Part shown: piece by piece, positions 1-64,000 of the stretch
Numbering within the stretch: position 1 is the first letter of the stretch
Layout: every line of letters starts with the position of its first letter
Source: Minisyncoccota bacterium
GTDB taxonomy: Bacteria > Patescibacteriota > Minisyncoccia > JBAYJV01
Length of the DNA stretch: 64,000 nt
Direction of reading: 5' to 3'
Assembly (NCBI GenBank): GCA_041664925.1
Contig: JBAYJV010000001.1
Span: 361,183 to 425,182 of the forward strand
Translations under genes and position numbers: made by a program
The notes under the pieces: model-generated
Databases searched by the model: none
The model's input: the letters and a program-made list of their open reading frames with translations, nothing else
Told to the model about the DNA's origin: nothing

Positions 1-1922
1 GTATTGCTGTTGGTATGGCGACAAATATTCCACCCCACAATTTTGGAGAAGTTATTGATGCAACGACAGCGGTAATTAATAAACCAACGATTTCTCCTCA
101 AGAACTTTCAGAAATTATTCCGGGTCCAGATTTTCCAACCGGGGGAATAATTTATGATTCAAAGGCGATTAGTGAGGCTTATGCTCAGGGAAAGGGCGGT
201 TTTGTCTGTCGAGCCAAAGCAGAAATTGAGGAATCTAAAGGAGGCAATTATCAAATCATAGTTAGCGAACTTATTTGGCAAGTGAATAAATCTGTATTAG
301 TTGAAAGAATAGCGGAATTAGTTAAGCTAAAAAAATTAGTTGGCATTAGGGGTTTAAGAGATGAATCAAATCGCGAAGGTGTTCGGATTGTTATAGAACT
401 TAAGAAAGGTTTTCAGCCAAAAAAAATTCTCAATAAACTTTACAAGCTAACTGATCTTCAAAAAACCTATCATCTCAATCTTTTGGCTCTCGTTGATGGA
501 ATCCAGCCGCAAATTTTATCCTTAAAAGAAATCCTAGAAAAATTTGTTGAACATCGCCTTATTGTTATAAAAAAGAGATCAGAATTTGAATTAAGAGAAG
601 CTGAGGCGCGAGCGCATATTTTAGAAGGATTCAGTAAGGCAATAAAAAATATTGAAGAAATCATTGAGACGATCAAGAAATCTAAAGACAAAGATGTTGC
701 TCAGAAAAACCTTGTTTCAAAATTTGGTTTTAGTGAAATTCAGGCAGAAGCTATCTTAAAAATGCGACTGCAAGCATTGGCAGGTCTTGAAAGAAAAAGA
801 ATAGAAGATGAACTGATTGAGAAGAAAAAGCTCATCGGCGAACTTAAAGACTTAATTTCTAGCCCGGATAAAATAAAGAGCTTGCTAAAGAAAGAACTAG
901 CAGAACTTAGGCATCTATATAGCGACGAAAGACGTACCAAGGTAATTTCTCGACCCATTAAATCAATTGGCGAAGATGAGCTGGTTCAAGAACAGGATAT
1001 CTTCATTACTATTACAAATGATGGTTATATCAAGCGATCGCCCCTTGAGGTCTATAAACAACAACACAGAGCCGGTATGGGTGTTTCAGGAATTGTTACT
1101 AAAGAAGAAGATGTTGTCAGACACCTTTTGTTCGCTTCAACAACAGACCAAATTCTCTTCTTCACAGACAAGGGAAAAGTTTTATCGCTCAGAGCTTATG
1201 AGATACCCGAGGCGAGCCGCACTTCAAAAGGAAAGCCGATGGTCAATATTGTCGAACTAGATGGCGGAGAAAGGGTAACGGCGGTATTAATTCTTAAAAA
1301 ACAACATCTTGAAAACCAAGAAAATGTCTGTGTTGTTATGGCTACCCAAGGTGGTATAATAAAAAAAACACCCATAAAAGACTTTACCAATATCAGAAAA
1401 TCTGGCATAAGGGCAATCAGGCTTAACATCGGTGATTTCTTGGGTTGGGCGGACATAGCGGAGGCAGATAATGAAATTTTCTTAGCAACTAAGAATGGAC
1501 AATCAATCCGTTTCCCAGGGAAAGATGTTCGTTCTATGGGTCGCAATTCAACGGGAGTAAGAGCAATTCGCCTTAAGGATCAAGACAAAGTTAAATGTAT
1601 GACAGTTGTGGGAAAATCTGACAAGAAAATGTTAGTTTTGATCAGCGAAAATGGTCTTGGAAAAAAGACAAGTCTAGACAAGTTTCGTGCGCAAAAAAGA
1701 GGTGGATCGGGCATTAAGGCTATGAAAGTTACTCCAAAAACTGGACCAATAGCGAGCGCTTTGTTCTTAAGTGATGAAGAAAACCTGATTATTATTTCAA
1801 AACACGGCAAAGTGATCCGAATGACGCTTAGTGGCATTCCTGTTTTAGGCAGAAACACACAAGGCGTTAGGATTATGAAACTTAAAGATGGAGATAGCGT
1901 TGCCGACTTCATAGCTTTTTAA
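1..1922 (+). CDS. gyrA: DNA gyrase subunit A, C-terminal portion (5'-truncated by window edge)
   Basis: Frame is open from base 3. Sequence AVGMATNIPPHNFGEVID matches the conserved GyrA segment after the active-site region. The long C-terminal beta-pinwheel repeat region follows. Confidence 0.9.
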   Translation, partial: IAVGMATNIPPHNFGEVIDATTAVINKPTISPQELSEIIPGPDFPTGGIIYDSKAISEAYAQGKGGFVCRAKAEIEESKGGNYQIIVSELIWQVNKSVLVERIAELVKLKKLVGIRGLRDESNREGVRIVIELKKGFQPKKILNKLYKLTDLQKTYHLNLLALVDGIQPQILSLKEILEKFVEHRLIVIKKRSEFELREAEARAHILEGFSKAIKNIEEIIETIKKSKDKDVAQKNLVSKFGFSEIQAEAILKMRLQALAGLERKRIEDELIEKKKLIGELKDLISSPDKIKSLLKKELAELRHLYSDERRTKVISRPIKSIGEDELVQEQDIFITITNDGYIKRSPLEVYKQQHRAGMGVSGIVTKEEDVVRHLLFASTTDQILFFTDKGKVLSLRAYEIPEASRTSKGKPMVNIVELDGGERVTAVLILKKQHLENQENVCVVMATQGGIIKKTPIKDFTNIRKSGIRAIRLNIGDFLGWADIAEADNEIFLATKNGQSIRFPGKDVRSMGRNSTGVRAIRLKDQDKVKCMTVVGKSDKKMLVLISENGLGKKTSLDKFRAQKRGGSGIKAMKVTPKTGPIASALFLSDEENLIIISKHGKVIRMTLSGIPVLGRNTQGVRIMKLKDGDSVADFIAF

Positions 1923-1947
1923 GTATTAAATTCGTGTTTAAACTCAT

Positions 1948-2493
1948 ATGTTTGGCAAAGGAGGTTTCTTAAATCCTAAAAAACTACTTACCGATATTGG
2001 AGTTGTCGGATTAGGACAAAAAGTAGCTGATTTTGGTTGTGGTTCCGGATATTTTTCTCTACCGCTCGCAGAACTAGTGGGAAGCGATGGTGCTGTCAAT
2101 GCTGTCGATGTCCTTGAGAGTGCTTTGCAAGTTGTTACGACCCGCGCAAAAAACGCAGGTTTTTTTAATGTAAAAACGATTCATGCTAATCTTGAAAAAG
2201 AACATGGCTCGGGATTGGCAACTGATTCTCAGGATATAGTTTTGATGGCAAATGTGCTTTTTCAATCTCAAAAAAAGGAAGAAATTATTAGCGAAGCTGT
2301 TCGAGTGATCAAGCCAGGGGGCAGAGTCGTAATTATTGAGTGGTTTCCTGATAGTTATTTTATGACAGATCGTGGCTGGAGAATTGATCCGGAAAAATTA
2401 AAAAAGATTCTCGAAAAAAACGGGTTAATTTTTGACAAGGAATTTCAACCTGACGATTATCATTACGGATTGGTTTATAGGAAAATGGAGTAA
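1948..2493 (+). CDS. class I SAM-dependent methyltransferase (small, 181 aa)
   Basis: Motif I-like DFGCGSGYFSLPLA and a following acidic loop (AVDV) typical of the Rossmann-fold methyltransferase family. Confidence 0.55.
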   Translation: MFGKGGFLNPKKLLTDIGVVGLGQKVADFGCGSGYFSLPLAELVGSDGAVNAVDVLESALQVVTTRAKNAGFFNVKTIHANLEKEHGSGLATDSQDIVLMANVLFQSQKKEEIISEAVRVIKPGGRVVIIEWFPDSYFMTDRGWRIDPEKLKKILEKNGLIFDKEFQPDDYHYGLVYRKME

Positions 2494-2524
2494 AGTGAAA
2501 TTTGTTATACTATTATCGAAATAA

Positions 2525-3922
2525 ATGTCTAAATCGAGGTTAATATTTTTTAGTGTTGTTGGATTTTTGATCATTATTCTTGTAGGAGGATTTTATATTT
2601 GGTTTAAAGGAGGAAAGCCCAAAGAAGTTACCTTAACTTTCTGGGGCGTTTTTAATGATACTGACCAATACTCGGGATTAATTGCCAAGTTTCGCCAAGA
2701 ACAATTGGCGCTAAAGAGAAGTCCCAAAAAAATTACAATTAATTACAAAAAATTTAATTCTTATGAAGAATATGAAAGAGCTTTGGTTGAAGCATGGACA
2801 GGGAAAATAAAGGGTCCGGATATTTTTATGATTCATGATACTTGGCTGCCCAATTATCAGCAGTATATTTACCCTTATCCCCAAACCAGCAAAAGCTCAA
2901 TGAATGCCCAATTATATCAGCAAACCTTTATGCCGGTAGCCAGTTACGACTTTTTAAGAAATGGGCAAATTTACGCCATTCCTCTGTCAATTGATACTTT
3001 GGCGCTTTACTATAATAAAGATATTTTAGACGAAATGTATCGCGGTAATCCCGATGAAGCGTGGGTTTTAAATGCGCCAAAAACATGGGATGATGTTATA
3101 AAACTTGCTGAATATACCGCGCAAAAAGATGAATGGGGAAATATCGGCCGATCAGGCATTGCTCTTGGAACAGCAAATAATATAAAAAGAGCGCAAGATA
3201 TTTTGTCTTTGATTATGCTTCAATCAGGGACACAGATGGTAGCAGACGATTTTCTTTCAACAACATTTGATAGAACCGTCACAGTCAACGGCGCTGCCTA
3301 TAATCCGGGAGAACAATCCCTTCAGTTTTATACAGATTTTGCCAATCCAAGAAAGAAAGTTTATGCCTGGAATACCCAAAAAAATTATTCAATTGATGAG
3401 TTTGCCGATGGAAATTTAACCATGATGATTGGCTATTCGTATCTTATGGGCACTATCGAAAAGAAAAATGCCAATCTTGGCTATGAAATTGGAACAGCGC
3501 CTCAACTTAAAGAAGTTAAAAAATCAGTTAATTATGCGAACTACTGGGGACTTTCCGTTCCGCGGACAACAAGTCGTCCCCAAGAAGCGTGGGATTTTAT
3601 TGAATTTTCTTCAAGATCAGAAAATGTTTTTCTTTTTCTCAGTGCTGCCAATTGCCCGACTGCAAGAATGGACATGATATCCTGGCAAGAAAAAGAGATG
3701 CCAAAATTGGGTGTTTTTGCGCGCCAAGGATTAACGGCGCAAAGCTGGTATCAAATTAATTCTGCTTCTGCCGATAAAGTGTTTTTGGAGATGATTAATA
3801 ATGTTAATATGGGAAAAGCGACACCAGCAAGAGCGATCAACGAAGCATCCAATGAATTAACGCTTTTAATGCAGCCGCCACCGCCAGAAAAAAAACCAAT
3901 TCTAAATCCATTAGATCTATAG
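2525..3922 (+). CDS. extracellular solute-binding protein, ABC-transporter SBP family-1-like, N-terminal membrane anchor
   Basis: N-terminal TM helix followed by a ~430 aa domain with the general pattern of sugar-type solute-binding proteins. No permease genes adjacent. Confidence 0.45.
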   Translation: MSKSRLIFFSVVGFLIIILVGGFYIWFKGGKPKEVTLTFWGVFNDTDQYSGLIAKFRQEQLALKRSPKKITINYKKFNSYEEYERALVEAWTGKIKGPDIFMIHDTWLPNYQQYIYPYPQTSKSSMNAQLYQQTFMPVASYDFLRNGQIYAIPLSIDTLALYYNKDILDEMYRGNPDEAWVLNAPKTWDDVIKLAEYTAQKDEWGNIGRSGIALGTANNIKRAQDILSLIMLQSGTQMVADDFLSTTFDRTVTVNGAAYNPGEQSLQFYTDFANPRKKVYAWNTQKNYSIDEFADGNLTMMIGYSYLMGTIEKKNANLGYEIGTAPQLKEVKKSVNYANYWGLSVPRTTSRPQEAWDFIEFSSRSENVFLFLSAANCPTARMDMISWQEKEMPKLGVFARQGLTAQSWYQINSASADKVFLEMINNVNMGKATPARAINEASNELTLLMQPPPPEKKPILNPLDL

Positions 3923-3928
3923 CATATT

Positions 3929-5122
3929 ATGAAAATAGCAAAAAAAATATTTGGCATATCTTTTGTTAGTTTTCTTTTGTTTTTTGCAGTTAATGTACTT
4001 GCAATAGATCCGCCAACAGGATTAAACATAAATCATAGTGGCACTCCACCGAACGTAGCCGTTATAATTGAATGGGACGACGAATCAGCTGAATATTACA
4101 AGGTTTATGCTAATGGAGTGCAAATAGGAGACGATTTTTATAATCCGACCCCTCATCATGTTTTTGTATATACCGAGTCGTCTTCTGGGGATTATGTTTA
4201 TGGCGTAGAATCTTTTGATCCAGTCACAGGAGATGTTTCGTCGCGATTGGAACAATCATACACTGTTCCTGTTGTCGATCCGCCAACTAACCTATCATTA
4301 AATCAAGACGCAGATAATCGAGTTGATGTCAGCTGGAATGGAACATCTCAACAATATAGGGTATATAGAGATGGTAATTTAGTGAATACCACGACAGCAG
4401 GCAATACAAATTTTCAGGACGTTAATGTTCCAACAGGAAATCATTTATATAAAGTAACATCATATAATGCGACGATCAACGCAGAGTCAACTCCCATTAG
4501 CGCTTCGATTGATGTTACTGGACCAGGTTCTTTTGTGGAAGACTGTGATAATACAATGGAAGATGACGGTGATGGAAAAATTGACTGCGAAGACCCTGAC
4601 TGTTCAGCAGACCCTGCTTGTGTCCCACCTCCTATTGAAATCTGCACCGGTGGCGTAGATGAAGACAACGATGGATTAGTTGATTGTGCTGATGATAATT
4701 GTCTTGGTGATCCTGCGTGTACTGGGGGAGGAACTCATCGGCCATCAGGAGATCTTTTTCCTATTATCCAATGCGGCTATAATTGTCCTGGTGTTTTTCC
4801 CGGAGATCCGGGCGCCGATTGTTGTACGCTTTGCGATGCGTTTGAGACAATATCGCGCATTATTAATATTATTTTAATGTTCGGTTTCATTTTGGGTGGC
4901 ATGTTTTTAGTGGTTGCTGGGATTATTATGTATGCAGGGGGAGCGAGTTCTGGTTTATTAAATAAATCAAAAACTATTATAAAAGGCGTGATTTTTGGGC
5001 TTGTGATTATGCTGGTTTCTTATTTAATCGTCTTTACTATTATTCATTTCCTTTCTGCCGGCAATGCTGATACTTTATTTAGTATAAAAAATGGCGGATT
5101 TGTTATCGAATGCACGCCATAA
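3929..5122 (+). CDS. secreted protein: two Fn3-like repeats + Cys/Asp-rich calcium-binding-like module + C-terminal VirB2/TrbC-like two-helix pilin domain
   Basis: Signal peptide. Two repeats each starting DPPTGLN/DPPTNLS. Block DCDNTMEDDGDGKIDCEDPDC...DEDNDGLVDCADDNC. C-terminal ~100 aa is homologous to the three following small proteins (hydrophobic helix - GG loop - hydrophobic helix). Confidence 0.4.
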   Translation: MKIAKKIFGISFVSFLLFFAVNVLAIDPPTGLNINHSGTPPNVAVIIEWDDESAEYYKVYANGVQIGDDFYNPTPHHVFVYTESSSGDYVYGVESFDPVTGDVSSRLEQSYTVPVVDPPTNLSLNQDADNRVDVSWNGTSQQYRVYRDGNLVNTTTAGNTNFQDVNVPTGNHLYKVTSYNATINAESTPISASIDVTGPGSFVEDCDNTMEDDGDGKIDCEDPDCSADPACVPPPIEICTGGVDEDNDGLVDCADDNCLGDPACTGGGTHRPSGDLFPIIQCGYNCPGVFPGDPGADCCTLCDAFETISRIINIILMFGFILGGMFLVVAGIIMYAGGASSGLLNKSKTIIKGVIFGLVIMLVSYLIVFTIIHFLSAGNADTLFSIKNGGFVIECTP

Positions 5123-5130
5123 TATAAAAT

Positions 5131-5490
5131 ATGACAAAAAAAATATCTCTTTTCGCTATGTTTTCAATATTTTGTATATTTTTGTTTCCGACGGGATTAA
5201 TATTAGCAGAAGACACCAATGCTCCTTTTGTAACTCAGATTAATAATCCAATTGGCACAACCAGTACAATAGAATTGATTAATAGGGTTTCTAACTATCT
5301 TTTATGGATGGCGGTAATTTTGGGGCCGATGGTGATTGTGGCTGCAGCTTTAATCTTTTTGACTTCGGGTGGAAACGATAGAAAAATTACAACTGCTAAA
5401 AAAATGCTTTTGTATGCAGTTCTTGGCTTAGCGTTGGCGTTAGTAAGTAAGGGTATCGTCAGCTTAGTTAAAGATTTTCTGAGCACATAG
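5131..5490 (+). CDS. VirB2/TrbC-like pilin-type small membrane protein (paralog 2 of 4)
   Basis: Signal peptide, then two hydrophobic helices separated by the loop TSGGNDRK. Shares ...GLALALVSKGIVSLV-type C-terminus with neighbours. Confidence 0.4.
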   Translation: MTKKISLFAMFSIFCIFLFPTGLILAEDTNAPFVTQINNPIGTTSTIELINRVSNYLLWMAVILGPMVIVAAALIFLTSGGNDRKITTAKKMLLYAVLGLALALVSKGIVSLVKDFLST

Positions 5491-5550
5491 TTTGGTTTAT
5501 CCACAAAAGCACTTTAAAAGGACTAATCTTGTAGTATAATGAATTAAAAG

Positions 5551-5979
5551 ATGAAAAAAACACTCTTTTCTGTTTTGTGTGCTATCATAATTTTTTCAGC
5601 CATTGTTCCTGTGGCCGTTTTTGCTGCTCCCATTGATCCTAGTGTCGGTCCACCTCCTGGAACAATAGACGACTTAACAGCAGATGATGTTGTTAGAATA
5701 ATAATTAATATTAGAAACTGGTTTGCAGGAATCGTTTTAATTATTGCAGTTGCGGCGGTTTTAGTGTCTGCGTTTATGTTTATGACCGCTGGCGGAGATG
5801 ATAAAAAAGTTGATATAGCAAAAAAGATACTTAAAAATGCCGTGATCGGCATTGTGGTTGCCCTTCTTGCCTTTGGCATAGTCAGCCTTATTTCAAGTAC
5901 ACTAAATGATCTTAGGGGTGGTGGAACTTCTGTTCCTGCTTCCGTTATTCCAACTCCAATTCCGACAAACGGCCCATAA
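5551..5979 (+). CDS. VirB2/TrbC-like pilin-type small membrane protein (paralog 3 of 4)
   Basis: Signal peptide ending AVFA/AP. NIRNWFAGIVLIIAVAAVLVSAFMFMTAGGDDKK...IVVALLAFGIVSLIS. Pro-rich C-terminal tail. Confidence 0.4.
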   Translation: MKKTLFSVLCAIIIFSAIVPVAVFAAPIDPSVGPPPGTIDDLTADDVVRIIINIRNWFAGIVLIIAVAAVLVSAFMFMTAGGDDKKVDIAKKILKNAVIGIVVALLAFGIVSLISSTLNDLRGGGTSVPASVIPTPIPTNGP

Positions 5980-6030
5980 CATAAATAAAAAATCTAAAAA
6001 TGTGATTGAATTTCACAAAGTTGAAAGGGG

Positions 6031-6429
6031 GTGAGAAAAGTGAAGATATTAAAATTTATACTTCCGTTACTAGCTATTGGTCTTTTTGTCGCACCCAATG
6101 CCTTAGCCCTTCTTCAACCAGTTAATGTTAACGGCAACATTCTACCTCCAGACAACATGAACCAGTTAAGTTCTGCAAATATGGACAGTATTACACTAGC
6201 AATTGTTAATCTCCGTAACTGGTTTGCTGGTATAGTTCTGGTTGTTGCAGTCGCCGCCCTCTTGTTCGGTGCCCTTAAATATATGTTCTCAGGAGGTGAC
6301 AGCACAAAGACCAAGGATGCTCGTGGTTGGATTGTTGGTGGTGTTATTGGCGCAATTATCGCTGCTGTGTCATTTGGCTTGGTAACAATAGTAATGAATA
6401 TTATAAAGAGCCTTACTGCTATACCATGA
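6031..6429 (+). CDS. VirB2/TrbC-like pilin-type small membrane protein (paralog 4 of 4)
   Basis: NLRNWFAGIVLVVAVAALLFGALKYMFSGGDSTK...IAAVSFGLVTIV. The NxRNWFAGIVL block is near-identical to paralog 3. Confidence 0.4.
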   Translation: MRKVKILKFILPLLAIGLFVAPNALALLQPVNVNGNILPPDNMNQLSSANMDSITLAIVNLRNWFAGIVLVVAVAALLFGALKYMFSGGDSTKTKDARGWIVGGVIGAIIAAVSFGLVTIVMNIIKSLTAIP

Positions 6430-6451
6430 GGTAATAAACATTTTGTTTATA

Positions 6452-6488
6452 CAAAAAAAGACCTCGTTTTAAAGGGGGTCTTTTTTTG
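6452..6488. terminator. bidirectional rho-independent terminator between convergent genes
   Basis: A-run, hairpin AAAGACC...GGTCTTT, T-run. Sits between the + gene ending 6429 and the - gene ending 6499. Confidence 0.6.
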
Positions 6489-6498
6489 TTAAAAAAAT

Positions 6499-8301
6499 TT
6501 ACAAAACTTCAAAGATTATTGATCTTAAATAATAATCTTTTCTTGGTACTTCACGAAATAAATCCGGTCTCGATTTTAATAAATACACAAGTTCTTTTAT
6601 TGCCCATCTTTCACGATTGTTAATAAAAAAATATTTTGCAGGGAAATAATTTTTAATTGTTTTATAAATATTTGAAGCATTTTGAGGGGTGCATATTTTT
6701 TGGTAATCAGGACACTTTTGAGAATCACAAACTGTACCGCTGAGCATATTTGCCCAAAACCAATAAAGTTTTTCGCTGTAAACATACATGAAGGTTGGAT
6801 CCATAGCGGAAATATAGTAGCCTTTATCGTTAAAATAAAATAATCCGGGAAAATCAGACCAATATGTGTGTAAAATCAATTCTTTTTCTTTTGTGTTTTC
6901 CCTGAGAAACGAAGAAGTTTCCCTAAAGGCATAAAAATTATTTTCATATCTGTTTACGGAAAGCCAAAAAGAACACTCTAAGTAACTTAGAAATAAAAAT
7001 AACAAAGGAAGGACAAAAATAATCATTCTTTTTAAGTCAAAACAACGAAATTTTTCTACGGTAGATGATTGTTCTTTTAAGAAAAAATAGCTAATGATTA
7101 TACTGAGCGAAAAAACAGTCAAAGGCACAAAATATTCGATAAACCTGTTTGCGAACAAAGAAAAAGCCAAAAAAATACTTGTCAATACGAAAAGATAAAA
7201 AATAAAAAAACTGTTATCATTTTTTGTTATTTCTTTTCGGGAAAAAAGTAATGAAAATCCAATAACAGGCAAAATAAACCAACAAATTAAGATTAGCATG
7301 GAATAAATTATTCCTAATTTGCTTGAAATGATTGATGAATAAGTAAAAATTATCAAATTAAAGCCAAGAACCAGATTAAAGAGGCAAAAAACCACAACCT
7401 TTTTAGGGCTAATAATTGTTTTATGGCTAAATTTATAAAAAATCAAAAAAACCAAAAACAAATAAGCAACTAAAATTAAGAGTCCCCATCCGTCAAAAGG
7501 ATTAAAACCAACCGACAACTCAGCTCCAAAATTTAACCCAGCACCCTTAATTTTATAGAATATTGTCAAGAAATTTTGAACAAAAAGCATTTTTAAATTA
7601 TTAGGAAAATCTGGGCGTAAAACTAAGCCAAAAATGATACCGGGAATAATCGAAGTTAAAATTTTAAAATCGAATATTTTTTTATAAATAATCTCTAAAG
7701 CAAGATAAACAAGGGCAAGAATACCAAGCAGAATGAAGGCAGCAGGGTAGGTTAGAGCAAAAAACCAAGAAACAAAAAAAAGCGCAATATACTTGCGCTT
7801 AAAAATGAAATAAATACTCAAAAAGAGACAAATAATAGAAAAAATGAAATCGCGCGGCAAAAGCAATCTAAATAAGAAACTAAAATTGACCAATAAAAGA
7901 AATCCTGTCCAAAAAAAAGGAAACTTAATATTTAATTTATTTAGTAGATAGTAGAAAACCAGACAAAACAAAGCAGAAAAAATAACTGAAGATAATTTAA
8001 TTCCAAAAACTAAATCTTTAAAAAAAGTAAATGGCAACAAAAGCAAGTGATATCCGAGCCAAATATCCGACGGATATTTGCTTAGAATTGAATATTGCGT
8101 CCACGGAAAACTTTGAATTGCAGACAATCCTTCTGTTCTAATAAGATAAGCGTGCTTAATATGATAGTAGCTGTCTGGATCGAGAGATCCAGCAAATGAA
8201 AATTGCAATAATGCAAAAAAAATCACAAAAATAATAAAAAATGATAGAAATCTGTATTTATTCAACTCTTTAAAAACATTTTCTATTATTTTAATTTTCA
8301 T
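6499..8301 (-). CDS. polytopic membrane protein, putative GT-C-fold glycosyltransferase (PMT/ArnT-like) with C-terminal soluble domain
   Basis: More than 10 predicted TM helices followed by a ~150 aa Cys-containing hydrophilic C-terminal domain. Sits in an operon with GT2 and methyltransferase genes. Confidence 0.35.
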   Translation of the reverse strand: MKIKIIENVFKELNKYRFLSFFIIFVIFFALLQFSFAGSLDPDSYYHIKHAYLIRTEGLSAIQSFPWTQYSILSKYPSDIWLGYHLLLLPFTFFKDLVFGIKLSSVIFSALFCLVFYYLLNKLNIKFPFFWTGFLLLVNFSFLFRLLLPRDFIFSIICLFLSIYFIFKRKYIALFFVSWFFALTYPAAFILLGILALVYLALEIIYKKIFDFKILTSIIPGIIFGLVLRPDFPNNLKMLFVQNFLTIFYKIKGAGLNFGAELSVGFNPFDGWGLLILVAYLFLVFLIFYKFSHKTIISPKKVVVFCLFNLVLGFNLIIFTYSSIISSKLGIIYSMLILICWFILPVIGFSLLFSRKEITKNDNSFFIFYLFVLTSIFLAFSLFANRFIEYFVPLTVFSLSIIISYFFLKEQSSTVEKFRCFDLKRMIIFVLPLLFLFLSYLECSFWLSVNRYENNFYAFRETSSFLRENTKEKELILHTYWSDFPGLFYFNDKGYYISAMDPTFMYVYSEKLYWFWANMLSGTVCDSQKCPDYQKICTPQNASNIYKTIKNYFPAKYFFINNRERWAIKELVYLLKSRPDLFREVPRKDYYLRSIIFEVL

Positions 8302-8882
8302 TTTTTATTTTGAAAAAGATATAGACAATTAAGTCCAAGCTCAAACGATTTTTGTTTTATGATCTTAAAATTATATTTTTCAAGTATTTGTATTAAGTTT
8401 TTTGGTGAATAATATAATTTATGCCCTGTAATTTCTTCACGGCTTATCAAGAATAATTTTGCAGATAATTTCAATATGGATTTAGATAGGGGTTTCGGAG
8501 TTGTGATTAATAAAAAAGCATTTTTTTTCAGAATGCGACCAGATTGTTCTAATAGAAGTTCTAATTCTCTAAATTCGAGATGTTCAATCACAGCTAGAAG
8601 AGTAATAATGTCGAAAAAGTTATTTTCAAACTTAGGCAAAATATCCTTAGCAACCCCTCTCTTTATATGAATATTTTTCTGATCTAAATTATTACTTTTT
8701 GGGTCTAAGCCCCATCCGCCAAACTTATTTACTAAAAAATAATCGCTTCCACAACCAATATCAAGAAGACGAAAAGTGTTTTTATTAAAAAGCGTTTTTA
8801 TTAATGATTTTGCCTTATTTATTCTAATGTCTCTGATAAGAATATCAATTTTATTAAAATCATTTTTTTTAAGGAATCGCAT
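8298..8882 (-). CDS. class I SAM-dependent methyltransferase
   Basis: LLDIGCGSDYF motif I. Start overlaps the stop of the upstream gene by 4 bp (operon). Confidence 0.55.
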   Translation of the reverse strand: MRFLKKNDFNKIDILIRDIRINKAKSLIKTLFNKNTFRLLDIGCGSDYFLVNKFGGWGLDPKSNNLDQKNIHIKRGVAKDILPKFENNFFDIITLLAVIEHLEFRELELLLEQSGRILKKNAFLLITTPKPLSKSILKLSAKLFLISREEITGHKLYYSPKNLIQILEKYNFKIIKQKSFELGLNCLYLFQNKK

Positions 8883-8886
8883 TTTA

Positions 8887-9591
8887 TTAGTCCTTAAAAC
8901 GGTATTTTATTAAAGTTAGAATTGCAACCAAACCATCTTTCCAATTGATTTTTTTGCCATGTTTTTTATTGCGGGGAAAATATTTAATCGGTAATTCATA
9001 AATTTTTATTTTCTTTTTTGCAATTTTTGCTGTTACTTCTGGACAAAACTCGAAATGGGAACACTTCAGGTCAAGGCCCTTGATTATTTCTTTTTTGAAC
9101 ATTTTATAACAAGTTGGTTCGTCGGTAATTCTTGTATTATATAAAAAATTAGTTAAGAGGCTTAAGAATAATCCACCTAGGTAAAAGGTTGGACTTGAAA
9201 TCTGGTTTTTGCCTCGTGTTCTTGATCCATAAACTACTTCTGCCAAACCATCTTGAATAGGTTTAATAAGTCTTAGGAGGTCTTGGGGATCATATTCTAG
9301 GTCAGCGTCTTGAATTACCACTACATCTCCGTTAACATACTTCAATCCTTCTCGAATTGCATAGCCCTTGCCAAAATTTCGTTCCAGAAGGATAATTTTT
9401 AAATTTTGGTCGTTATTTAATATAATTTCTGACAAAAGATCGCGAGTTCCATCTACCGAACCATCATCAACGATAATAATTTCTTTATCAATGTCTAGTT
9501 CTATAACTTTCTTTAAAATCTCATTGACTGTTAATTTCTCGTTATATATTGGAATGATAATAGAAAGCTTCATAATTCTACTTAATACCAA
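8887..9591 (-). CDS. GT2-family glycosyltransferase (polyprenol-phosphate sugar transferase, DPM1/ArnC-like)
   Basis: LSIIIPIYNE...IIIVDDGSVDGT...VIQDADLEYDP: canonical GT-A DXD-containing GT2 motifs. Confidence 0.7.
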   Translation of the reverse strand: MVLSRIMKLSIIIPIYNEKLTVNEILKKVIELDIDKEIIIVDDGSVDGTRDLLSEIILNNDQNLKIILLERNFGKGYAIREGLKYVNGDVVVIQDADLEYDPQDLLRLIKPIQDGLAEVVYGSRTRGKNQISSPTFYLGGLFLSLLTNFLYNTRITDEPTCYKMFKKEIIKGLDLKCSHFEFCPEVTAKIAKKKIKIYELPIKYFPRNKKHGKKINWKDGLVAILTLIKYRFKD

Positions 9592-10948
9592 TTAGACGAC
9601 TCAATGGAATTCTGTAAACAGGCAATAAACTAGACCTTAAGTCTTTATAAATTAAATAAACTACTGCAAAAATCAGAAAAGTGAGTGCAATAGATTCAAA
9701 AAATACATAAGACAAAAGACCCAGAGAACACCAAAAAAATATGGGCCTATGTAATCCTTTTATAATAAAGAATGGCATCATCCACATCAAATACCATGGA
9801 TGCAAATGAGGCATTACCAAAACATACAGAGCAAGAAAAATATGAATTGAAAAAGTCGCAATACCGTCTGATTCGATTAATCTATTAAAACAAAAGAACC
9901 CAAAGATCAATAAGCCCACAGCTACAATAGCGCAGTGTTGCATATAGTCAAATTTTATTCCTAATAAGTTCCCTATGAAAAATACAGGAGAGGAATAATG
10001 AGACTGAGGGAGTAGTAATTGAACGAATAATCCGTTTGACGAAAACGAACTAGAGCATATACAAAACAAAAAAAACACCAACAAAGCACAGAGAATAAAG
10101 CTGTATATCAATATGGATAATTTTATATTTTTTTGAACGATCTTTTTGAAAAAAAACAACAATGGAAGCCAAAATATATATTTAACTAATCCAGATAATA
10201 ACAAGAAAAAAATAGACAAAGATTGTTTTTTTGTGAAAAGAAAATAACAGCCAATTACTCCAATAAATATCATAACAATATCATTATGACCATTGTTAAT
10301 AAATTCAATCAAGCACAACGGATTCCACGCCATTAAAAAGATAGCTTTTTTGTTAAAATTTTTATTTAGATGATTGATTAATTTATATATAAATAAAATG
10401 GTTAGTGAGTAAAATACAAAATTAACCATTTTAAACAAGAATAAATTAAGCGTGGTATTTGTCGCAGAAACTTTTACTAGCAGGACACTAAGCCAATGAA
10501 ATAATGGTCCGTTTTGCTGAGGAATGGTTTGCCACGACGTATAAGCAGATAATGGATCATTAGGAAAAGATGATGGGGCTACTACATAAGCATTTTCTTT
10601 ATAAATTGTGGCAATACGAGCAGAGAAAATAGAATGATATAGGTCTACCGAATTCATCAAAGGCGTCAATAAAAGTACGACGCAAAACAAAAAATAACCA
10701 ATTAAGATCTGGTTAATGGTTATTTTTCTAATATTTCTGTAGGCGAAATAAAACAACAAAAGTAAAGCACAATAAATAAAACCAATTAAGTAATAGCGAT
10801 AAGAATAATATCCCATTAAGTAACTAAAAACTGGCAATTTTACCTCTTGCAATCTAAGGAAAGCCAAAAAAATGTATAAAAAAAATGTTGCACCAAAAAA
10901 AAGATAAAACTTTTTATAATTTTTTATAGACAACAATAACGATTGCAT
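9578..10948 (-). CDS. polytopic membrane protein (putative membrane glycosyltransferase)
   Basis: 12+ hydrophobic segments, no soluble domain, operon context with GT2. Confidence 0.3.
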   Translation of the reverse strand: MQSLLLSIKNYKKFYLFFGATFFLYIFLAFLRLQEVKLPVFSYLMGYYSYRYYLIGFIYCALLLLFYFAYRNIRKITINQILIGYFLFCVVLLLTPLMNSVDLYHSIFSARIATIYKENAYVVAPSSFPNDPLSAYTSWQTIPQQNGPLFHWLSVLLVKVSATNTTLNLFLFKMVNFVFYSLTILFIYKLINHLNKNFNKKAIFLMAWNPLCLIEFINNGHNDIVMIFIGVIGCYFLFTKKQSLSIFFLLLSGLVKYIFWLPLLFFFKKIVQKNIKLSILIYSFILCALLVFFLFCICSSSFSSNGLFVQLLLPQSHYSSPVFFIGNLLGIKFDYMQHCAIVAVGLLIFGFFCFNRLIESDGIATFSIHIFLALYVLVMPHLHPWYLMWMMPFFIIKGLHRPIFFWCSLGLLSYVFFESIALTFLIFAVVYLIYKDLRSSLLPVYRIPLSRLIGIK

Positions 10949-10959
10949 TATTATAAAAA

Positions 10960-12441
10960 TTACAGTATTTTTCCAATTAAATATTCTACGGGTGCGAAAG
11001 AGTCAGTTAGAATAGGTGTTTCAGAAGGAATAATTATATGATTTTCTAAATTATTAAAATAGGTTTCAAATTCTGTGCCGGAAATACTGTTGAGCATTGC
11101 TGATAAATCGAAATCTTTATTTTTTAAAGAGACAATCATAATATTTTGGACAGTCTTTTGATCTTGAGTTTCAACGGGAAAGACCAAAACATTGGGAAAT
11201 ACCGTTTTTAATGTTTTATATTCTGCTTTGAAAAACTCGCTCTTTTCTCCTGAAAGCGCAGAAATAACATTTGTGATCAAAACTCCATTTTTATTGAGAG
11301 CATTATGCATCTTTTCAACAACTTCTTTTGTTGTTAATTGATGCGGAATGGCGTAAGTTGAACTAAAGGCATCGTTATAAATCACATCATATTTTTCTTG
11401 ATTATTGTTTAGATAAATTCTTCCATCCTCGTGAAATACCCTAAGTCTTTCATCTTCTTTTAAGTCAAAGTAGGTTTTGGCTAGTTTTGTTACTTCAGGA
11501 TCAATCTCTACAACATCAATCTCGCCTTGAGAATGTCTTTTTAAGAAATCTTTTGGCACAGAATAGGCGCCACCACCAATCATAAGAGCTTTTTTGATAT
11601 TAGAATAAAAAAAATCACCGAGACGGTAAAATTTGGTATATTCAAAAACCAATTCATCGGATTGATCGAGGTACATAGCCGAATGAAAATCGCTTCCCAT
11701 TCTCAGAATTCTAATTGGTCGATCTTCTTTATTTCTTGTATCGTAAATTTCTATATGGTTATATGCGCTGTCTTTTTCAACTAGGTATTTTGCATTTAAA
11801 CTTTCTGATAAAAATACAAGCCCAGAGAAAGTCACCAAAAAGAATGCAGATAAAAGAATTGCTCTTTTCAAAGAGTACGCCATTATTGATGTTAAAATAA
11901 GAACTAAACTAATGCCAAAAAGAATATGTTCGAGCTTGAAGTAGGGGATTAACCAAAAACCTGCTAAAAATGTCCCAAAAATACTACCCAAAGTTGAAAG
12001 CGCGTAAAGTGTGCCAGCCGTTTTTCCTGATGTTTGGATATTTTTTATTTTAAGTTTTAGTGCGTAAGGAGAAACCATGCCCAGTAAAATTGAAGGAATC
12101 GCAAAAAGAAAAAAGGCGGCAAAGATTCCGCCCAATTTTATATTCATCAAAGCACCAAATTCTAGAATAGAGTCTTTAAACAAAGGAAGTATTCCAATAA
12201 AGACAGCGCTTGCAAGAATTATGCCAGCAAGATAGTTGGGTTTAGGCTTAAGGTCAGCCAATTTTCCTCCTAGCCAATAACCAAGACTCAGGGCGCCTAA
12301 AATAATCCCTATCAAGCTTGCCCAAATATAAATAGATGTCCCTAGGTAGGGAGCAATAATTCGAGCACCCAAAAGTTCCAAAATCATCACAGATGCTCCG
12401 CAGATAAAAACTATCAGTTCTAGCTTGCTAATCTTTTTCAT
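10960..12441 (-). CDS. spermidine/spermine-synthase-like aminopropyltransferase fused to N-terminal multi-TM domain
   Basis: N-terminal ~200 aa with 6-7 TM helices, then a PABS-like domain: ALMIGGGAYSVPKDF (GGGDG-like), DVVEIDPEV, DVIYNDAF. Confidence 0.55.
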   Translation of the reverse strand: MKKISKLELIVFICGASVMILELLGARIIAPYLGTSIYIWASLIGIILGALSLGYWLGGKLADLKPKPNYLAGIILASAVFIGILPLFKDSILEFGALMNIKLGGIFAAFFLFAIPSILLGMVSPYALKLKIKNIQTSGKTAGTLYALSTLGSIFGTFLAGFWLIPYFKLEHILFGISLVLILTSIMAYSLKRAILLSAFFLVTFSGLVFLSESLNAKYLVEKDSAYNHIEIYDTRNKEDRPIRILRMGSDFHSAMYLDQSDELVFEYTKFYRLGDFFYSNIKKALMIGGGAYSVPKDFLKRHSQGEIDVVEIDPEVTKLAKTYFDLKEDERLRVFHEDGRIYLNNNQEKYDVIYNDAFSSTYAIPHQLTTKEVVEKMHNALNKNGVLITNVISALSGEKSEFFKAEYKTLKTVFPNVLVFPVETQDQKTVQNIMIVSLKNKDFDLSAMLNSISGTEFETYFNNLENHIIIPSETPILTDSFAPVEYLIGKIL

Positions 12442-12444
12442 AAA

Positions 12445-12466
12445 AAAATGCCGGGGACAGGACTTG
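12445..12466. repeat. 22-bp exact direct repeat of the 3' end (plus 4 flanking nt) of tRNA-Leu(TAG); copy at 13146-13167
   Basis: AAAATGCCGGGGACAGGACTTG is identical at both sites, ~700 bp apart. att-site-like arrangement. Confidence 0.7.
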
Positions 12467-12583
12467 CCATAAAGTACATAGACTTCGGGGCAAAAACAAC
12501 CATTTCCAGTTTTAAGCTGGGAATTTTTCTTTTCATTAAAAAATCTGATACACTCTTAACTATTTATCGTAAACTATAACTGA

Positions 12584-13027
12584 TTAGAGTAAATCTTTCA
12601 CTATAATGGCTTCTCTATCTCTTGCTGCTTGACTTGCAATTTCATCAATATTTTTATTTCCAACTCTGGTATTTAACGTTCTATCAACGGCTATGCCAGA
12701 ATACTTTACCCATAATTTTTGTGCAATCTCGGGATTTATCGTTGTTCCGTCTACTTTTCCAAAAAATATCTGTTCTTCGTTTTCTGGGATATAAGATATT
12801 TCAAGATTATGCCCACTAATGTCTCCAGTAAACATACCGCCTTCGTTCGAAGAATTTATTTCTATTTCTATATATCCTTCTTTTCCCATTGCTCTTAAAC
12901 CTTCAATCATCTTTTCGCGCTGTTCTGATAATTCTTTCTGATCATCTCTCATAACTTCTTCGGCTTTAATTTCTTCTAGGGATTTCTCTGATCCGGATTC
13001 TTGTGATTCTCCTTTTAATATACTCAT
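12584..13027 (-). CDS. hypothetical acidic protein (147 aa) lying between the tRNA-Leu 3'-end repeats
   Basis: Clean ORF, no recognisable motifs. Confidence 0.3.
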   Translation of the reverse strand: MSILKGESQESGSEKSLEEIKAEEVMRDDQKELSEQREKMIEGLRAMGKEGYIEIEINSSNEGGMFTGDISGHNLEISYIPENEEQIFFGKVDGTTINPEIAQKLWVKYSGIAVDRTLNTRVGNKNIDEIASQAARDREAIIVKDLL

Positions 13028-13149
13028 ATTTTTATTATTTAATAATTTAAGGTCAAATTAAGACTAAGGTCGACCGATTAAAATATGCGGACGGAGAGAC
13101 TCGCCATGAAGTACTAAAACTTCATGGTAAAAAACTCTTTGTCGCAAAA

Positions 13150-13231
13150 TGCCGGGGACAGGACTTGAACCTGCACGGGTTTCCCCACAAGGTCCTAAAC
13201 CTTGCGTGTCTGCCAGTTTCACCACCCCGGC
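13150..13231 (-). tRNA. tRNA-Leu (anticodon TAG), long variable arm
   Basis: Cloverleaf read by eye. Acceptor GCCGGGG/CCCCGGC+A. Anticodon loop TTTAGGA. T-loop TTCAAGT. Confidence 0.8.
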
Positions 13232-13299
13232 GCATATCTCTTAATATAATCGTTAAGTTTTAAACTGTAAAGCCCTATTATGATTTTACACTTTATTTT

Positions 13300-15075
13300 T
13301 TATTGAGGATTGGTGCTTGTCGGTTGTTCTTGAGGGGCTGAAGGAGTGACTGGAGTTGTTGTCGGAGGAGTTGTTGGGGCGGCTGGAGTCGTTGTTGCTA
13401 CAGGGAAAAGGCTAGGTGATTGGTAATATGACCAAAAGCCTTTCTTTAAAATCTGATTACCGTCTTTATCGTACACTTCTTGCCATAAAACTGTCTTAAA
13501 TGAATCTTCTTCGGCGTTTCTTTCAAAAACAGTTGGTCCTTTAATCTTTACAGTTCTTCCTTCGTCTTTACCATACATCTGAAAAGTTAGTTTATTACCC
13601 ACAATTTCTCTTTGGATTAAAACATATCCAGAAGTGTTATTGATAAACCTTAAATCAGGATGGGGCGGGTAAATAGTCGCATCAAATCCCTGAGGATTAT
13701 AATAACTTACTGGAAAAGAGTGGGGATAGCGCTCCGTGATTTCTAGGCCTGAATTAACAGCAGCCCTAAACATGGTAGTTGATACTTGGCAAATGCCACC
13801 GCCATACTCAGGAATCAATTGATTGTTTTTAATAACTAAACCGGGCAAATATCCTTCTGCGCTGGTAATATCTCCGAGGATAGTATTGAAAGAAAATTCT
13901 TCTTGGGGCTTGATTAAATATTCATCAAATTTTGAAGAACCAACCCGAATATTATTAACACGGCTCAAGGACGAACCAGAATAATCCGAAGTCCCTTCGC
14001 CGATTAGTTTTTCAATTCCCAAATTACCAAGGGTATTTTTGCTAATTTTAGCAGGAGTAGTTTTTGCGATTAAATTAATCTGTGGGACTCCGCCGAAAAT
14101 ATCTTTTTTAATTTGAGAGGCGCTATCTTCTATTAAAAGTTCGATCCCAGGAACACTCTCCTTGTTTATAGTCAAAACACCGTCTTTAAAAATTAGTCTT
14201 GCATCTTGGGGGAGTCGATTAACTTCAGGAACGATATTAAGAAGGTAATTAGCAATCAAAGATTCGTCTAAATCTAAGCCAAGAATTTTATTATTTTTAT
14301 CTAATTGGTCATAAACAGGAACAAATTTGAACCAAGAAGCCAACAAGTCTTTCTCTATAGACCAAGTTTTATTCTCGAAGGATAGAAGATAAGGGGCGCC
14401 GCTTAGTAGTTCAGAGGCTTTTTTCATCGCCAAATCAGTTTCGTCGTCTTTAATTTCGGGAAGTTGGGCGGTAATCATAAGCTTGTAATCGGAAAATGGC
14501 TTTAAATATGACGCTTTTGACTCAACAGCCCTCATTAAATCATTCCAATTTGGCTGTCTTCCTGATTTAGATTGAATTAGTTCAATAGAACTATTTTTAT
14601 AAATGAGCGAAGCATTTTGAGTCTCTTTAATTTCGTCTCCAAAATTAATCTTTGTAAAAATCTTTAATACATTATTATTCCAGCTTATTTTAAGAGGTAA
14701 ATTGTAACCGCCTAAAAGTGCCTTAAACTGCTGAAAAATATTGCGGAAAAATCCATGATTTTTTCCAATCAATGATGCTGTTTTGATGGTACCTTCGTTG
14801 TCGAAAGAGAATCCCAAGGATTCCCATGAAGTAGCAATATTTTTTTCTCTTAGTTTTAGATCTATTTTCTGAGATAACCATTTATTCTCATTTTTTTCCA
14901 GAATTACCTGTGTTTCTTTTGTTGTTTTTCCGCCAACATCAATGCCAGCTATCCTTATTCCAGAAACAAGATGATTTTTATTAAACAAAAAAAGGGCGTT
15001 TACACAAACACCAATAACAAGAAAAACGACCAATAATACTATTGGAAAAATTTTAAACGAAAACTTCTTTTTCAT
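13300..15075 (-). CDS. VanW-family protein with N-terminal membrane anchor and Pro/Thr-rich C-terminal tail
   Basis: YGGGICQVSTTMFRAAVNSG matches the conserved VanW GGG(V/I)CQVS(T/S)T motif. Confidence 0.6.
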   Translation of the reverse strand: MKKKFSFKIFPIVLLVVFLVIGVCVNALFLFNKNHLVSGIRIAGIDVGGKTTKETQVILEKNENKWLSQKIDLKLREKNIATSWESLGFSFDNEGTIKTASLIGKNHGFFRNIFQQFKALLGGYNLPLKISWNNNVLKIFTKINFGDEIKETQNASLIYKNSSIELIQSKSGRQPNWNDLMRAVESKASYLKPFSDYKLMITAQLPEIKDDETDLAMKKASELLSGAPYLLSFENKTWSIEKDLLASWFKFVPVYDQLDKNNKILGLDLDESLIANYLLNIVPEVNRLPQDARLIFKDGVLTINKESVPGIELLIEDSASQIKKDIFGGVPQINLIAKTTPAKISKNTLGNLGIEKLIGEGTSDYSGSSLSRVNNIRVGSSKFDEYLIKPQEEFSFNTILGDITSAEGYLPGLVIKNNQLIPEYGGGICQVSTTMFRAAVNSGLEITERYPHSFPVSYYNPQGFDATIYPPHPDLRFINNTSGYVLIQREIVGNKLTFQMYGKDEGRTVKIKGPTVFERNAEEDSFKTVLWQEVYDKDGNQILKKGFWSYYQSPSLFPVATTTPAAPTTPPTTTPVTPSAPQEQPTSTNPQ

Positions 15076-15087
15076 TATCTAATCTTT

Positions 15088-15591
15088 CTAGACAGTCTTA
15101 ACTTTGATTTTTCTTTGGTTAGATGCCTCCTTCTTAGGTAATTTAACAGTCAGAATGCCATTTTTAAGTTCAGCTTCAATATTTTCTTGATCAACTTCAG
15201 TTGGAAGAATGACGCTTCTAGAAAAACTTCCCCAATAAAGTTCTTGATAGAAATAATCCTCACTACGAACTTTCTCATTAAACTTTCTTTCTCCCTTAAT
15301 GGTGATCATGCCGTTATTAAAGCCAATATCCAGATCGTCGGGATCAACGCCGGCAATTGTAGATTTAATAATGATGTCTTTGTCGGTCTGATAGACATCT
15401 AATGTTAGTTGTCCGTCTTCTCCTGCTTCAGCCAGCCAGCTTTTTTCATCGAGAGGAATGCGTTCCTCCATTGGCGGTAAATTCATGCCAAAATTAACGC
15501 TTCTATTAGCTTCCAGAGAGGAATCCATTGTCGCCTCGTCCTTATTGGAATTTTTCGTAAGTAGATCAAGAAAACTTTTTCTTTTTTTCAT
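15088..15591 (-). CDS. Hsp20/alpha-crystallin family small heat-shock protein
   Basis: GMITIKGERK...GSFSRSVILP...ELKNGILTVKLPK alpha-crystallin domain signature. Confidence 0.8.
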   Translation of the reverse strand: MKKRKSFLDLLTKNSNKDEATMDSSLEANRSVNFGMNLPPMEERIPLDEKSWLAEAGEDGQLTLDVYQTDKDIIIKSTIAGVDPDDLDIGFNNGMITIKGERKFNEKVRSEDYFYQELYWGSFSRSVILPTEVDQENIEAELKNGILTVKLPKKEASNQRKIKVKTV

Positions 15592-15601
15592 GTTTGTATG
15601 A

Positions 15602-16384
15602 TTACTTTTTTAAAGACTGATAATTGAGGCGGCGAAACTCTCTAGTAACAACGAATGACAAGACAATTAAGAATCCTGCCACTAGATAAAGAATCCCTCC
15701 TTCTTTCAGATTATTACTCTCTATTATAAGAAAATTAAAGATACCATGCAAGCCGGTCGCTATTAGTGTTCCCAGTACGACAAAACCAACTCTTAGGGGA
15801 AAACGGCGACGATTTTTTTTCCAAAAAACAGCTTTTGCAAGAAAAAATCCTAGCGTTGCTGAAGAAAGAACATGAATTAAGGTTGCGCCTAAAAACCTAA
15901 CAAATAATAAAACTGACAACGATTTTAAGTTGCTATAATTGGCGCTAATTAAGATGTTTTCCACGGCTGCAAACGCCAATGCAACAATAATCATGTATTC
16001 CATTGCATCGACAGGTTCGTCAAATTCAGGGTTTTTAAAAATCGAAAAACGAACTACAAGATATTTCAAAACTTCCTCCCAAAAAGCATTAATAAAAATT
16101 ATTATAATCGGAATTGTCAAAATGTAAGGAAAATGGTCTTTAATAAAAAAACCTCTTTTAGCAAAATCACTTTCGAGTGATGCAAAGAAAAAAATAATAA
16201 AGGCTGCTACGATTGTGGTTATCATTCCCCAAACAAAAACGCGCATTATCAAGTGATTGGGTTCTGGATGAACATCCTTTCTTAAATAAAATAAAAGCCA
16301 AATGAGGCTGGGTAATAGGGCTAGGGGAATAGCGATAAGAAAAAACATAGTTAATTTTTCAAATAAATCAGAAACCCGAAGCAC
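15602..16384 (-). CDS. PrsW-like intramembrane metalloprotease family protein
   Basis: Polytopic membrane protein with EEVLKY (EExxK), FAAVENI (FxxxE), HVLSS and HGIFNF motifs, in the PrsW-family order. Confidence 0.4.
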   Translation of the reverse strand: MLRVSDLFEKLTMFFLIAIPLALLPSLIWLLFYLRKDVHPEPNHLIMRVFVWGMITTIVAAFIIFFFASLESDFAKRGFFIKDHFPYILTIPIIIIFINAFWEEVLKYLVVRFSIFKNPEFDEPVDAMEYMIIVALAFAAVENILISANYSNLKSLSVLLFVRFLGATLIHVLSSATLGFFLAKAVFWKKNRRRFPLRVGFVVLGTLIATGLHGIFNFLIIESNNLKEGGILYLVAGFLIVLSFVVTREFRRLNYQSLKK

Positions 16385-16500
16385 GAAAACCGAAACAAAT
16401 CATAATTTTCAAAATTCAAAATCTCAAACACTTTGTCATTAAATATTCGAATTTAGATATTGTTTCGAATTTCGGATTTAGAACTTCGAATTTAAACGGT
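16365..16500. repeat. intergenic repeat element copy A (homologous to 31141-31282): AAACCCGAAGCA...CCGAAACAA...TTCAAAA...3x TTCGAATTT
   Basis: Shares multiple 8-12 nt blocks in the same order with copy B. TTCGAA palindromic hexamers at 16446, 16464 and 16485 (spacing 18 and 21 bp). Confidence 0.6.
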
Positions 16501-18624
16501 TGGCCATTTCTCAATCATTATAAATTTTTCCTTGTTTTTAATAGGCAGTGCTTGATAAATTTGTTCGGTGATGAATGGGATGAACGGATGAAGGAGCTTG
16601 ATAGAATCGAAAAGAACGTAAAGTAAAATACTCTGAGTTTTAATTTTTATCTCTTCTGAGGGCGGATTAAAGACTTTGTCCTTTGATTTTTCTATATAAG
16701 TGTCGCAGAAGTCATGCCAGAAAAAATTATAAAGAGTTTCGGTAGCCTTATTAAACCTAAACTTTTCTACATATAAACTTACCGACTTAATAGTGTTTTT
16801 AAGCTGGTCGATAATAGCTTTATCGTCTTCATCTAAATCAGTTTGGACTAATTTTTTTTCAAAATCAGCATCAATCTGCGGAGGATTATTTAATAGAATA
16901 AATCTAGTAGCATTCCATATTTTATTGCAAAATTTTTGACCCATTACAACAGAATCTTCATTAAATCTAATAGATTGGTTTGTGCCGGTAAGCCAAAGAA
17001 GTCCAAAACGAGTAGCATCAGCTCCGTATTTTTCAATAAGATCAAGCGGATCAATACCTGTGCCTAGGGATTTAGACATTCTGCGACCATCTTTTGTGAG
17101 CACAACTGGATGGATATAAACATTTTTAAAAGGTTCTTTTCCCATAAATTCTATGCCAGAAAAAATCATTCGCGTTATCCACAAATAAAGAATTTCAGGG
17201 GCACTTGTCACCAAATCGGTTGGATAAAACTCTCCAAGATCGTCTTGTGGAGTTAAGCATTTTTTGTCATTGGCGATACTTTTGCATTTTTGGGGCCATC
17301 CAAGAATTGCAAAGGGCCAAAGGGCCGAAGAAAACCAAGTATCTAAGACATCTTCAGAGTTTTTTATTGGAAGTTCGTGTCCCCACCAAATCTGGCGAGA
17401 AATACACCAATCACGAATATTTTCTAGCCAGTTAAAATAAGGTTTTTCCCATCTTTTTGGGTAAAACCTAATTTTTCCATCCCTAACAGCTTTAATCGCT
17501 AAAGGCGCGAGCTTGTTCATCTTCAAAAACCACTGAGAAGATGTCAGTGGTTCAATGTAGGCGTTACAGCGATAACAATGAGATACGCTGTGGGTGTGTT
17601 TTTCAATTTTTTCTAGAAGATTTTCTTTTTTGAGTTGTTCAAGAACTTTTTCGCGCGCTTCAATAGTTTTTAAATCTTTAAAATCCTTACCAACCTCTTC
17701 TGTCATTCGTCCAAATTCATTGATAATTTTTACAGAAGAAAGACTGTGACGTTCTGCTATTTCAAAGTCTATCAAAGAATGGGCAGGGGTTACCTTAACA
17801 GCGCCGGTGCCAAAATCTTTATCTATAATTTTATCTGCTATTAAAGGAATTTCTCTTCCGATAATAGGAAGAACCAAGGTTTTGCCAATTAACTTTTTAT
17901 AACGCTTGTCGCTTGGATTGACCGCAACGGCAGTGTCGCCAAGCATTGTTTCTGGTCTGGTTGTGGCTACTACCACATAATTATCAGAGTCTTTTAGGGA
18001 ATATTTAATATACCAGAGATTGCCTTCCTCTTCGCTATATTCAACTTCAAGATCAGATAGGGCAGTAGAACAGCGAGGACACCAGTTAACCAATCTTTGT
18101 CCTTGATATATCCAACCTAGTTTTTGATAATGATCGAAAGCGGTTTTTACAGCTTCTTTATAATTTTCATCCAAAGTAAAACGACTTCGTGTCCAGTCTA
18201 CAGAAATTCCTAGTTTTTTAAATTGACCTAAAATAATATTACCATATTGTTCTTTCCATTCCCAAACCTTGTTAACAAATAACGATCTTCCAAGGTCTTT
18301 CCTTTTTATATTTTCCTTGGCAAGCTTTTTTTCCACGACATTTTGGGTTGCAATTCCCGCGTGATCAGTTCCCGGGACCCAAAGTACGCGAAATCCTTCC
18401 ATGCGTTTTTTTCTTACGATAACATCAACAAGAGCATTTTCTAGGGCATGCCCCATATGAAGATTGCCAGTAATATTTGGGGGAGCCATAACTGCCGTAA
18501 AAGCTTTGCCATTATTATCTTTTCTGGTATTTTCTGGGCTAAAAAAACCTGAGATTTCCCAATCATGGTAAATTTTTTCTTCAGTTTCTTTAGGCTGGTA
18601 CTTTTTGTCGAAAGAAGCATCCAT
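16492..18624 (-). CDS. valS: valyl-tRNA synthetase (short form, lacks the C-terminal coiled-coil extension)
   Basis: PPNITGNLHMGHAL (class I HIGH region, ValRS-type), KMSKS loop, editing domain region. Confidence 0.8.
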   Translation of the reverse strand: MDASFDKKYQPKETEEKIYHDWEISGFFSPENTRKDNNGKAFTAVMAPPNITGNLHMGHALENALVDVIVRKKRMEGFRVLWVPGTDHAGIATQNVVEKKLAKENIKRKDLGRSLFVNKVWEWKEQYGNIILGQFKKLGISVDWTRSRFTLDENYKEAVKTAFDHYQKLGWIYQGQRLVNWCPRCSTALSDLEVEYSEEEGNLWYIKYSLKDSDNYVVVATTRPETMLGDTAVAVNPSDKRYKKLIGKTLVLPIIGREIPLIADKIIDKDFGTGAVKVTPAHSLIDFEIAERHSLSSVKIINEFGRMTEEVGKDFKDLKTIEAREKVLEQLKKENLLEKIEKHTHSVSHCYRCNAYIEPLTSSQWFLKMNKLAPLAIKAVRDGKIRFYPKRWEKPYFNWLENIRDWCISRQIWWGHELPIKNSEDVLDTWFSSALWPFAILGWPQKCKSIANDKKCLTPQDDLGEFYPTDLVTSAPEILYLWITRMIFSGIEFMGKEPFKNVYIHPVVLTKDGRRMSKSLGTGIDPLDLIEKYGADATRFGLLWLTGTNQSIRFNEDSVVMGQKFCNKIWNATRFILLNNPPQIDADFEKKLVQTDLDEDDKAIIDQLKNTIKSVSLYVEKFRFNKATETLYNFFWHDFCDTYIEKSKDKVFNPPSEEIKIKTQSILLYVLFDSIKLLHPFIPFITEQIYQALPIKNKEKFIMIEKWPTV

Positions 18625-18662
18625 AGTAAGTTAAAATTTAACCTGAAATTATTTAATTAAAG

Positions 18663-19733
18663 TTAATTTATGACAAGATTTGGATTTACTTCCAAATATT
18701 TCCAGTTATTTTTTGATTTTGATATTATCTCAGAATTGAAATAAGCTGCTAAGGCGATGATTGATGCGTTATCGCCACAATACCTTTTTTGAGGCAAGTA
18801 AATGGTTTGTTCAAGATTAATCTTACCTATAGCATCTCTCAGCGCTTGATTAGCAAGGACACCGCCTCCTAAGAATATACTTTTTGGATTGAATTCTATG
18901 ATTGCAGATTTTAGTTTTGCAATCAAAGTATCTATAACAGATTGCTGGAAACTAGCAGCTAAGTTTTTAATGGTAATATCGTCAATTTTTTTCTGGCCTT
19001 TGTTATTTTTTTGAATTTCTCTGACCTTATATAAAACAGCGGTTTTTAGACCAGCAAAGGAAAAATTATAATTACCAGAATTTATCATTGGTCTTGGAAA
19101 GTCAAAAGTTCGTGGATTGCCATCTTTTGCAATTTTTTCAATAATTGGTCCACCGGGGTAGCCTAGACCGAGCAATCGAGCTACTTTATCAAATGCTTCT
19201 CCTGCGGCATCGTCCAGAGTTTCTCCCAAAAGTTTATAACTACCAATCTTATTTATTAAGATTAATTCTGTGTGTCCCCCAGAAACAATAAGACCAATAG
19301 CAGGGAACAAGGGCAATTTAACGTCTATTTTCTGATCCAAGCTCAATAAGCCAGAGTACAAATGACCGTCCAAATGATTTGTTCCAATAATCGGCTTTTG
19401 ATATTTATACGCAAGCGCTTTAGCAAAAGCGACGCCCACAAGTAAGCACGGCATTAATCCCGGTCCATGCGTTATAGCAATTAAATCAACCATCTTCATT
19501 ATTTTTTCTATGTCCCTTTTTGTTTCCTTAAATAGAATCGGCAGATTCTTTATATGTTCTCTCGCTGCCAAACCTGGAACAACTCCGCCAAAGGGCTCAT
19601 GGGTTTTTATTTGAGATGCAACCTTATCTGCTAAGATATTAATCTTTAGAGATCCTCTTGTTCCTTGTTTATTAAATTCAACCAAAGCTATGGCTGTTTC
19701 ATCACACGATGTTTCTATGCCTAAAATATTCAT
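18663..19733 (-). CDS. tsaD: tRNA N6-adenosine threonylcarbamoyltransferase TsaD (Kae1/YgjD family)
   Basis: MNILGIETSCDETAIAL N-terminus and ...HLDGHLYS... metal-binding histidines. ORF track starts 33 nt earlier, at 19766. Confidence 0.85.
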   Translation of the reverse strand: MNILGIETSCDETAIALVEFNKQGTRGSLKINILADKVASQIKTHEPFGGVVPGLAAREHIKNLPILFKETKRDIEKIMKMVDLIAITHGPGLMPCLLVGVAFAKALAYKYQKPIIGTNHLDGHLYSGLLSLDQKIDVKLPLFPAIGLIVSGGHTELILINKIGSYKLLGETLDDAAGEAFDKVARLLGLGYPGGPIIEKIAKDGNPRTFDFPRPMINSGNYNFSFAGLKTAVLYKVREIQKNNKGQKKIDDITIKNLAASFQQSVIDTLIAKLKSAIIEFNPKSIFLGGGVLANQALRDAIGKINLEQTIYLPQKRYCGDNASIIALAAYFNSEIISKSKNNWKYLEVNPNLVIN

Positions 19734-19845
19734 GTTTATACTGAATTTTAAACTTAAATAACGCAAAAATCAAATATAAACACAAAATCTCGCTATTAAA
19801 CGAGATTTTGATTTTTGTCAGATAAATTTCAATTGAGCGGCAGAG

Positions 19846-19919
19846 CGGATTTGAACCGCCGACCTTCTCCTTGGCAAGGAGACGTTCTAGCCAACTGAAC
19901 TACTGCCGCATTTTTATAA
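19846..19919 (-). tRNA. tRNA-Gly (anticodon GCC)
   Basis: Acceptor GCGGCAG, anticodon loop TTGCCAA, discriminator U. Confidence 0.8.
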
Positions 19920-19925
19920 TCTGTG

Positions 19926-19998
19926 TGCCGTGAGAGGGAATTGAACCCCCGACGCAAGGCTCTTCAGGCCTTCGCTCTACCACTGAGCTACCACGGCT
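19926..19998 (-). tRNA. tRNA-Phe (anticodon GAA)
   Basis: Anticodon loop CTGAAGA, T-loop TTCAATT, discriminator A. Confidence 0.75.
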
Positions 19999-20009
19999 CA
20001 TAATGAATG

Positions 20010-20082
20010 CGCCCCCACGGGGAATCGAACCCCGGTTTTCAGGATGAAAACCTGACGTCCTAGGCCTCTAGACGATAGGGGC
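20010..20082 (-). tRNA. tRNA-Glu (anticodon TTC)
   Basis: 5' GCCCCTATCGTCTAGAGGCCTAGGAC typical of tRNA-Glu. Anticodon loop TTTTCAT. Confidence 0.8.
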
Positions 20083-20205
20083 ATCAATTAATTTTTGACA
20101 AACAATAGAAGTATTTTAAATGATAACTGAAAAATGAAAAAAATCAAGCCCTTTCTTACTACTATGATGCTTTTATCTTATTTGACCAATGTTATCTTGT
20201 TTCTT

Positions 20206-20234
20206 CTACCCAAAAAGCTCCCGAAGGAGCTTCT
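20206..20234 (-). terminator. rho-independent terminator downstream of hup
   Basis: On the minus strand, hairpin AAGCTCC-TTCG-GGAGCTT followed by a TTTTTGGG T-run. Confidence 0.55.
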
Positions 20235-20283
20235 TGAGTTCGATTTACGATCTTATCTTTGACCGCATGCCATCAAAGAAAGA

Positions 20284-20556
20284 TTACTTAACAGCAGTTT
20301 TAAGAGCTTTACCAGGCTTGAATTTTGGAACACGGGCGGCAGCAATTTTAATGCTTGCGCCTGTCTGAGGATTGCGGCCTGTGCGAGCTTTTCTGTCGTA
20401 AGTCTTGAAGGTACCAAATCCTGTGAAGGTAATGCCATCGCCCTTTTTAAGAGCAACAGTGATACCGTCTAAAGTAGCATCGATGCACTTCTTAACTTGA
20501 GCTTTAGCTAAAGCAGTTTTTGAAGCGACATGATCGATTAGAGCTTGTTTTGTCAT
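20284..20556 (-). CDS. hup: HU-family nucleoid-associated DNA-binding protein
   Basis: 90 aa: ...GFGTFKTYDRKARTGRNPQTGASIKI... HU arm signature. Confidence 0.85.
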   Translation of the reverse strand: MTKQALIDHVASKTALAKAQVKKCIDATLDGITVALKKGDGITFTGFGTFKTYDRKARTGRNPQTGASIKIAAARVPKFKPGKALKTAVK

Positions 20557-20617
20557 TTGTTTTCACCTCCTTTCATCGCCCACAATGGGGCTTTAGAGAT
20601 TAATTTGTATTGTATGT

Positions 20618-22135
20618 TTATCTAGCAAACTCAATAGCGCGAGTTTCTCTAATTACATTTACTTTAATTTCACCGGGATAAACCATTTCTTTCTCTATTT
20701 TTTCCGCGATTTTTTTAGCTAATTGATATGCTTCTAAATCGCTAATTTTTTCTGCATCGACAAAGACTCTTATTTCACGACCCGCTTGAATGGCGTAAGT
20801 TTTCTTAACACCATCAAAGTTGTTACTAAGGCTTTCTAATTCTTCAAGTCTTTTAATATAAGCTTCGTAATTTTCTCTTCTTACGCCTGGGCGTGAAGCA
20901 GAAAGAGCATCAGCTACCTGGATAACACGAGATTCGATATCGGTGAAGGGATAATCTTCGTGATGAGAAATTACAGCGTCAATAATTTTTTGATCAACCT
21001 TAAATTTCTCCAAAATTTTCTTGCCAATTTCTACATGAGAACCTTCAACTTCGTGGCTGACGGCCTTGCCAATATCATGAAGAATGGCAGCCCTTTTTGC
21101 AATACCGACATTGGCGCCCAACTCTTCGGCCATAATGGCACTTATGCCCGCAACTTCAATCGAGTGGCGCAAGATATTTTGACCAAAACTGGTTCTGAAA
21201 TAGAGCATGCCGATAAGATAGACTAATTGTGGGTCAAAATCAGCAATACCTAATTCATAAACAGCTTCTTCTCCGAGTTGGCGGATTTTTTCAGTGAATT
21301 CTTCTTTTACTTTAGTAACAATCTCTTCTATGCGAGCTGGTTGAATTCTGCCGTCAATGATTAATCTTTCAAGGGCAACCTTGGCTATCTGTCTTCGTAA
21401 TGGACTAAATGACGAAATAACTACTGCATCGGGAGTTTCATCAATAATTAATTCAACGCCAGTTGCTTTTTGGAAAGTACGAATATTACGACCTTCTTTT
21501 CCAATAATACGTCCCTTAACATCTTCATCTTTAATGGCCACAGTTGTCGTGGTGAATTCTTCGGCCTGGGAAGTAACAATTCTCTGCATTGACTGAGCTA
21601 TGAGATCAGCCGCTTTTTGGTCGATTTCTTCGTGTTTATGTTTTTCAAGTTTTTTAATGAGCTCAGTAATGATTTCTTCGTTTTCCTTTTCGGCCATAGT
21701 CATTACTTTTTCTTTAGCTTGCTTTACTGTTAGTTTTGCAATGCTTTGGAGTTTTTCTTGAGCTTCCTTTTCGATTGCTTGAACATTTTTTTGAATCTCT
21801 TTGATTTTCTCTACTTTCTCTAGTAAAGATTTTTTCTGGCGATCAATTTCTTCTAAATCTTTTTCAATTCTTTCTTCTCGAACAGCTAAGCGTTCTTCTT
21901 GCCTATTGAGTTGCTTCTGTCTTTCTTGTTCCTCTATCTTTACCTTCTCGAGAGTGTCTATAGCCTTCTTTTTCGCCTGAAGAATCATTTGCTGTGTTTC
22001 TTCGCGAGCTTTTCTTAAGAGTTCATTGGCTCGTTTTTCACTCGAACCAACTTTTCTAAGAGATAACCAATGACGGAAGAGGTATCCAGCAAAAACACCT
22101 AAAACTATCGCTATTGCTGCAAAATAATTACTCAT
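20618..22135 (-). CDS. rny: ribonuclease Y
   Basis: N-terminal TM helix, coiled-coil, KH domain (GRIIGKEGRNIRTFQKATGV), HD domain (HSIEVAGISAIMA...LHDIGK). Confidence 0.85.
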   Translation of the reverse strand: MSNYFAAIAIVLGVFAGYLFRHWLSLRKVGSSEKRANELLRKAREETQQMILQAKKKAIDTLEKVKIEEQERQKQLNRQEERLAVREERIEKDLEEIDRQKKSLLEKVEKIKEIQKNVQAIEKEAQEKLQSIAKLTVKQAKEKVMTMAEKENEEIITELIKKLEKHKHEEIDQKAADLIAQSMQRIVTSQAEEFTTTTVAIKDEDVKGRIIGKEGRNIRTFQKATGVELIIDETPDAVVISSFSPLRRQIAKVALERLIIDGRIQPARIEEIVTKVKEEFTEKIRQLGEEAVYELGIADFDPQLVYLIGMLYFRTSFGQNILRHSIEVAGISAIMAEELGANVGIAKRAAILHDIGKAVSHEVEGSHVEIGKKILEKFKVDQKIIDAVISHHEDYPFTDIESRVIQVADALSASRPGVRRENYEAYIKRLEELESLSNNFDGVKKTYAIQAGREIRVFVDAEKISDLEAYQLAKKIAEKIEKEMVYPGEIKVNVIRETRAIEFAR

Positions 22136-22190
22136 ATGCGTTCTTTCTTTTTGTCAGAACTTCTATCTAGACCTTCAATAACAAGGAATA

Positions 22191-22778
22191 CTAACGTTTT
22201 TTTGTTGTTACGATTTTATCTACCAAGTGATAATCTATAGCCTCGTCAGCAGTAAGATAAAAATCGCGATCTGTATCTTTCTCTATTTTCGCCAGCGTCT
22301 GACCAGTGTGATGCGCCAAGATCTTATTAATCTTTTTCTTGATACTCAAGATATGTCTGGCTGAAATTTCGATTTCCGTTGCTTGTCCTTGAGCTCCACC
22401 CATAACTTGATGTAGCATTGCTTCGGCGTGGGGGAGCATAAACCTTTTTCCTTTAGTTCCAGAAGTTAGCAATAGAGCAGCGGCTGAAGCGGCGAGACCA
22501 GTACAAATAGTAGAAACATCACACTGTACATGTTGCACTGTGTCATAAATTGCTAGTGCTGCTGTAACTGAACCTCCGGGACTATTAATATAGAGCTTGA
22601 TATCTTTCTTGGAATCTTGACTCTCCAAAAAAAGAATCTGGGCTATGACAATATTGGCAACTTCGTCATTAATAAGCCCAGAGATAAAAACGATACGCTC
22701 TTTAAGTAGGCGTGAATAGATATCATAAGCTCTTTCGCCACCGTGAGTTTTTTCGATAACTGTAGGAATTAGGTTCAT
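22191..22778 (-). CDS. clpP: ATP-dependent Clp protease proteolytic subunit
   Basis: MNLIPTVIE...RIVFISG...[17 protein letters not shown] with catalytic Ser/His/Asp context. Confidence 0.9.
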
Positions 22779-22802
22779 CTTACGGTCTAAAAAGAAATCT
22801 TA

Positions 22803-24086
22803 CTAATTTACACAAATATTTTTTTCCAAAAGCCAATCGATGACCTTCTGATTGGTTAAGTATTCAAAAGTATAACTCTCTAATTTGTCCAAGTCAATAT
22901 CTTTGAGGCTTTTCTGAGAATTTTGACTTTTTTTGAGCCATTCATTAATTTCTTTTTCAACTTCCTCATGTTTCGGGAAAAGCTCTTCTGTCTTGGCGAT
23001 TTCGTTAATAACAAATGTTGAATTAAGGCGATCTATGGCATTTTTATGAAAATTTTTCTCCAGTTCTTTATCAGTAGCTTTAACCTGCTTAAGATAGTCT
23101 TTGATCGTTATATTTTTTTCTTTCAACTGCGCCTCAAAATCTTCCTTGATTTTTTCTTCCTCTTTTTGGATCAAAATCTGAGGAAGCTCAATAGATGAAA
23201 TTTTAATAATTCTATCAAAAATCTCCTTTTTGATTCGCATTGTTTCCTGTTGATCTTTTTCCTGCCTCAATCCATCCCTGAGAGATTTTTTAATTTCATC
23301 TAGATTTTTAAAATCTCCTAAAGATTTAGCAAATTCATCATTAAGAGTAGGTAAGACTACTTCTTTAATAGAATTTAAGGTTACGCTAAAATCTATTTTT
23401 TTTCCTGCAAAATCTTTCTGAGGCCATTCTTTGGGAAAACTAATTTGGAATGATTTTTTCTCACCAATTATCATGCCAAGTAATTGTTTTTCAAAATCGG
23501 GATGGAGCTTGCTCTTTCCCAATCTTAGGGGATAGTGACTAGAAGAACCTTCTTCGTTTTTTTTGCCTTCAAAAAAAGCCTCAAAACTAATATCTAAGAG
23601 ATTATCTTTTTCGGCTGGTTTACTAGAATCATTAAAACTCGCGCGGGATTGTCTTAAAAATTCTAGGGCTTTATCAATCTCTTGCTCATCAACATCAATG
23701 ATCTTTTTCTTTATATTTAGATCTTGGTATTTACCAAGTCTTATATTTGGATATGACACTACAGTAACTTCGTATTCAAAAACATCACCAGGAACCGATT
23801 TTAGTATTTTTACCTCTGGTCTCAAAACTGGTTTTATGCTTTCCTTTTCTATTGCCTTGGTTAGGGTTCTGGTTAAGGCGTGCTCCTCATAAAGGTCAAA
23901 GATGCGGCCCTTAGCATTCTTTTCAATGATTGATTCAGGAACATTGCCCTTGCGAAATCCTTTGTGCGCAAAATTTGATTTTATCTGCTGAAATGCATGT
24001 TTGTAACATATTTCAGCTTCAGATTTTTCTAGACTAACGCTTATTTTAATTTCTCCATTAGATCCAACTGATTTACTTGTTTTCAT
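22803..24086 (-). CDS. tig: trigger factor
   Basis: N-terminal ribosome-binding motif GFRKGNVP and overall domain length; follows clpP as is typical. Confidence 0.8.
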   Translation of the reverse strand: MKTSKSVGSNGEIKISVSLEKSEAEICYKHAFQQIKSNFAHKGFRKGNVPESIIEKNAKGRIFDLYEEHALTRTLTKAIEKESIKPVLRPEVKILKSVPGDVFEYEVTVVSYPNIRLGKYQDLNIKKKIIDVDEQEIDKALEFLRQSRASFNDSSKPAEKDNLLDISFEAFFEGKKNEEGSSSHYPLRLGKSKLHPDFEKQLLGMIIGEKKSFQISFPKEWPQKDFAGKKIDFSVTLNSIKEVVLPTLNDEFAKSLGDFKNLDEIKKSLRDGLRQEKDQQETMRIKKEIFDRIIKISSIELPQILIQKEEEKIKEDFEAQLKEKNITIKDYLKQVKATDKELEKNFHKNAIDRLNSTFVINEIAKTEELFPKHEEVEKEINEWLKKSQNSQKSLKDIDLDKLESYTFEYLTNQKVIDWLLEKNICVN

Positions 24087-25257
24087 CTTTTTTTGCTTTT
24101 GATTTTGATGATTTTTTCTCGCTTTTCTTTACTTTACTTTTTTCTTCAATCTTTTCGTCAGTTTTAATTTCTTCTGGTTTTATTTCGATTGGTTGATTTT
24201 TATCAGAGGAAACATCAATCTTGCAACCAGTGAGCTTAGCGGCCAATCTTACGTTTTGTCCGCCTTTTCCAATGGCTAAGGAAAGTTGATCGTCAGCAAC
24301 AACGACTTTTGCTATGTTTTCTTTTTTGTCAATTTTTACATCTAAAACCTTTGCGGGAGCAAGAGCGTTAGAAATAAGTTCTTGAGGATTTTCGGACCAA
24401 AGAATAATATCAATATTTTCTCCACCCAACTCACTAATGACAGCAGAAATGCGAGTTCCTCTTTGACCAACACATGCTCCAATTGGATCTATTCCTTCTT
24501 CTTTAGAAACAACAGCAACTTTTGATCTTTTACCAGCTTCTCTAGCAATAGCTTCAATTTTTACGCTTCCGTTTGCAACTTCAGGGATTTCAAATTCTAA
24601 AAGTTTTTTAAGGAATTCTGAACGATTTCTTGAAAGAAAAATAACAGGACCACGAGCATCTTCTTTGATACTTAAAAGCAGAAACTTAAGCCTTTGGCCA
24701 ATATTGTATCTTTCGTTGGGAACTTGTTCTTGAGGTGGCAAAATACCATTCGTTCTGCCAATGTCAATATAGACGACTCCATGCTCTTCTCTTTGGACAA
24801 TGCCGCTAATAGCGTCACCTTCTTTAGTTTTATATTCGCCAATAGTGATATCTCTTTCGATCTCTTTAATTTTTTGAATAATAACCTGTTTGGCAGTTTG
24901 AGTGGCGATTCTGCCATAATCATCAATGACCTTGAGAGGAATTACCACGGTATCTCCAACTTTAATGCTTTTCTTTTTCTTTTTTGCATCCTCGAGCATT
25001 ATTTGTTTTTTTGGATTAAATTTCTTTTCCTCTTCTTCAAGAGATTCTTCGGTTACAACGGTAAGTTCTTGCCAGACCTCGGTTTGTCCGCCATCTGGGT
25101 CAAGTTTTGCCTTAACTTTGCAACTTTGAAGATCGTTTTCTTTTTTGTATGCTGCTGCAATAGCGTATTCTACTGCTTCCAACACTTTTTCTTTTGGGAT
25201 GTTCTTTTCAGCAGCTAGTTGTTCAATAGCGATGAGAAATTGTTTAATATCAAGCAT
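24073..25257 (-). CDS. nusA: transcription termination/antitermination factor NusA with Lys-rich C-terminal tail
   Basis: N-terminal domain, S1 domain, and two KH domains (GACVGQRGTRI... and IGKGGQNVRLAAKLTG). ORF track extends to 25293 through AT-rich sequence; MLDIKQF is the likely true start. Confidence 0.85.
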   Translation of the reverse strand: MLDIKQFLIAIEQLAAEKNIPKEKVLEAVEYAIAAAYKKENDLQSCKVKAKLDPDGGQTEVWQELTVVTEESLEEEEKKFNPKKQIMLEDAKKKKKSIKVGDTVVIPLKVIDDYGRIATQTAKQVIIQKIKEIERDITIGEYKTKEGDAISGIVQREEHGVVYIDIGRTNGILPPQEQVPNERYNIGQRLKFLLLSIKEDARGPVIFLSRNRSEFLKKLLEFEIPEVANGSVKIEAIAREAGKRSKVAVVSKEEGIDPIGACVGQRGTRISAVISELGGENIDIILWSENPQELISNALAPAKVLDVKIDKKENIAKVVVADDQLSLAIGKGGQNVRLAAKLTGCKIDVSSDKNQPIEIKPEEIKTDEKIEEKSKVKKSEKKSSKSKAKKDENK

Positions 25258-25504
25258 GTTAATGTAATACGGATAATAATTTATATAAAACAAAAAAAAC
25301 AGTAATCATATCTATTCTATAATATCAAATATCAAGTATAGGCGAGAAATCAAGCAGTGTCAATGAACATGGGCACTAGAGGACTCGTTCTGAACCAGAG
25401 CAGAGCACGGTTCAGGACTAATCTGAAGTATGTTTTATTCTACTTTTCAGGGCAAACCTATGACCTCTATGGTGTTTTATTTGGGGTACTCTATTTCTTA
25501 TGCG

Positions 25505-25578
25505 TGGGCACTATAGGATTCGAACCTATGACCTTCTGGATGTAAACCAGACGCTCTAACCAACTGAGCTAAGTGCCC
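25505..25578 (-). tRNA. tRNA-Val (anticodon TAC)
   Basis: Acceptor GGGCACT, anticodon loop TTTACAT, T-loop TTCGAAT. Confidence 0.8.
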
Positions 25579-25843
25579 GCCTTCGCCAAGGCTTCGATCG
25601 GGCAAGCCCTTAAATTTTGAAGAAATCCCTACAAGAGCTAATTTATCACTATTTATGCTAATAATCAAGCAATTAGGTTTAACGAGTCGCGAGTTCCGAG
25701 TTGTGGGTTTCGTATTGTCATTTAATTCAAAAAGAACATCGTGGTTTTATTATTTTGATTTTTATCACATTTTTTGTTATAACAGAAATAATAATTGAAA
25801 ATTGTATCATTTAAAAATTGATTGAAAATTTGAAATTTGGAAT

Positions 25844-26827
25844 TTGAAAATTAATCATACTATGTTTGACATTACTACAATCGGGACAGCAACGAGAGAT
25901 ATCTTTTTTAAATCAGATGATTTTAAAATTCTGGACGATTTGCGTTTTGTGAACGGTAAATCAATGGCTTTTGAGGCAGGGGCAAAAACCGAGATAAAGG
26001 AAATGATCTTTGAAACAGGCGGTGGAGCGACGAATAGCGCTGTTACATTTGCAAGACTTGGTCTAAAAACTGCTATTTGTTGCAAAGTGGGGAATGATTT
26101 AGCGGCAAAAAATATAATAGAAGTGCTAAAAAAAGAAAAAATAAAAACTGGTTTAATAAAACAAGATAAATTAAATCCAACAAGTGTTTCAATAATATTT
26201 CTAAGTGATTCAGGAGAGAGGAATGTGTTTGTGTATAGAGGGGCCATGATTGGCAAAGATGACATTTTATTTAAAAAGATAAAAACTAAATGGCTTTATG
26301 TTTCGTCGGTTGGTGGCAATATTGATTTGCTTGATAAAATTGCGGAATTTGTAATCAGTAAAAACATAAAGCTTGCTCTAAATCCTGGAAGCAAAGAATT
26401 AAATTTTGGCTCTAAAAAATTGTTCAATATATTTAATGCTACGACAATATTAATTTTAAACAGAAAAGAAGCATCCGATCTTATGGGTATTCCTTATAAT
26501 TTTAGGAAAACAATTTTTAGGCGCTCTTGCGGATTAACACCAGGAATAGAAGTGATTACTGATGGTCCCGATGGCGCTTACGTAGCTGACGAAGGACAGT
26601 CTTATAAAATAGGAATCTATAATTGGCCATTAGTTGATCGATTGGGAGCAGGGGATGCGTTTGGTTCAGGATTTGTGGGGGGGTATATTAAATACCATGA
26701 TGTCACTAAAGCACTTCAATATGCGGCGACCAATGGATCGTCGGTTGTGACAAAAATAGGCGCAAAAGCGGGGATTATAAAACATTTTCCACCTGAGCCG
26801 CTAGATGTAAAAATAGAAGCATTATAA
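25844..26827 (+). CDS. PfkB-family carbohydrate/nucleoside kinase (ribokinase-like)
   Basis: N-terminal TIGTATRDIF, GGGATNSAV, C-terminal GAGDAFGSGFVGG anion-hole motif. Confidence 0.7.
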   Translation: MKINHTMFDITTIGTATRDIFFKSDDFKILDDLRFVNGKSMAFEAGAKTEIKEMIFETGGGATNSAVTFARLGLKTAICCKVGNDLAAKNIIEVLKKEKIKTGLIKQDKLNPTSVSIIFLSDSGERNVFVYRGAMIGKDDILFKKIKTKWLYVSSVGGNIDLLDKIAEFVISKNIKLALNPGSKELNFGSKKLFNIFNATTILILNRKEASDLMGIPYNFRKTIFRRSCGLTPGIEVITDGPDGAYVADEGQSYKIGIYNWPLVDRLGAGDAFGSGFVGGYIKYHDVTKALQYAATNGSSVVTKIGAKAGIIKHFPPEPLDVKIEAL

Positions 26828-26880
26828 TATTAAAAAAAGAACTTTTTTTGCGAAAGTCCCTTTTTTGTTTTTTAGATGAC

Positions 26881-27216
26881 TTACTCGCCTTGTTTTATAA
26901 AATCAATTTGCTTTTGAGACATGCAATAACTAAGACAAGTCTCGATAGAGGGAAAATCTCTATTTTCTTCAACAAATTCTGACTTATATCCCCATGGACG
27001 ATATTCCCAAAGACTACTGCTTTTATTAAAGTAGCAAACACGATAACATTCTTTTAAAAACCCTCTGTGATATGTATATTTTACAATAAGTGCCGAGGTT
27101 GCTATCGCTATGAGAAAGATAAGGATAATTACTAAAACTATTAAAAAAGTCTTCCGTTTATTGTTATTTTTTTTCCTGTCTTTTAAAACAACAGTTTTTC
27201 TGTTATTTTTTTTCAT
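26881..27216 (-). CDS. hypothetical single-pass membrane protein with 4-Cys ectodomain
   Basis: Lys/Asn-rich N-terminus, one TM helix, C-terminal CYRVCY...CLSYC. Confidence 0.25.
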   Translation of the reverse strand: MKKNNRKTVVLKDRKKNNNKRKTFLIVLVIILIFLIAIATSALIVKYTYHRGFLKECYRVCYFNKSSSLWEYRPWGYKSEFVEENRDFPSIETCLSYCMSQKQIDFIKQGE

Positions 27217-27559
27217 GTTTTTTAAAAAACAATTTTCTATACTTATTTCTCAATTTTTGTAATCTTTTTTCAACATAAATTATTTTCCACCAAAAGAATC
27301 CTTGCCATAGCCCAAAAAATATTCCCACTAAGAATAAAATAACCGTTAGGATGCTGTGAAGAGAAAACCATTGCGCCCAAGACATGCCAAGACTATACTT
27401 ATTAAAATTCCCAACAAGAAGACCAATCCACCAAACTTCAAGACCGACATGAATCAGTCCTTGAAGAATAATTCCCAACAAAACAAATAATGTGATATAA
27501 ATAATCTTTTTAAGCATTATATAGTCATTATATCTTTTAAGGGAAATTTTATCAAACAA
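27203..27559 (-). CDS. hypothetical small polytopic membrane protein (3 TM)
   Basis: Hydrophobicity pattern only; overlaps the downstream gene by 14 bp (operon). Confidence 0.25.
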   Translation of the reverse strand: MFDKISLKRYNDYIMLKKIIYITLFVLLGIILQGLIHVGLEVWWIGLLVGNFNKYSLGMSWAQWFSLHSILTVILFLVGIFFGLWQGFFWWKIIYVEKRLQKLRNKYRKLFFKKHEKK

Positions 27560-27610
27560 CTAAAAAGACAGGCACTAGGCCTGTCTTTTTGCGAATCGTA
27601 TATATTTTTA

Positions 27611-28597
27611 TTAATTACAAGAACCAGCTGCTGCAGGCGTTGTCGTGGAACTTTCCTGAAGAGTCGTATTGCATACTTCTGGTTTTGTAGTAAAGGCACC
27701 ACATATTGCAGTTTGGTAATCGCTTATTGATCTAGAACCATCATAGTACATATCGTTAATGATGAGAGTTGGAGAACCAGAAATTTTTTCTGTTGCATTG
27801 CCTTGATGGCTTGTAGAATCTTGAACCTGATAATCTTTACTAGTTAAAACAACTTCTTGATCTAGAAGGGCAGTTGCTTCGTTTTTCTGACAAGTCTTAA
27901 TTTTGGCAACATCAATACCTAATTTTTTAGCAATTGCTTCCCATTTCGAATCAGAATCTTGAGCGGTACTATTAGCATTCATTTCTCCAACAAAGCTCCA
28001 TAATTTTTCTTTTTGGTATTTTTGAACGCAAAGTTCACGAACATCTTGATTTACTTCTTGGGTGCCATGCATTGAACAATATTTGTTTTCTTTATCAATG
28101 CAAAAATCAGGATAACCCGAAGAATAATTGCTGTAAATAACATAATGGAGTTCAATATCTGTTGTGTTTTTTAAAAGATTAACAACGGGAATTATTGCAT
28201 CTTCTGCTTGATTACCGTAAGGGCAATAAGACATAACAAACAATTTTACATTTGGCCTTTCTGTTTTGGAAATCTCCTTTGGTTTTGCGGGATTCAAATC
28301 AACTTTCTGGGGAAAAAGATAATTTCCATCAAGTGTGGCATAAGATTCATAACTTTGCCCTAAAACATTAAGGGAAACTTTATACAAAGAGCCTGATAGT
28401 TCAATTTTGTCTACAGAAACTTTACTTGGATCACCAACTTCTTTTCCAATGACCTCAACAATTTTTTTACTAACTGCTTCTTTTGAAAGAGCATTTGAGC
28501 CGCCTGGATTACCAAAATTTTGGTAGGCCAAAGCTGCAGCTAAAACTAAAACTATTCCTCCCAAAATGACTATTGGTAAAGTATTTTTTTTAGTCAT
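27611..28597 (-). CDS. secreted/membrane-anchored Cys-rich protein with thioredoxin-fold-like segment (DsbA-like, atypical CPYG motif)
   Basis: N-terminal TM anchor. FVMSYCPYGNQAED resembles a thioredoxin-fold active-site region but has a single Cys. Several Cys pairs lie further on. Confidence 0.3.
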   Translation of the reverse strand: MTKKNTLPIVILGGIVLVLAAALAYQNFGNPGGSNALSKEAVSKKIVEVIGKEVGDPSKVSVDKIELSGSLYKVSLNVLGQSYESYATLDGNYLFPQKVDLNPAKPKEISKTERPNVKLFVMSYCPYGNQAEDAIIPVVNLLKNTTDIELHYVIYSNYSSGYPDFCIDKENKYCSMHGTQEVNQDVRELCVQKYQKEKLWSFVGEMNANSTAQDSDSKWEAIAKKLGIDVAKIKTCQKNEATALLDQEVVLTSKDYQVQDSTSHQGNATEKISGSPTLIINDMYYDGSRSISDYQTAICGAFTTKPEVCNTTLQESSTTTPAAAGSCN

Positions 28598-28649
28598 AAT
28601 TTTTTATTTATTCCAAATTAATATATTAACCCTCCTTAGCTTGTATAGA

Positions 28650-28732
28650 TGCCCAGGACAGGACTTGAACCTGCACGCTCAAAAGAGCCAAGCTCCTCAA
28701 GCTTGTGTGTATACCAATTCCACCACCTGGGC
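28650..28732 (-). tRNA. tRNA-Leu (anticodon GAG), long variable arm
   Basis: Acceptor GCCCAGG, anticodon loop TTGAGGA. 3' half is near-identical to tRNA-Leu(TAG). Confidence 0.8.
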
Positions 28733-28754
28733 TTGCTAATTATTCAATGATTAT

Positions 28755-29213
28755 TTATTTTTTCGTATCAGTAACAACATCTTTTGTTCCTTCTCTATCT
28801 TTTTCTTTTGAGATACCTTCTGGTTTAACTTTATTATTTCCTGTTTTTTTTCCTGAACCTTGTTCGAGCCTGAGTCTCTTTTGAATTTCCTTTTCTGTCT
28901 TTTTTCTTACCCAGTAAAGTTTTGCCTTGCTGACACGTTTCGGCTTTTTAACAATTTCAATCTTTTTAATGCTTGGCGAATATAGTGGAAAAATCTTTTC
29001 AACACCTATACCAGAAATTACTCGACGTACCGTAAAAGTAGCACCTGTTTCATCTCCGTGCTTTCTAGCTATGACAAGACCTTCAAAAGATTGAATTCTT
29101 TTTTTGTCTCCCTCTTCGATTTCTTGAAAAACTTTTACAAGATCTCCAGCTCTAAAGCCTAGTAAATCTTGTCTTTTTTGATTCGTAAGTAATTTATTTA
29201 CTGAATTTGTCAT
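28755..29213 (-). CDS. rplS: 50S ribosomal protein L19 with Lys-rich C-terminal extension
   Basis: FRAGDLVKV...EGLVIARKHGD...FTVRRVISGIGVE core L19 motifs. Confidence 0.85.
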   Translation of the reverse strand: MTNSVNKLLTNQKRQDLLGFRAGDLVKVFQEIEEGDKKRIQSFEGLVIARKHGDETGATFTVRRVISGIGVEKIFPLYSPSIKKIEIVKKPKRVSKAKLYWVRKKTEKEIQKRLRLEQGSGKKTGNNKVKPEGISKEKDREGTKDVVTDTKK

Positions 29214-30207
29214 GTTTTAAATTATTTAAAAAACTAGTCAAACTAACTGGCAATGGAGAGTAAAATTGATAATACTCGTTCTTGAATTTAAATGCAAGCT
29301 TTTCGGCGTGTAAAAACATTCTTTTAATTTTTACTACTGGTAATTTTTTAGTCGTGTAAAGAGGATCGCCAACGATCGGATAATTCATGGAAAACAATTG
29401 AGCTCTTAACTGATGAGTGCGACCGGTTTCTGGAAATAATGAAAGCAATGTATAGGGGATATTATCGCGATCAATTAGTTTTTTTTCAACCCGATAATAA
29501 GTAATAGCTTTTCTAGCCTTTAAATCTCCTCGCGGCTTTACTAAACTAACTCTTGCATTTGGTTTTTTATGAGAACGAGAAAGGTAACTCTCGATCTTTC
29601 CTTCTTTTTCCCTAAAATGTCCAAATACCAAAGCTTTATAGGTTTTTTTAACTTGTCTTTCCTTGAATAGTGATTTTAATTCAAGAAAAGAATTTTGATT
29701 TTTAGCAACTAGGAGAAGTCCTGATGTTTCCTTATCTAGCCTATGAACAAGACCTGGTCTTAATGGATGTTCTCCGACATTTTTTAACTCTGGGCAATGA
29801 ACTAAAAGCCCACCAACTATTGTCTTGATATTAGGATTACGATCAGGATGAACCAAAATGCCTGCTTGCTTATGAAGAACTAAAAAATCTTTATTTTCAA
29901 AAGCGATCCATAGTTTTACTGAACTATCTTGTGAAATTTTAACCTGCTTTTTTTCTTGAACAGCAATTTTTATTTTATCACCTCTTTTTAAAATATATCT
30001 TGATTCTGTTTTATGATCGTTGACACTAACAGATCCTTGCTTAATCATTTCTTGGAGCCAATTTCGCGACAACTCAGGAAACTGTTTTTTTAAAAACACA
30101 TCTATTCTTAATCTGTCATCGTTTTTAATTAAAAAAAATTTTATCAGCATGTTTTGTGGGGCAAGATGGACTCGAACCATCGACCCCGACTTTAATGTCG
30201 TAGACAA
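29194..30207 (-). CDS. RluA-family 23S rRNA pseudouridine synthase (RluD-like, S4 domain + catalytic domain)
   Basis: HRLDKETSGLLLVAKN catalytic Asp motif. The first 19 codons of the ORF overlap a partial tRNA-Ile copy, so the true start is probably the ATG at 30150 (MLIKFF...). Confidence 0.8.
   Translation of the reverse strand: MSTTLKSGSMVRVHLAPQNMLIKFFLIKNDDRLRIDVFLKKQFPELSRNWLQEMIKQGSVSVNDHKTESRYILKRGDKIKIAVQEKKQVKISQDSSVKLWIAFENKDFLVLHKQAGILVHPDRNPNIKTIVGGLLVHCPELKNVGEHPLRPGLVHRLDKETSGLLLVAKNQNSFLELKSLFKERQVKKTYKALVFGHFREKEGKIESYLSRSHKKPNARVSLVKPRGDLKARKAITYYRVEKKLIDRDNIPYTLLSLFPETGRTHQLRAQLFSMNYPIVGDPLYTTKKLPVVKIKRMFLHAEKLAFKFKNEYYQFYSPLPVSLTSFLNNLKHDKFSK
30152..30194 (-). repeat. 43-nt exact partial duplicate of the 3' half of tRNA-Ile(TAT)
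   Basis: TTTTGTGGGGCAAGATGGACTCGAACCATCGACCCCGACTTTA is identical to 30253-30295. There is no upstream 5' half or acceptor partner, so it is not a functional tRNA. Confidence 0.7.
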
Positions 30208-30257
30208 AAGTCGGGTACTATGAGGCTAAGCGAATATTATTAAAAACCTTGTTTTTG

Positions 30258-30330
30258 TGGGGCAAGATGGACTCGAACCATCGACCCCGACTTTATAAGA
30301 GTCGTGCTCTACCGACTGAGCTATTGCCCC
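30258..30330 (-). tRNA. tRNA-Ile with UAU anticodon
   Basis: GGGGCAA-TA-GCTC-AGTCGGTA-GAGC-A-CGACT-CTTATAA-AGTCG-GGGTC-GATGG-TTCGAGT-CCATC-TTGCCCC-A. Loop C32 U33 U34 A35 U36 A37 A38. Confidence 0.75.
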
Positions 30331-30341
30331 TTACAAGGACA

Positions 30342-31028
30342 TTAAATTTCTATGTGTTTTATTTCTGGTGGCTGCTCTTCTTTTTGTTTTGTGCCTTTCT
30401 CTCTTTTTTCATAAGGCCTACCAAATGGATCCAGAATTTCACTAAATGGAATTTTTATCATTCCTTGGGGTGTTCTAAAAATTGCTATTTCGCTATCACA
30501 ATATATTAATTCACCGTTTATAATACCAAGTTCGGTTCTGTGACCCCTTGATCCGACAGATGGCCAATCTGGGAATATTTCTGTTATTGTCGGTTGTTCT
30601 GTTTTGGAAACAATTAACTGTAATTCTTCTGGAGATAATTCTTTCGCTGATGGTGGCAAAATCGGGGGATTCTCTGGAGACTCTTCTATAGGATATTTTT
30701 CTCCTTTTTTCAACAAAATACACGAAGCAACAACTCCTTTTCTCTTTAATATATCAAGCATCTGTCTCAATTCTTCTTCGTGATATGGGTTATAATTTTT
30801 AACAAGAATTTCTGGTCTATCTTCGGAGAGCACATCGATTTCAATATTGCCCTTATCGAAAGTATCTATAATTATCGTAATTCTCCCATCTTCGCAAGTG
30901 TTTTGTGATTCCAATTTACAGCCCAGACTTTCAAATGCCTCAGCAATAGATCGTGCAGTACTTTCTGTTATTTTTTCTCGAGAGAGTATTTTCTCTCCTT
31001 CTTTTGGTGAAAATTCCCCAGAATGCAT
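30342..31028 (-). CDS. hypothetical protein (228 aa)
   Basis: Clean ORF; no recognisable family motif. Confidence 0.3.
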   Translation of the reverse strand: MHSGEFSPKEGEKILSREKITESTARSIAEAFESLGCKLESQNTCEDGRITIIIDTFDKGNIEIDVLSEDRPEILVKNYNPYHEEELRQMLDILKRKGVVASCILLKKGEKYPIEESPENPPILPPSAKELSPEELQLIVSKTEQPTITEIFPDWPSVGSRGHRTELGIINGELIYCDSEIAIFRTPQGMIKIPFSEILDPFGRPYEKREKGTKQKEEQPPEIKHIEI

Positions 31029-31061
31029 ATATTTTTAATATTAAATGATATTGCGAATTTG

Positions 31062-31135
31062 TGGGCTCGACAGGACTTGAACCTGTGACCTTCTCAATGT
31101 CACTGAGACGCTCTAGCCAACTGAGCTACGAGCCC
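31062..31135 (-). tRNA. tRNA-Val (anticodon GAC)
   Basis: GGGCTCG acceptor, anticodon loop GTGACAT, T-loop TTCAAGT. Confidence 0.75.
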
Positions 31136-31140
31136 ATTTT

Positions 31141-31282
31141 TATTAAACCCGAAGCATTAAACCTGAAATCCGAAACAATATTTAAATTATAATTCTTAAA
31201 TTCAAAACAGTTTTTTTAAAATAAACATTTAGATTTTGAATTTGTCTCGAATTTCGAAATTCGATATTCGAATTTATTAATG
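31141..31282. repeat. intergenic repeat element copy B (homologous to 16365-16500), contains perfect 16-mer palindrome CGAATTTCGAAATTCG
   Basis: Blocks AAACCCGAAGCA, CCGAAACAA, ATTCAAAA and TTCGAATTT in the same order as copy A. Palindrome at 31248-31263. Confidence 0.6.
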
Positions 31283-31286
31283 TATG

Positions 31287-31360
31287 CGTCCCCAGCTGGG
31301 CTTGAACCAGCAACCTACAGCTTAGAAGGCTGTCGCTCTATCCAATTGAGCTATAGGGAC
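31287..31360 (-). tRNA. tRNA-Arg (anticodon TCT)
   Basis: GTCCCTA acceptor, anticodon loop CTTCTAA, T-loop TTCAAGC. Confidence 0.75.
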
Positions 31361-31373
31361 ATTAGAAACATTA

Positions 31374-32009
31374 TTATGCCTTCCTTAAAATAACAAGCTT
31401 GGTTTTTTCTCGATTTAATTTTTCCGGTTCTAATTTCAACTTATCCAATTCTTCTTTTTCTTGGCCTATTTCCTGAATAAAATAATCAGCATTACTAAGA
31501 CCCATCTTGTCATCATGATCAGCGTCTGTTTTATAGAACATAGGAATGACTATAGCGGGCTCTATTTGATGAACGATTTCTACTGCATCGGTTGCCTCAA
31601 GCACAGATTTGCCACCAACAGGTATCATTAAAACATCAACCCCATCTATTTTTTCCAATAACTTTCCTACCGAAGATTTTTGCCTAATCGTGCCCATATG
31701 GACCAATGTTGAGCCATTCCAATGAATGACAAAAATATTATTCATTGTTTTATCCGGACCAGCAGAAGAATGCACCTGAATACTGATATCTTGAACTTCA
31801 TATTCTCCTGGGTAGGTAAATGTATATTTTGTTTTATTAATAGTATTCTTATCGTACTTGAGAAAATCAGGATTACTCAAAAGACAAACATCTGGAGTGT
31901 CTTCAGATGGTTTTATGTCGTAAGTCTTATTGTCTACTGGATCAATCCAAAGGCTAATACTTCCATCATTGATTTTGAAAAATGATAAACCTTGCCAATC
32001 AATAGTCAT
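31374..32009 (-). CDS. MBL-fold metal-dependent hydrolase-like protein (Lactamase_B_3-like)
   Basis: C-terminal VDVLMIPVGG...LEATDAVEIV..IEPAIVIPMFY resembles the UPF0173-type beta-lactamase-fold hydrolase C-terminus. His motifs are degenerate. Confidence 0.4.
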   Translation of the reverse strand: MTIDWQGLSFFKINDGSISLWIDPVDNKTYDIKPSEDTPDVCLLSNPDFLKYDKNTINKTKYTFTYPGEYEVQDISIQVHSSAGPDKTMNNIFVIHWNGSTLVHMGTIRQKSSVGKLLEKIDGVDVLMIPVGGKSVLEATDAVEIVHQIEPAIVIPMFYKTDADHDDKMGLSNADYFIQEIGQEKEELDKLKLEPEKLNREKTKLVILRKA

Positions 32010-32269
32010 AAAATAGTTATTTAAAAATTAATCTTTGTATTCTTATTATACCTGATTGTAAGTTTTTTTTCTAAAAAAGCAAGTTTATTCTTAAAAAAAC
32101 GTGCTTTATTTTCGAAAAACACAATAAATCACTTGAAAAAAATAAAATACCGGCTATAATAGAAAATCTACAGCATCCAGCTGATCATTTTTTGTGCTGG
32201 TACTGTTTTCATTCCTTGAATGAATATTTGTTTATTCAATGGCATGAATTAATTTGAAAGGAGCTTTTA

Positions 32270-33406
32270 ATGACTAATGTAAAAATAAGTAAAAAGGACA
32301 AAGATAAAAAAAATAAATTCGATATAGATTTTCTAAAAAAAGGGGAAATTGTCGAAGCTAAAGTTATAAGTAAGGGGCGCAAGATTATCTATTTTGATTT
32401 GGGCGCCAGAGGAATGGGAATATGCTATAAAAGTGAATTTTTTGATTTACCCCAAGATATGAGGGAAATTGAAGAGGGAAAAGCGATTGCTGCTAAAGTC
32501 TTACAGCTTGAAAACGAAGAAGGGTATGTTGAGTTATCTCTTAAGAGAGCAGGAGAAGAGAAGAGCTGGGATTACATTAAAGACAAGATGGAAAAAGGAG
32601 AGGATATTACAGTTAAAATCGTCGGAGCTAATAGGGGTGGTCTTTTAGCCAAGGTTAGAGACATTGACGCTTTCTTGCCAGCCTCTCAATTGTCTAAAGA
32701 CAATTATCCAGATTTTGGCGGAGACAGCGAAAGAATTCTCAAAGAACTTAAAAATCTGGTTGGAAAAGATCTGCAAGTACGCATCGTTGACATTGAGAAA
32801 AATGACAAAAAACTAATTTTATCTGAAAAAGCAGACGAAACAGAGAAAATTAAAGAGAGAATCAAGAATCATCAAATTGGTGACATTGTTGAGGGAAAAG
32901 TTTGTGGAATTGTTGATTACGGAGCGTTTATTAAATTTGACGATAACCTAGAAGGACTAGTGCACATATCAGAAATAGATTGGCAACTCATTGAGGATCC
33001 TAGAGATGTTTTGAAGGTTGGTCAAGACGTTAAAGCAAAAATTATCGGGTTAAGAGATAATCAGGTATCTCTTTCCCTTAAGGCGCTAAAGCAAGATCCG
33101 TGGCTTGAAATTAAGGATAAATATCAGAGGGGCGATGTGGTTAAGGCAGAAGTTGTAAAATTAAATCCTTATGGTGCTTTTGTAAAACTTGACGAGAAAA
33201 TTCAAGGATTAGTACCAATCTCAAAACTTCCAACGAAAGATGGACAAATATCAATTGAAATTGGGAAACAGTACAAATTCAAAATATTCTCAGTTAATAT
33301 TTTGCGCCACCGCATGGCATTAATACCAGCCGAAGAGGCAGAAAAGACTGAGAAAAAAACAGAAAAGACAGAAAAAGTAAATGAGATAGAAAAAGAAAAA
33401 AAGTAA
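32270..33406 (+). CDS. rpsA: 30S ribosomal protein S1 (short, 4 S1 domains)
   Basis: Four tandem S1/OB repeats (GEIVEAKV..., DITVKIVGANRGG..., GDIVEGKVCGIVDYGAFI..., GDVVKAEVVKLNPYGAFV...). Confidence 0.8.
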   Translation: MTNVKISKKDKDKKNKFDIDFLKKGEIVEAKVISKGRKIIYFDLGARGMGICYKSEFFDLPQDMREIEEGKAIAAKVLQLENEEGYVELSLKRAGEEKSWDYIKDKMEKGEDITVKIVGANRGGLLAKVRDIDAFLPASQLSKDNYPDFGGDSERILKELKNLVGKDLQVRIVDIEKNDKKLILSEKADETEKIKERIKNHQIGDIVEGKVCGIVDYGAFIKFDDNLEGLVHISEIDWQLIEDPRDVLKVGQDVKAKIIGLRDNQVSLSLKALKQDPWLEIKDKYQRGDVVKAEVVKLNPYGAFVKLDEKIQGLVPISKLPTKDGQISIEIGKQYKFKIFSVNILRHRMALIPAEEAEKTEKKTEKTEKVNEIEKEKK

Positions 33407-33435
33407 AACAATAGAATAAAAATAAGTATAAAAAA

Positions 33436-35301
33436 ATGAAAAATTGGCTTAAAAATTTTCTTTTGATTTTTGTTCTACTTTTAGTTTTCTCAAGCCTGTT
33501 TAGTTTAACGGATAATGGGTATTTAAAAAAAGTAGAGGAAGTTTCTATTACTCAGCTCGTTTCGCAAATTGAACAGAAACAGGTAGAGAAAATAACAATT
33601 CAAGGAAATAATTTAGAAGTATTGTTGGTTGGTGGGGTGAAAGAAATAGTTATTAAAGAAGATGGAGCACCCTTAACGACTACTCTAAAAAATCTTGGAG
33701 TAAATGAAAGTTATCTTAAGGGGATTGATGTTCGAGAGAAGATGCCGAGTGGATTTTTCATTTTTGCGACAACATTTTTACCCATTCTGTTTCCTTTTGT
33801 TATTATCGGAGTTTTCGTCTGGTTTATGTGGCGTCAAGCTCAAAAAGGACAGTCTCAGGCGTTTATGTTTGGCAAGACGAAAGCGCGTCTTTTCTATAAT
33901 CCTGACGGAAAGAATAAAATCGGCTTTGATGATGTTGGTGGACTAGCTGAAATAAAAGACGAACTTAAAGAAATTGTTGAATTTCTCAAAAGTCCCAAAA
34001 AATTTCTAAACATGGGAGCAAAAATTCCTCGAGGCGTCCTTTTGGTTGGGCCTCCGGGAAGTGGGAAGACTTTAGTGGCAAGAGCAATCGCAAATGAGGC
34101 AGGAGTTCCATTTTTTAGTATCTCTGGATCGGAGTTTGTTGAAATGTTTGTCGGTGTGGGCGCTGCCAGAGTTCGTGACACTTTTAGATTAGCCAAGAAG
34201 CATGCGCCATCAATTTTATTTATTGATGAACTTGATGCGATCGGTCGTCATCGAGGCGCAGGGCTTGGCGGTGGTCACGATGAAAGAGAGCAGACCTTAA
34301 ATCAAATTTTGGTTGAAATGGATGGTTTTGCCAAAGAAACAAGCGTTATTGTAATGGCAGCAACTAATCGTCCTGATATTCTTGATCCGGCATTATTGAG
34401 ACCGGGTCGCTTTGATCGTCGAGTTATTCTTGAACATCCTGATATCAAAGATCGAGAGAAAATTCTAGGAATTCATTCAAAAAATAAACCATTTGATAAA
34501 AATGTAAAGTTAAAAACTATCGCAGAGCGAACACCTGGTTTTTCTGGAGCTGACTTAGAAAATCTTTTAAACGAAGCAGCAATTTTAGCTGCCGGACAAA
34601 ATAGGAAAAATATTTCTCAGCAAAACCTAATTGATTCTATTGAGAAAGTTATGCTAGGACCAGAAAGAAAGAGCAAGTTGCTTAGTGTAAAAGAAAAAGA
34701 ACTTACTGCTTACCATGAAGCAGGACATGGTCTTGTAGCGGCGCGTCTTCCTTACGCAGATCCGATTCACAAGATTTCCATTATTTCTCGCGGAATGGCA
34801 GGTGGCTATACAATTAAACTTCCAACAGAAGATAAATACTTTCATTCAAAATCGGAATTTTTGACTGACATTTCGGTGCTTTTGGGTGGTTATGCTGCCG
34901 AGAAGGTAATTTTTAATGAGATTACCACAGGCGCATCTAGCGACCTTCAAAGATCTACCGAATTGGCAAGAGAATTAATTACTAAATATGGGATGAGTGA
35001 AACCCTTGGGCCTATTACTTTTGGCAAGAGAGAAGAACTGATCTTTTTGGGAAAAGAAATCCACGAAGACAGAAATTATTCAGAAAAAGTTGCTGCTCAA
35101 ATTGATCAAGAAATTTCAAAAATGGTTAAAACCGCTCTCGTAAAAGCTGAAGAGATTATTAAAAAAGACAGAGATCTTATTAAAAAAATCGCTCAAATCT
35201 TAATTAAACAAGAGACCATAGAGCGAGATGAATTCGAGAAGTTAGTAAAAGCAAAAACGACAAAAACAGTTACTAAAAAAGAAATCGTAAAAGGGAAATG
35301 A
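33436..35301 (+). CDS. ftsH: ATP-dependent zinc metalloprotease FtsH
   Basis: Two N-terminal TM helices, Walker [17 protein letters not shown] zinc motif ([10 protein letters not shown]). Confidence 0.9.
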
Positions 35302-35437
35302 AAAATAATTAAGACTTAAGGTTTATGTGGAGTCCTGCACCAGAACCCTACAGCAGAACAAGTTCGCTTCAGGGCGAGCAAGTTCGATGCAGGACACAAA
35401 AAACACTAAACTCATAAATTTACTAAGTGTTTTTAGT

Positions 35438-35510
35438 GCCCTCGTAGCTCAATTGGATAGAGCAGGTCTCTCCTAAGGACAAGATGGAAGTTCGATTCTC
35501 CCCGAGGGCA
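35438..35510 (+). tRNA. tRNA-Arg (anticodon CCT)
   Basis: GCCCTCG acceptor, anticodon loop CTCCTAA, T-loop TTCGATT. One mismatch each in the anticodon and T stems. Confidence 0.6.
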
Positions 35511-35532
35511 TATGTTAGCATAAAAAATCTAT

Positions 35533-35605
35533 GGGTTGGTAGCTCAATTGGCAGAGCAGAGGCCTCTTAAGCCTAAGGTTGAGGGTTCGATTCCCTCCCG
35601 ACCCA
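35533..35605 (+). tRNA. tRNA-Lys (anticodon CTT)
   Basis: GGGTTGG acceptor, anticodon loop CTCTTAA, T-loop TTCGATT. Confidence 0.7.
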
Positions 35606-35740
35606 CGTCATGTTTTATTAAAACACCTCTTTCGGTGTTTTTTTAAATAATTAATAAAAACTTTTCCACAGTTGCTTTTAATTTTTTTCTCTGTAGGATA
35701 AAGATATGGTTGTTCTTTAAAACAAGGAGGAAAGATATCA

Positions 35741-36391
35741 ATGAGAGTTGATGGGGAGGACAAGACCATGATTCTTTGTGAGGGAAATATCGGTGCAGGA
35801 AAAAGTACCGTCGGAAAAAGACTTAGCGATACAAAATTAGTTGCTTTTGTTGAAGAACCAGTTGGAGCATGGAAAGGAGATTTCGAAGAGAACCTGCTTG
35901 ATCTGTTTTATCGAGATGCTCATCGATGGGCATTTACCTTCCAACTAGCGGCATTTACAACTCGAGCAAAAACATGGACCGAAGTTTTGGCGATGACAGA
36001 TCATCGAAATGTCGTTCTTGAAAGGTCTATTTATTGTGATCGGTATGTATTTGCCAAAAACTGCTATCAATCAGGATTAATGACAAAAACAGAATGGCAG
36101 TTATATTGCAAACTTTGGGATTGGCTCCAATCAAATTGGTGTGCTGATCCGGATAAAATTGTTTATCTAAGGACGCCAGCAGAAGTTTGTCTTAATCGTA
36201 TCAACGAGAGAGGAAGGGCAGAGGAAAGCAGTATTCCTATTGAATACCTGAAAGACCTCGAGAGATTACATGATGAATGGCTTTTGGGCAATTCCAAGGC
36301 AATTGTCGTAAATGGTACGCAAAAAGAAGAGGAAATAGTTCAAGAAATATTGCGCAGACTTAAGGAAAGCGGCATCGTACTTGGTTCATAA
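35741..36391 (+). CDS. deoxynucleoside kinase (dNK/dCK/dGK family)
   Basis: P-loop EGNIGAGKST, ERS motif (LERSIYCDRYVF), LID region. Strong SD AGGAGG 9 nt upstream. Confidence 0.75.
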   Translation: MRVDGEDKTMILCEGNIGAGKSTVGKRLSDTKLVAFVEEPVGAWKGDFEENLLDLFYRDAHRWAFTFQLAAFTTRAKTWTEVLAMTDHRNVVLERSIYCDRYVFAKNCYQSGLMTKTEWQLYCKLWDWLQSNWCADPDKIVYLRTPAEVCLNRINERGRAEESSIPIEYLKDLERLHDEWLLGNSKAIVVNGTQKEEEIVQEILRRLKESGIVLGS

Positions 36392-36400
36392 GCATAACAA

Positions 36401-36430
36401 AAGGGCTCGTAAAGAAATGAGCCCTTTTTT
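36401..36430 (+). terminator. rho-independent terminator
   Basis: AAGGGCTC-GTAAAGAAAT-GAGCCCTT followed by TTTTTC. Confidence 0.6.
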
Positions 36431-36602
36431 CTTTCTTTCTTTATTTAAAAGAGTAAAATAAGATTAATATGGGAATTATATCAAAACTTATCGCGCTTAT
36501 AATTATTGTGTTAATTGTAGTTCTTTGCATTATCTATTTGGCAAGATTTATTAATATTCCTTTTATAAAAGGAATTTAATTTTTAATTATACAAAAAATA
36601 AT

Positions 36603-36827
36603 ATGAAAAATGAGATTATAGAAAAAATTGCTGCTTTAGCAACTGCCGCCTTTGGACTAGTAGCAGCTTTGGCGTGGAATGATGCTATTCAGACAATCTT
36701 TAAGAAAGTTTTTGGCGATGCCAGTAGTATTGGCGCGATGATTGCTTATGCGGTTATAATTACAGTCATTGCTGTTTGGGTAACTATAATGATTGGTAAG
36801 GCTGCGTCAAAAGCTAGTAAGAAATAG
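36603..36827 (+). CDS. small membrane protein (74 aa, two hydrophobic helices, Lys-rich C-terminus)
   Basis: Hydrophobicity pattern only. Confidence 0.3.
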   Translation: MKNEIIEKIAALATAAFGLVAALAWNDAIQTIFKKVFGDASSIGAMIAYAVIITVIAVWVTIMIGKAASKASKK

Positions 36828-36832
36828 TTTTT

Positions 36833-37255
36833 ATGGAAAAACGTTGTCCTTTTTGTGATATTCTCGAAACAAAGAAGAGAATTATAAAAGAAGGGAAGAG
36901 TATTTTTGTTATTTTGAGTGATCCTCGATTAATGGTTGGACACATTTTGGTTATTCCAAAAAGGCATGTTGAAAAAATTTCAGAACTTGAAGAAGAAGAA
37001 AGACGAGAATTGTTCAATTTTACAGTAAAATTTCAAGAAAAGATCCTCGAGAAGATCGCCCCTGGATGTGATATTAGGCAACATCATCGGCCATTTATCT
37101 CTCAAAACGATCTTAAAATTGACCATCTCCATATTCATCTTCAACCAAGATTTTTAGATGACGAACTTTATAAGAAATCCCAAATTTATCATCGGAATAT
37201 TTTTAAGCCATTAACTGAAAAAGAGGCAAATAAAATTAGTAAACTATTAAAATAA
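36833..37255 (+). CDS. HIT-family (histidine triad) nucleotide hydrolase
   Basis: GHILVIPKRH ... HLHIHLQP histidine-triad motif. Confidence 0.75.
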   Translation: MEKRCPFCDILETKKRIIKEGKSIFVILSDPRLMVGHILVIPKRHVEKISELEEEERRELFNFTVKFQEKILEKIAPGCDIRQHHRPFISQNDLKIDHLHIHLQPRFLDDELYKKSQIYHRNIFKPLTEKEANKISKLLK

Positions 37256-37424
37256 TATCGCGATGTCTTTCATGAACAAGAAATTAAAATGGTGGGTAGT
37301 TATTTTAATCGGTTTTATTGTAAGTATTTTAATTATGTTAGCAGAGGTTTTAGTAACGAGATAATCATGGAGGAGAATAGGAGGTATCGTATAAAAAACA
37401 ATTGAAGGAGAAAAACTGGAGGTA

Positions 37425-37452
37425 TGAAAAAAGAGCATTAATTCTGCTCTTT
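37425..37452. terminator. bidirectional rho-independent terminator between HIT operon and xerC-like gene
   Basis: AAAAAAGAGCA-TTAATTC-TGCTCTTTTTG: A-run and T-run flank a 6-bp GC-containing stem. Confidence 0.5.
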
Positions 37453-37472
37453 TTGTTTGGAAAATTATTTTT

Positions 37473-38384
37473 TTATTTTCTTGTCTTGTCGTGAAATTTT
37501 TGATGAATTTCTTTTAATCCCTTATCGGTAACATGGGTATAAATTTGAGTTGTGGATACATTGGCATGACCCAATAGGGCTTGAACTGATCTCAGGTCTG
37601 CTCCTCCTGCCAATAAATCGGTAGCAAATGAATGTCTTAAGGTATGCGGAGTAATCTGTTTTACTATTCCGGCCCTAATTGTCCATTTTTGCACAATTCT
37701 TTGAACTGATCTGGGGGTAAGTCTTAAGTTGTCTCGTTTTCCAACTTTTTTAATGCGGGCAAATAGGGACGGATCAACATCTGTGCGTTTTTCTAAGTAC
37801 TTCTTTATGGCTTCTTTGGCTTTTTCAGAAAGAAAAACAATTCTGATTTTATCCCCCTTACCCTTAATGCTAAAATCTGTTTTTTCTAGGTTAATTTTTT
37901 CTCTATTTAAACTACAAAGCTCTGATACCCGAAGGCCAGTGCTAAAAAGAGTTTCTAAAATTGCTTTATCCCTGAGATTAGTTATTTTGACACGGTCTTT
38001 TTCTTTCTCTAATGGCGTTGCCAATAATCTCTCAAGCTCGTTACCATCTAAAATTTCAATTTCGTGCTGACCACTTTTTGCGAGTTCTATTTTTTCTGGA
38101 GAAAGCGAAGTAATATTATTTTTAGAAAAGTAAAGCAAGAATCCTCGAAGAGCAATTAGGTGATAATTTTGAGTAATCTTTTTAAGTTGACCGTTATTCA
38201 GGCGATTAAGGTAAAGACGATATTCTCGAACTAAATCGCCAGTAATCTGCTCTGGTTTTTCTATTTTTGCCCACTCCAAGAAACGATTTAAGTATCTTCT
38301 ATAATTATCTAAGGTTTTTTGACTAGAACCTCTCTCAATTTCAAGGTAGTCAAGGTAGCGCTTAATAAGATCATTTATGGTCAT
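37473..38384 (-). CDS. xerC: tyrosine site-specific recombinase, XerC/XerD-like
   Basis: N-terminal SAM-like core-binding domain. C-terminal catalytic motifs R...HTLRHSFATDLLAGGADLRSVQALLGHANVSTTQIYTHV (His-x-x-Arg, catalytic Tyr). Confidence 0.8.
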   Translation of the reverse strand: MTINDLIKRYLDYLEIERGSSQKTLDNYRRYLNRFLEWAKIEKPEQITGDLVREYRLYLNRLNNGQLKKITQNYHLIALRGFLLYFSKNNITSLSPEKIELAKSGQHEIEILDGNELERLLATPLEKEKDRVKITNLRDKAILETLFSTGLRVSELCSLNREKINLEKTDFSIKGKGDKIRIVFLSEKAKEAIKKYLEKRTDVDPSLFARIKKVGKRDNLRLTPRSVQRIVQKWTIRAGIVKQITPHTLRHSFATDLLAGGADLRSVQALLGHANVSTTQIYTHVTDKGLKEIHQKFHDKTRK

Positions 38385-38535
38385 ATTTTTATTATAGTAG
38401 AAAAAATCTAATTCTATTATACGACATATAATTTGTAAAATCTACAACTATACTTGTTTTTTTTGAATTTTGTGCTATCATGGGAAGGAAGAAGGGCGAA
38501 GTCTTCTAATATTTGTCTTTATTGATTTTTTGTTT

Positions 38536-38802
38536 ATGTTATCAATTAAAAAGAAATCTTCTATTATCTCATCTTTCCAAAGTCACAAAACTGATACTGG
38601 ATCATCTCAGGTTCAGGCGGCAATTTTAACGGAAAAAATTAAAGAGTTAACCAAGCATTTAAAAAAGAACCCAAAAGACAATCATTCCAGGAGAGGTCTT
38701 CTTAAAATGGTTGCCAGAAGGAAGAAGTTGCTTGAATACGTGGCTAAAAAGGACGAAAAAGGGCACAAAACAATAATTGAGAAGTTAGGAATCGGCAAAT
38801 AA
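38536..38802 (+). CDS. rpsO: 30S ribosomal protein S15
   Basis: ...GSSQVQAAILTEKIKELTKHLKKNPKDNHSRRGLLKMVARRKKLLEYV... The ORF-track start at 38470 is an upstream extension; MLSIKKK is the likely start. Confidence 0.85.
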   Translation: MLSIKKKSSIISSFQSHKTDTGSSQVQAAILTEKIKELTKHLKKNPKDNHSRRGLLKMVARRKKLLEYVAKKDEKGHKTIIEKLGIGK

Positions 38803-38817
38803 TTTCGTTTTTAAACT

Positions 38818-39348
38818 ATGATTCCTCTTTTATTTCAGAAAAGAATTCAGCACAATGATCAGAGAGTTGCTGTTTTAATAGATGTTCAGAATATGTATCA
38901 TTCTGCCAAACATCTATTTAGGGCAAGAGTTAATTTTCAAGAAGTTCTTAAAGAGGCAGTAGCTGGAAGGCGATTAGTAAGAGCGATAGGCTATGTGGTT
39001 GAGAGTGAAACAGCAGAAGAAAAGTCATTTTTTGAAGCCCTTTTAAAACAAGGAATTGAACTGCGATCAAAAGATCTTCAAGTTTTTTATGGTGGACTAA
39101 AAAAGGCTGATTGGGATGTTGGTATTACTTTAGATGCGGTTAATTTGTCCTCAAGCGTTGATGTTATAGTCTTAATTTCTGGCGATGGGGACTTTATTCC
39201 TCTTGTTGATTATTTAAAAAATAGAGGAAAAATAGTTGAGGTAGTAGCCTTTGCTAAAAGCGCATCAAGTAAACTTCAACATGAAGCTCATAACTTCGTT
39301 GATTTGGGATCTGATCCAAAAAGATTTCTTCTCAAAAGTAGAAATTAA
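38818..39348 (+). CDS. NYN-domain (LabA-like PIN-fold) protein
   Basis: VAVLIDVQNMYHS ... LISGDGDFIPLV: conserved acidic residues of the NYN/LabA fold. Inserted between rpsO and pnp. Confidence 0.6.
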   Translation: MIPLLFQKRIQHNDQRVAVLIDVQNMYHSAKHLFRARVNFQEVLKEAVAGRRLVRAIGYVVESETAEEKSFFEALLKQGIELRSKDLQVFYGGLKKADWDVGITLDAVNLSSSVDVIVLISGDGDFIPLVDYLKNRGKIVEVVAFAKSASSKLQHEAHNFVDLGSDPKRFLLKSRN

Positions 39349-39452
39349 AAAATTAAATTAATAATATTATATAATTCGTGTTTGAGATTGGTCTGTAAAT
39401 CGGTAGATTAGTTTTTTTCTAACTAGTCTAGAATTTACAGGCGAGTCTCTTA

Positions 39453-41660
39453 ATGAGAATGGAAAAAAGATTTGAAACTAAGCTGGGAGATAAGTCTTTG
39501 GTTATTGAAACAGGACTAGCTCCTCAAGCGGACGCAGCTCTTAAACTGACATACGGAGAAACAGTTGTTTTAGTGACCGCTGTTTTAAGTAAAAACATCA
39601 AAAACGGGGCTGATTATCTTCCTTTAACAGTAGAATATGAGGAGAAAATGTATGCTGCAGGAAGAATGAAAGGATCTCGTTTTATGAAAAGAGAAGGAAA
39701 GGCCACTGACGAGGCTGTTTTAACAGGACGATTAATCGACAGAATCATTAGGCCATGTTTTGACCAGAGAATTCGTAATGATATTCAGGTTGTGGCCACG
39801 GTGTTATCATTTGACGGCATCAATGATCCGGACATTCCGGCAATTATTGGTGCTTCTTTTGTTTTGGGCATATCTAATATTCCATGGAGAGGGCCATTGT
39901 CTGCAGTACGCGTTGGTAAAGTAGATGGTAAATTTATTATTAATCCATCATATGAAGAAAGAGGAGAAAGTCTTATTGATCTAACTTTTGCGAGTGATGG
40001 TGAAGTGATTAATATGATCGAATTTGGATCTAATGGGGCAGACAACAAAGAAATTATGGATGGAATTAAATATGGATTAAAAGAAATTAAACAAAACATT
40101 ACTTTTCAGTCTAGCGTGATAAAAGAAATTGGATTAAAGAAACAGGAAATAGAGTTGGTTGAAATAGATAAAAAAATTACCAAGAAGGCTGAAGAATATC
40201 TAAACAAAAATTTACCGAGTGTTTTTGGGGGAAATAAACTGATGTTCAAGGAAAATCTTGATAAAGTTTACGGTGATTATATTGGATTATTTAAACAAGA
40301 AGCCAAAGAAAGCGATAATCCGTTATCTTTTAAAGATGGGCTTATGGTCTTTTTTGAAAAGAAGGTTGACGAAATGGTTCATATTAATATTCTGAAAAAA
40401 AATGACAGACCCGATGGTCGCAAGTTAGACGAAATAAGGGAACTTGGATGTCAAATTAGTATTTTACCAAGAACTCACGGGTCGGGATTATTCAAGCGAG
40501 GATTAACTCATGTTTTATCAATAGTTACGCTAGCAAATCCCAGCGAAGAACAATTATTAGATGGTATGGAAATTGTTGGAAGCAAGGGTTTTATCCATCA
40601 TTATAATTTTCCACCATTCAGTGTTGGTGAAACTGGACCATTTCGAGGTCCGGGCAGGAGAGAAATAGGTCACGGTGCACTGGCGGAAAAAGCCCTAACG
40701 GCAGTTATGCCAGGTAAAGAAAAATTTCCTTACACGATTAGGATTGTTAGCGAAGTTTTATCATCCAATGGTTCTTCATCAATGGCTTCAACGTGCGGTT
40801 CGACGCTAGCCTTACTAGATGCGGGAGTTCCTATAAAAGAATCAGTAGCTGGCATAGCCATGGGATTAATATTAGACGAAAAAAACACTAATAATTATAA
40901 AATTCTTACAGATATTCAAGGACCAGAAGATCATTACGGTGATATAGATTTAAAAGTAGCTGGCACTAAAGAAAAAGTGACAGCTATGCAGATGGATGTT
41001 AAAATAGAAGGAATTAGCGAGAAAGTCCTAGGAGAAGCACTAGAACAAGCCCACAAGGCAAGAAAAGAAATATTAGGGGTGATGAATAAAACCATTAGTG
41101 TTCCAAGAAACGAGCTTTCTCAATATGCTCCTAAGATAATGACACTAAAAATTGAAAAAGAACAAATAGGAGAGGTTATTGGTGGTGGCGGTAGAACAAT
41201 TAATGGTATAATAGAAAAAACAAGTACAAGTATAGATATTAATGATGATGGAAAAATTTATGTAAGCGGAGAAAAGTTAGAAAATGTCCAGGCAGCAATT
41301 GATATTATTAAGAATATGACTAAAAGATATGAGGCAGGAGAGATTGCAGATGGTGTAATTACTAGAGTTCTTGAATTTGGAGCTTTTGCCAAAATATCTC
41401 CGGTTCATGAGGGATTAATCCATGTTTCTAAACTAGCTCCTTACAGAGTAGAAAATGTTCGTGATATTGTTCATGAGGGAGATCGAGTTAAAGTCGAAGT
41501 AACTGATACGGATGAATTAGGAAGAATCAATTTCAGATTGATAGAAAATTTCGACAGAAAACCAACAAAAAATTCATCAGGCCCGTTTGTTCCAGATAGA
41601 AAAGATGGGTACAGCAAAGGAAGAGGACAAGGCGGAGATTTTAGAAGAAAAAAGTATTAA
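39453..41660 (+). CDS. pnp: polynucleotide phosphorylase
   Basis: Two RNase PH domains, KH and S1 domains (GEIADGVITRVLEFGAFAKI), Arg/Gly-rich C-terminus. Canonical rpsO-pnp linkage. Confidence 0.9.
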   Translation: MRMEKRFETKLGDKSLVIETGLAPQADAALKLTYGETVVLVTAVLSKNIKNGADYLPLTVEYEEKMYAAGRMKGSRFMKREGKATDEAVLTGRLIDRIIRPCFDQRIRNDIQVVATVLSFDGINDPDIPAIIGASFVLGISNIPWRGPLSAVRVGKVDGKFIINPSYEERGESLIDLTFASDGEVINMIEFGSNGADNKEIMDGIKYGLKEIKQNITFQSSVIKEIGLKKQEIELVEIDKKITKKAEEYLNKNLPSVFGGNKLMFKENLDKVYGDYIGLFKQEAKESDNPLSFKDGLMVFFEKKVDEMVHINILKKNDRPDGRKLDEIRELGCQISILPRTHGSGLFKRGLTHVLSIVTLANPSEEQLLDGMEIVGSKGFIHHYNFPPFSVGETGPFRGPGRREIGHGALAEKALTAVMPGKEKFPYTIRIVSEVLSSNGSSSMASTCGSTLALLDAGVPIKESVAGIAMGLILDEKNTNNYKILTDIQGPEDHYGDIDLKVAGTKEKVTAMQMDVKIEGISEKVLGEALEQAHKARKEILGVMNKTISVPRNELSQYAPKIMTLKIEKEQIGEVIGGGGRTINGIIEKTSTSIDINDDGKIYVSGEKLENVQAAIDIIKNMTKRYEAGEIADGVITRVLEFGAFAKISPVHEGLIHVSKLAPYRVENVRDIVHEGDRVKVEVTDTDELGRINFRLIENFDRKPTKNSSGPFVPDRKDGYSKGRGQGGDFRRKKY

Positions 41661-41669
41661 ATTATTACT

Positions 41670-43598
41670 TTGTTACTTTATATGGAGGGAAAAGACGATC
41701 AATCAAAAACTATGCCGATACCTATCGGCAATAAAAAAGATGAAATAAAAACACCGCCAGAAGCGGTGCCTTCAAAAGTGGCTCCACAAAATGTTGGTGA
41801 CAAAATTTTAGAGAGTAGAAATATCTTACAAGACAATACAGACGTACCTTATGACAAAGAAAGTGTTTTAGAAAAAAAAGATAGTTATGAAGTTAGGACA
41901 ATGCAACATGACATTGATGAGGCGAAAGGGAAGAAGCTTAAGTCTGTTAATATAGCTAGAGAGGCGCCAGAAAATTTAGCAAAAAGAGGCGTGATTGCCA
42001 AAGGAGTGGCAATGTCTAATTTTGAAAATTCTAAACTCACCAGACAGGACGTTGAAGAAGGAGTTATAGGTAAGACAGATGAATCAATAAAAATAAAGAA
42101 AACGAAGATTTCTTTTTTGGCCAAAGTAAAGAGTTTTCTGTTCCGCAGGAAAATGGAACAAGAAAACCAACCAAAAAAGACAGGACTAGTTATAGCGCTG
42201 ATTTTGTTAGTTTTTATTGGTGGTGCGGGATATTATCTTTATACCAGCGGTACATTCTCGAGCTTGGGCGATATGCTTCGAAGTCTTTTTGAAGGAGGAG
42301 CACAGCCACCTACACCAACCTCAACTCTGCCATTAGCGACGACTACAACACCTCCGATTCTGCCCAATACTACCAGTTCTACATCAACTCTTCCGATTAT
42401 CCCAACTACAACTTTGGATTTTATAAAGTCTGGATCTTTCTTTAGTCCAGACGAAGAAGAAATTGTCTATATCAACAGACTAGAGGATCTTTATACTGGA
42501 ATACAAGAAAGTTATTACAAAGATCTGGGAAGTGGCAAATTTAGGAGAATTATAGTTGCCGCAAAAAATGATTTTTCTAATCTAAGCTCTAGTGTGAATT
42601 TAGGACAAATTTGGAAAAGCGTTAAGGCCTTAGCTTTAGGTGGCGATAAATACAGCGAATTGGTAAGCGCTGAAGTGGTTGATAATTTAGGATTAGCAAT
42701 GCCTACGAGTGTTTATAAGAATATTTCTGAAAAATATAATATTTTCTTTTACGGACAACCTGACGACAATAGTTCTAGGGTTGTTTTGGTTTTTAAACTG
42801 AACAGTCTTGATGGGGCAGAACAAAGTATGCTTTCGTGGGAAAGTACAATTCTTTATGATTTAAAAAATATTTTCTTGGGCAAAGAGCATGGTATACAAA
42901 GTACAGATACTTTTCAGGATAATTACTATAAAAATACCCATATTCGTTATTTGAATCTTCCAGAACCAACACTGACAATGGATTATACTATTTTCACAGA
43001 AGGAGAATATTTTGTGTTGACTACATCAAGAGAAGCTGCTTGGGCAACGATTGATAAGCTTTTAGGCGAGAAAACTCCCAGCATAGAAGATAATATCGAT
43101 ACTTCTGCTTGGAAAACTTATAAAAACGATCAATATGGATTTGAAATAAAATATCCCGCAAAAGCATTAATAACAACAGACCAGAATGACGAAGAATTTT
43201 CATTAGTAAACATATTCTCAACTTCTAGCAATTCGTCTTTTTTATTCGATGGAGTTACAAATATTGAAATAGATATTGGTGAAAAAAAAGGAGAATATAT
43301 TCTTGATGAAAAATGTATTAGTCCACTAGACATCAGGATAGACGGTGGAGCAAAAGATCTGCAAGCGAACCAGATTGCAGGAATAAATTTTATTAAAGAA
43401 GATGGTTTTGCTGCTACGATGGGGGGTAATGAGACGGCTGCTGAAGTTATAGGGTTTACCACAGAAAAAAACAATGTTTGTATTAGTATAAATTTTATTT
43501 ATAGCGTTAAAAGATATGGAACTAATCTATCATTTGATGATGAGATTAAAGATAAGACAATAAGCTCAACTATGAATACATTTAGGTTCACAGAATAA
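41670..43598 (+). CDS. hypothetical membrane protein: ~170 aa cytoplasmic N-terminus, one TM, Pro/Thr-rich linker, ~400 aa extracytoplasmic domain
   Basis: TM at LVIALILLVFIGGAGYYLY, then PPTPTSTLPLATTTTPPILPNTTSSTSTLPIIPTTT. Confidence 0.3.
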   Translation: MLLYMEGKDDQSKTMPIPIGNKKDEIKTPPEAVPSKVAPQNVGDKILESRNILQDNTDVPYDKESVLEKKDSYEVRTMQHDIDEAKGKKLKSVNIAREAPENLAKRGVIAKGVAMSNFENSKLTRQDVEEGVIGKTDESIKIKKTKISFLAKVKSFLFRRKMEQENQPKKTGLVIALILLVFIGGAGYYLYTSGTFSSLGDMLRSLFEGGAQPPTPTSTLPLATTTTPPILPNTTSSTSTLPIIPTTTLDFIKSGSFFSPDEEEIVYINRLEDLYTGIQESYYKDLGSGKFRRIIVAAKNDFSNLSSSVNLGQIWKSVKALALGGDKYSELVSAEVVDNLGLAMPTSVYKNISEKYNIFFYGQPDDNSSRVVLVFKLNSLDGAEQSMLSWESTILYDLKNIFLGKEHGIQSTDTFQDNYYKNTHIRYLNLPEPTLTMDYTIFTEGEYFVLTTSREAAWATIDKLLGEKTPSIEDNIDTSAWKTYKNDQYGFEIKYPAKALITTDQNDEEFSLVNIFSTSSNSSFLFDGVTNIEIDIGEKKGEYILDEKCISPLDIRIDGGAKDLQANQIAGINFIKEDGFAATMGGNETAAEVIGFTTEKNNVCISINFIYSVKRYGTNLSFDDEIKDKTISSTMNTFRFTE

Positions 43599-43678
43599 TT
43601 TCTAGGTAAAAAATTAACTCGTTTTCTGGCTGAATCTGCGAAAATCTGCTTGCCCTGAGTTTATCGAAGGGTTTAAAT

Positions 43679-43700
43679 GATCCTCAAAAGGATCTTTTTT
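43679..43700 (+). terminator. rho-independent terminator
   Basis: GATCCTCAAAAGGATC hairpin followed by TTTTTT. Confidence 0.55.
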
Positions 43701-43829
43701 GATTCATAATATTTTATTATGCATACCAGAAGTCATTACCAGTCGTGTATTTCATAGAACTGCTCGCAGCGTACCGTAATGGGCGAAGCTCATTTCTGGT
43801 ACGCTGTGGATAACTTGACACATAGACTA

Positions 43830-43858
43830 TTGCACGTGAAACTTTAATATGCTATAAT
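43830..43858 (+). promoter_or_regulatory. sigma70-like promoter: -35 TTGCAC, 17-nt spacer, extended -10 TGcTATAAT
   Basis: Read directly: TTGCAC at 43830-43835, TATAAT at 43853-43858, TG at 43850-43851. Confidence 0.5.
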
Positions 43859-43976
43859 AGAATTGTTAGTGAAACTTTCACTAACAAATAAAGAGGACTG
43901 TTTAGGAGGAATAGTCCTGCGGCTATCTGAGACAACGGATATCACAAAGAGTTCTTTTCAAAACAAGGAGGATAAT

Positions 43977-44129
43977 ATGTGTACTTTTTTCCCTGTCTTG
44001 GGTTGCCGAAGCTGGAGCCTTGGAAAGGAGCCGAGGTTCTTCTTCGAGAGGGCGACGCCCTCAAACATCGTTTTAGTGGCGTTTCGCCCTCTTTTGTTTT
44101 TCCTTTGTTTTTTTACTTGCTTTTTTTAG
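43977..44129 (+). CDS. candidate small ORF (50 aa; Phe/Cys-rich, C-terminal hydrophobic segment) within the leader region upstream of the dksA-like gene
   Basis: AAGGAGG 5 nt upstream of ATG. MCTFFPVLGCRSWSLGKEPRFFFERATPSNIVLVAFRPLLFFLCFFTCFF. Overlaps alternative hairpins and a T-run. Confidence 0.2.
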   Translation: MCTFFPVLGCRSWSLGKEPRFFFERATPSNIVLVAFRPLLFFLCFFTCFF

Positions 44130-44220
44130 AGATAGGATTAAAATGAATTTATATTGAGAATATAGCAGGCTTTTTGATTAAATCGTTCTTAAGTCTGCAT
44201 CTTTTGAATTTTTTAAAAAT

Positions 44221-44679
44221 ATGCCACAGAGAATAATTAAAAAAATACAGGATTTAACAAAACAAGGACTAGAAAAAAGAAAAAAGACTATTCTTGACAA
44301 GAAAGAAAATGTCAAAACATCAAAAAATCAGTATACAAATCAAGAAAAGGTGCTTAAAAAGAAAGAAAAACAGCTTCAAAAGCAGCTGGTTCATATAGCG
44401 CGCAAAAAAAAATCTCTTAAGGGAGATTACAGAGCTCGCTTTCCCTTTTTTGGTCGTGGAAAAGATGAAGATGCTCAAGAGGTGACCCAATATGAATCTA
44501 GGCTTTCACTAGAGCATCAACTGGAGTCTGAGCTTGAAAAAGTTCAAAGAGCTATTAAAAATATTAACGATGGTAAGTATGGGGTTTGTAAGATTTGTGG
44601 AAAAACTATTTCTCACGAGAGATTAAAAATTTATCCTGAAGCGGAACGTTGTATGGAATGTCATAAAAAAGGGTTATAA
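44221..44679 (+). CDS. DksA/TraR-family C4-type zinc-finger protein
   Basis: N-terminal coiled-coil. C-terminal CKICGKTISHERLKIYPEAERCMEC (CxxC-x17-CxxC). Confidence 0.6.
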   Translation: MPQRIIKKIQDLTKQGLEKRKKTILDKKENVKTSKNQYTNQEKVLKKKEKQLQKQLVHIARKKKSLKGDYRARFPFFGRGKDEDAQEVTQYESRLSLEHQLESELEKVQRAIKNINDGKYGVCKICGKTISHERLKIYPEAERCMECHKKGL

Positions 44680-44692
44680 TTAATAAAAAAAC

Positions 44693-44722
44693 AAAGAGTT
44701 TCTTAAAAAGAAACTCTTTTGT
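44693..44722 (+). terminator. rho-independent terminator
   Basis: AAAGAGTTTC-TTAAAAA-GAAACTCTTT followed by TGTATT. Weak T-run. Confidence 0.4.
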
Positions 44723-44781
44723 ATTAGACAGTAAATAAATGATTTGATAAGATTGAAGATTAAGCTCTAATATTTTTACTT

Positions 44782-46320
44782 ATGTCAGCTAAAGTTTTTT
44801 CAGCTGCTATTATTGGTCTTGAAGCTACGCCAATTGAAGTAGAAGTTGATATATCGGGCGGCCTGGCTCTATTTAATATTGTCGGTTTGCCAGATAAGGC
44901 CGTTGAGGAATCAAAAGAAAGAGTTAACGCTGCGCTAAAAAACAGCGGAGCTATTTCTCCCCAAAGCAAAAGCCAAAGAATTACAGTTAACTTAGCGCCT
45001 GCTGATCTAAAAAAACAAGGATCTCTATATGATCTTCCTATTGCAGTTGGGTATTTATTAGCATCAAAACAGGTTAGTTTCTCATCAGAAGGAAAGATTT
45101 TTTGCGGAGAACTGTCTTTAGAAGGAAAACTTCGTCATGTTAATGGGATTTTGGCTGTTGCAGATATGGCTCGTAAGAAAGGATTTGAAGAAATATATGT
45201 TCCAATTGTTGACGCTGAAGAAGCGGCTCTAATACACGACGTTAAGGTTATTCCTGTTCAGAACTTGAAAGAACTTATTAGGCATCTTAAGGGAGAGAAG
45301 TTTATTGTTGAAAGTCCTAAAACAGATATTTTCAAAAGGCTGTCTTTTGAAAAAGACTTTGATGAAAGTCTTGATTTTTCATACATAAAAGGACAAGAGC
45401 ATGCCAAAAGAGCTCTAGAATTAGCAGCGGCCGGTGGTCATAATGTTATCTTTAGTGGCACTCCCGGATCTGGTAAAACTATTTTAGCAAGAAGCTTTTC
45501 AACAATTTTACCGCAAATGGATATTGATGAAGCCCTTGAAGTTACTAGAATATTTAGCGTTGCAGGTCTTTTATCTCCAGACGAACCACTCTTAATAGAG
45601 CGTCCATTTAGGAGTCCTCATCATTCAGCTTCAAGCATTAGTTTGGTTGGAGGAGGAAGTTATCCAAAGCCAGGAGAAGTAACTTTAGCACACAGAGGAG
45701 TTTTGTTTTTGGACGAATTTCCTGAGTTTCCTAGACGAGCCCTTGAAGCTCTAAGACAACCAATGGAGGATGGGTATGTAACTATTTCACGAGCAGCGGG
45801 TACAATAAAATTTCCAGCTAATTTTACTCTTGTAGCAGCGATGAACCCTTGTCCTTGTGGTCATTTAAACGACTCCTCCAAAGAATGTATTTGCACTCCT
45901 TCGCAAGTTGCTCGTTACCAAAGAAGGGTTTCGGGACCAATTTTAGATAGAATTGATATTCATGTTATTGTTTCGAGAGTTAAATATGAAAAATTAACAT
46001 CAGAAAATCAAGAAGAAAACTCAAAAGACATCAGAAAAAGAATAGAAGAAGCAAGAACAGTTCAAAAAGAAAGATTCCAAAATACAAAAACCAAACTTAA
46101 TAGTGACATGAACAATCCTCAAATAAAACAATTCTGCGAACTCGACCTTTCTTCTCAACAATTAATGAAAACCGCAGTCAATCAGTATCATTTATCTGCA
46201 AGAAGCTATTTCAGAATACTAAAAGTAGCTCGCACCATAGCCGATCTAAATAAATCTGGAAATATACAACAAAATCATTTGGCGGAAGCAATTCAGTACA
46301 GGGTTAAAGAGGAAAATTAA
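44782..46320 (+). CDS. comM: YifB/ComM-family Mg-chelatase-like AAA+ ATPase
   Basis: N-terminal Lon-like domain (AAIIGLEATPIEVEVDIS), Walker A GTPGSGKT, Walker B LFLDEFPEF, C-terminal ComM helical domain. Confidence 0.85.
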   Translation: MSAKVFSAAIIGLEATPIEVEVDISGGLALFNIVGLPDKAVEESKERVNAALKNSGAISPQSKSQRITVNLAPADLKKQGSLYDLPIAVGYLLASKQVSFSSEGKIFCGELSLEGKLRHVNGILAVADMARKKGFEEIYVPIVDAEEAALIHDVKVIPVQNLKELIRHLKGEKFIVESPKTDIFKRLSFEKDFDESLDFSYIKGQEHAKRALELAAAGGHNVIFSGTPGSGKTILARSFSTILPQMDIDEALEVTRIFSVAGLLSPDEPLLIERPFRSPHHSASSISLVGGGSYPKPGEVTLAHRGVLFLDEFPEFPRRALEALRQPMEDGYVTISRAAGTIKFPANFTLVAAMNPCPCGHLNDSSKECICTPSQVARYQRRVSGPILDRIDIHVIVSRVKYEKLTSENQEENSKDIRKRIEEARTVQKERFQNTKTKLNSDMNNPQIKQFCELDLSSQQLMKTAVNQYHLSARSYFRILKVARTIADLNKSGNIQQNHLAEAIQYRVKEEN

Positions 46321-46333
46321 TATATTTAATATT

Positions 46334-47326
46334 GTGAACTTAATAAAAAAATCCATTATTTCAACTTTGGCATATGGAGAAACTCGGCAATGGCCATTTA
46401 CTTTTTGGGAAATTTTTCGTTATCTGACAAATCCTAATCGAATTGAACCTGAAAGTAAAAATATAAAAATATCTTTATTGGAATTGATAAGTTATCTTGA
46501 TGAATTAAAAAAGGACGGAATTATTTCAGAGAAAAACGGTTTTTATTTCTTGAGATCAAAGAATCTAGAAAAAAATATAAAAAAAAGAATCACAAGTGAC
46601 AAAATAAGCGATCTTAAAACAAAACTAATTCTAAGAAAAATTCACTACTTATCTTGTTTGCCATTTATTAGAGGAATTTTATTAAGCGGATCTCTTGTTT
46701 TTGGATGGTCTAATCAAGAAAGTGACATAGATCTCTTGATTGTAACCGAAAAGAAGAGAATATGGACAGCTCGTTTTTTTCTTTCTGGTTGTTTAATGTT
46801 ACTTGGAATGAAGCGCACAAAAAAGAGAATTAAAAACAAACTTTGCCTTAATCACTTTATATCCTCAGAGAATTTACAAGTTACGCTTTATAGTCTTTAT
46901 AATGCTGAAACTTACACAAGACTAGTGCCTTTGTGGTTGAACGAAAAACTTTTAAAACAATTTATTGGCGCAAATTCATGGACAAAAGATTATGTTTTTT
47001 GGGGATTTGGTAAATATTATGGAGATTCTAGATATTTTTCAGGAAGTTATTTTCAAATTTTTATCCAGAAAATTTTCGAAATCGCAATACAAATAACTGG
47101 CATTGGACCTGTTTTGGAAAAATTATTGAAATTTTGGCAGATTGATCGTATTAAAAAAGACCCACTAACCAACAAAGAAGGCGGGAGGGTCTCTTTTGAT
47201 AATATGCAGATTGAGTTTCACCCGAATTCTCCAGAAAAAGAAGCAATTGATTTTTATAATAACAAACTAAAATCGTTAGGCCTCTTTGGTTTTAAACCTG
47301 AAGAGAATTCTGGGTTGAAAACATAA
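46334..47326 (+). CDS. Pol-beta-superfamily nucleotidyltransferase domain protein
   Basis: LLSGSLVFGW-x6-SDIDLLIV = G[GS]-x(9-13)-DxD NTase signature. N-terminal ~90 aa possible winged-helix. Confidence 0.4.
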   Translation: MNLIKKSIISTLAYGETRQWPFTFWEIFRYLTNPNRIEPESKNIKISLLELISYLDELKKDGIISEKNGFYFLRSKNLEKNIKKRITSDKISDLKTKLILRKIHYLSCLPFIRGILLSGSLVFGWSNQESDIDLLIVTEKKRIWTARFFLSGCLMLLGMKRTKKRIKNKLCLNHFISSENLQVTLYSLYNAETYTRLVPLWLNEKLLKQFIGANSWTKDYVFWGFGKYYGDSRYFSGSYFQIFIQKIFEIAIQITGIGPVLEKLLKFWQIDRIKKDPLTNKEGGRVSFDNMQIEFHPNSPEKEAIDFYNNKLKSLGLFGFKPEENSGLKT

Positions 47327-48463
47327 TCTAGTTTTCTTGTAAATTTTTTCAGTTTTTTTTGCAACGACTTCCCAATTATAATCATTGGTAACCATTTTCT
47401 GGCCCAAAAGGCCTATTTTTTTTAATTTATTTTCTGGAAGAGAAAGCATGTAACTAAGTTGTTGATATAAGCTTTCTTGATCCTTATTCTTAAAACAGAA
47501 ACCAAGACCTTTTATTACTTCCATGTTAGCGGGAATATCACTAACCAGTAAAGGAAGTTTATGGCTTAGAGCTTCAAGCAAGGAGAGTGATAATCCCTCG
47601 GACTCTGATGGGTGAACATAAATATAAGCGTTGGCAAAAAGTGCTCCTAGGGATTCTCCTGTTTGTTGTCCTGCGAAGATAATATTTTTATTATTTTTTG
47701 CCAAAGCCTTAATTTCTTTTTCATAATCTTCTGTAAAAACAGGGTCACCAACGATAACTAATTTTCTTTTTTTCTGAGTTTCTGAATCGAGTTTTTTAAA
47801 GGCCTTAATTAAAGTATGGATACCCTTATGACGCACTAAGCGGTTGACAGTAATAATATATTCACTTGGTTTAAGTTCCCATTTTTTCAGAATTTTTAGG
47901 GTTTTCTTGTTTGATATTTTATCATTGCCTAATTGGACAGCATTTGGGATGTAGGTTACTGATCGGTGGTATTTTTGGTTAACGTACTTTTTAAGTGTTT
48001 TTGAAACAACGATTGTTTTATGAGGAAAATAGACAGAAGAAAATTCTCCTAATCTAAGAAACAAGCGAGCCATTAATGACCATTTTTGATGGTAGTAGTC
48101 CTGGCAATGGAAAGTAGAAATTATCTTGGCGGTTGGTTTTAAAATCCGGGCAAGTGGTATGAAAAGGGAAGGGCCAATGCCATGATAATGAATTATGTCT
48201 AAATCTTTAATTTTAAAAATTGCATGAAGTGTTGCCAGTAAAGTATGTGAAGCAGCGTCAAAGTGCTTGGTTTTTAGAGAAGGTATATTTATTAAATTGA
48301 TACCACTAAACTTTTTGATATTTTTAGAGATGTAGTATGGCCTGGTATAGACAATTACTTCATGGCCCTGTCTCTTTAATTCCAAAGCTAAACCTTCGAC
48401 ATGTTTTTCAATGCCGCCTGATTTTGCCGGTATGCCTTTTTGGCCAATCATTACTACTTTCAT
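47276..48463 (-). CDS. GT4-family glycosyltransferase (GT-B fold)
   Basis: C-terminal EGLSLSLLEALSHKLPLLVSDIP: E-x7-E GT4 motif. Confidence 0.7.
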   Translation of the reverse strand: MKVVMIGQKGIPAKSGGIEKHVEGLALELKRQGHEVIVYTRPYYISKNIKKFSGINLINIPSLKTKHFDAASHTLLATLHAIFKIKDLDIIHYHGIGPSLFIPLARILKPTAKIISTFHCQDYYHQKWSLMARLFLRLGEFSSVYFPHKTIVVSKTLKKYVNQKYHRSVTYIPNAVQLGNDKISNKKTLKILKKWELKPSEYIITVNRLVRHKGIHTLIKAFKKLDSETQKKRKLVIVGDPVFTEDYEKEIKALAKNNKNIIFAGQQTGESLGALFANAYIYVHPSESEGLSLSLLEALSHKLPLLVSDIPANMEVIKGLGFCFKNKDQESLYQQLSYMLSLPENKLKKIGLLGQKMVTNDYNWEVVAKKTEKIYKKTRLCFQPRILFRFKTKEA

Positions 48464-48503
48464 ATTTTAAACACTAACTTAAATATTTATAAAATGCAAT
48501 AAC

Positions 48504-49745
48504 TTAAATATTTTTCTGATCAATCGCTTTTTGATAGACATTCATCAGGTTTTTATAGTGGACTTGCGGAGAAAAATTCTTTTCAACGAATAACCTAGCT
48601 GTCAGTCCCATAGTACGAATATCGCAAGGGTGTTCATAAAGATATTCGATTTTTTTTCTAAGGTCCTTTATATTGCCAGCCTCGAATAGAACGCCTGTTT
48701 TTCCGTCTTCAATGAGCTCGGGTAGGCCGCCTAGATTGCTAGCGATAACAGGCTTTCCCATGGCGAATGATTCTATAACAGAAAAGGGAGAATTTTCATA
48801 AGATACTGATGGCACGACGACGAAAGCTGAATTTCCAATGGTCTCTTTCAAATCATTGCCGTATTTTGGTCCGATCATCTCTATATTTGACCATTTTTTT
48901 TCTTTGATTAAATCTTTCAATTTTTCTTGATCAGGACCGCTGCCAACAATTTTTAAATTTATGTTTGGTAATTCTGAAACAGCCTCAATCAAGTCTGTAA
49001 TTCCTTTTTGAGAGTGAATTCTGCCAAAGAAGAGAATATAATTTCCCGGGGAGAGTTTTGGTGAATACTGATCAATTTCTATAAATGGCTTCAGATAAAT
49101 CATTTTGTCTTTGGGAAAATTATTATTAATGTACTTATCTTTTATAAACTTAGAAGGAGCAAGAAAGTAATTAATATTCTTTGAATAAATTTTACTAATT
49201 TTTTCAAAATAAAGCCTGATGGTAGCTGCAAGACTTGCGCTTCGTGAATTTTTAACACATTTATGTGTTATTGCTTTCCAAAATTTTCCATGACTACAAG
49301 ACTCGTGAACTCTATTATTAAAACAAAGATTGTAATTAGGAGAAATTAAATGGAAATCGTGCAATGTCTGTACAACGGGTATTTGGTATTTCTTAAAAAC
49401 AGAAAGAATTGATGGTGTAATATGATGATAAATGTTATGAACATGAGCAATGTCTGGTTTTTCCTTTTTTATCAATTCTTCAATCTTTCGTTTGGCTTCA
49501 AGAGAATAAATAAATTTAGGGAAATTTTTAATTGATCTTAAAGACAATTTTGGTTTTGAAAAGTCTTGTTCTTCAACAAAATATGAGCTATAAATAGAAG
49601 GGGCACTGTCTTTGTCTTTCATTGCGAAAATCTGGATTTCATGACCGGCCTTACCAAGTAATTCATTTAGCGCAAAAAGATATCGTCCGACTCCGCCCGA
49701 CCTGCCCTTTGTATGATAGAATTTATTGATTTGAAGAATTTTCAT
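48504..49745 (-). CDS. GT4-family glycosyltransferase (GT-B fold)
   Basis: YENSPFSVIESFAMGKPVIASNLGGLPELIEDGKTGVLFE. Confidence 0.7.
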   Translation of the reverse strand: MKILQINKFYHTKGRSGGVGRYLFALNELLGKAGHEIQIFAMKDKDSAPSIYSSYFVEEQDFSKPKLSLRSIKNFPKFIYSLEAKRKIEELIKKEKPDIAHVHNIYHHITPSILSVFKKYQIPVVQTLHDFHLISPNYNLCFNNRVHESCSHGKFWKAITHKCVKNSRSASLAATIRLYFEKISKIYSKNINYFLAPSKFIKDKYINNNFPKDKMIYLKPFIEIDQYSPKLSPGNYILFFGRIHSQKGITDLIEAVSELPNINLKIVGSGPDQEKLKDLIKEKKWSNIEMIGPKYGNDLKETIGNSAFVVVPSVSYENSPFSVIESFAMGKPVIASNLGGLPELIEDGKTGVLFEAGNIKDLRKKIEYLYEHPCDIRTMGLTARLFVEKNFSPQVHYKNLMNVYQKAIDQKNI

Positions 49746-49754
49746 TTAAAATAA

Positions 49755-51104
49755 ATGGACAAAAAAACACAATACATATTTTTCGTTTCTGGGTTATTGA
49801 TCATTTTTTTGTTTGCCATTTTATTGGGACTTAATTTGATCCAAGGATTATTCTTGTTTGCATTATCTTTGCTTGGATTATTAATGTTTTTCCGGCCACT
49901 CTGGGCACTGATAATTTTATTAATCACAAGACCGGCGATTGATTTGTGGGGGACAGCCCCCCTTATAGATATTAATACTATATCGTTAAACTATAATAGC
50001 CTTATCGGACTATTGGTCTTTGTTGCTGGTATTGCTTATTTGTCAAAAGAGCGAAAAAGATTACCCGCGATCCCGTCTATTTATCTTATAGTATCGTTTA
50101 TTCTTTTAGCGCTTATTAGTCTTATCTGGTCGCCAAGCATCATTGATGGCCTTAGAGAATTCATTAGAATTTCAGGTATCTTTATTATATTTGCAGTTTC
50201 CTTTTTGACCATCTCCAATAAATCTCATTTCAAAATTCTTTTAAAAGCATTCATTATTTCATCGCTGATACCTTTAATAGTTTCAATTATTCAATATTTC
50301 ACTGAAACAGGAGAAGTAATTTTTGGAGAATTTTTTAAAAGACTTTACGGAAGCTTTTTTTACCCGAACAGTCTTGCTTTCTTTTTAGTTTTTATTATTG
50401 CAATCTTACTCTTTCAGTTTTCTCAATCGAGAAAAATTGAAACTAAATTTCTATATGGACTATTTACTCTAATTATCTTTCTTGTGCTTTTGGGAACATA
50501 TACCAGGGGAGCATGGCTTGGAGGAATACTAGTTTTTCTTGTCTTCGGTCTTGTAAAGTTCAGGAAGATTTTACTTGGAGGAGTTTTGTTAATAGTTTTA
50601 ATGTGTCTATTTGTGCCAATCATCCAAGAGAGAGTGGGAGATGTTGTAAGTCTTGAGCCATTTAGTTCTTTATTTTGGCGAATCAAGTTGTGGCAGGGGA
50701 TGATAGATTTTTTCATGCAAAAACCAATTCTTGGTCACGGACTTAATGCATTCCAAGTTCTTTCTCAAGATCTTCAAGGACTTAGCATTTTACCAGCACC
50801 AGAAGCTCACAATGATTATTTAAAATTATTAATAGAACTTGGCATTGCCGGTTTCATTCTTTACTTCGCTATCAACATTAAGCTATTAATCTTTAATCTC
50901 AAAAATTTTCTTAAGAATAAAGATAAATTTCTTAAAGACGCCAGCCTGTTGGCAGTAATACTTGTCGGTGTTTTCATTCTAATGGCTTTCGGTGACAATA
51001 TAATGCGTGGAACTGCGACTGAATGGTGTTTGTTTGCGTATCTGGGAGGGTTAGCGGGTATTATGAAAGTAGGTGTTTTTGGTAAAAAACTTCAGAAACG
51101 ATAG
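49755..51104 (+). CDS. O-antigen ligase / polymerase-like (Wzy/WaaL family) polytopic membrane protein
   Basis: About 11 TM helices with a mid-protein periplasmic loop (YTRGAWLGGILVF) characteristic of the Wzy_C family. Divergent from GT4 genes. Confidence 0.5.
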   Translation: MDKKTQYIFFVSGLLIIFLFAILLGLNLIQGLFLFALSLLGLLMFFRPLWALIILLITRPAIDLWGTAPLIDINTISLNYNSLIGLLVFVAGIAYLSKERKRLPAIPSIYLIVSFILLALISLIWSPSIIDGLREFIRISGIFIIFAVSFLTISNKSHFKILLKAFIISSLIPLIVSIIQYFTETGEVIFGEFFKRLYGSFFYPNSLAFFLVFIIAILLFQFSQSRKIETKFLYGLFTLIIFLVLLGTYTRGAWLGGILVFLVFGLVKFRKILLGGVLLIVLMCLFVPIIQERVGDVVSLEPFSSLFWRIKLWQGMIDFFMQKPILGHGLNAFQVLSQDLQGLSILPAPEAHNDYLKLLIELGIAGFILYFAINIKLLIFNLKNFLKNKDKFLKDASLLAVILVGVFILMAFGDNIMRGTATEWCLFAYLGGLAGIMKVGVFGKKLQKR

Positions 51105-51121
51105 TTAATAAGAAGAAAATA

Positions 51122-51162
51122 GGGCAGAAAGAAGACAGTTCCTCCTTCTGCCCTTTTGTTTT
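51122..51162. terminator. bidirectional rho-independent terminator
   Basis: GGGCAGAA-AGAAGACAGTTCCTCC-TTCTGCCC followed by TTTTGTTTT, with an A-run before it. Confidence 0.6.
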
Positions 51163-51164
51163 CT

Positions 51165-51899
51165 CTAGGTACAAGGAATCTTTATTGGTTGAAAATTGCT
51201 CCGATCAAAGACGCCGTTGATGATTTCTCCAAATGCGTCTCGATCCTGACAATCAATCACCCAATATTGATCATGATCTCTGGTGTCCATCCATCCTGGA
51301 TTTAACCAGACATGATCAACCGTTCCATCGGGATTTCCCGGGTATAGAAAGATGAGTTGACCGTGCACGGTACCACTGATCGGGATGCCATGCAAGACGA
51401 AGATCACTTCTTCCCACGTACCGTCACTATCCGTTCTTACGGTTCTGGAATAGATTTCCTGACGATACGTGGCGTCGTGATCTCTGAGCCTACTCAATTC
51501 CCAGCCCGTTTGATCACTTGACCAGAAAATCCCTGCTAACTGCTTACCGATGCTGTCGTAAGAAAAGACACTCTGGATAAATTCAGGCGTCGATAAACCA
51601 CGCGTCTGAACTAATCCGTTAAAAGCAATTTCCTCTTGGATATGTCCCTTCCAACTTGCTCTTACTGTCTGGCCGGCGGCCACGATGTAGATATCTCTGA
51701 CTAGGACGTAAGCCGTGATTGTTCCATCAGGCTCAGGCACAAGCTTCATCCGACTTGCATCCCATGCCCTTGACTGGCCATCGAAGACTAGCACATTCCA
51801 CGGATAGTTATTGTTCTGGCCATTGGCTGCGGAAACAGCAATGCCGAACAATAAGATACCCAACAAAATTGAGACAACCAACGAGATCTTTCTCCTCAT
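51165..51899 (-). CDS. secreted hypothetical protein encoded by a compositionally atypical (GC-rich) gene
   Basis: Signal peptide MRRKISLVVSILLGILLFGIAVSAA. Strong SD AGGAGGAAGGG upstream. G+C visibly ~15 points above the surrounding sequence. Confidence 0.35.
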   Translation of the reverse strand: MRRKISLVVSILLGILLFGIAVSAANGQNNNYPWNVLVFDGQSRAWDASRMKLVPEPDGTITAYVLVRDIYIVAAGQTVRASWKGHIQEEIAFNGLVQTRGLSTPEFIQSVFSYDSIGKQLAGIFWSSDQTGWELSRLRDHDATYRQEIYSRTVRTDSDGTWEEVIFVLHGIPISGTVHGQLIFLYPGNPDGTVDHVWLNPGWMDTRDHDQYWVIDCQDRDAFGEIINGVFDRSNFQPIKIPCT

Positions 51900-51985
51900 T
51901 TTCCCTTCCTCCTTTTAGAAGGTACTTCTGGCCAAACCATTTGACCGCAAGGCAAAGAAAGTTTCTTTGCCCTTCGCTCAAATCG

Positions 51986-52759
51986 TTAAATTATTGGAAG
52001 ATTACTAGGCGCGCTAGCTTTTTTTGTCAATTCCTCTGAAGGATTATTAATAATTCTTTTTTTATTTTCTTCAGACTTAACTATATTTTTCAATACTGTT
52101 TTCTTAGTTCCTTTCTCTGGGAACATAAAGACAAATCCGGCACTTGCTAGAAATCCAACAATGAGTCCAAGAAAAGTATTAACTAAAGCATGTGGCTTAA
52201 CAAATTTATTACTCACAATAGCGTCACCCAGAGTAATGGTTTCAATTTCTTGATTACTACCCAAGAACAAGTCACGATCATTTTTAATTATTTGGGTTAT
52301 TGCTTGATCAATATCATAAGCCTCTTTTTGATCAGGATGAAAAACATCTATTCTCAATATACCAGTATTGGGAACAGTTTCAACAATTGCAGTTTTTCGC
52401 CATTTTTTAATGATTTTTTCCTGGTTTTTCCCAAAGTATGCAGTATCGATGTTAAAATTTGACTTCGAAATTCTTTCCCAAAAAGCGGAAGAATAAATGA
52501 TTTGCTTAAAGGTATAAGCAAGTTGTTCTGCGCCCTTGATGGCGGTATAGGCATCAATGTTTGGGTTTTGTTTCTGGATAATCAAATACTCACTAGAGGC
52601 TCTGTAATAATGAGGGAGAAAGAAATTTATGTACAAACCGAAGGTAGCAGAAATGATCACAGTAATCAGAACCGCTTCCCATCTATTTTTAATTTTTTTG
52701 AAAAAGTCTTGAATATTCATGGTAATCCCCATCCTATCATATTCTAGTTCATTTGTCAA
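51986..52759 (-). CDS. Wzz/PCP-like polysaccharide chain-length-determinant family protein
   Basis: N-terminal TM (VLITVIISATFGLYINFF) and C-terminal TM (FLGLIVGFLASAGFVFMF) bracket a ~170 aa periplasmic domain. Confidence 0.35.
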   Translation of the reverse strand: MTNELEYDRMGITMNIQDFFKKIKNRWEAVLITVIISATFGLYINFFLPHYYRASSEYLIIQKQNPNIDAYTAIKGAEQLAYTFKQIIYSSAFWERISKSNFNIDTAYFGKNQEKIIKKWRKTAIVETVPNTGILRIDVFHPDQKEAYDIDQAITQIIKNDRDLFLGSNQEIETITLGDAIVSNKFVKPHALVNTFLGLIVGFLASAGFVFMFPEKGTKKTVLKNIVKSEENKKRIINNPSEELTKKASAPSNLPII

Positions 52760-52932
52760 TAGATTTGGTCGTTTTTTTAGATTATTTGGAAAAAATGATT
52801 AATCAAGAGAAGCCTTGACAATTTATAAAAGCGCGCTAATATATAGGGTAATGATAAAATTAGCACACTACACATTAGAGTGCTAATTTAAAAAACCAGT
52901 TTTTATTAAAAATACTTGTGTTTTAAAGCAAT

Positions 52933-53226
52933 ATGAATATCAAACCTTTAGCAGACAGAATCCTCATTGAACCTATCTCTTCTGAAGAAAAAACAAAATC
53001 AGGCATTGTTTTACCAGATACTGCAGAAAAAGAGAGACCAGAACAAGGCAAAGTTGTTGCGGTCGGTCCAGGAAAGATTTTAGATAACGGAAATCGCCAA
53101 AAAATAGAAGTTGAAAAAGGGGACATTGTGCTTTTTTCTAAGTATGGTCCTACGGAAATTAAAATTGACAATAAAGATTATCTAATTGCCAGAGAAGACG
53201 ATATTTTGGCTGTTATAAAGAAATAA
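52933..53226 (+). CDS. groES: co-chaperonin GroES
   Basis: [14 protein letters not shown]...[24 protein letters not shown]. Confidence 0.9.
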
Positions 53227-53240
53227 TAACTAAACTGTAA

Positions 53241-54881
<1,641 letters not shown>

Positions 54882-54902
54882 AACTGAATAATATTTGATA
54901 AT

Positions 54903-54932
54903 AAAAAAGCAGGAGAATTTCTCCTGCTTTTT
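54903..54932. terminator. bidirectional rho-independent terminator after groEL
   Basis: AAAAAGCAGGAGAATTTCTCCTGCTTTTTG. Confidence 0.65.
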
Positions 54933-54950
54933 GTTATCAAGGACGAATCA

Positions 54951-57887
54951 TCAAGGAACACTAATTGATTTATTAGCGTTCTGACTTACGGTTGGCCAAT
55001 GGAAACTTAAAATATCTATATTCAACCAGAAGCGGCAACTAGCGGAAATATTTTTACTTCCTCCACTTGAATAAGAGTGAGAAAGACCATCACCTTGAGC
55101 TGCTTTGTAAAGAGAGTCTTTCTTTGAGCCATCTTTCCAATCAATTTGATTTGTTGTTGGCATGTCAAGTCTTAATTTTGTTCCTCGATAAGCAATGGGT
55201 CCAACTTTAAAGTTAATTCCTTGAATAATTGGTTCGCCCAAAATACTTATATAAATATTTGGCACAGAACAAATGCCGATAGATGCTGGCCTTATATCTT
55301 GGTCATAGAGCTTCACGGTATGGGGAGGAGACGAGACGGGTAATGGATTAAGACTTCCAATGCTGCAATCTTCCCAATTATTTGCATTAAGTAAGGTACA
55401 GACAGCAGAAACTAAATCAGTCGGACAGGCGAAATTTCCATTAATTTCGACAGTAATCAATAATTTTTTGACAATACTGATTAGATCTAAATGAATAATA
55501 TCTTGGATGAGATTTTGATTGATAACAATTTTAAAAAGTCTATGAAGAATGTCGTAACGAATTCCAGTTAATTTCTCAGCTGCCTTGGCAGTAAACTCTA
55601 CAATCAAATCCTTTACTTTAGTTTCCGCATAACTCTTAAGGCTTTCTAGGGATATGTTTTTTGTTTCGGTTAAAAATTTAGCGAAACGAGCAATTTCTGC
55701 AATTAATTTTGGATCAATACCCAATGATTCTTCGATAAAGGGAGCAACAAAATCAGTAGCTATTTGAGTTAGAATTGCTTTTCCGCGAGATTCAAGATAG
55801 CTTTTGAAAGAACTAATAAATTGAGAAGGATTGAAGTTCAAGAAACCATTAAGGTTTCCACCGGTACTTATGGCGTAATTAGCAAAATCAATAATATACT
55901 TTGAAAGATCAGGGTTTATCTTTAATTCATTTTTTAGGAATGAATAGGCCTGCTGAGAAACAAATTTAACGGCGTTTTTAATAAATACCTGACTATCAAT
56001 ATCTATGGTTATTCCAGCACTGCTTAGGGAAGCAGAAAATCCAGTTCCATCAACTTCAACAGATAAATCTGCTAAACTAAGGCCCTTGTCAAAGAGATAA
56101 TATTTTAGGAGACGGATAGTTTTTTCAACTAACTGACTATCAATTGCTTTTTGAATAGTATTCCCATCAACATCCGGAACATTTAATTTGACGATATCTA
56201 TGAGCTTATTGACTGCCTCAGCGGCAATATCGTAAGCAACGTTCTGAATTATTTCAATTCCTTTCTGAAGAGTAATATTATTAGCAGATGCATAAGATTG
56301 CCAAAGAGACTGAATGTCGGCTTTGGTTTTTTGAATAATGTCTTTTAGACTTAGACTCCTTGAATCAACCAAATACCTGACAAAACCAACAACATTGTTG
56401 ATTTCCTGATCAGATAGGCCGTTTTCTCTCTTAAATCTATTAATTGTGTCTGAAGCCAAACTATTTACTGCTTGAATAATTTGACTTTTGGTTGTACTAG
56501 CAAAAGTATCAATACTTAGGCCAGTTTTTATAAAATTAACTAATTTTTCAGCTTGAACAAGTTTTTGAAGCACAGGCGAGGTACTTTCCTGAGCGTACTG
56601 GAGAAGAAAAGTACCAATACTAGCAGGGGAGGAAAGAATATTGCCAAGTTCTTGTCCGTTTTTAACTAGATATGCTGAGAAATTACCGAGTTCTTGAGCA
56701 ACGCCGGGGTCAAGGTTTAAAGTAAGTGAAAAATTAACTATAAACTCTTTTACAACATTAGCAGCTACTCCTTTGAGGGCGCTAACGCCTAAATCTATGA
56801 ATTTATTGAGATTATCAGCAAAATAATCTGGATCACTAACAGCTTGTTGAATATTGATGCCCTTTGCCTGAAGCCAGAAATAAAAATCAACTAATCCCTG
56901 AACCTTTTTAGCAATGTCTTCACCAAAAAGTCCAACGATAACTTCACCTGAGAAATCTTTTGCAAAACTTCCTAAAAGAGCGGAAATAATAGAGCCAGTA
57001 ATATTACACAAATCTAACTTAAGAGCTTCCTGATCGCCTTGGTCAGTGGGATTTTCTTTCCATCCTTTCTCGGTACACTGATAATTCTCTCCGGGTCGTG
57101 GATCTTTTTTTGGTTCTCCGCATGACCATTGGTAATACCCAGAAGAGTTTTTTTGGCAGGTAGAATTGTTATAGTAACGGCAATATTCTGTGCCATTTTC
57201 TTCTATAATTCTAGCTAGATCACAAGTGTCTGAAGGGGATCCCTGAGATAGATAGCAATTAAATGAACTATCTATTCCGAGAAGATTTTCAACGCTAAAA
57301 TTTATGACTGGCTCTGTAATGGTGCAGGCGCTTTTGACTTTTACCCAGTAACCTCTAAAAGGCTCAAGGTTGGCCGCCGGGACAAGCATTTTATAATCAG
57401 ACCCAGTCGCTTCAAAAAGCCAATTAACGTCTAATTGGCAAGTTCCTTTAAGTTGGTTCCAGTTATAGTTGGTGGTAGACGAGACAAGATTCCATCCAGC
57501 CTTAAGCGTTGTGTTTTTTTCACTCCTATTTCCTTGGCCGGTAGATCCAATATCAAGACTGCAATCTTCGTCAACCCTTACCCAATAGGCATTTAGCGGT
57601 TTTAAGGTGGTTACTTTTTGATATTTGAAAAGAGTAGAATTCCACTCCCATGGACCAGAAGCAATTCTGCAACCAGAAAGGTATGTTGATGATAAAGTTT
57701 CATCGGAAGGAGAAATCAAATTCCATCCCTTTTTAAGACTAATTGTTCCTTGGGGATCCGGAACAACTCCTGCTATAGCTTTTTTAGGTGACAAAAAAGA
57801 GCCTGCATAAATGAGGCCTGTTTGTGAGATAATAAGCGATATTAAAACAAAAATAATCGTTATTTTCTTTGTTAATCCAATGTGCAT
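54951..57887 (-). CDS. large secreted protein (978 aa) with N-terminal internal repeats; unknown function
   Basis: Signal/anchor MHIGLTKKITIIFVLISLIISQTGLIYA. Repeated module LKKGWNLISPS / LKAGWNLVSST. Long helical middle region. Confidence 0.35.
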   Translation of the reverse strand: MHIGLTKKITIIFVLISLIISQTGLIYAGSFLSPKKAIAGVVPDPQGTISLKKGWNLISPSDETLSSTYLSGCRIASGPWEWNSTLFKYQKVTTLKPLNAYWVRVDEDCSLDIGSTGQGNRSEKNTTLKAGWNLVSSTTNYNWNQLKGTCQLDVNWLFEATGSDYKMLVPAANLEPFRGYWVKVKSACTITEPVINFSVENLLGIDSSFNCYLSQGSPSDTCDLARIIEENGTEYCRYYNNSTCQKNSSGYYQWSCGEPKKDPRPGENYQCTEKGWKENPTDQGDQEALKLDLCNITGSIISALLGSFAKDFSGEVIVGLFGEDIAKKVQGLVDFYFWLQAKGINIQQAVSDPDYFADNLNKFIDLGVSALKGVAANVVKEFIVNFSLTLNLDPGVAQELGNFSAYLVKNGQELGNILSSPASIGTFLLQYAQESTSPVLQKLVQAEKLVNFIKTGLSIDTFASTTKSQIIQAVNSLASDTINRFKRENGLSDQEINNVVGFVRYLVDSRSLSLKDIIQKTKADIQSLWQSYASANNITLQKGIEIIQNVAYDIAAEAVNKLIDIVKLNVPDVDGNTIQKAIDSQLVEKTIRLLKYYLFDKGLSLADLSVEVDGTGFSASLSSAGITIDIDSQVFIKNAVKFVSQQAYSFLKNELKINPDLSKYIIDFANYAISTGGNLNGFLNFNPSQFISSFKSYLESRGKAILTQIATDFVAPFIEESLGIDPKLIAEIARFAKFLTETKNISLESLKSYAETKVKDLIVEFTAKAAEKLTGIRYDILHRLFKIVINQNLIQDIIHLDLISIVKKLLITVEINGNFACPTDLVSAVCTLLNANNWEDCSIGSLNPLPVSSPPHTVKLYDQDIRPASIGICSVPNIYISILGEPIIQGINFKVGPIAYRGTKLRLDMPTTNQIDWKDGSKKDSLYKAAQGDGLSHSYSSGGSKNISASCRFWLNIDILSFHWPTVSQNANKSISVP

Positions 57888-57955
57888 GATTTTAAATTCA
57901 CAGATTTTGTTGTATATTAAAACTACATCCCCATTATACTCTTAATTCTAATCAA

Positions 57956-58783
57956 ATGACTGTGGATAAAAATAAAACAAAAACCTCATTTCTGTCGGAA
58001 GATATAAAACCGCAAAAATCTTTAGGGCAAAATTTTCTTTTAGGTCAAGAAATACTTAATGAAATAGTTGATCTGGCAGAAGTGAAAACGAGCGATACAG
58101 TTCTTGAGATTGGACCAGGAACAGGATCTTTAACAAAAGAATTGGCAAAAAATGCCTCAAAAGTTATTGCGGTGGAAAAAGACGAGAAATTAATTTTCGT
58201 TCTTAAGGAAGAATTAAAAAACTACAAAAATATTGAAATTATTTGTAGCGACATTAGGGAGTGGCTTAATAGTGATAATTTAAAAATACAGGAACCATAC
58301 AAGCTTGTGGCCAATTTGCCATATTATTTGAGCAGTTTTATCATTAGACGGTTTTTAGAAATTAAACAAAAACCGGAAATGATTGTTTTAACTCTCCAAA
58401 AAGAACTTGTTGAGAGAATTTGCGAAAGAGAAGGAAGAATGAGTCTTATTTCAATCATGGTAAATCTCTATGGGAAACCTCAGTTGGGGCCTATTATTAC
58501 CAGAGATAAATTTTATCCTGCTCCTCAAGTTGATTCACGGGTTTTAATTATAAAAGATATAAAAAAGCCGGAGAATATTGATGAAAAATATTTTTTCCGG
58601 ATTCTTCGAATTGGATTTTCAAGCAAAAGAAAAAAACTTTTAAGCAATCTTAAAAATGGAACACGACTTTCAAAAGAAAAATTAAAAGAAATTTTTAATG
58701 ATTTATTCATTAGTGACATGGTCAGAGCTCAAGAATTGTCACTAGATCAATGGAAGAAATTGAGTGCCAAGATAAAGACATAG
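57956..58783 (+). CDS. rsmA: 16S rRNA (adenine1518/1519-N6)-dimethyltransferase
   Basis: SLGQNFLLGQEI...VLEIGPGTGSLT...NLPYYLSS: KsgA/RsmA motifs. Confidence 0.85.
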   Translation: MTVDKNKTKTSFLSEDIKPQKSLGQNFLLGQEILNEIVDLAEVKTSDTVLEIGPGTGSLTKELAKNASKVIAVEKDEKLIFVLKEELKNYKNIEIICSDIREWLNSDNLKIQEPYKLVANLPYYLSSFIIRRFLEIKQKPEMIVLTLQKELVERICEREGRMSLISIMVNLYGKPQLGPIITRDKFYPAPQVDSRVLIIKDIKKPENIDEKYFFRILRIGFSSKRKKLLSNLKNGTRLSKEKLKEIFNDLFISDMVRAQELSLDQWKKLSAKIKT

Positions 58784-58895
58784 GAAACCTAGAATTGACA
58801 ACTAAAAAATAGGTGTCAGAAACTATAGAAAATATGCCCAGTTGTCCCCAGTTTTCGTGGTTTAACTTGGGATTTTTTTTGTTATAATTGAACCA

Positions 58896-59747
58896 ATGAA
58901 GAAAAAAGTTTTTTTCCTAGTTTTTGGTATTGGAGGGATTTTGTTGTTGGCAAGTTTTGTAATGTCAGGAGGACAGGACAATAAAGCATCACTAGGTGAA
59001 GCAGTAAGCTCAACTGCAGAAAATCAGACAACCTATTCGTTTTATAAAGATGATGACGTAGATGGCCTTTCGAATGCCGAAGAGGTAATTTTTGGTTCGT
59101 CAATTAATGTGACAGACACAGATGGCGACGGTTATCTTGATGGTGAAGAAGTAAGGAATGGTTATGACCCAATCAAGGCCGGGACAGCGCGCCTTTCTGA
59201 TAGAGAAAATCTTAATGCATCAATCCGTTACTATATTTGGCTTAGAGAGGAAAAGGGAATTAGTGAATTCAAAATGGACCAGGGATTACTTGATGAATTT
59301 GCTAGTCGTTACCCTGAATCTGTTCAGATTGGTGAAATTCAAGACAGCGACATAAAACTTATTTCTCAGGATAACGAAGAAAGTGTTCGTAAATATTTAG
59401 CAGATCTCAATAAAATTGGACTTCCGGAAGGCCTCACAAGTTATCAAGAAATTGTTAAAGGATATGATGAAACCAGCAATGCCTTAATTGATGATCTTTT
59501 AGGGAAAATAGAATTGGCGCGTCTTGATTTTTCTTATTTAGAAACGCCTTTGTCTGCCAAAGAAATTCAAAAAGGCTATTTAACAATTGTTAGAGAATTT
59601 TCTAGTATTTTTTCTGACTTAAAAAGTTACTATCAAAACCCGATTCAAGTGGAGCTAAATATTAAAAAAGCCCAAAAACTTATTGATCTAGCCCAACAAA
59701 TAGAGAATATTAAGCTTGAGCTTATAAGAAAATACCAAATCAGTTAA
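58896..59747 (+). CDS. secreted protein with thrombospondin-type-3-like Ca-binding Asp-rich repeats
   Basis: Signal peptide. DDDVDGLSNAEEVIFGSSINVTDTDGDGYLDGEEVRNGYDP. Confidence 0.3.
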   Translation: MKKKVFFLVFGIGGILLLASFVMSGGQDNKASLGEAVSSTAENQTTYSFYKDDDVDGLSNAEEVIFGSSINVTDTDGDGYLDGEEVRNGYDPIKAGTARLSDRENLNASIRYYIWLREEKGISEFKMDQGLLDEFASRYPESVQIGEIQDSDIKLISQDNEESVRKYLADLNKIGLPEGLTSYQEIVKGYDETSNALIDDLLGKIELARLDFSYLETPLSAKEIQKGYLTIVREFSSIFSDLKSYYQNPIQVELNIKKAQKLIDLAQQIENIKLELIRKYQIS

Positions 59748-60463
59748 TGAAAAAGATCTTTCGCAAACTTACAAAAACTTTCATAATCTTGGTTGTTTGC
59801 TTTATTGTTTTTGTTGTTTTGGTAGTTATTTTTGTCCATCGCGATGAAACTACAGGAAAAATCACAATTTCATTTAAATCAAATGCCAATAAAATTTCTG
59901 ACAACGGTTTTAGTGATATTCTTTCAAGAGAGGCAAGTTTAGCAAGCTTAACTCAAGTTGATTGGGCCGAGGCATATAACCAAGCATTAAATAAACAAAA
60001 TACACAGATTGCTGATACTAAAAACAATCAAACAGGAAATCTTAAAGAAACAATTTCAACGCAAAAAGGGCCGAATAGCAATCAAAAGGTATACGAAAAA
60101 TTTGTAAAATATCTCCAAGCATCAAATGTTCAACTTGATGGATCTCAAAATCCGCTAAATTTGGCAATTCAGTATCGTGATAATGATCAAAAAGACAAGA
60201 TTAATGGGCTGATCACTAATCTAGATAAAAAAATAGCCAGCATTGAGACTATTGTTCCGCCGGAGGAGGCAGTGGGTTATCATCTCGCAAAATTAAGACT
60301 TTTAAGAGAAATAAGCGCTATTTTAAGCAAAATTAAGGCCTCAGACAAAGGAGTGGCGCTGGAGCAAATTATTCCAGAAGAAGAGTTTTCTTATTTAGCT
60401 GGACTTGATATTATCCTTCAAAAATACTTAACTTACTTTTTTTACTCAAAGATAAGTGGTTAA
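59747..60463 (+). CDS. membrane-anchored hypothetical protein (238 aa)
   Basis: N-terminal TM IILVVCFIVFVVLVVIFV. Start overlaps the previous stop (ATGA). Confidence 0.3.
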   Translation: MKKIFRKLTKTFIILVVCFIVFVVLVVIFVHRDETTGKITISFKSNANKISDNGFSDILSREASLASLTQVDWAEAYNQALNKQNTQIADTKNNQTGNLKETISTQKGPNSNQKVYEKFVKYLQASNVQLDGSQNPLNLAIQYRDNDQKDKINGLITNLDKKIASIETIVPPEEAVGYHLAKLRLLREISAILSKIKASDKGVALEQIIPEEEFSYLAGLDIILQKYLTYFFYSKISG

Positions 60464-63311
60464 AAAAGCCATAAAATTTACTGGTTTTGGATTTTTCTTA
60501 GCGGCACTAGTTCTTTTTGCGCTGAATATTTTTGCTACAAAAACAAATGCTACTACCGAAATAAACAAAGATGAAATTCTTGATAATCATTTTGATATGG
60601 ACATTCCTGGTTTTAAAATCTGCCAAGAACTTCGTCGCTTGACAGAAGATTTAATAGATCCATCAGTAACTCCTCCCTATGAGGTTTTTAATTTTGGGGT
60701 CAATGAAAATACAGATGATAGTGAAGGGGCTTTGGATGGGAGCGACACAGATTCTGTAACGACCCAAGACGGCAGTGTTTTTCAAAAATGGTTTCTTGAT
60801 GCGTGCATTATGGATGGCTACATCACAGAAGTAAGACATGTAGCGACAATTCATAATTTTGATGTGACTGACTCCATTTTTAGCGATGAAAATGCAATCA
60901 AAGAACTCAATCTAGGTGAACTTTTCGAGGAAGCATTTATGCAAGTTACTAAAGAAGGTGTACTTGATGATAAGAGTGGTCTTAGTGATCAGGATCAAAA
61001 AAACTTACAAGAGGCAAGTCTAAAAGATTTCTTCCTTTCTCTTAAAGACTCAAACGAACAATTCATGACGGATTTAATGACAGCCATATCAGAAAAACAG
61101 AGAATTGACCTCGAAGAACTTCAAAAATATGAATTAGCGAAAATAGAAAAAGCGAGAGAAGATGTTAATAAACTTACTTATGAAGTTTATCGAGAACTTG
61201 TAGATGAGTCTTTAATTTACCAAGATACTCTCCAAGGCGAGCTTGTTCGCGGCTTAGGACTTAAGGAAATTATTCCGCAAGGAGAAACTGCCGACAGTTG
61301 TCCTTTTGGTGTTTTGATTCCAAATACTTCGGATGGCGCTCAATGTATGATAATAAAGAAAGAGGGCAGAGTCATTAGCAATGTTGATAATTTCATTAAT
61401 GAAGAATCGCTTCAAAAAGCAAGAGATTTTCTAATGTGCTATTTGGCTCCTTGGAGGCATTTCCCTGTTGGAGAAGATTATTATTTTGCGGCATCAGCAG
61501 CGGAAAGAACTGCAATAAAAAATAAGAACAATCAAAAATTTCGTGATAATACCGACCCTGATTTTAAATATATCGACGAAGCAATGAGAACTGCTAATAG
61601 TGGAGTTCCTTTTTGTGGAACACAGGCAGTTGCAGAAATAATAAGGACTGATCCTGATATCAAGAAGCCATTTATTTTGGCTAATTATCCTACAAGCACT
61701 TATCCTCTTTTTAAACAGGAGCTTTACGATGGCAGCAAAAATATTTGCCAAGTTGCCGAAGAAAATGGTTCAGAACCCAATTTAGCAAGACTATGCAGAG
61801 AGGCAATAAGAAAAGTAATGGATAATAAGAGTGGTAGTGGCGACGATAGAAGTTGTGACACACAAAATATTTGCGAAAAAACAAGAATAAAATTAGACGA
61901 TCCAAATACTGGTTTCCCATATGACTATATTAACGCAAGTGGACAAACAGAGACTGCAAAAGGAAGACCGGATATTTTTGATACTGATTTTGAAGGATAT
62001 GTGAAATATTTATGCCCGAGTGATCAGATGAAAGAAAGATTAAAAAAAGATCTTTTATTAGAGATGGCTCGAAAATACCAGTTTATTTACGATGCTCCTC
62101 CGGAGCATTGGTATTATACTTCCGGTACTGGTGATGATAAAACCAGATGTGGTTTGATTTTAGGGAACTTAGGTTACGATGTTGAGGGAATCATAGGAGA
62201 GATTTCAAGTGATAAACTATCTTCCCAAACATTACTTTCTTATCAAAAATATCAAGAAAAAGTCTGGAAGTCAGATCTAAAAATCGCTCTAGCTTACAGA
62301 CCAGATAATGACGATACCGATTATGCTACATATAGCGGCAATCCTTACAAAAATAGCTTTGATGGCGTAACTTCATTCTTGTCGTCTGCGATGGATAAAA
62401 TTAAAAATGACTACAAATCATCAAGAACCGCTGAATATTTAGCAGGAGAAGGGCTAAGATCAGATAAATATTTGGTCGGATTTTCTGATTATCAAACAAA
62501 TAAATACTTCTTTATAAACACGGAAAACATTATTTCTCCGGCGCTATTCTTAAAAGACAAAGTCATGGCGGCTACTCAAGCGCAGTTTGATTTAGCGCAA
62601 ATGGCGTTCAAACAGCAGCCCGAAGGATCTGGAGAAACAACAATATGGACTTGTCCGACACCTTATGTAACGGGCGATGACCTTAAAAAGGATGATTTCC
62701 CAACAGCTGGTCCGTACAATAGTCTAAAAGGAATTTGCGCTGACCAAAACAAGGGATTGAAGAGTGGCTGGTATTTGATTGATTTAACTCCGGACGAGTC
62801 AGATCCAAGCAAAAAAAATTATGATTGTCGCTGGCCCCAGTTTAATAATATAACCTGTGAAGTTTTTGGTTACACAACGACCCAAGCTATAAAAGAATAC
62901 AAGATGCCCAATGAATTACCGGCGCCATGGGAAGATGCAAGCGAGTATATGAAAATACCTGATGAGTATAAGAAATGGTTTGAAGGTGATATTACAGTTC
63001 AAGCAGGAACAAGTAGCAATGGAACACCAATTAAAGTTACAAAAACTGGCGAGGAACTGGGACTAACAAAATCACCACCAGCGTTTGACATAGCTGAATA
63101 CGGGAAGGACCCGTATGACAATTGGAGCGAGCAATATCCAGAAATCTATGGCAAGGCTTACGGAAACGATTATATGGCTCCTGCAACAAGCTCAGATTAT
63201 TATATTAACAAATGGTACAAGGGCATTACTCAGCTTTATGAAAAACCGATGTCAGAAATTTTAAGAACTTGGTTTAGACAAGAAGCGACAACAACACCAA
63301 CGGGTCCGTAA
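60456..63311 (+). CDS. large secreted protein (951 aa), Cys-containing, unknown function
   Basis: N-terminal anchor/signal FTGFGFFLAALVLFALNIFATKTNA. 8-bp overlap with the upstream gene. Confidence 0.35.
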   Translation: MVKKAIKFTGFGFFLAALVLFALNIFATKTNATTEINKDEILDNHFDMDIPGFKICQELRRLTEDLIDPSVTPPYEVFNFGVNENTDDSEGALDGSDTDSVTTQDGSVFQKWFLDACIMDGYITEVRHVATIHNFDVTDSIFSDENAIKELNLGELFEEAFMQVTKEGVLDDKSGLSDQDQKNLQEASLKDFFLSLKDSNEQFMTDLMTAISEKQRIDLEELQKYELAKIEKAREDVNKLTYEVYRELVDESLIYQDTLQGELVRGLGLKEIIPQGETADSCPFGVLIPNTSDGAQCMIIKKEGRVISNVDNFINEESLQKARDFLMCYLAPWRHFPVGEDYYFAASAAERTAIKNKNNQKFRDNTDPDFKYIDEAMRTANSGVPFCGTQAVAEIIRTDPDIKKPFILANYPTSTYPLFKQELYDGSKNICQVAEENGSEPNLARLCREAIRKVMDNKSGSGDDRSCDTQNICEKTRIKLDDPNTGFPYDYINASGQTETAKGRPDIFDTDFEGYVKYLCPSDQMKERLKKDLLLEMARKYQFIYDAPPEHWYYTSGTGDDKTRCGLILGNLGYDVEGIIGEISSDKLSSQTLLSYQKYQEKVWKSDLKIALAYRPDNDDTDYATYSGNPYKNSFDGVTSFLSSAMDKIKNDYKSSRTAEYLAGEGLRSDKYLVGFSDYQTNKYFFINTENIISPALFLKDKVMAATQAQFDLAQMAFKQQPEGSGETTIWTCPTPYVTGDDLKKDDFPTAGPYNSLKGICADQNKGLKSGWYLIDLTPDESDPSKKNYDCRWPQFNNITCEVFGYTTTQAIKEYKMPNELPAPWEDASEYMKIPDEYKKWFEGDITVQAGTSSNGTPIKVTKTGEELGLTKSPPAFDIAEYGKDPYDNWSEQYPEIYGKAYGNDYMAPATSSDYYINKWYKGITQLYEKPMSEILRTWFRQEATTTPTGP

Positions 63312-63339
63312 AAATTAAGATTATTTAAATATCCTCCTA

Positions 63340-64000
63340 ATGTTTAGTTTTTCTAAAAAACTAAAATCAAAAAGATGGTTTTTGCCCACGCTTTTATTAG
63401 TCGTGGCAGTTGTTTTATTTATTCCCAAAGGATCTGCTTTGGCAGCAGGGGATTTACAGATAGGAATGTTGGGAGGAATAGTCTGTGCAATCATTGCCAC
63501 TGTTCTTTATATTCCGGCAATGATAGCTACTTATCTAATGCAGCTTGGTGGAAAGGTTTTATCCGCTGTCATGGCAAAGAGTTTTAATGAGAATTTATAT
63601 ATCCATTCACCATTTGTTCAAATAGCTTGGGGATTTTGCCGTGATTTTGCCAATATTTTCTTTATTGTCTGGCTGGTCATTATAGCGGTTTGCCTAATGC
63701 TTGACATCAAGAGTTTTAATGCAAAAAAACGACTAATTCAGCTTGTCTCGATTGCGCTATTGGTCAATTTCAGTTTGATTTTCTGCGGCTTTATGATTGA
63801 TATTGCCCAAGGACTAATGTACTTCTTTACTCAGACCATGGTTCGTATTAATGACGGGCAACAGCCTTATTCATTAGCCGATGGTCTAACTAAAGCATTT
63901 AGACAAAATGAATTATTCGGTGCTGCCGTGCCTCCGGCTTGGGAATTTGTTGGCATTGATTCGGCTGGAAGTCTTAATGTCGCTTTAAAAAACCTTATGG
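63340..64000 (+). CDS. polytopic membrane protein, 3'-truncated by window edge (possible TrbL/VirB6-like)
   Basis: Not in the ORF track (no stop within window). ATG at 63340, open to 64000. MFSFSKKLKSKRWFLPTLLLVVAVVLFIPKGSALAAGDLQIGMLGGIVCAIIATVLYIPAMIATYLMQLGG... Signal peptide plus at least 4 TM helices. Confidence 0.35.
   Translation, partial: MFSFSKKLKSKRWFLPTLLLVVAVVLFIPKGSALAAGDLQIGMLGGIVCAIIATVLYIPAMIATYLMQLGGKVLSAVMAKSFNENLYIHSPFVQIAWGFCRDFANIFFIVWLVIIAVCLMLDIKSFNAKKRLIQLVSIALLVNFSLIFCGFMIDIAQGLMYFFTQTMVRINDGQQPYSLADGLTKAFRQNELFGAAVPPAWEFVGIDSAGSLNVALKNLM

Follow-up and report, generated by a model that had tools for sequence, protein, structure and literature searches.

The stretch of DNA analyzed here (the window, 64,000 nucleotides) contains four + strand ORFs in a row at 3929-6429, and this locus raises the question of what kind of protein they encode and which machinery they might serve. 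The question touches on a wider one, namely how the type IV secretion systems (T4SSs) of Patescibacteria, which depend on host bacteria, contact and recognize a host. A preliminary description, made from the sequence, had read the four genes as VirB2/TrbC-like pilins sharing a C-terminal module of two helices and a GG loop, the first of them fused to an adhesin-like ectodomain. The genes and the features that border them are as follows.

2525-3922, + strand: orphan solute-binding protein with a membrane anchor (SBP_bac_8/1), its gene ending 6 nt 5' of the fusion gene
3929-5122, + strand: fusion gene (397 aa), annotated at NCBI as 'hypothetical protein' WC242_02665
5131-5490, + strand: predicted small pilin p1 (119 aa), PF18895 above the cut-off
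5551-5979, + strand: predicted small pilin p2 (142 aa), the best PF18895 match of the four, named 'pilin' at NCBI
6031-6429, + strand: predicted small pilin p3 (132 aa), PF18895 above the cut-off, GTG start with GAAAGGGG upstream
6460-6487, unstranded: terminator-like hairpin, -10.7 kcal/mol, z -3.2 by folding

The locus is best explained as a pilin operon on the chromosome of a Candidatus Paceibacterota (Patescibacteria/CPR) bacterium, represented by a MAG. The array is closed by the hairpin at 6460-6487, which has an A-run before it and a T7 run after it and would serve both the pilin operon and a convergent gene; it was spotted by eye and by folding, and a promoter/terminator scan gave no excess over the shuffled expectation. 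The neighbors of the array are gyrA, a methyltransferase gene, the orphan solute-binding protein (SBP) gene and glycosyltransferase genes. The order gyrA, methyltransferase, SBP, fusion, pilins is kept on six independent contigs, and the orphan SBP gene is the upstream neighbor of the fusion gene in all related loci. In one of these six contigs (L016), which comes from a distant relative, the ectodomain of the fusion is unrelated and 387 aa long. An ORF artefact was rejected: these gene calls recur in assemblies made independently by NCBI, JGI, ENA and Logan. A phage or mobile-element origin of the array was also considered and rejected; the locus lies between housekeeping genes in conserved synteny.

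A predicted signal peptide and a pair of hydrophobic helices joined by a basic loop with GG make up a module common to all four proteins. The gene coordinates given earlier were verified, and the loop motifs TSGGNDRK, TAGGDDKK, FSGGDSTK and YAGGASSG were all found. Hydropathy analysis detected an N-terminal signal-type segment and two TM-length segments in each protein, with K/R-rich loops between the helices, and each has one AxA-like site (VLA/ID, ILA/ED, VFA/AP and ALA/LL, the slash marking the cleavage predicted from sequence), in agreement with the signal peptides that had been proposed for the small proteins. The paralogy of the four also holds on alignment. The small pilins match each other in BLASTP with E-values of 1e-16 and 9e-16 at 29-39% identity, and the fusion protein matches p2 with an E-value of 0.004. 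When the fusion module and the small pilins were aligned profile to profile with hhalign, the probability was 96.4% (E 1.2e-9, 79 columns), and the HMMs of the fusion set and of the small pilins find each other only, among all ORFs of the window.

The module was assigned to a family by comparison with the Pfam profile PF18895 (T4SS_pilin), which has a curated gathering cut-off of 26.6 bits. All three small proteins score above it (p1 29.1, p2 47.5 and p3 35.8 bits), and p2 and all of its homologues bear a precomputed PF18895 label. The C-terminal module of the fusion stays below the cut-off (14.4 bits, E 0.041), yet PF18895 is its top match, and six of the seven members of the fusion-module subfamily match PF18895 (best E 3.9e-5). 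A profile search with the fusion module retrieved 3876 relatives, and among the best 150 of these, PF18895 was found in 132, TrbC (E<=1e-3) in 20 and an SLT lytic transglycosylase domain, which is VirB1-like, in 11. The C-terminus of the fusion is treated here as a putative divergent member of PF18895. The TrbC/VirB2 family PF04956 (cut-off 27.9 bits), which the preliminary description had named for a profile search, was matched weakly by p1 over the full profile length (15.2 bits, E 0.025), below the cut-off, and by none of p2, p3 and the fusion at E<=1. This indicates that the relationship to PF04956 is distant and that the four proteins would not belong to that family itself; it was PF18895 that bore out the VirB2-like character of the array instead.

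The AF2 model of p2 has helices at residues 44-79 and 84-123, and its best Foldseek match, the Aeropyrum conjugation pilus, was non-significant. Sequence searches of the PDB with the pilin profiles returned nothing relevant, only a designed repeat protein and PsaF signal peptides, and a scan of genome contigs with the module alignment gave one weak locus only. Type IV (PilA) and Flp pilins were rejected, as no N_methyl or Flp family was found at E<=1 in Pfam or NCBIfam and the leaders are of the ordinary Sec type with AxA sites, which agrees with the earlier choice of VirB2/TrbC-like over type IV or Flp pilins. It is most improbable that these are unrelated small membrane proteins (holins, bacteriocin/immunity or stress proteins) resembling pilins by hydrophobic composition only. 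The weak compositional matches that two-TM proteins tend to give, here to MgtC, DUF1097 and Bacteriocin_IId (E 0.026, in one relative), would be expected of such proteins, whereas three of the proteins pass a curated PF18895 threshold and the fourth has this family as its top match, VirB1-like SLT fusions occur among the module relatives, and the surroundings are housekeeping genes in conserved synteny. The holin variant, which had been named beforehand as an example of an unrelated family, finds no holin family at E<=1 in Pfam and no phage or lysis context. On the evidence of these profile and alignment searches, the proteins very probably belong to the VirB2-like pilins.

The first gene of the array encodes this module at the end of a longer protein, in which a signal peptide is followed by two Fn3 domains, two acidic double-disulfide repeats, a Cys-rich cap, the VirB2-like hairpin and a C-terminal beta-hairpin tail ending in IEC. 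Its parts are located as follows.

3929-4003, + strand: Sec-type signal peptide, residues 1-25, predicted cleavage VLA/ID (hydropathy; AF2 helix 4-23)
4004-4519, + strand: two predicted Fn3-fold beta-sandwiches, about residues 26-115 and 116-197 (AF2, Foldseek)
4544-4720, + strand: two acidic double-disulfide repeats (MopE-related, DxDxDG-type), residues 206-231 and 239-264 (NCBIfam NF033662)
4772-4834, + strand: Cys-rich cap before helix 1, QCG...CCTLCD, with C282, C286, C298, C299 and C302
4829-5119, + strand: VirB2-like hairpin and tail (AF2, hhalign, PF18895-bearing relatives)

Both beta domains open with DPPT, at residues 27 and 117 (the second as DPPTNLS), and are 27% identical to each other (BLASTP E 4e-5). 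The Fn3 repeats noted earlier missed the Pfam fn3 cut-off (13.7 bits against 25), but were recovered at the level of fold: the AF2 model has strands at 33-113 and 120-196 with a pLDDT of 75-96 in the beta-sandwiches, and its Foldseek matches in the PDB are tandem Fn3 domains with E-values of 4e-9 to 1e-7 (about 190 columns for the match at 4e-9). The Fn3 identity of both domains is thus confirmed by the predicted fold and not by a sequence profile. The Cys/Asp-rich block, which had been likened to Ca-binding modules, corresponds to two copies of the acidic double-disulfide repeat NF033662 (50.6 bits, cut-off 41) with four Cys each (206/220/225/231 and 239/253/258/264). Homologues retrieved in the searches are labelled MopE-related or PF11617, and the repeats are probably Ca-binding. 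Three Cys of the cap (C282, C299 and C302) are shared by 90% or more of the best 150 module relatives, and C395 in the tail is a partner Cys. The hairpin comprises a helix at 301-336, a GGAS loop followed by a K-rich segment, and a second helix at 341-375 (AF2 pLDDT >90 in the helices); the tail, residues 376-397, is predicted to be extracellular. In the solved T-, N- and F-pilins, the basic loop lines the lumen (10.1101/2022.04.28.489814). Large extensions of the module occur among its best 150 relatives at the N-terminus (17), at the C-terminus (47) and at both ends (3), and extensions at either end fit a topology in which both termini lie outside. The outer domains carried on the module are of Fn3/MopE type here, and lectin-like domains and VirB1-like SLT enzymes elsewhere. 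The earlier idea of an adhesin on a pilin was therefore right as to architecture, with adhesion itself a proposed function.

To what extent the parts of this locus vary was assessed by comparison with two near-identical relatives, L003 and L008. The methyltransferase is 97-100% and the SBP 94-95% identical to those of the two relatives, and the fusion module is 97-98% identical, whereas the fusion ectodomain is 42% identical with a different domain count. At the DNA level, similarity ends just past the signal peptide and returns in the repeat/module region; the blastn gaps span 3953-4595 relative to L003 and 4009-4674 relative to L008, with flanks of 87-90% DNA identity. The interval that lacks similarity to both is the following.

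4009-4595, + strand: core of the hypervariable ectodomain cassette, without blastn similarity to L003 and L008

By these comparisons, the fusion ectodomain is a replaced cassette on a highly conserved pilin module. No silent copies of the cassette were found in the window. The small pilins are 54-83% identical to those of L003 and L008, and the variation is confined in a similar way: relative to L003, 63-65 of the 67-69 residues of their hairpins are identical, versus 8/35 to 15/24 in the exposed N-terminal segments. The three small pilins are old paralogues with positional orthologues in the relatives (77-79% identity for p1 in L003 and L008), which suggests a specialized subunit set; the exposed pilin termini and the ectodomain of the fusion change much more quickly than the flanking genes do, which suggests diversification. 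The two readings offered earlier for four paralogues in a row, a subunit set or diversification, are both supported.

The pilins raise the question of an assembly machinery, which the preliminary description had not found. It was correct that the window holds no VirB4 or VirD4; a T4SS locus nevertheless starts at its 3' end.

58896-64000, + strand: start of the T4SS locus, after ksgA, with three secreted/TM proteins (283, 238 and 951 aa) and a polytopic membrane ORF

The polytopic membrane ORF begins at about 63340 and runs off the end of the window. Past this end, the same contig encodes PrgI/VirB3, a TrsD-like protein, VirB4 and a fifth PF18895 pilin. VirB4 (NF045971, 390 bits, cut-off 325) lies about 5.2 kb beyond the window and about 63 kb from the array, and PrgI scores 34.4 bits (cut-off 27). 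The parts of the locus are located 52-65 kb downstream of the array and are not adjacent to it. The system is a monoderm-type (MPF-FATA-like) T4SS, and no VirB5-type tip adhesin was detected in its readable stretch. The machinery had been suspected to be encoded elsewhere, and these components on the same contig agree with that; the other suggestion, an undescribed filament, is not needed since T4SS parts were found. An independent surface filament or structure assembled without a T4SS is quite improbable. The distance of about 52 kb between the array and the T4SS locus, and the tight and conserved linkage of the array to the orphan SBP instead, would suit it, but VirB4, PrgI and TrsD adjoin a further PF18895 pilin on the same contig, virB4 has pilin genes in its vicinity in 1135 of 1948 assemblies of Patescibacteria (PMC12102498), and the window contains no alternative assembly ATPase.

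We consider it fairly probable that the array is a pilin operon working with the T4SS, with the fusion as an adhesin-bearing subunit. According to this model, p1-p3 would be Sec-exported PF18895 pilins whose termini both face outward after cleavage of the signal peptide, and the subunits would enter the monoderm (MPF-FATA-like) T4SS encoded on the same contig from the membrane. From the small pilins, a short pilus or conduit would be built in the direction of the host cell, and the modular pilin, with an ectodomain of about 250 residues N-terminal to the Cys-capped hairpin, would be a low-copy subunit displaying an adhesin on this structure. If every subunit bore an appendage of 250 residues, packing into a five-start pilus would be difficult, so the fusion could be no more than a minor subunit, or may be non-polymerizing. 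It may stand in for a VirB5-type tip adhesin; according to one review, VirB5 is absent from monoderm systems. The exposed parts, namely the ectodomain cassette and the N- and C-termini of the small pilins, would be free to diversify or to be swapped, while the parts that pack, namely the helices and the module with its Cys cap, would be held constant. Filament formation and adhesion are proposed here, and we infer polymerization from homology. As regards the separate steps, we lean mildly toward a filament or conduit of the pilins that works with the T4SS, and regard an adhesin role of the fusion as quite possible, if on balance doubtful.

The strongest competitor of this model regards the module not as a filament subunit but as a membrane component or anchor associated with the T4SS, the small proteins being parts of an inner channel or assembly platform and the fusion a surface protein on a two-helix anchor. 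Gram-positive-type T4SSs are generally without pili (PMC12102498, PMC12857230), a filament has never been observed, and such a role would parallel those Gram-negative systems that need VirB2 with or without a pilus. The module is joined, at one end or the other, to a variety of unrelated extracellular domains, SLT enzymes included, as a generic anchor would be. A plain anchor, however, would need neither 97-98% conservation nor a conserved Cys cap and a C-terminal tail while the neighboring pilins vary. Invariant helices with variation at the termini only are in keeping with tight packing of subunits, and several old paralogues with a basic lumen-type loop are pilin-like. We judge the anchor unlikely, and continue with the pilin operon as the preferred reading.

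A broader form of the pilin reading is put forward only tentatively. The VirB2-type pilin of Patescibacteria would be a modular display scaffold, a conserved disulfide-capped module with interchangeable outer domains; the T4SS pilus itself would act as the organelle of host recognition and wall piercing, the fused subunit would replace VirB5, and replacement of the cassette would set the host range. A pilin with a swappable adhesin beside pilins that diversify at their ends is a testable candidate for a determinant of host specificity.

Tandem arrays of VirB2-like genes have been described from Patescibacteria before, in publications of 2023 and 2025, and are widespread, with 441 arrays in 383 assemblies; known examples are SEML1_0006-0019 of Southlakia epibionticum ML1 and the 'Sec-secreted array' of TM7x (PMC10633639, PMC12102498, PMC12857230). 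In S. epibionticum, the one genetically tractable species, the pilin array and the T4SS are essential (PMC10633639). No T4SS pilus has yet been seen in any Patescibacterium. By the published definition, an array comprises two or more pilin genes that follow each other directly or are one gene apart and have low mutual identity (Quinonero-Coronel et al. 2025, PMC12102498), and the locus described here has four consecutive genes with 25-36% identity among the small paralogues. It also resembles the published arrays in its family (PF18895/PF04956 profiles defined the known ones), in its tandem divergent paralogues (reported mean identity 25%) and in its monoderm host with an MPF-FATA-like T4SS without obvious relaxase context. 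The array itself is one more example of a published phenomenon, and the novelty implied for it earlier is reduced to that extent. Unlike the published arrays, it is found in Paceibacterota, about 52 kb outside the T4SS cluster, and is headed by a 397-aa ectodomain-pilin fusion with a conserved orphan SBP upstream. Domain-extended pilins are not mentioned in PMC10633639, PMC12102498 or PMC12857230. What is new is the fusion with a swappable adhesin-like ectodomain as the first gene of a syntenic locus, which is not described in the literature searched.

The classical conjugative pilins, VirB2 (T-pilus), TraM (N-pilus), TraA (F-pilus), TrbC and the archaeal CedA1 type (PDB 8dfu), share with the present proteins a leader, two hydrophobic helices and a short basic loop, whereas the TrbC (PF04956) cut-off is unreached here and the host has no outer membrane. 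To our knowledge, a conserved disulfide-type Cys cap and tail do not occur in classical VirB2 proteins. Tandem variable pilin copies are also found in the Trw system of Bartonella, with multiple variant copies of TrwL/VirB2 and TrwJ/VirB5, and the pilin copies are thought to diversify binding to host surfaces (PMC12857230, PMC12102498). The Trw adhesin VirB5 is a separate protein, whereas the candidate adhesin described here would be covalently fused to the pilin module, and p1-p3 are not recent amplifications but old paralogues conserved in position. The modular type IV pilins PilB and PilC of Streptococcus sanguinis likewise combine a polymerization module with an adhesion module in a minor subunit (PMC8179133), but they belong to an entirely different filament superfamily, the type 4 filaments, carry a class III signal peptide and are processed by PilD. 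The likeness, which we draw by analogy, is functional and not homologous, and it would extend the idea of the modular pilin from type IV pili to conjugation-type pilins.

The window comes from the chromosome of a low-GC bacterium with a small genome and carries many housekeeping genes (gyrA, leuS, tsaD, rny, clpP, tig, nusA, rpsA, ftsH, pnp and groEL) together with 11 tRNAs. An ORF check found the four genes claimed at 3929-6429 exactly as stated. The pilin array of the preliminary description is confirmed, and its interpretation is supported by the analyses that follow. The operon and its upstream neighbor are organized as follows:

2525-3922 (+), orphan membrane-anchored solute-binding protein, SBP (SBP_bac_8/1, weakly MalE-like)
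3929-5122 (+), modular pilin of 397 aa, with a VirB2-like C-terminal hairpin region termed the module
5131-5490 (+), small pilin p1, 119 aa
5551-5979 (+), small pilin p2, 142 aa
6031-6429 (+), small pilin p3, 132 aa
6460-6487, operon end, hairpin with a T-run (−10.7 kcal/mol, z −3.2 by folding)

The SBP gene ends 6 nt before the modular pilin gene, and the spacers between the four pilin ORFs are 8, 60 and 51 nt. A promoter-like element at 5513-5540 (+), TTTAAA-16-TATAAT, lies 10 nt 5' of the p2 start and could allow separate, higher expression of p2; the promoter scan overall was not above shuffled expectation.

All three small pilins exceeded the gathering score of Pfam family PF18895, T4SS_pilin (26.6 bits), with 29.1 (p1), 47.5 (p2) and 35.8 bits (p3). 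Similarity to TrbC/VirB2 (PF04956) was weaker, p1 reaching an E-value of 0.025 across the whole profile, and the proteins also resemble NF045849, the Mycoplasma ICE 'pilin-like conjugal transfer protein'. Holin, Flp and N-methyl pilin families of Pfam and NCBIfam gave no match even at E<=1, and the reading as VirB2/TrbC-like rather than type IV or Flp pilins holds. The NCBI name of p2 is already 'pilin'. By hydropathy, each small pilin combines a Sec-type leader and its AxA-like site with two hydrophobic segments of TM length and a K/R-rich GG loop; the AF2 model of p2 consists of two long helices, 44-79 and 84-123. BLASTP among the three (E 1e-16 and 9e-16, 29-39% identity) indicates that they are true paralogues. 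Since each is 51-83% identical to its positional orthologue vs 25-36% to its paralogues, the paralogues are old and probably specialized.

The modular pilin is 100% identical to NCBI 'MAG: hypothetical protein WC242_02665 [Candidatus Paceibacterota bacterium]'. Its AF2 model (mean pLDDT 78.5) starts with a signal helix and beta-sandwiches at 33-113 and 120-196; a Cys/Asp region modelled with lower confidence follows, then two helices, 36 and 35 residues long (pLDDT >90), and a C-terminal beta-hairpin. The two proposed Fn3-like repeats stand by fold, the sandwiches matching tandem Fn3 fragments in Foldseek (E 4e-9), but not by profile, as their Pfam fn3 score, taken alone, is under the cut-off. 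The Cys/Asp block, likened earlier to Ca-binding modules, proved to consist of the acidic double-disulfide repeat NF033662 in two copies (50.6 bits vs a cut-off of 41), and homology searches bring up MopE-related/PF11617 proteins for it.

On PF18895 the C-terminal 130 residues reach no more than 14.4 bits. However, a module profile built from seven orthologues matched a profile of ten neighboring small pilins with 96.4% probability (E 1.2e-9), and six of the seven orthologues individually match PF18895. An exhaustive search with this profile recovered 3876 relatives among 1.84 billion representatives; the top 150 contain PF18895 in 132 cases, TrbC in 20 and an SLT lytic transglycosylase in 11. 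Because of the profile-profile match, the individual orthologue matches and the prevalence of PF18895 among relatives, we regard the module as a divergent T4SS_pilin. That the four genes encode unrelated membrane proteins is highly unlikely. Additional conserved features of the module are QCG...C(C)TLC ahead of helix 1 and ...GGFxIEC at the C-terminus. These conserved cysteines are extracytoplasmic and would staple both ends of the hairpin. A thioredoxin-like or GILT-like thiol-disulfide protein is encoded at 27611-28597 (−) and may be relevant to forming the many extracellular disulfides predicted for the modular pilin.

Independent contigs from JGI, ENA and Logan repeat the order gyrA, methyltransferase, SBP, ectodomain-pilin and three to four small pilins. 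On one related contig of 769 kb, the gyrA that precedes this pilin locus (L001 4978-8049) contains an intein (PF14890); gyrA of the window is cut by the window start. A distant relative (L016) keeps the gene order with an unrelated 387-residue ectodomain. In two near-identical relatives, L003 and L008, the flanking methyltransferase and SBP are 97-100% and 94-95% identical to those of the window and the module 97-98%, whereas the ectodomain is only 42% identical. Domain number also differs (two Fn3 and two repeats in L003, one and one in L008), and more distant relatives show other combinations. DNA identity of 87-90% extends to 3952 or 4008, a little beyond the signal peptide, is absent until 4596 or 4675 and then returns. 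The ectodomain is a replaced cassette within a fixed frame. No silent cassette copy was found within the window.

The small pilins, at 54-83% identity, are likewise more diverged than the flanking proteins. Compared with L003, their segments between signal peptide and helix 1 share 8/35 to 15/24 residues and their C-terminal tails also differ, while the hairpins are identical at 63-65 of 67-69 residues. Lattice packing of the helices, with the termini exposed at the surface, would be expected to give such varied termini around constant helices. The main alternative, in which the module serves as a membrane component or anchor associated with the T4SS and no filament forms, is less likely. Among the 150 closest module relatives, extensions of at least 100 aa are N-terminal in 17, C-terminal in 47 and on both ends in 3, which fits an N-out, C-out topology. 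Extended pilins also occur in tandem (three genes of 494, 400 and 321 aa in L014). Eleven relatives, including P0067 and P0118 (L015 731-2425), carry T4SS_pilin modules fused C-terminally to a VirB1-like SLT lytic transglycosylase, and one has Laminin_G_3. In L003 (12124-13154) p3 is duplicated, the copies being 71% and 74% identical to p3 of the window; by sequence, copy number is still changing within the array.

The SBP gene is the conserved upstream neighbor of the operon even in L016, with no ABC permease or ATPase gene nearby, and a functional SBP-pilin link is possible. Downstream, a convergent cluster of membrane glycosylation-type genes at 6499-12441 (−) encodes a 600-aa polytopic protein without a Pfam match, a methyltransferase, a GT2, a 456-aa MptA_B-like GT-C and a 493-aa TM plus spermine-synthase-like protein. 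Its content varies between close relatives, L008 having PMT_2 instead; that it could glycosylate surface proteins, for instance at the S/T/N-rich N-termini of the pilins, is speculation. Gene orientation (minus-strand at 6.5-32 kb, plus-strand at 32-47 kb) and GC skew change sign at ~31000-32300, with the cumulative skew minimum near 30-32 kb. Either a replication origin or mere coding-strand bias could explain this; the ORFs scanned included no dnaA.

The preliminary description had found no VirB4/VirD4-type ATPase in the window, and this holds; its suggestion that the machinery is encoded elsewhere was correct. The region of ksgA and the T4SS locus spans 57956-64000 and continues on the source contig (JBAZBV010000002.1, GCA_041671265.1) as L010 12885-21841:

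57956-64000, ksgA and then, from 58896, a run of secreted or TM proteins (TSP3-repeat, 283 aa; 238 aa; 951 aa)
from ~63340 and off the window end, 1090-aa polytopic protein, VirB6-like candidate by position only
past the window end, 292-aa protein, no family named, and small 23S_rRNA_IVP gene
past the window end, PrgI/VirB3 (34.4 bits vs cut-off 27)
past the window end, TrsD/VirB4-N-like protein
past the window end, VirB4 (NF045971, 390 bits vs cut-off 325)
past the window end, 193-aa membrane protein
contig end, fifth PF18895 pilin (40.3 bits)

In the profile search, neither the 951-aa nor the 1090-aa protein matched a family. Directly upstream of, and divergent from, ksgA is a 978-aa ORF with an N-terminal signal or TM segment (54951-57887 (−)), which, like the 642-aa (41670-43598 (+)) and 330-aa (46334-47326 (+)) ORFs, has no Pfam family. 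With VirB4 and a fifth pilin on the same contig, an independent filament, the other option raised for an array with no ATPase beside it, is unlikely.

For a pilus or conduit built by this T4SS, the reading we prefer, we infer the following mechanism. Once exported by Sec and freed of their leaders, the subunits would be membrane hairpins whose basic loop is cytoplasmic, and the VirB4-driven T4SS would extract them into a short pilus or conduit; there the loop would line the lumen and the termini would point outward. The shaft would consist of one or more of the small pilins. The Cys-capped modular pilin would enter this structure only seldom, perhaps as its first subunit, which would place it at the tip. 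There it would display its Fn3 domains and probably Ca-binding repeats to the host and substitute for a VirB5-type tip adhesin, none of which was detected in the readable part of the T4SS locus. Diversification of the exposed parts would follow changes in host surfaces or help to evade phages and predators.

Patescibacteria pilin arrays were published in 2023, as an essential series of predicted pilins within a T4SS cluster of Southlakia epibionticum (PMC10633639), and in 2025, when a survey with PF18895 and PF04956 detected VirB2-like pilins in 1948 assemblies and counted 441 arrays, each of 2-11 genes, at ~25% mean identity (PMC12102498); the array as such is therefore not new but a further example of a published kind, ordinary for the phylum. 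A 2025 review considers that these pilins might form a pilus on a monoderm cell (PMC12857230). Pilins with large fused ectodomains were not mentioned in the literature searched, and the conserved modular pilin with its swapped ectodomain is a modestly novel, testable variant. The solved T-, N- and F-pilins, with two hydrophobic helices and a lumen-facing loop bearing basic residues (10.1101/2022.04.28.489814), fit the same description as p1, p2 and p3. The T4SS locus is a monoderm MPF-FATA-like system as described for Patescibacteria, and it shares with those systems their frequent position near ksgA (PMC12102498).

Follow-up and report, generated by a model that had tools for sequence, protein, structure and literature searches.

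Two gene-less hairpin elements in a Candidatus Paceibacterota genome are probable remnants of PF05635 intervening-sequence cassettes

Knowledge of intervening sequences in bacterial rRNA and of S23p/four-helix-bundle proteins goes back about 30 years; to our knowledge, the origin and mobility of the intervening sequences and the function of the S23p protein are still unexplained. The PF05635/TIGR02436 families represent this 23S rRNA intervening-sequence protein, S23p, a four-helix bundle. Intervening sequences that bear S23p occur in the 23S rRNA of Coxiella burnetii, Leptospira, Xanthomonas, and Brucella (Warrier et al. 2016, PMC4990558). The one in the Coxiella 23S rRNA combines an S23p ORF with an inverted-repeat stem and tandem heptamers that vary in number between strains, and RNase III cleaves it within the stem (PMC4990558). 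Avd, the accessory protein of diversity-generating retroelements, is homologous to PF05635 (PMC10053308). Paired opposite-strand tandem repeats of 7 to 9 nt have been described in Geobacter metallireducens as classes 1 to 3 of “global regulator binding sites” (Aklujkar et al. 2009, PMC2700814); they are multi-copy, lie in intergenic or intra-operon positions with a variable distance between the pairs, and have no defined function, and class 3 consists of five heptamers with the consensus MTYCTGA (PMC2700814). Literature searches on comparable repeats yielded nothing specific beyond these two reports (PMC2700814 and PMC4990558), and exact strings of the element analyzed here retrieved unrelated primer matches only.

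The stretch of DNA under study, 64 kb long and hereafter called the window, contains two homologous elements of ∼125 to 135 bp, A and B, both on the minus strand (Table 1). The two align with 76% column identity, and the window has exactly two occurrences of AAACCCGAAGCA, at 16372 and 31145, which bears out the preliminary description of a conserved two-copy element. The 143-bp gap that separates the valS stop codon (16492-16494) from the start codon of a PrsW-family gene (16346-16348) is taken up by copy A, and the PrsW-family gene begins 23 nt beyond this hairpin; a 150-bp gap separating two tRNA genes is taken up by copy B, which starts 9 nt after tRNA-Arg(tct) and ends 8 nt before tRNA-Val(gac). 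All of these genes are on the minus strand, so that gene and tRNA calls verify the shared context noted earlier, 3' of valS or tRNA-Arg and 5' of the PrsW-like gene or tRNA-Val. An HSP20 gene comes next after prsW. Exact TTCGAATTT is found in the window only at 16446, 16464, 16485, and 31267, hence the spacings of 18 and 21 bp between the units of copy A, and the 16-bp palindrome CGAATTTCGAAATTCG of copy B occupies 31248-31263; both had been reported at these places, and every detail previously given for the two copies holds. The concern that the copies might simply be AT-rich low-complexity sequence proved unfounded: TTCGAA is rarer in the window than expected (15 sites versus 33.7 ± 5.4), yet 5 of the 15 sites fall inside A and B, and the match between the copies is therefore not a low-complexity coincidence.

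Both copies are long imperfect inverted repeats, with arms composed of tandem 7-bp units, nnnCGAA in one arm and TTCGnnn in the other. Tandem Repeats Finder detects the period of 7 in both copies (TTTCGAA, 4.4 units, at 16463-16493; TCGAAAT, 3.7 units, at 31247-31272). The TTCGAA palindromes are a by-product of these 7-bp units and arise where CGAA and TTCG heptads abut; thus, the previous reading of the hexamers as sites two helical turns apart in a protein-binding array is not supported, the true phasing being 7 bp rather than 21 bp. Because the TTCGAA-rich half, when reverse complemented, yields the AAACCCGAAGCA...CCGAAACAA half, each copy constitutes a single hairpin-forming inverted repeat. 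Neither the 7-bp period nor the inverted-repeat structure figured in the preliminary description. Copy A, whose outermost pair is 16493:16372, includes the final two bases of the TAA that ends valS, and its main stem comprises 28 pairs, 4 of them G-U; the predicted RNA fold reaches -31.4 kcal/mol on the minus strand versus -18.2 on the plus strand. Copy B has a main stem of about 50 pairs and a 3' arm longer by one whole heptad, and its fold reaches -30.7 kcal/mol on the minus strand (z = -4.0; 0 of 200 shuffles as good) versus -19.7 on the plus strand.

TABLE 1 Coordinates of copies A and B, their parts, and the adjoining genes in the window
Feature	Position	Strand	Basis or remark
Copy A, whole hairpin element	16372..16493	-	Fold; family HMM
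Copy A 5' arm, ATTCGAA GTTCTAA ATCCGAA ATTCGAA ACAA...	16456..16493	-	Heptad register; TRF period 7
Copy A AATGACAAAG, relic of a lost PF05635 ORF start	16431..16440	-	ATG 16439-16437; family consensus AAATGACCAAAAC
Copy A 3' arm, TTGTTTC GGTTTTC GTGCTTC GGGTTT	16372..16401	-	Pairs with 5' arm
Copy B, whole hairpin element	31144..31276	-	Fold; family HMM
Copy B 5' arm, TAAATTCGA ATATCGA ATTTCGA AATTCGA GACAAATTCAAAA	31232..31276	-	Includes palindrome 31248-31263; TRF
Copy B TAAATGTTTATT, degenerate relic of the ORF-start region	31220..31231	-	ATG 31228-31226; aligns with family AAATGACC block
Copy B 3' arm, TTGTTTC GGATTTC AGGTTTA ATGCTTC GGGTTTA	31144..31178	-	Heptad register; fold
valS	16492..18624	-	Stop codon abuts copy A; ORF list; Pfam tRNA-synt_1 and Anticodon_1 on identical product
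PrsW-family protease gene, downstream of copy A	15602..16348	-	PF13367, E = 3.3e-25; gene call (L001)
tRNA-Arg(tct), upstream of copy B	31286..31360	-	ARAGORN; Rfam tRNA, 69.5 bits
tRNA-Val(gac), downstream of copy B	31061..31135	-	ARAGORN; Rfam tRNA, 68.6 bits

The search for further copies proposed in the preliminary description had a divided outcome. A profile built from A and B found no third copy in the window (next match, E = 0.49), whereas a 3'-arm pattern retrieved more than 100 loci in other MAGs, namely at least 118, against roughly 3 expected by rough arithmetic, and these MAGs are labelled as at least 10 phyla. Among the 118 pattern matches listed, 102 have a match to the family HMM, and 69 matched over at least 100 of its 171 positions. 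This HMM, constructed from 46 members outside the window, recovers copy A at 16363-16498 (E = 3.6e-23) and copy B at 31144-31276 (E = 2.4e-15); furthermore, it matches 234 places in 162 fetched loci, many of which contain two or more. The members fall into gap classes 7 nt apart, the number of heptads varying by whole units, and their loops are genome-specific and variable in length. Only two pattern matches were detected among 2.9 million viral contigs, so the element is not phage-borne. In Rfam, the window and 18 family loci yield only tRNAs at gathering thresholds, and for one family locus searched with E values up to 10, the best non-tRNA hit has an E of 0.25 (16 bits, compared with a gathering score of 70).

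The longer relatives of A and B are gene-bearing cassettes. For example, at loci L077, L105, and L083, the arms flank an ORF of ∼118 aa that matches both PF05635 (E = 2.9e-16) and TIGR02436 (E = 1.7e-23); the nearest solved structure to the cassette protein is PDB 2rld (E = 5e-14), which was deposited with five identical chains. The association was examined in 80 metagenome loci retrieved via the PF05635 protein, all of which carry the gene by construction and 72 of which were testable for flank pairing. The flanks pair at -30 kcal/mol or better in 68 of these 72 loci, and at least three in-phase CGAA and TTCG heptads are present on both sides in 30 of the 72. In 38 of 40 cassettes, a changed heptad core in one arm is matched by the complementary change in the other (CGAA/TTCG, CAAA/TTTG, CTAA/TTAG), indicating that arm-to-arm pairing is kept, not a fixed recognition word.

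HMMs made from the flanks of PF05635 genes alone match the window at E < 0.001 only within A and B. The 5'-flank HMM aligns with copy A at 16507-16453 (E = 5.6e-7) and with copy B at 31294-31235 (E = 7.3e-7), the 3'-flank HMM aligns with 16433-16360 (E = 1.3e-10) and 31214-31130 (E = 3.8e-8), respectively, and the next match, with an E of about 0.01 to 0.04, also lies within copy B. The start ATG of the cassette ORF is part of a conserved block, CAAATTCAAATGACC, that the gene-less copies retain; the AATGACCAAAAC block of the gene-less copies is a relic of the PF05635 gene start. A and B contain no ORF, only this AATGAC... relic, and tblastn detects no PF05635 gene, either in the window or in some 100 kb of sequence from close relatives.

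The cassettes are preferentially placed in the orientation of their neighbors: the upstream gene is co-oriented in 43 cases versus 8 and the downstream gene in 31 versus 8, and in 26 of the 43 cases, the cassette ATG follows the upstream stop codon at a distance of 38 to 59 nt. Finished plasmids from cultured bacteria show the same placement, with cassettes between RND efflux genes, csx2 and cas1, and a helicase and a methylase gene. Among 67 non-tied cassettes, 48 pair more strongly on the sense than on the antisense strand (Wilcoxon P = 1.3e-4). When a small unbiased set of gene-less copies was compared, the gene strand was the more stable one in 13 cases versus 6, which is not significant, and the interiors of 40 pattern-selected gene-less copies show no strand bias (19 versus 19); the arm asymmetry of the latter set was left unused because the search pattern itself creates it. 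The sense-strand G-U/G-T bias fits equally well with a hairpin formed by single-stranded DNA on the lagging-strand template.

Both insertions are common to the window and a relative at 86 to 91% protein identity, whereas in relatives at 51 to 75% protein identity with the same gene order, the corresponding spacers are short, empty, or different. The lengths of the valS-prsW spacer are 143 bp (window) and 145 bp (L122) versus 22 bp (L124) and 3 bp (L128), and in L126 the spacer is 96 bp long and contains a different palindrome; the Arg-Val spacer measures 150 bp in the window and 169 bp in L130, versus 42 bp in L132 and 46 bp in L135. Loss in the relatives, or gain by a route other than transposition, could conceivably produce the same pattern.

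A and B are probably internally deleted, gene-less copies of a PF05635 hairpin cassette, presumably selfish, that would be cut by RNase III. The analysis establishes family membership, the ORF-start relic, the presence and absence among relatives, the pairing of the arms, and the G-U-compatible pairing bias toward the sense strand; the role of the element is likely that of a selfish insertion transcribed with host genes and excised as double-stranded RNA. A full cassette consists of a PF05635/TIGR02436 gene between two inverted tandem-heptamer arrays and enters transcription units, typically beginning where an upstream, co-oriented gene has its stop codon. Two copies would have been gained in this Candidatus Paceibacterota lineage after its split from relatives at about 60 to 75% protein identity, one landing at the valS stop codon and the other in the tRNA-Arg/tRNA-Val spacer, and both would have been inherited by the window genome and its 86 to 91% relative. 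Upon transcription of the host operon, a stem of ∼30 to 50 bp would form and, by extrapolation from the 23S rRNA intervening sequences, would be cut by RNase III, which would part the tRNA-Arg from the tRNA-Val precursor and the valS mRNA from the prsW-hsp20-vanW mRNA. Such excision, it is proposed, would render the insertion nearly harmless, and the element could therefore persist as selfish DNA. The RNase III signature motif is absent from the 64-kb window, an observation that says nothing of the whole genome.

A bolder extension of this scenario, which appears rather unlikely, is that PF05635 cassettes form a cross-phylum class of mobile hairpins devoid of a conventional transposase, in which an Avd-like pentamer recognizes its own heptad arms, as RNA or single-stranded DNA, and spreads them. 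If true, such recognition would underlie insertion at operon stop codons and in rRNA helices, gene-less miniatures like A and B would be mobilized in trans, and the classical 23S rRNA intervening sequences would be merely the rRNA-resident subset.

Several features of A and B are also those of classical MITEs (miniature transposable elements with inverted repeats), that is, non-autonomous derivatives of insertion sequences moved in trans by a DDE or other conventional transposase that binds the arms. They have terminal inverted repeats, are small and without an ORF, belong to a multi-copy family (several 8-kb loci contain 2 to 3 copies each), and are variably present between relatives. Such an origin is nevertheless improbable. 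A target-site duplication is lacking in 52 members (best flank repeat, 3.31 nt; null, 3.13 ± 0.12), and true transposition is therefore not demonstrated. No transposase recurs near the copies, the only recurrent neighbors among 2429 ORFs being histidine kinases, ABC transporters, and Ser/Thr kinases. Furthermore, the longer relatives encode the four-helix-bundle gene instead of a transposase, the heptads vary by whole units, and the ends are not fixed.

Recruitment by the host as an RNA element, either a bidirectional terminator or a REP-like 3'-end stabilizer that benefits valS and the tRNA operon, has less to commend it than the MITE origin. This explanation would account for family copies starting 0 to 50 nt after stop codons, for their excess between convergent over divergent gene pairs (12 versus 4), and for a long stem set between an A-tract and a T-tract; however, a scan found no terminator-like site in either copy region, the stem is followed by no more than 3 T, copy B ends so close to tRNA-Val that this gene would need its own promoter, and close relatives do without the element.

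Among the three candidates put forward in the preliminary description, the miniature repeat element was essentially right, whereas the favored one, a promoter/operator array, is unsupported. Such a region would comprise a promoter and an array of operators through which a DNA-binding protein, dimeric or of the ribbon-helix-helix type, controls prsW-hsp20 and tRNA-Val. Both copies do lie 5' of a gene, copy A carries TTGAGA-17-TATGAT on the minus strand (a 10/12 match), an HSP20 gene follows prsW, and omega-type repressors use a geometry of contiguous 7-bp units. Promoter-like sites, however, are no more numerous than in shuffled sequences (2 versus 1.4 ± 1.1), with none on the minus strand of copy B; the relatives at 51 to 75% identity with the same gene order have no element in those spacers; and members adjoin unrelated genes in many phyla with no recurrent neighbor. 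The covariation of heptad cores in complementary pairs and the difference in pairing strength between strands likewise argue against an array of this kind, which is accordingly very improbable, although copy A may conceivably act as a promoter through TTGAGA-17-TATGAT.

The least credible of these alternatives is a stand-alone gene for a trans-acting small noncoding RNA: the hairpin is stable and strand-biased, and both copies are conserved in the 86 to 91% relative, but there is no Rfam family at gathering or E-value thresholds, the loops are genome-specific and of variable length, a promoter and terminator pair of its own is lacking, and a protein-coding cassette has flanks homologous to the element. 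A role as replication origin, considered because a strand and GC-skew switch is located 750 bp from copy B, was rejected because there is no DnaA-box cluster and the element is multi-copy, and a eukaryote-type heat-shock element, a CtsR box, parS, an integron attC site, and CsrA or Rho arrays were rejected on the misfit of spacing or defining boxes.

These findings show that hairpin elements of the PF05635 type are not confined to rRNA genes but occur between ordinary genes and tRNAs as well. The heptamer-arm architecture around the PF05635 gene is common outside rRNA genes in many phyla, in sense orientation after operon stop codons, and gene-less hairpin relics are left in tRNA spacers and between protein genes. 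With these loci, arms, core variants, and insertion junctions can be compared on a large scale, and two simple predictions follow, namely that RNase III cleaves the stem and that the protein binds its own heptads. The hairpins break metagenome assemblies and would split operons at the RNA level, and they are currently unannotated, the family lying outside Rfam.

The omega repressor of pSM19035 recognizes WATCACW units at the promoters of the plasmid's own genes, and its operators act as double-stranded DNA. These operators resemble the arms of A and B in having contiguous 7-bp units, both direct and inverted; they differ in that the arms here covary for pairing and the element is interspersed. 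Unlike an intrinsic terminator, neither region has a site with a short G+C-rich stem and a T-run. MITEs and REPIN/REP sequences (Correia, ERIC, RUP, and REPIN-RAYT) are likewise short, noncoding, interspersed intergenic hairpins, often located just after stop codons and variably present between relatives, but their terminal repeats are fixed, whereas the arms here are modular heptad arrays. MITEs are further set apart by the lack here of a target-site duplication and of a transposase partner, the coding relative being a four-helix-bundle protein; REP/REPIN-RAYT systems are set apart by a consensus without the GTAG/CGTC head and by the lack of a RAYT or Y1-transposase-like recurrent neighbor. 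The full-length cassette protein belongs to the same four-helix-bundle family as Avd, although no reverse transcriptase, template repeat, or variable repeat was found near the cassettes examined, and the window copies encode nothing. The G. metallireducens classes have another repeat unit, are read as IHF/HU binding sites, and have no reported link to PF05635. The closest known relative is the 23S rRNA intervening sequence of Coxiella and Leptospira. There are differences: the window contains no rRNA gene, copy A lying between protein genes and copy B in a tRNA-tRNA spacer; the window copies have lost the ORF; the unit is nnnCGAA instead of GACAGAT; and excision from the primary transcript by RNase III, without re-ligation, has been demonstrated for the rRNA intervening sequences only (PMC4990558). 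In both, however, inverted repeats at the ends form a long stem (28 pairs in A and about 50 in B) made of tandem heptamers in variable number, and full cassettes, like the rRNA intervening sequences, hold in the loop a PF05635 ORF with a poor ribosome-binding site and a start near or inside the stem. Finally, both are carried in sense orientation in the host transcript and are sporadic among relatives, and both are regarded as selfish or mobile.

An intergenic element of ~140 bp had been proposed, from the sequence alone, to occur in two homologous copies in the window and to carry phased TTCGAA palindromes. The two copies (A and B) align with 76% column identity, and the pieces cited in the preliminary description were all located, namely, the shared AAACCCGAAGCA block, the exact TTCGAATTT units, and the 16-bp palindrome of copy B. 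The genomic context is also as claimed: copy A spans the gap from the valS stop codon to the start of the PrsW-family gene, and copy B spans the gap from tRNA-Arg(tct) to tRNA-Val(gac), all on the minus strand. A two-copy profile search revealed no third copy in the window (next match, E = 0.49). TTCGAA is scarce across the window (15 sites, where 33.7 ± 5.4 would be expected, with at least 15 sites in each of 100 shuffles), and 5 of the 15 sites are inside copies A and B; given this concentration and the identity between the copies, AT-rich noise was rejected as the source of their likeness, and the repeat is real. The scarcity itself may reflect restriction-site avoidance. The phased palindromes are present with a 21-bp spacing, but the underlying period is 7 bp (21 = 3 × 7).

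Positions of the two elements and other features in the window, and the corresponding spacers in loci fetched from other genomes or metagenomes
Feature	Location	Position	Size	Protein identity to window	Content
Copy A	window	16372-16493 (-)			hairpin element
Copy B	window	31144-31276 (-)			hairpin element
Shared block	window	16372, 31145			AAACCCGAAGCA, exactly two occurrences
Exact units	window	16446, 16464, 16485, 31267			TTCGAATTT, these positions only
Palindrome of copy B	window	31248-31263	16 bp
valS stop codon	window	16492-16494 (-)
PrsW-family gene start	window	16346-16348 (-)
ORF-start relic, copy A	window	16431-16440			AATGACAAAG
ORF-start relic, copy B	window	31220-31231			TAAATGTTTATT
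valS-prsW spacer	window		143 bp		element present
valS-prsW spacer	L122/L123		145 bp	91%	same element, 95% identical
valS-prsW spacer	L124/L125		22 bp	75%
valS-prsW spacer	L126/L127	L126 8517-8612, L127 2311-2406	96 bp	67% (PrsW)	different palindrome, AAGGA/TCCTT-type units
valS-prsW spacer	L128/L129		3 bp	60%
tRNA-Arg/tRNA-Val spacer	window		150 bp		element present
tRNA-Arg/tRNA-Val spacer	L130/L131		169 bp	86%	same element plus nested GC hairpin
tRNA-Arg/tRNA-Val spacer	L132/L133		42 bp	61%
tRNA-Arg/tRNA-Val spacer	L135		46 bp	51%
Nested GC-rich hairpin	L130	about 4897-4918
MBL-fold gene/tRNA-Arg(tct) spacer	L130	4634-4795	162 bp		13 bp in window
Cassette with gene-less copies	L190	271-1593
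Orientation and GC-skew switch	window	32009-32270
Tandem repeat	window	27162-27236

The two-copy profile also matches the opposite strand of each copy (E of about 1e-10), so each copy is one long imperfect inverted repeat; in both, the half running AAACCCGAAGCA...CCGAAACAA complements the half rich in TTCGAA. The 7-bp period is recovered by Tandem Repeats Finder (TRF) as TTTCGAA (×4.4) and TCGAAAT (×3.7). When set in heptad register, the minus-strand 5' arm is ATTCGAA GTTCTAA ATCCGAA ATTCGAA, and the 3' arm is TTGTTTC GGTTTTC GTGCTTC GGGTTT; the hexamer palindromes result from abutting CGAA and TTCG heptads. Folded as RNA, copy A reaches -31.4 kcal/mol on the minus strand versus -18.2 on the plus strand, and copy B reaches -30.7 (z = -4.0) versus -19.7, the plus-strand folds being weaker because several minus-strand pairs are G-U.

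Two other features of the window were recorded. At the switch listed in the table, gene orientation turns from minus to plus and plus-strand GC skew turns from negative to positive, which looks like a replication origin; the flanking genes code for an MBL-fold hydrolase and an S1-domain protein rather than for DnaA, and DnaA boxes do not cluster at the switch. The tandem repeat has a 39-bp unit (1.9 copies, 89% matches, TRF score 120) and lies where two small minus-strand ORFs meet.

Copies A and B belong to a much wider family. The 3'-arm pattern GTTTCGGNTTTCN{2,12}GCTTCGGGTT was scanned against GTDB representatives, one genome per species, and yielded at least 118 loci, compared with about 3 expected by chance from the size of the pattern and of the collection. 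The listed loci come from MAGs labelled Planctomycetota, Verrucomicrobiota, Acidobacteriota, Desulfobacterota/"Deltaproteobacteria", Omnitrophota, Nitrospirota, and others and, within the Patescibacteria, from Saccharibacteria, Staskawiczbacteria, Curtissbacteria, and Magasanikbacteria. Most of them share the whole architecture beyond the searched arm, in the order 5' nnnCGAA array, GAAACAAATTCAAATGACCAAAAC, variable genome-specific loop, GTTTTGGTCATTTGAATTT, and 3' TTCGnnn array. A family HMM of 46 members, all from outside the window, matches 102 of the 118 listed loci (69 across at least 100 of the 171 HMM positions), the other 16 being (GGGTTTC)n microsatellites, coding sequence, or chance matches. 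In the window, this HMM recovers copies A and B over their full length (E = 3.6e-23 and 2.4e-15, respectively) and nothing else. Several of the 8-kb family loci contain 2 to 3 copies. A search of Rfam did not find the family, and hardly any viral contigs carry it. The pure (GGGTTTC)n heptanucleotide microsatellites caught by the pattern (L011, L020, L046, L081, L093, and L116) probably have no relation to the hairpin family; of these six loci, four (L011, L020, and L081 among them) lack a family-HMM match, and the run in L046 is at a contig end, beside TTTGGGG-like units. Short GC-rich hairpins (for example, CCCTGACTGCCGTAAGGCAGGG and CCCGCC..GGCGGG) are nested in the 5' arm in L130, L037, L094, L098, and L104 and may represent a second, tiny palindromic insert inside the element.

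In three Patescibacteria loci (L077, L105, and L083, the last with a CAAA/TTTG heptad core), the arms lie 300 to 440 bp from each other, and between them is an ORF of about 118 aa that matches PF05635, "23S rRNA-intervening sequence protein" (E = 2.9e-16), and TIGR02436, "four helix bundle protein" (E = 1.7e-23); the nearest solved structure is 2rld, with five identical chains. Metagenome contigs were searched through the PF05635 protein alone, and among the best 80 of at least 588 relatives, 72 had enough flanking sequence. The upstream and downstream flanks pair at -30 kcal/mol or better in 68 of these 72 loci, and at least three in-phase CGAA and TTCG heptads are present on both sides in 30, with CTAA/TTAG, CAAA/TTTG, or CCAA/TTGG units in the remainder. 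Among the 40 cassettes with at least three in-phase units per arm, 38 have complementary cores. The start ATG falls within a conserved CAAATTCAAATGACC block, the complement of which directly follows the stop codon, so the AATGACCAAAAC block of the gene-less copies is a relic of the ORF start. As an independent test, HMMs were built from the flanks of the protein-retrieved loci only. All their matches in the window with E < 0.001 are within copies A and B (5' flank, 5.6e-7 and 7.3e-7; 3' flank, on the minus strand, 1.3e-10 and 3.8e-8, respectively), and the sole weaker match (E of about 0.01 to 0.04) is inside copy B as well. These sequence comparisons show that the gene-less copies are internal-deletion derivatives of PF05635 cassettes. 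The coding and miniature forms cluster locally on some contigs: on short metagenome contigs (L190, L211, L185, and L040), a PF05635 cassette is accompanied by 2 to 3 gene-less copies, all within 2 to 3 kb.

Syntenic loci were fetched via homologs of the PrsW-family and MBL-fold proteins. The spacer pattern across these relatives (see the table) places the gain of A and B in the ancestor that the window genome shares with its closest relative, and both insertions thus appear to be gains of the window lineage. No target-site duplication was detectable among 52 family members, and no gene recurs beside the copies except for the commonest superfamilies. The unrelated AAGGA-type palindrome in L126/L127 suggests that the valS-prsW kind of site repeatedly takes repeat-built hairpins. 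In L130, the enlarged spacer beside tRNA-Arg(tct) contains GC-rich sequence along with a duplicated 5' tRNA fragment (TGTCCCCATAGCTC), which resembles the outcome of an insertion in or beside the tRNA gene.

The cassettes are habitually embedded in operons. The neighbor upstream of the PF05635 ORF is co-oriented in 43 loci versus 8, and the downstream neighbor in 31 versus 8; in 26 of the 43, the upstream stop codon is 38 to 59 nt from the cassette ATG, which is the length of the 5' arm. Copy A is arranged likewise: its pairing starts at the second position of the valS TAA. The setting is the same in finished plasmids from cultured bacteria, where the gene's sole annotation is "four helix bundle protein". 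The gene separates the adaptor gene from the permease gene in an RND efflux operon of Chondrinema, csx2 from cas1 in Pseudanabaena, and a helicase-related gene from one for an N-6 methylase in Chlorohelix. Inverted, lineage-specific heptad arrays surround the gene in at least 3 of the 4 plasmids examined, with AGTCGGA units in Nostoc punctiforme, nnACAGT units in Chondrinema, and ATGAAnn units in Chlorohelix. In the Pseudanabaena galeata plasmid pPg_04 (L219), about six tandem ~34-nt units (CTTCAATCTTCATTTTTCCGCCTTTATTCTTCCCT) separate csx2 from the four-helix-bundle gene and lie upstream of the latter, with cas1 adjoining. They do not follow the heptad pattern and are not annotated as a CRISPR array.

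The hairpin potential is biased toward the sense strand. With the strand set by the ORF, flank pairing is stronger for sense RNA in 48 cassettes and for antisense RNA in 19 (means of -53.4 and -48.5 kcal/mol; Wilcoxon p = 1.3e-4, the loci being not fully independent), in agreement with copies A and B, which are 11 to 13 kcal/mol stabler on the host-gene strand. The difference between sense and antisense pairing is the signature of G-U tolerance on one strand. Among 19 gene-less copies outside the pattern selection, the stable strand is the gene strand in 13 versus 6, which is not significant, and within the pattern-selected copies, the interior shows no strand bias. Sense-strand G-T wobble in a hairpin of single-stranded DNA, formed on the lagging-strand template, would fit the bias equally well, because host genes tend to run in the direction of replication. 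The element would be cotranscribed with valS and prsW and with the tRNA-Arg/tRNA-Val pair, and RNase III would cut its stem, as in rRNA intervening sequences; such cutting would make the element nearly neutral, allowing it to persist as selfish DNA. By this analogy, we lean slightly toward RNase III processing of the element in vivo.

The 23S rRNA intervening sequence of Coxiella burnetii is a 428-nt selfish element with an inverted-repeat stem, which RNase III cuts at the first repeat, and an S23p ORF in the loop; Ralph and McClelland proposed that rRNA intervening sequences are mobile (PMC4990558). PF05635 ORFs, and also short inserts that are not introns, have been reported from rRNA genes in CPR bacteria (PMC11270868), and Avd of diversity-generating retroelements is a homolog of the PF05635 protein (PMC10053308). 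Paired inverted arrays of tandem 7-9-nt repeats in Geobacter metallireducens were read as regulator sites (PMC2700814). The literature searched yielded no description of PF05635 cassettes or miniatures outside rRNA genes, which is absence of evidence within that literature. The window elements differ from an S23p-type intervening sequence in two defining features, location in an rRNA gene and the ORF. Their identity as relatives of such a sequence is very probable: they descend from it and, by analogy, would work like it; we file them as a new, gene-less, non-rRNA variant of the S23p-type intervening sequence.

Follow-up and report, generated by a model that had tools for sequence, protein, structure and literature searches.

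A repeated tRNA-Ile(UAU) 3′ half in front of rluA as a possible relic of recombination in the anticodon loop

In the 64,000-nt stretch of a Minisyncoccota genome analysed here (the window), the 3′ half of tRNA-Ile(UAU) occurs twice, once within the intact gene and once, without a 5′ half, directly before the pseudouridine synthase gene rluA. How did a second 3′ half come to lie there, and is it the scar of a departed element, the product of local duplication, a functional RNA or something else? We describe the repeat, follow it through related genomes and then weigh the possible origins.

The repeat and the start of rluA

The 43-mer TTTTGTGGGGCAAGATGGACTCGAACCATCGACCCCGACTTTA has exactly two occurrences in the window, as the first-pass annotation of this DNA had reported, and the chance expectation of such a pair was 0 in 100 shuffles with up to 3 mismatches allowed. 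The two copies constitute repeat family D1, with a period of 101 nt. In the tRNA sense the repeat extends from T36 of the anticodon to A73 and on through a 5-nt trailer, CAAAA; 38 of the 43 nt are thus tRNA sequence, the first of them in the anticodon loop. The copies are 100% identical from T36 on, and the boundary is sharp, with no significant similarity 5′ of T36 (Table 1). The downstream copy contains the variable loop, T arm, 3′ strand of the acceptor stem, A73 and CAAAA, and lacks the acceptor 5′ strand (GGGGCAA) and the D arm. Neither ARAGORN nor the Rfam tRNA model, intron options included, called a tRNA at 30152-30252. The downstream copy, which the first-pass annotation had already taken not to be a tRNA, is neither a tRNA nor coding sequence, and we refer to it below as the fragment, or ψ-tRNA-Ile 3′ half.

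Table 1. Features at the tRNA-Ile(UAU)/rluA locus (window coordinates)
Feature	Position	Strand	Evidence
RluD/RluC-like pseudouridine synthase gene rluA (S4 + PseudoU_synth_2)	29194..30150	-	Pfam; homologue N-termini; 318-aa NCBI call
Spurious N-terminal ORF extension (MSTTLKSGSMVRVHLAPQN) from the ψ fragment	30151..30207	-	ORF translation; gene calls of relatives
Repeat copy 2, the ψ-tRNA-Ile 3′ half	30152..30194	-	Exact 43-nt match; 60/60 nt identical to the L001 fragment
Extended hairpin (inverted repeat I15), CCCGACUUUUGUC-UAC-GACAUUAAAGUCGGG	30185..30215	-	MFE folds; inverted-repeat search
58-nt spacer/arm separating the copies	30195..30252	-	Alignments to the homologous spacers of L001 and L056
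Repeat copy 1, T36-A73 of the intact tRNA plus trailer CAAAA	30253..30295	-	Exact 43-nt match
Intact tRNA-Ile(UAU), type A allele (GGGGCAA...TTGCCCCA)	30257/8-30330	-	ARAGORN; Rfam tRNA, 74.4 bits
Variable 228-aa ORF between tRNA-Val(GAC) and tRNA-Ile	30342..31028	-	ORF list; no family match

The 58-nt spacer has no detectable derivation from the tRNA, the 5′ flank of the tRNA or rluA, and in shuffle tests its similarity to the tRNA 5′ half and 5′ flank was not significant (p = 0.06-0.47). On these local-alignment tests, run with the 5′ half alone and with flank and half together as targets, we rejected a decayed full-length tandem copy of the tRNA. The spacer holds a single sigma-70-like promoter match (9/12; TTGCCC-18-AATAAT, 30265-30236), no better than chance. 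The extended hairpin joins a copy of the 5′ strand of the anticodon stem, a 3-bp mini-stem and the start of the ψ 3′ half. By eye, the 5′ part of ψ retains TAGC(C)TCA and CGACT.

The fragment ends 1 nt short of an ATG at 30150-30148, and a TTG-initiated ORF (29194-30207) runs through it, translating it to MSTTLKSGSMVRVHLAPQN. This extension appears only in gene calls of genomes that carry the fragment, in which it is invariant while the true N-terminus diverges. Because the NCBI protein call is 318 aa long and the more distant homologues begin at the equivalent of the ATG at 30150, this ATG is the true rluA start and the extension is spurious; the first-pass annotation had suspected as much and had proposed an alignment of N-termini as the check. 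Gene callers translate the fragment in several public datasets; it should be labelled a pseudo-tRNA or repeat, and the start of rluA should move to 30150. We also considered the fragment as a mimic of the tRNA anticodon arm through which RluA regulates itself, and rejected it: the enzyme is RluD/C-like with an S4 domain, and the closest relative lacks the element. On the other side of the tRNA gene, only the C-terminal ~50 aa of the 228-aa ORF are common to a 74-aa gene of the related locus L001, and the ORF is missing from loci L055-L058.

The locus in related genomes

A search of genome contigs with RluA returned distant homologues only (30-41% identical), useless for synteny; L-numbers below denote the loci compared in related genomes. 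At least three related lineages of Candidatus Paceibacterota possess the ~100-nt unit, which consists of the 58-nt spacer or arm followed by the 3′ half. In L001/L028, whose RluA is 88% identical, a homologous spacer is followed by the same fragment abutting rluA; the fragment block matches the window at 60 of 60 nt against 85.8% overall, and the L001 fragment carries two insertions, one in the interior of the hairpin and one at the variable-loop position. L063 has the fragment with substitutions in the arm. The type A tRNA-Ile gene is identical in the sister lineage L055-L058, and all other relatives have a different allele, type B, at the syntenic site, so that in L001 a type B tRNA stands beside a type A fragment and differs from it in both halves. 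Since related genomes keep the tandem arrangement with conserved sequence, the unit is an inherited structure, which several related Paceibacterota lineages received from their common ancestor, rather than a private, recent scar. Such conservation is what the first-pass annotation had itself named as refuting its integration scar.

In the sister lineage the unit has been amplified. L056 has the tRNA followed by three units in a perfect tandem array (TRF: period 99, 3.4 copies, 100% matches), and the number of extra units is at least three in L055 and one each in L057, L058 and the window, counts that derive from short-read assemblies in which arrays may be collapsed or inflated. The perfect array shows that copy number has changed at the repeat, and because it consists of 99-nt units in tandem we conclude that unequal recombination has acted there.

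The content of the interval between tRNA-Ile and rluA is different in every lineage, and the interval is a hotspot for cargo. In L060 the array and rluA are physically linked, with 2.1 kb of restriction-modification-type cargo between them. This cargo comes after the array, none of it separating the tRNA from the first fragment, and the identity at its two flanks is limited to the 4 nt CCCA. Unrelated cargo has repeatedly been joined to the 3′ end of the fragment in front of rluA. In the closest relative (L026/L059, RluA 97% identical) the fragment is absent and has been lost. Sequences next to rluA in L059 and L060 were examined as older, decayed ψ copies and rejected, as they share only an 8-9-nt CC(C)ACAAAA, without which p = 0.12-0.35. 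Among the relatives compared we found neither an empty site, in which tRNA-Ile directly abuts rluA, nor an excised form. The first-pass suggestion of a hotspot or the scar of an excised element holds as to the hotspot, at which the cargo of relatives differs, and not as to a fresh scar.

Partial tRNAs are not confined to this locus. Upstream of the intact tRNA-Ile of L001/L028 and L055-L058 lies a 10-nt 5′ remnant of type A (CAATAGCTCA). At the window's own locus no 5′ remnant of an outer tRNA was found, only the 3′ half, and nesting there is for this reason read from the relatives. Split tRNAs nested around complete ones, broken in the anticodon loop, occur in more distant relatives, the clearest examples being in lineages with RluA 61% identical or less, or at other tRNAs. 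In L005 an intact tRNA-Ile stands between the C 5′ half and the C 3′ half, the whole set lying within X halves (C and X denoting the split tRNAs), and the C halves joined in silico are called as tRNA-Ile(UAU) by ARAGORN. In L064 a complete tRNA-Val(GAC) lies within what is, by sequence, a split tRNA, the 3′ half of which runs up to the ATG of rluA. Two further partial 3′ copies are present in the window, after tRNA-Leu(UAG) and tRNA-Val(UAC); the former, a 22-nt repeat (18 tRNA nt and TTTT) that forms no stem-loop by itself, brackets a 147-aa ORF and its 3′ end abuts the start codon of the next gene. Similar debris is seen at Val(GAC) in L002, and in L060 a LAGLIDADG gene has a 5′ fragment of the resident tRNA-Leu(GAG) on one side and, on the other, a tRNA-Leu(GAG) that is complete and differs from it. 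A gene for a 224-aa HTH protein with no recognisable nuclease fold stands beside the swapped tRNA-Ile in L001 and L064.

Origin of the repeat

Our preferred reading, to which we give a probability of roughly one half, is that the repeat is a relic of recombination in the anticodon loop that displaced the resident 3′ half, and that unequal crossing-over later homogenised it and raised its copy number, at a site where cargo collects. It is supported by the inheritance of the unit, the array of the sister lineage, the sharp boundary at T36, the foreign allele beside the fragment in L001, the 10-nt 5′ remnants, the nested halves of L005 and L064, the similar debris at other tRNAs and the changing cargo. 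Recombination at position 35/36 would have set an incoming segment, comprising a complete tRNA-Ile gene and a short flank, in front of the 3′ half of the resident gene; the resident tRNA-Ile would thereby have been broken and its function retained through the incoming copy. Two 43-nt direct repeats ~100 nt apart could then undergo unequal crossing-over or gene conversion, which would keep the copies identical and alter their number; the array of the sister lineage shows the change in number, and the varied cargo shows the 3′ end of the fragment (…CCCA) in repeated use as a junction. Several observations sit less easily with this reading. The tRNA and the fragment are of the same allele in the window and L056, which fits an attL/attR pair or a local duplication equally well; the window's locus has no 5′ remnant of an outer tRNA, and that of the relatives is only 10 nt long; the clearest nested cases lie in more distant lineages or at other tRNAs; and no recombinase or endonuclease attributable to the Ile locus was found.

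The first alternative, which we regard as unlikely, is classical integration: an element with a tyrosine integrase and the tRNA-Ile 3′ half in its attP would have entered the anticodon loop and left the intact gene as attL and the fragment with its arm as attR, the interior having been deleted to 58 nt. The direct repeat, which starts at position 36 in the anticodon loop and continues past A73 into the trailer, is indeed the canonical identity block of an att footprint; directly 5′ of it stands a conserved arm of non-tRNA sequence that contains an inverted repeat, like the attP-derived motif by the ssrA repeats of Dehalococcoides (PMC3146451); relatives carry restriction-modification-type cargo at the fragment boundary; and the tRNA-Leu(UAG) repeat bracketing the 147-aa ORF is a second tRNA 3′-end repeat in the same window. 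However, the DNA between the copies is only 58 nt and not of element size. No integrase was found in the variable interval of five alleles (Pfam and PHROGs, interval genes of the window, L001, L002, L005, L059 and L060), and the one tyrosine recombinase that the window encodes, a syntenically conserved Xer-like gene (37473-38402), lies 7 kb away. The cargo of L060 lies beyond the array, between bounds of just 4 nt. The single allele of the window and L056 is compatible with an att chimera, but the type B tRNA beside the type A fragment in L001, with differences in both halves, violates it, and the complete-in-split tRNAs of L005 and L064 lack attL/attR geometry; neither shows the classical attL arrangement of host 5′ and element 3′ parts. 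Furthermore, the "loop" between the inverted arms measures 13-17 nt and not the 7 nt of an anticodon loop. Neither the arm nor the type A 3′ end has an exact match in viral contigs, and we rejected a phage or viral origin of these sequences for that reason. The integration or excision footprint first proposed is thus supported in part, as a recombination footprint at a tRNA gene with differing cargo in relatives; its attribution to a tyrosine recombinase is not supported.

We consider it quite improbable that the repeat arose by purely local tandem duplication, in which replication slippage or unequal exchange would have copied a ~100-nt segment of tRNA 3′ half and downstream flank with no foreign DNA. 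The perfect 99-nt array of the sister lineage with its variable copy number, and the 101-nt period and 100% identical copies of the window, are what such a process would yield. It predicts, however, that the spacer should recur after the last 3′ half, where rluA or cargo stands instead; no source of the spacer can be detected in the tRNA, the 5′ flank of the tRNA or rluA; and duplication leaves unexplained both the type B tRNA next to a type A fragment and the nested halves here and at other tRNAs.

Just as improbable, in our estimate, is that the fragment is a functional RNA, its extended hairpin and T-arm/acceptor minihelix kept in the tRNA-Ile trailer and rluA leader, where it could be an RNase P/Z-type signal releasing a near-leaderless rluA mRNA, or a protein-binding site. 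Several features are suggestive of such a role. Over the 60-nt block the window and L001 agree perfectly while the flanks have diverged on both sides, the L001 insertions fall at sites that the structure would tolerate, the ψ RNA (including a GGGGU/T-arm/GCCCC minihelix) folds better than shuffled sequences (z = -3.2 to -3.7), and fragment 3′ ends recurrently abut start codons (that of rluA in the window and in L064, and that of the gene following tRNA-Leu(UAG)). The hairpin varies by a loop change in L056 and by a single compensatory change of the L063 mini-stem, but this covariation falls short of significance: 115 of 500 shuffles were as good. Conversion from the intact gene can keep the 43 tRNA-derived nt identical, and the 17 nt outside the tRNA sequence show no significant conservation by themselves (0.86^17 ~0.08). 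No Rfam family matched the ψ element or the element after tRNA-Val(UAC), and the tRNA-Leu(UAG) repeat offers nothing but its 18 tRNA nt and TTTT to fold. Moreover, the fragment is dispensable, because it is missing from the closest relative and lies 2.1 kb from rluA in L060.

Finally, although assemblies of other samples frequently have contig ends at the locus or close to it, the chance that mis-joined or duplicated reads created the arrangement is negligible, because the same or a larger arrangement was recovered in independent assemblies of several samples (L001/L028, L055-L058, L060 and L063), in three sequence-distinct lineages.

The locus shows tRNA genes to be active recombination sites even in a streamlined genome of ~0.4-0.8 Mb. 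Lineages exchange alleles of tRNA-Ile(UAU), the single-copy decoder of AUA, with older halves left nested around newer genes; short arrays grow and shrink; and restriction-modification cargo arrives at the same junction. We speculate, with considerable doubt, that CPR/Patescibacteria may have an undescribed process by which segments holding complete tRNAs insert into the anticodon loop of a homologous resident tRNA, at or near 35/36, where introns of this phylum characteristically sit, replacing its function and leaving "tRNA-in-tRNA" halves and tandem ψ arrays; the retained 3′ halves might act as minihelix processing signals that release near-leaderless mRNAs, and the 224-aa HTH protein abutting tRNA-Ile(UAU), abundant across the CPR, might belong to the system. 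Were the nested pattern general, it would constitute a new way in which CPR bacteria turn over their tRNA genes and a practical marker of horizontal-transfer hotspots in genomes otherwise without recognisable mobile elements.

Comparison with known systems

The distal tandem repeats of E. coli tyrT, reportedly described by Egan and Landy in 1978 as 178 bp x 3.14, each with the 3′ end of tRNA-Tyr, resemble the arrays seen here in that head-to-tail units directly follow the tRNA gene, each unit ends in a tRNA 3′ segment, and copy number is variable and can be changed by unequal recombination. They differ in the extent of the tRNA sequence, ~19 nt in each tyrT repeat versus 38 nt here, reaching back into the anticodon loop. 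We know of no link between the tyrT repeats and either the insertion of cargo or the replacement of tRNA alleles.

Archaea have split and intron-containing tRNA genes, among them the split tRNAs of Nanoarchaeum and genes with BHB introns. The halves of L005 and L064 are likewise broken in the anticodon loop, and their complementary flanks could pair. Unlike the archaeal cases, the host is a bacterium and the halves come with no demonstrated splicing-endonuclease context or BHB motif. We take them to be pseudogenes rather than trans-spliced genes, because they flank a complete tRNA of the same identity.

Group I introns use U at their 5′ splice sites. In Patescibacteria, group I introns occupy position 35/36 of the anticodon loop in tRNA genes (PMC13011429), and the present case shares with them the phylum, the anticodon loop as insertion site and 35/36, which is the boundary of identity here. 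In contrast to these introns, position 35 here is A, the window holds no 5′ exon, the inserts of relatives contain complete tRNA genes rather than ribozymes, and Rfam found no group I intron (Intron_gpI) in the window, L001, L002, L005 or L056.

SegB of phages T4 and T6, a free-standing homing endonuclease within a tRNA cluster, is reported to drive segmental amplification of tRNA loci (PMC13096335). Tandem amplification at a tRNA locus is shared, and the LAGLIDADG gene at tRNA-Leu(GAG) of L060 has the arrangement expected of endonuclease-driven allele replacement. The tRNA-Ile locus of the window differs in having no endonuclease gene, which such replacement would call for beside the replaced tRNA, and the HTH protein of L001 and L064 does not resemble a nuclease recognisably in its fold.

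The ssrA islands of Dehalococcoides each carry a serine-recombinase integration module, and their repeats bound islands of kilobase size (PMC3146451). Here, by contrast, there is no recombinase, identical spacers set successive repeats ~100 nt apart, and the cargo is found past the array between 4-nt identity bounds. In both systems, nevertheless, the 3′ part of the gene recurs in direct orientation beyond the intact copy, several such repeats stand in tandem, each is immediately preceded on its 5′ side by a conserved motif that belongs to no gene, and strain-specific cargo marks a hotspot of plasticity (PMC3146451).

The tRNA-derived repeat pair and the start of rluA

The 43-mer has two exact copies in the window, at 30152-30194 and 30253-30295, where none is expected by chance; they form a direct repeat pair with a spacing of 101 (repeat family D1) in DNA of 35% G+C. 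Judged by the NCBI names of identical proteins, the genome is a MAG of a Candidatus Paceibacterota (CPR/Patescibacteria) organism. The upstream copy lies within the sole tRNA-Ile(UAU) gene of the window. Read in tRNA sense, the repeat starts at T36 of the anticodon and spans the variable loop, the T arm, the acceptor 3′ strand, A73 and 5 nt of trailer (CAAAA). Decoding of AUA by a tRNA with a UAU anticodon, as is the case here, is uncommon in bacteria. The downstream copy (psi, or the fragment) is not a tRNA, as had been noted from the sequence alone: no tRNA model (ARAGORN, Rfam) matches it, and the acceptor 5′ strand is absent. Directly 5′ of psi, the heptamer CCCGACT repeats the 5′ strand of the anticodon stem, which gives rise to an interrupted hairpin. 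The arm and the rest of the spacer showed no significant similarity to the tRNA 5′ half or to the flank 5′ of it (p = 0.06-0.47), so that the repeat has a sharp boundary at 35/36.

After psi come a single C and the ATG at 30150 of rluA, whose product has the S4 and PseudoU_synth_2 domains of an RluD/C-like synthase. A TTG-initiated ORF also runs through the downstream copy, and the first-pass annotation had considered the resulting N-terminal extension (MVRVHLAPQN) probably spurious. We agree: RluA homologues at 56-70% identity begin at the equivalent of the 30150 ATG, the NCBI annotation gives this protein a length of 318 aa, and the extension is seen only in genomes with the fragment. Its tRNA-derived DNA keeps it constant while the true N-terminus varies (MLIKFF vs MITKNF).

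Features at and around the truncated and split tRNA genes (psi, tRNA fragment; types A and B, the two tRNA-Ile(UAU) alleles; L-numbers, contigs of relatives; P-numbers, proteins)
Feature	Contig	Position	Strand	Description
tRNA-Ile(UAU)	window	30257-30330	minus	ARAGORN; Rfam 74.4 bits
Interrupted hairpin	window	30185-30215		13 bp, CCCGACUUUUGUC-UAC-GACAUUAAAGUCGGG, from CCCGACT next to psi
tRNA-Leu(UAG)	window	13150-13231	minus	
tRNA-Leu(UAG) repeat	window	12445-12466	minus	last 18 nt + TTTT trailer (CAAGTCCTGTCCCCGGCATTTT), ~680 nt downstream of tRNA
tRNA-Val(UAC)	window	25504-25578	minus	
tRNA-Val(UAC) 3′-part copy	window	25370-25466	minus	AGGTCATAGGTT ... AGTCCTCTAGTGCCCA, 37 nt after gene
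Tyrosine recombinase (Phage_integrase family)	window	37473-38402	minus	next to rpsO
224-aa HTH gene	L001	2831-3505		P0142; homologues P0143-P0261
tRNA-Leu(GAG) region	L060	3769-4578		after rplS: 27-nt 5′ fragment of window-type tRNA-Leu(GAG), LAGLIDADG_3 gene (3852-4490), tRNA-Leu(GAG) (4495-4578)
tRNA-Val(GAC) and psi	L002	66-260		tRNA, ~70-nt hairpin-rich spacer, exact 43-nt copy of own 3′ part + 13-nt trailer
Nested tRNAs	L005	~868-1370		X 5′ half, 4 x 44-nt tandem repeat, C 5′ half, intact tRNA-Ile(UAU), C 3′ half, X 3′ half
Nested tRNA	L064 (also L065-L073)	1340-2440		complete tRNA-Val(GAC) inside split tRNA; distant groundwater CPR lineage
Allele (a)	window			Val, 228-aa ORF, Ile type A, psi, rluA
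Allele (b)	L001/L028			Val, 74-aa gene, 224-aa HTH gene, Ile type B, homologous spacer, type-A fragment, rluA; RluA 88% identical
Allele (c)	L055-L058, L060-L062			Val, Ile type A, 99-nt-unit tandem array, 2.1 kb cargo, ATTACCCACAAAATATG-rluA
Allele (d)	L026/L059			no fragment; island, then ...ACACCACAAAATATG-rluA; RluA 97% identical
Allele (e)	L063			fragment adjoins rluA; arm GTCTACGAC -> ATCTTCGAT

Alleles of the interval in relatives

The gene order Lactamase_B_3, tRNA-Arg(UCU), tRNA-Val(GAC), ..., tRNA-Ile(UAU), ..., rluA, rplS, tRNA-Leu(GAG), VSR_TRX is conserved, and five alleles of the tRNA-Ile-to-rluA interval were found among the window and its relatives. In L001/L028 every stem of the type-B tRNA-Ile differs in sequence from type A, and the fragment is broken by two insertions, one of 29 nt and one a 20-nt palindrome. 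If these are ignored, 60/60 nt of the fragment are identical to the window, against an overall identity of 85.8%, and this block is the longest perfect one within 1.3 kb. The GC-rich palindrome (CCTGCCTGCCGGTAGGCAGG) occurs in L001 at 2399-2418, after tRNA-Val(GAC), and at 3714-3733, within psi at the variable-loop position (L028 is the same); its appearance is that of a small, dispersed palindromic insertion element. Other psi units (L002, L059) contain GC hairpins of a similar kind.

Allele (c), from five JGI samples and with a Lactamase_B_3 protein 86% identical, has a tRNA-Ile identical to the window's, followed by a perfect array in which each unit consists of spacer, arm and 3′ half. The assemblies hold 3, at least 3, 1 and 1 units after the tRNA, and array and rluA are joined on one contig in L060. 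The cargo is made up of an XRE-HTH fragment, an N6/N4 methyltransferase in split form and two genes encoding 337 and 70 aa. The island of allele (d) is flanked by ~130-bp GC-rich inverted repeats; in L059 (1-3340) it is restriction-modification-like, lies directly upstream of rluA and carries HTH_3, N6_N4 methyltransferase, HNH and two unknown genes. The rluA-proximal ~200 nt resemble the end of L060's different cargo (74% similarity). The more distant relatives L002 (70%) and L005-L008 (61%) lack the type-A fragment and have type-B tRNA-Ile and other cargo.

Judged from these sequence comparisons, the repeat structure at tRNA-Ile is old, heritable, copy-number variable and dispensable. Relatives (L001/L028, L055-L058/L060-L062 and L063) carry the same arrangement, which is the outcome that the first-pass interpretation had itself named as speaking against a scar left by an excised element. 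Could psi instead be a functional RNA? Its block is strikingly conserved relative to L001, and its RNA is predicted to form both the long hairpin and a GGGGU/T-arm/GCCCC minihelix (z = -3.2). We nevertheless regard such a function as improbable: covariation amounts to one pair, equalled in 115 of 500 shuffles, the adjacent gene can keep the tRNA-derived part homogeneous, and the closest relative (L026/L059) does without the element.

Single-copy tRNAs have sharply different alleles at the same site among close genomes (window 30257-30330 and 31061-31135; L001, L002, L005, L056), namely tRNA-Ile(UAU) type A vs B and tRNA-Val(GAC) GGGCTCG... vs GGACGGT.... RluA proteins are likewise mosaic across lineages, P0134 having a window-like N-terminus and an L001-like C-terminus. 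Together, these patterns indicate frequent recombination in the population.

Nested and truncated tRNAs

In L005 an intact tRNA-Ile is flanked by the two halves of another tRNA (C), the 5′ one reading ...CTATTCTTATA and the 3′ one TAAAGTAG...TGGCTCCA. The acceptor and anticodon stems of the C halves are complementary, and their joining in silico yields an ARAGORN call of tRNA-Ile(UAU). This pair is itself enclosed by the halves of a third tRNA (X), and the inner insert has complementary flanks (TTTGCC..GAGG / CCTC..GGCAAA). The split tRNA of L064 has the flanks ACCAAT/ATTGGT, and in L064-L073 its 3′ half stops 2 nt ahead of an rluA-like ATG. L064 also has a LAGLIDADG_3 gene after rplS.

Fragments accompany other tRNA genes as well. 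The complete tRNA-Leu(GAG) of L060 differs in sequence from the window-type allele of the 27-nt fragment, an arrangement that looks like endonuclease-associated tRNA allele replacement. The psi region of L002 scores 28.1 bits with the Rfam tRNA model, slightly below threshold; in place of the anticodon arm it has a GC-rich one with the loop GUGAUAC. After their tRNA-Val, L001/L028 retain the 3′ part, now decayed, of the tRNA-Val(GAC) allele found in the window, and they also have a 10-nt type-A tRNA-Ile 5′ remnant (CAATAGCTCA) that is also present in L055-L058, 40 nt upstream of tRNA-Ile. Within the window, the tRNA-Leu(UAG) repeat resembles the Ile locus in architecture: it begins in the T loop, and its end (counted from the tRNA-derived ...GGCA) is 7 nt short of the ATG (12441) that starts a 493-aa membrane-protein gene, with one 147-aa ORF (12584-13027) between tRNA and repeat. 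An insert of ~70 nt, which contains a conserved hairpin (CCTGAACC...GGTTCAGG), interrupts the T loop of the tRNA-Val(UAC) copy. The copy stops just ahead of the conserved nusA promoter (TTGACA-17-TATACT); it is kept in L026/L059, with perfect blocks, is absent from L005/L008, and matches no Rfam family. Across the set, the genes are broken within conserved loops, namely the D, anticodon and T loops.

Candidate agents and proposed origin

The first-pass interpretation, integration or excision by a tyrosine recombinase, stands in part: there is a recombination footprint at the tRNA gene, but no integrase or other recombinase was found in the tRNA-Ile-to-rluA interval of any allele. A single tyrosine recombinase is encoded in the window; it shares 94% identity and its synteny with an L055 homologue that has SAM-like N-terminal domains, and is probably a Xer-type chromosome resolvase, not part of a mobile element. 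The 224-aa HTH gene belongs to a CPR-wide family (> 3,300 members, ~224 aa, 62-71% identity) with the invariant motifs LAGLFLYWGEGxK / SNTDP / NHxGGFGHGT. In two distant lineages the gene immediately precedes tRNA-Ile(UAU), in L064 with a 10-nt overlap between the tRNA and the 3′ end of the HTH gene; the 64-kb window has no copy. Its AlphaFold model (pLDDT 80.7) has no significant PDB match beyond an N-terminal recombinase/transposase-type HTH; the idea that the protein is a homing endonuclease was therefore discarded. Group I introns at tRNA position 35/36, the position of the repeat boundary here, have been reported in Patescibacteria (PMC13011429); no group I ribozyme was detectable with Rfam in the window or in L001, L002, L005 and L056. 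Candidate agents are a trans-acting recombinase, an endonuclease break repaired from a foreign allele, and microhomology-mediated illegitimate recombination after DNA uptake.

We infer that segments with complete tRNA genes recombine repeatedly into resident tRNA genes of this clade. Only events that supply a working tRNA copy would survive, and the halves of the old gene would stay behind. For the Ile locus, the 43-nt repeat pair would then stem from the 3′ half that was displaced, and we propose that the copies are identical and the 99-nt arrays exist because of unequal crossing-over between the two.

The closest known kinds are the repeats found distal to tyrT in E. coli, the att repeats of Dehalococcoides ssrA and homing endonucleases in tRNA clusters. 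The ssrA case represents att-type repeats that accompany tandem islands at tRNA/tmRNA genes (PMC3146451), and homing-endonuclease activity in tRNA clusters is described in PMC13096335. Unlike all three, the system here is without an integration module, has arrays built of ~100-nt units and a foreign tRNA allele beside the fragment, and shows complete tRNAs nested in split tRNAs.
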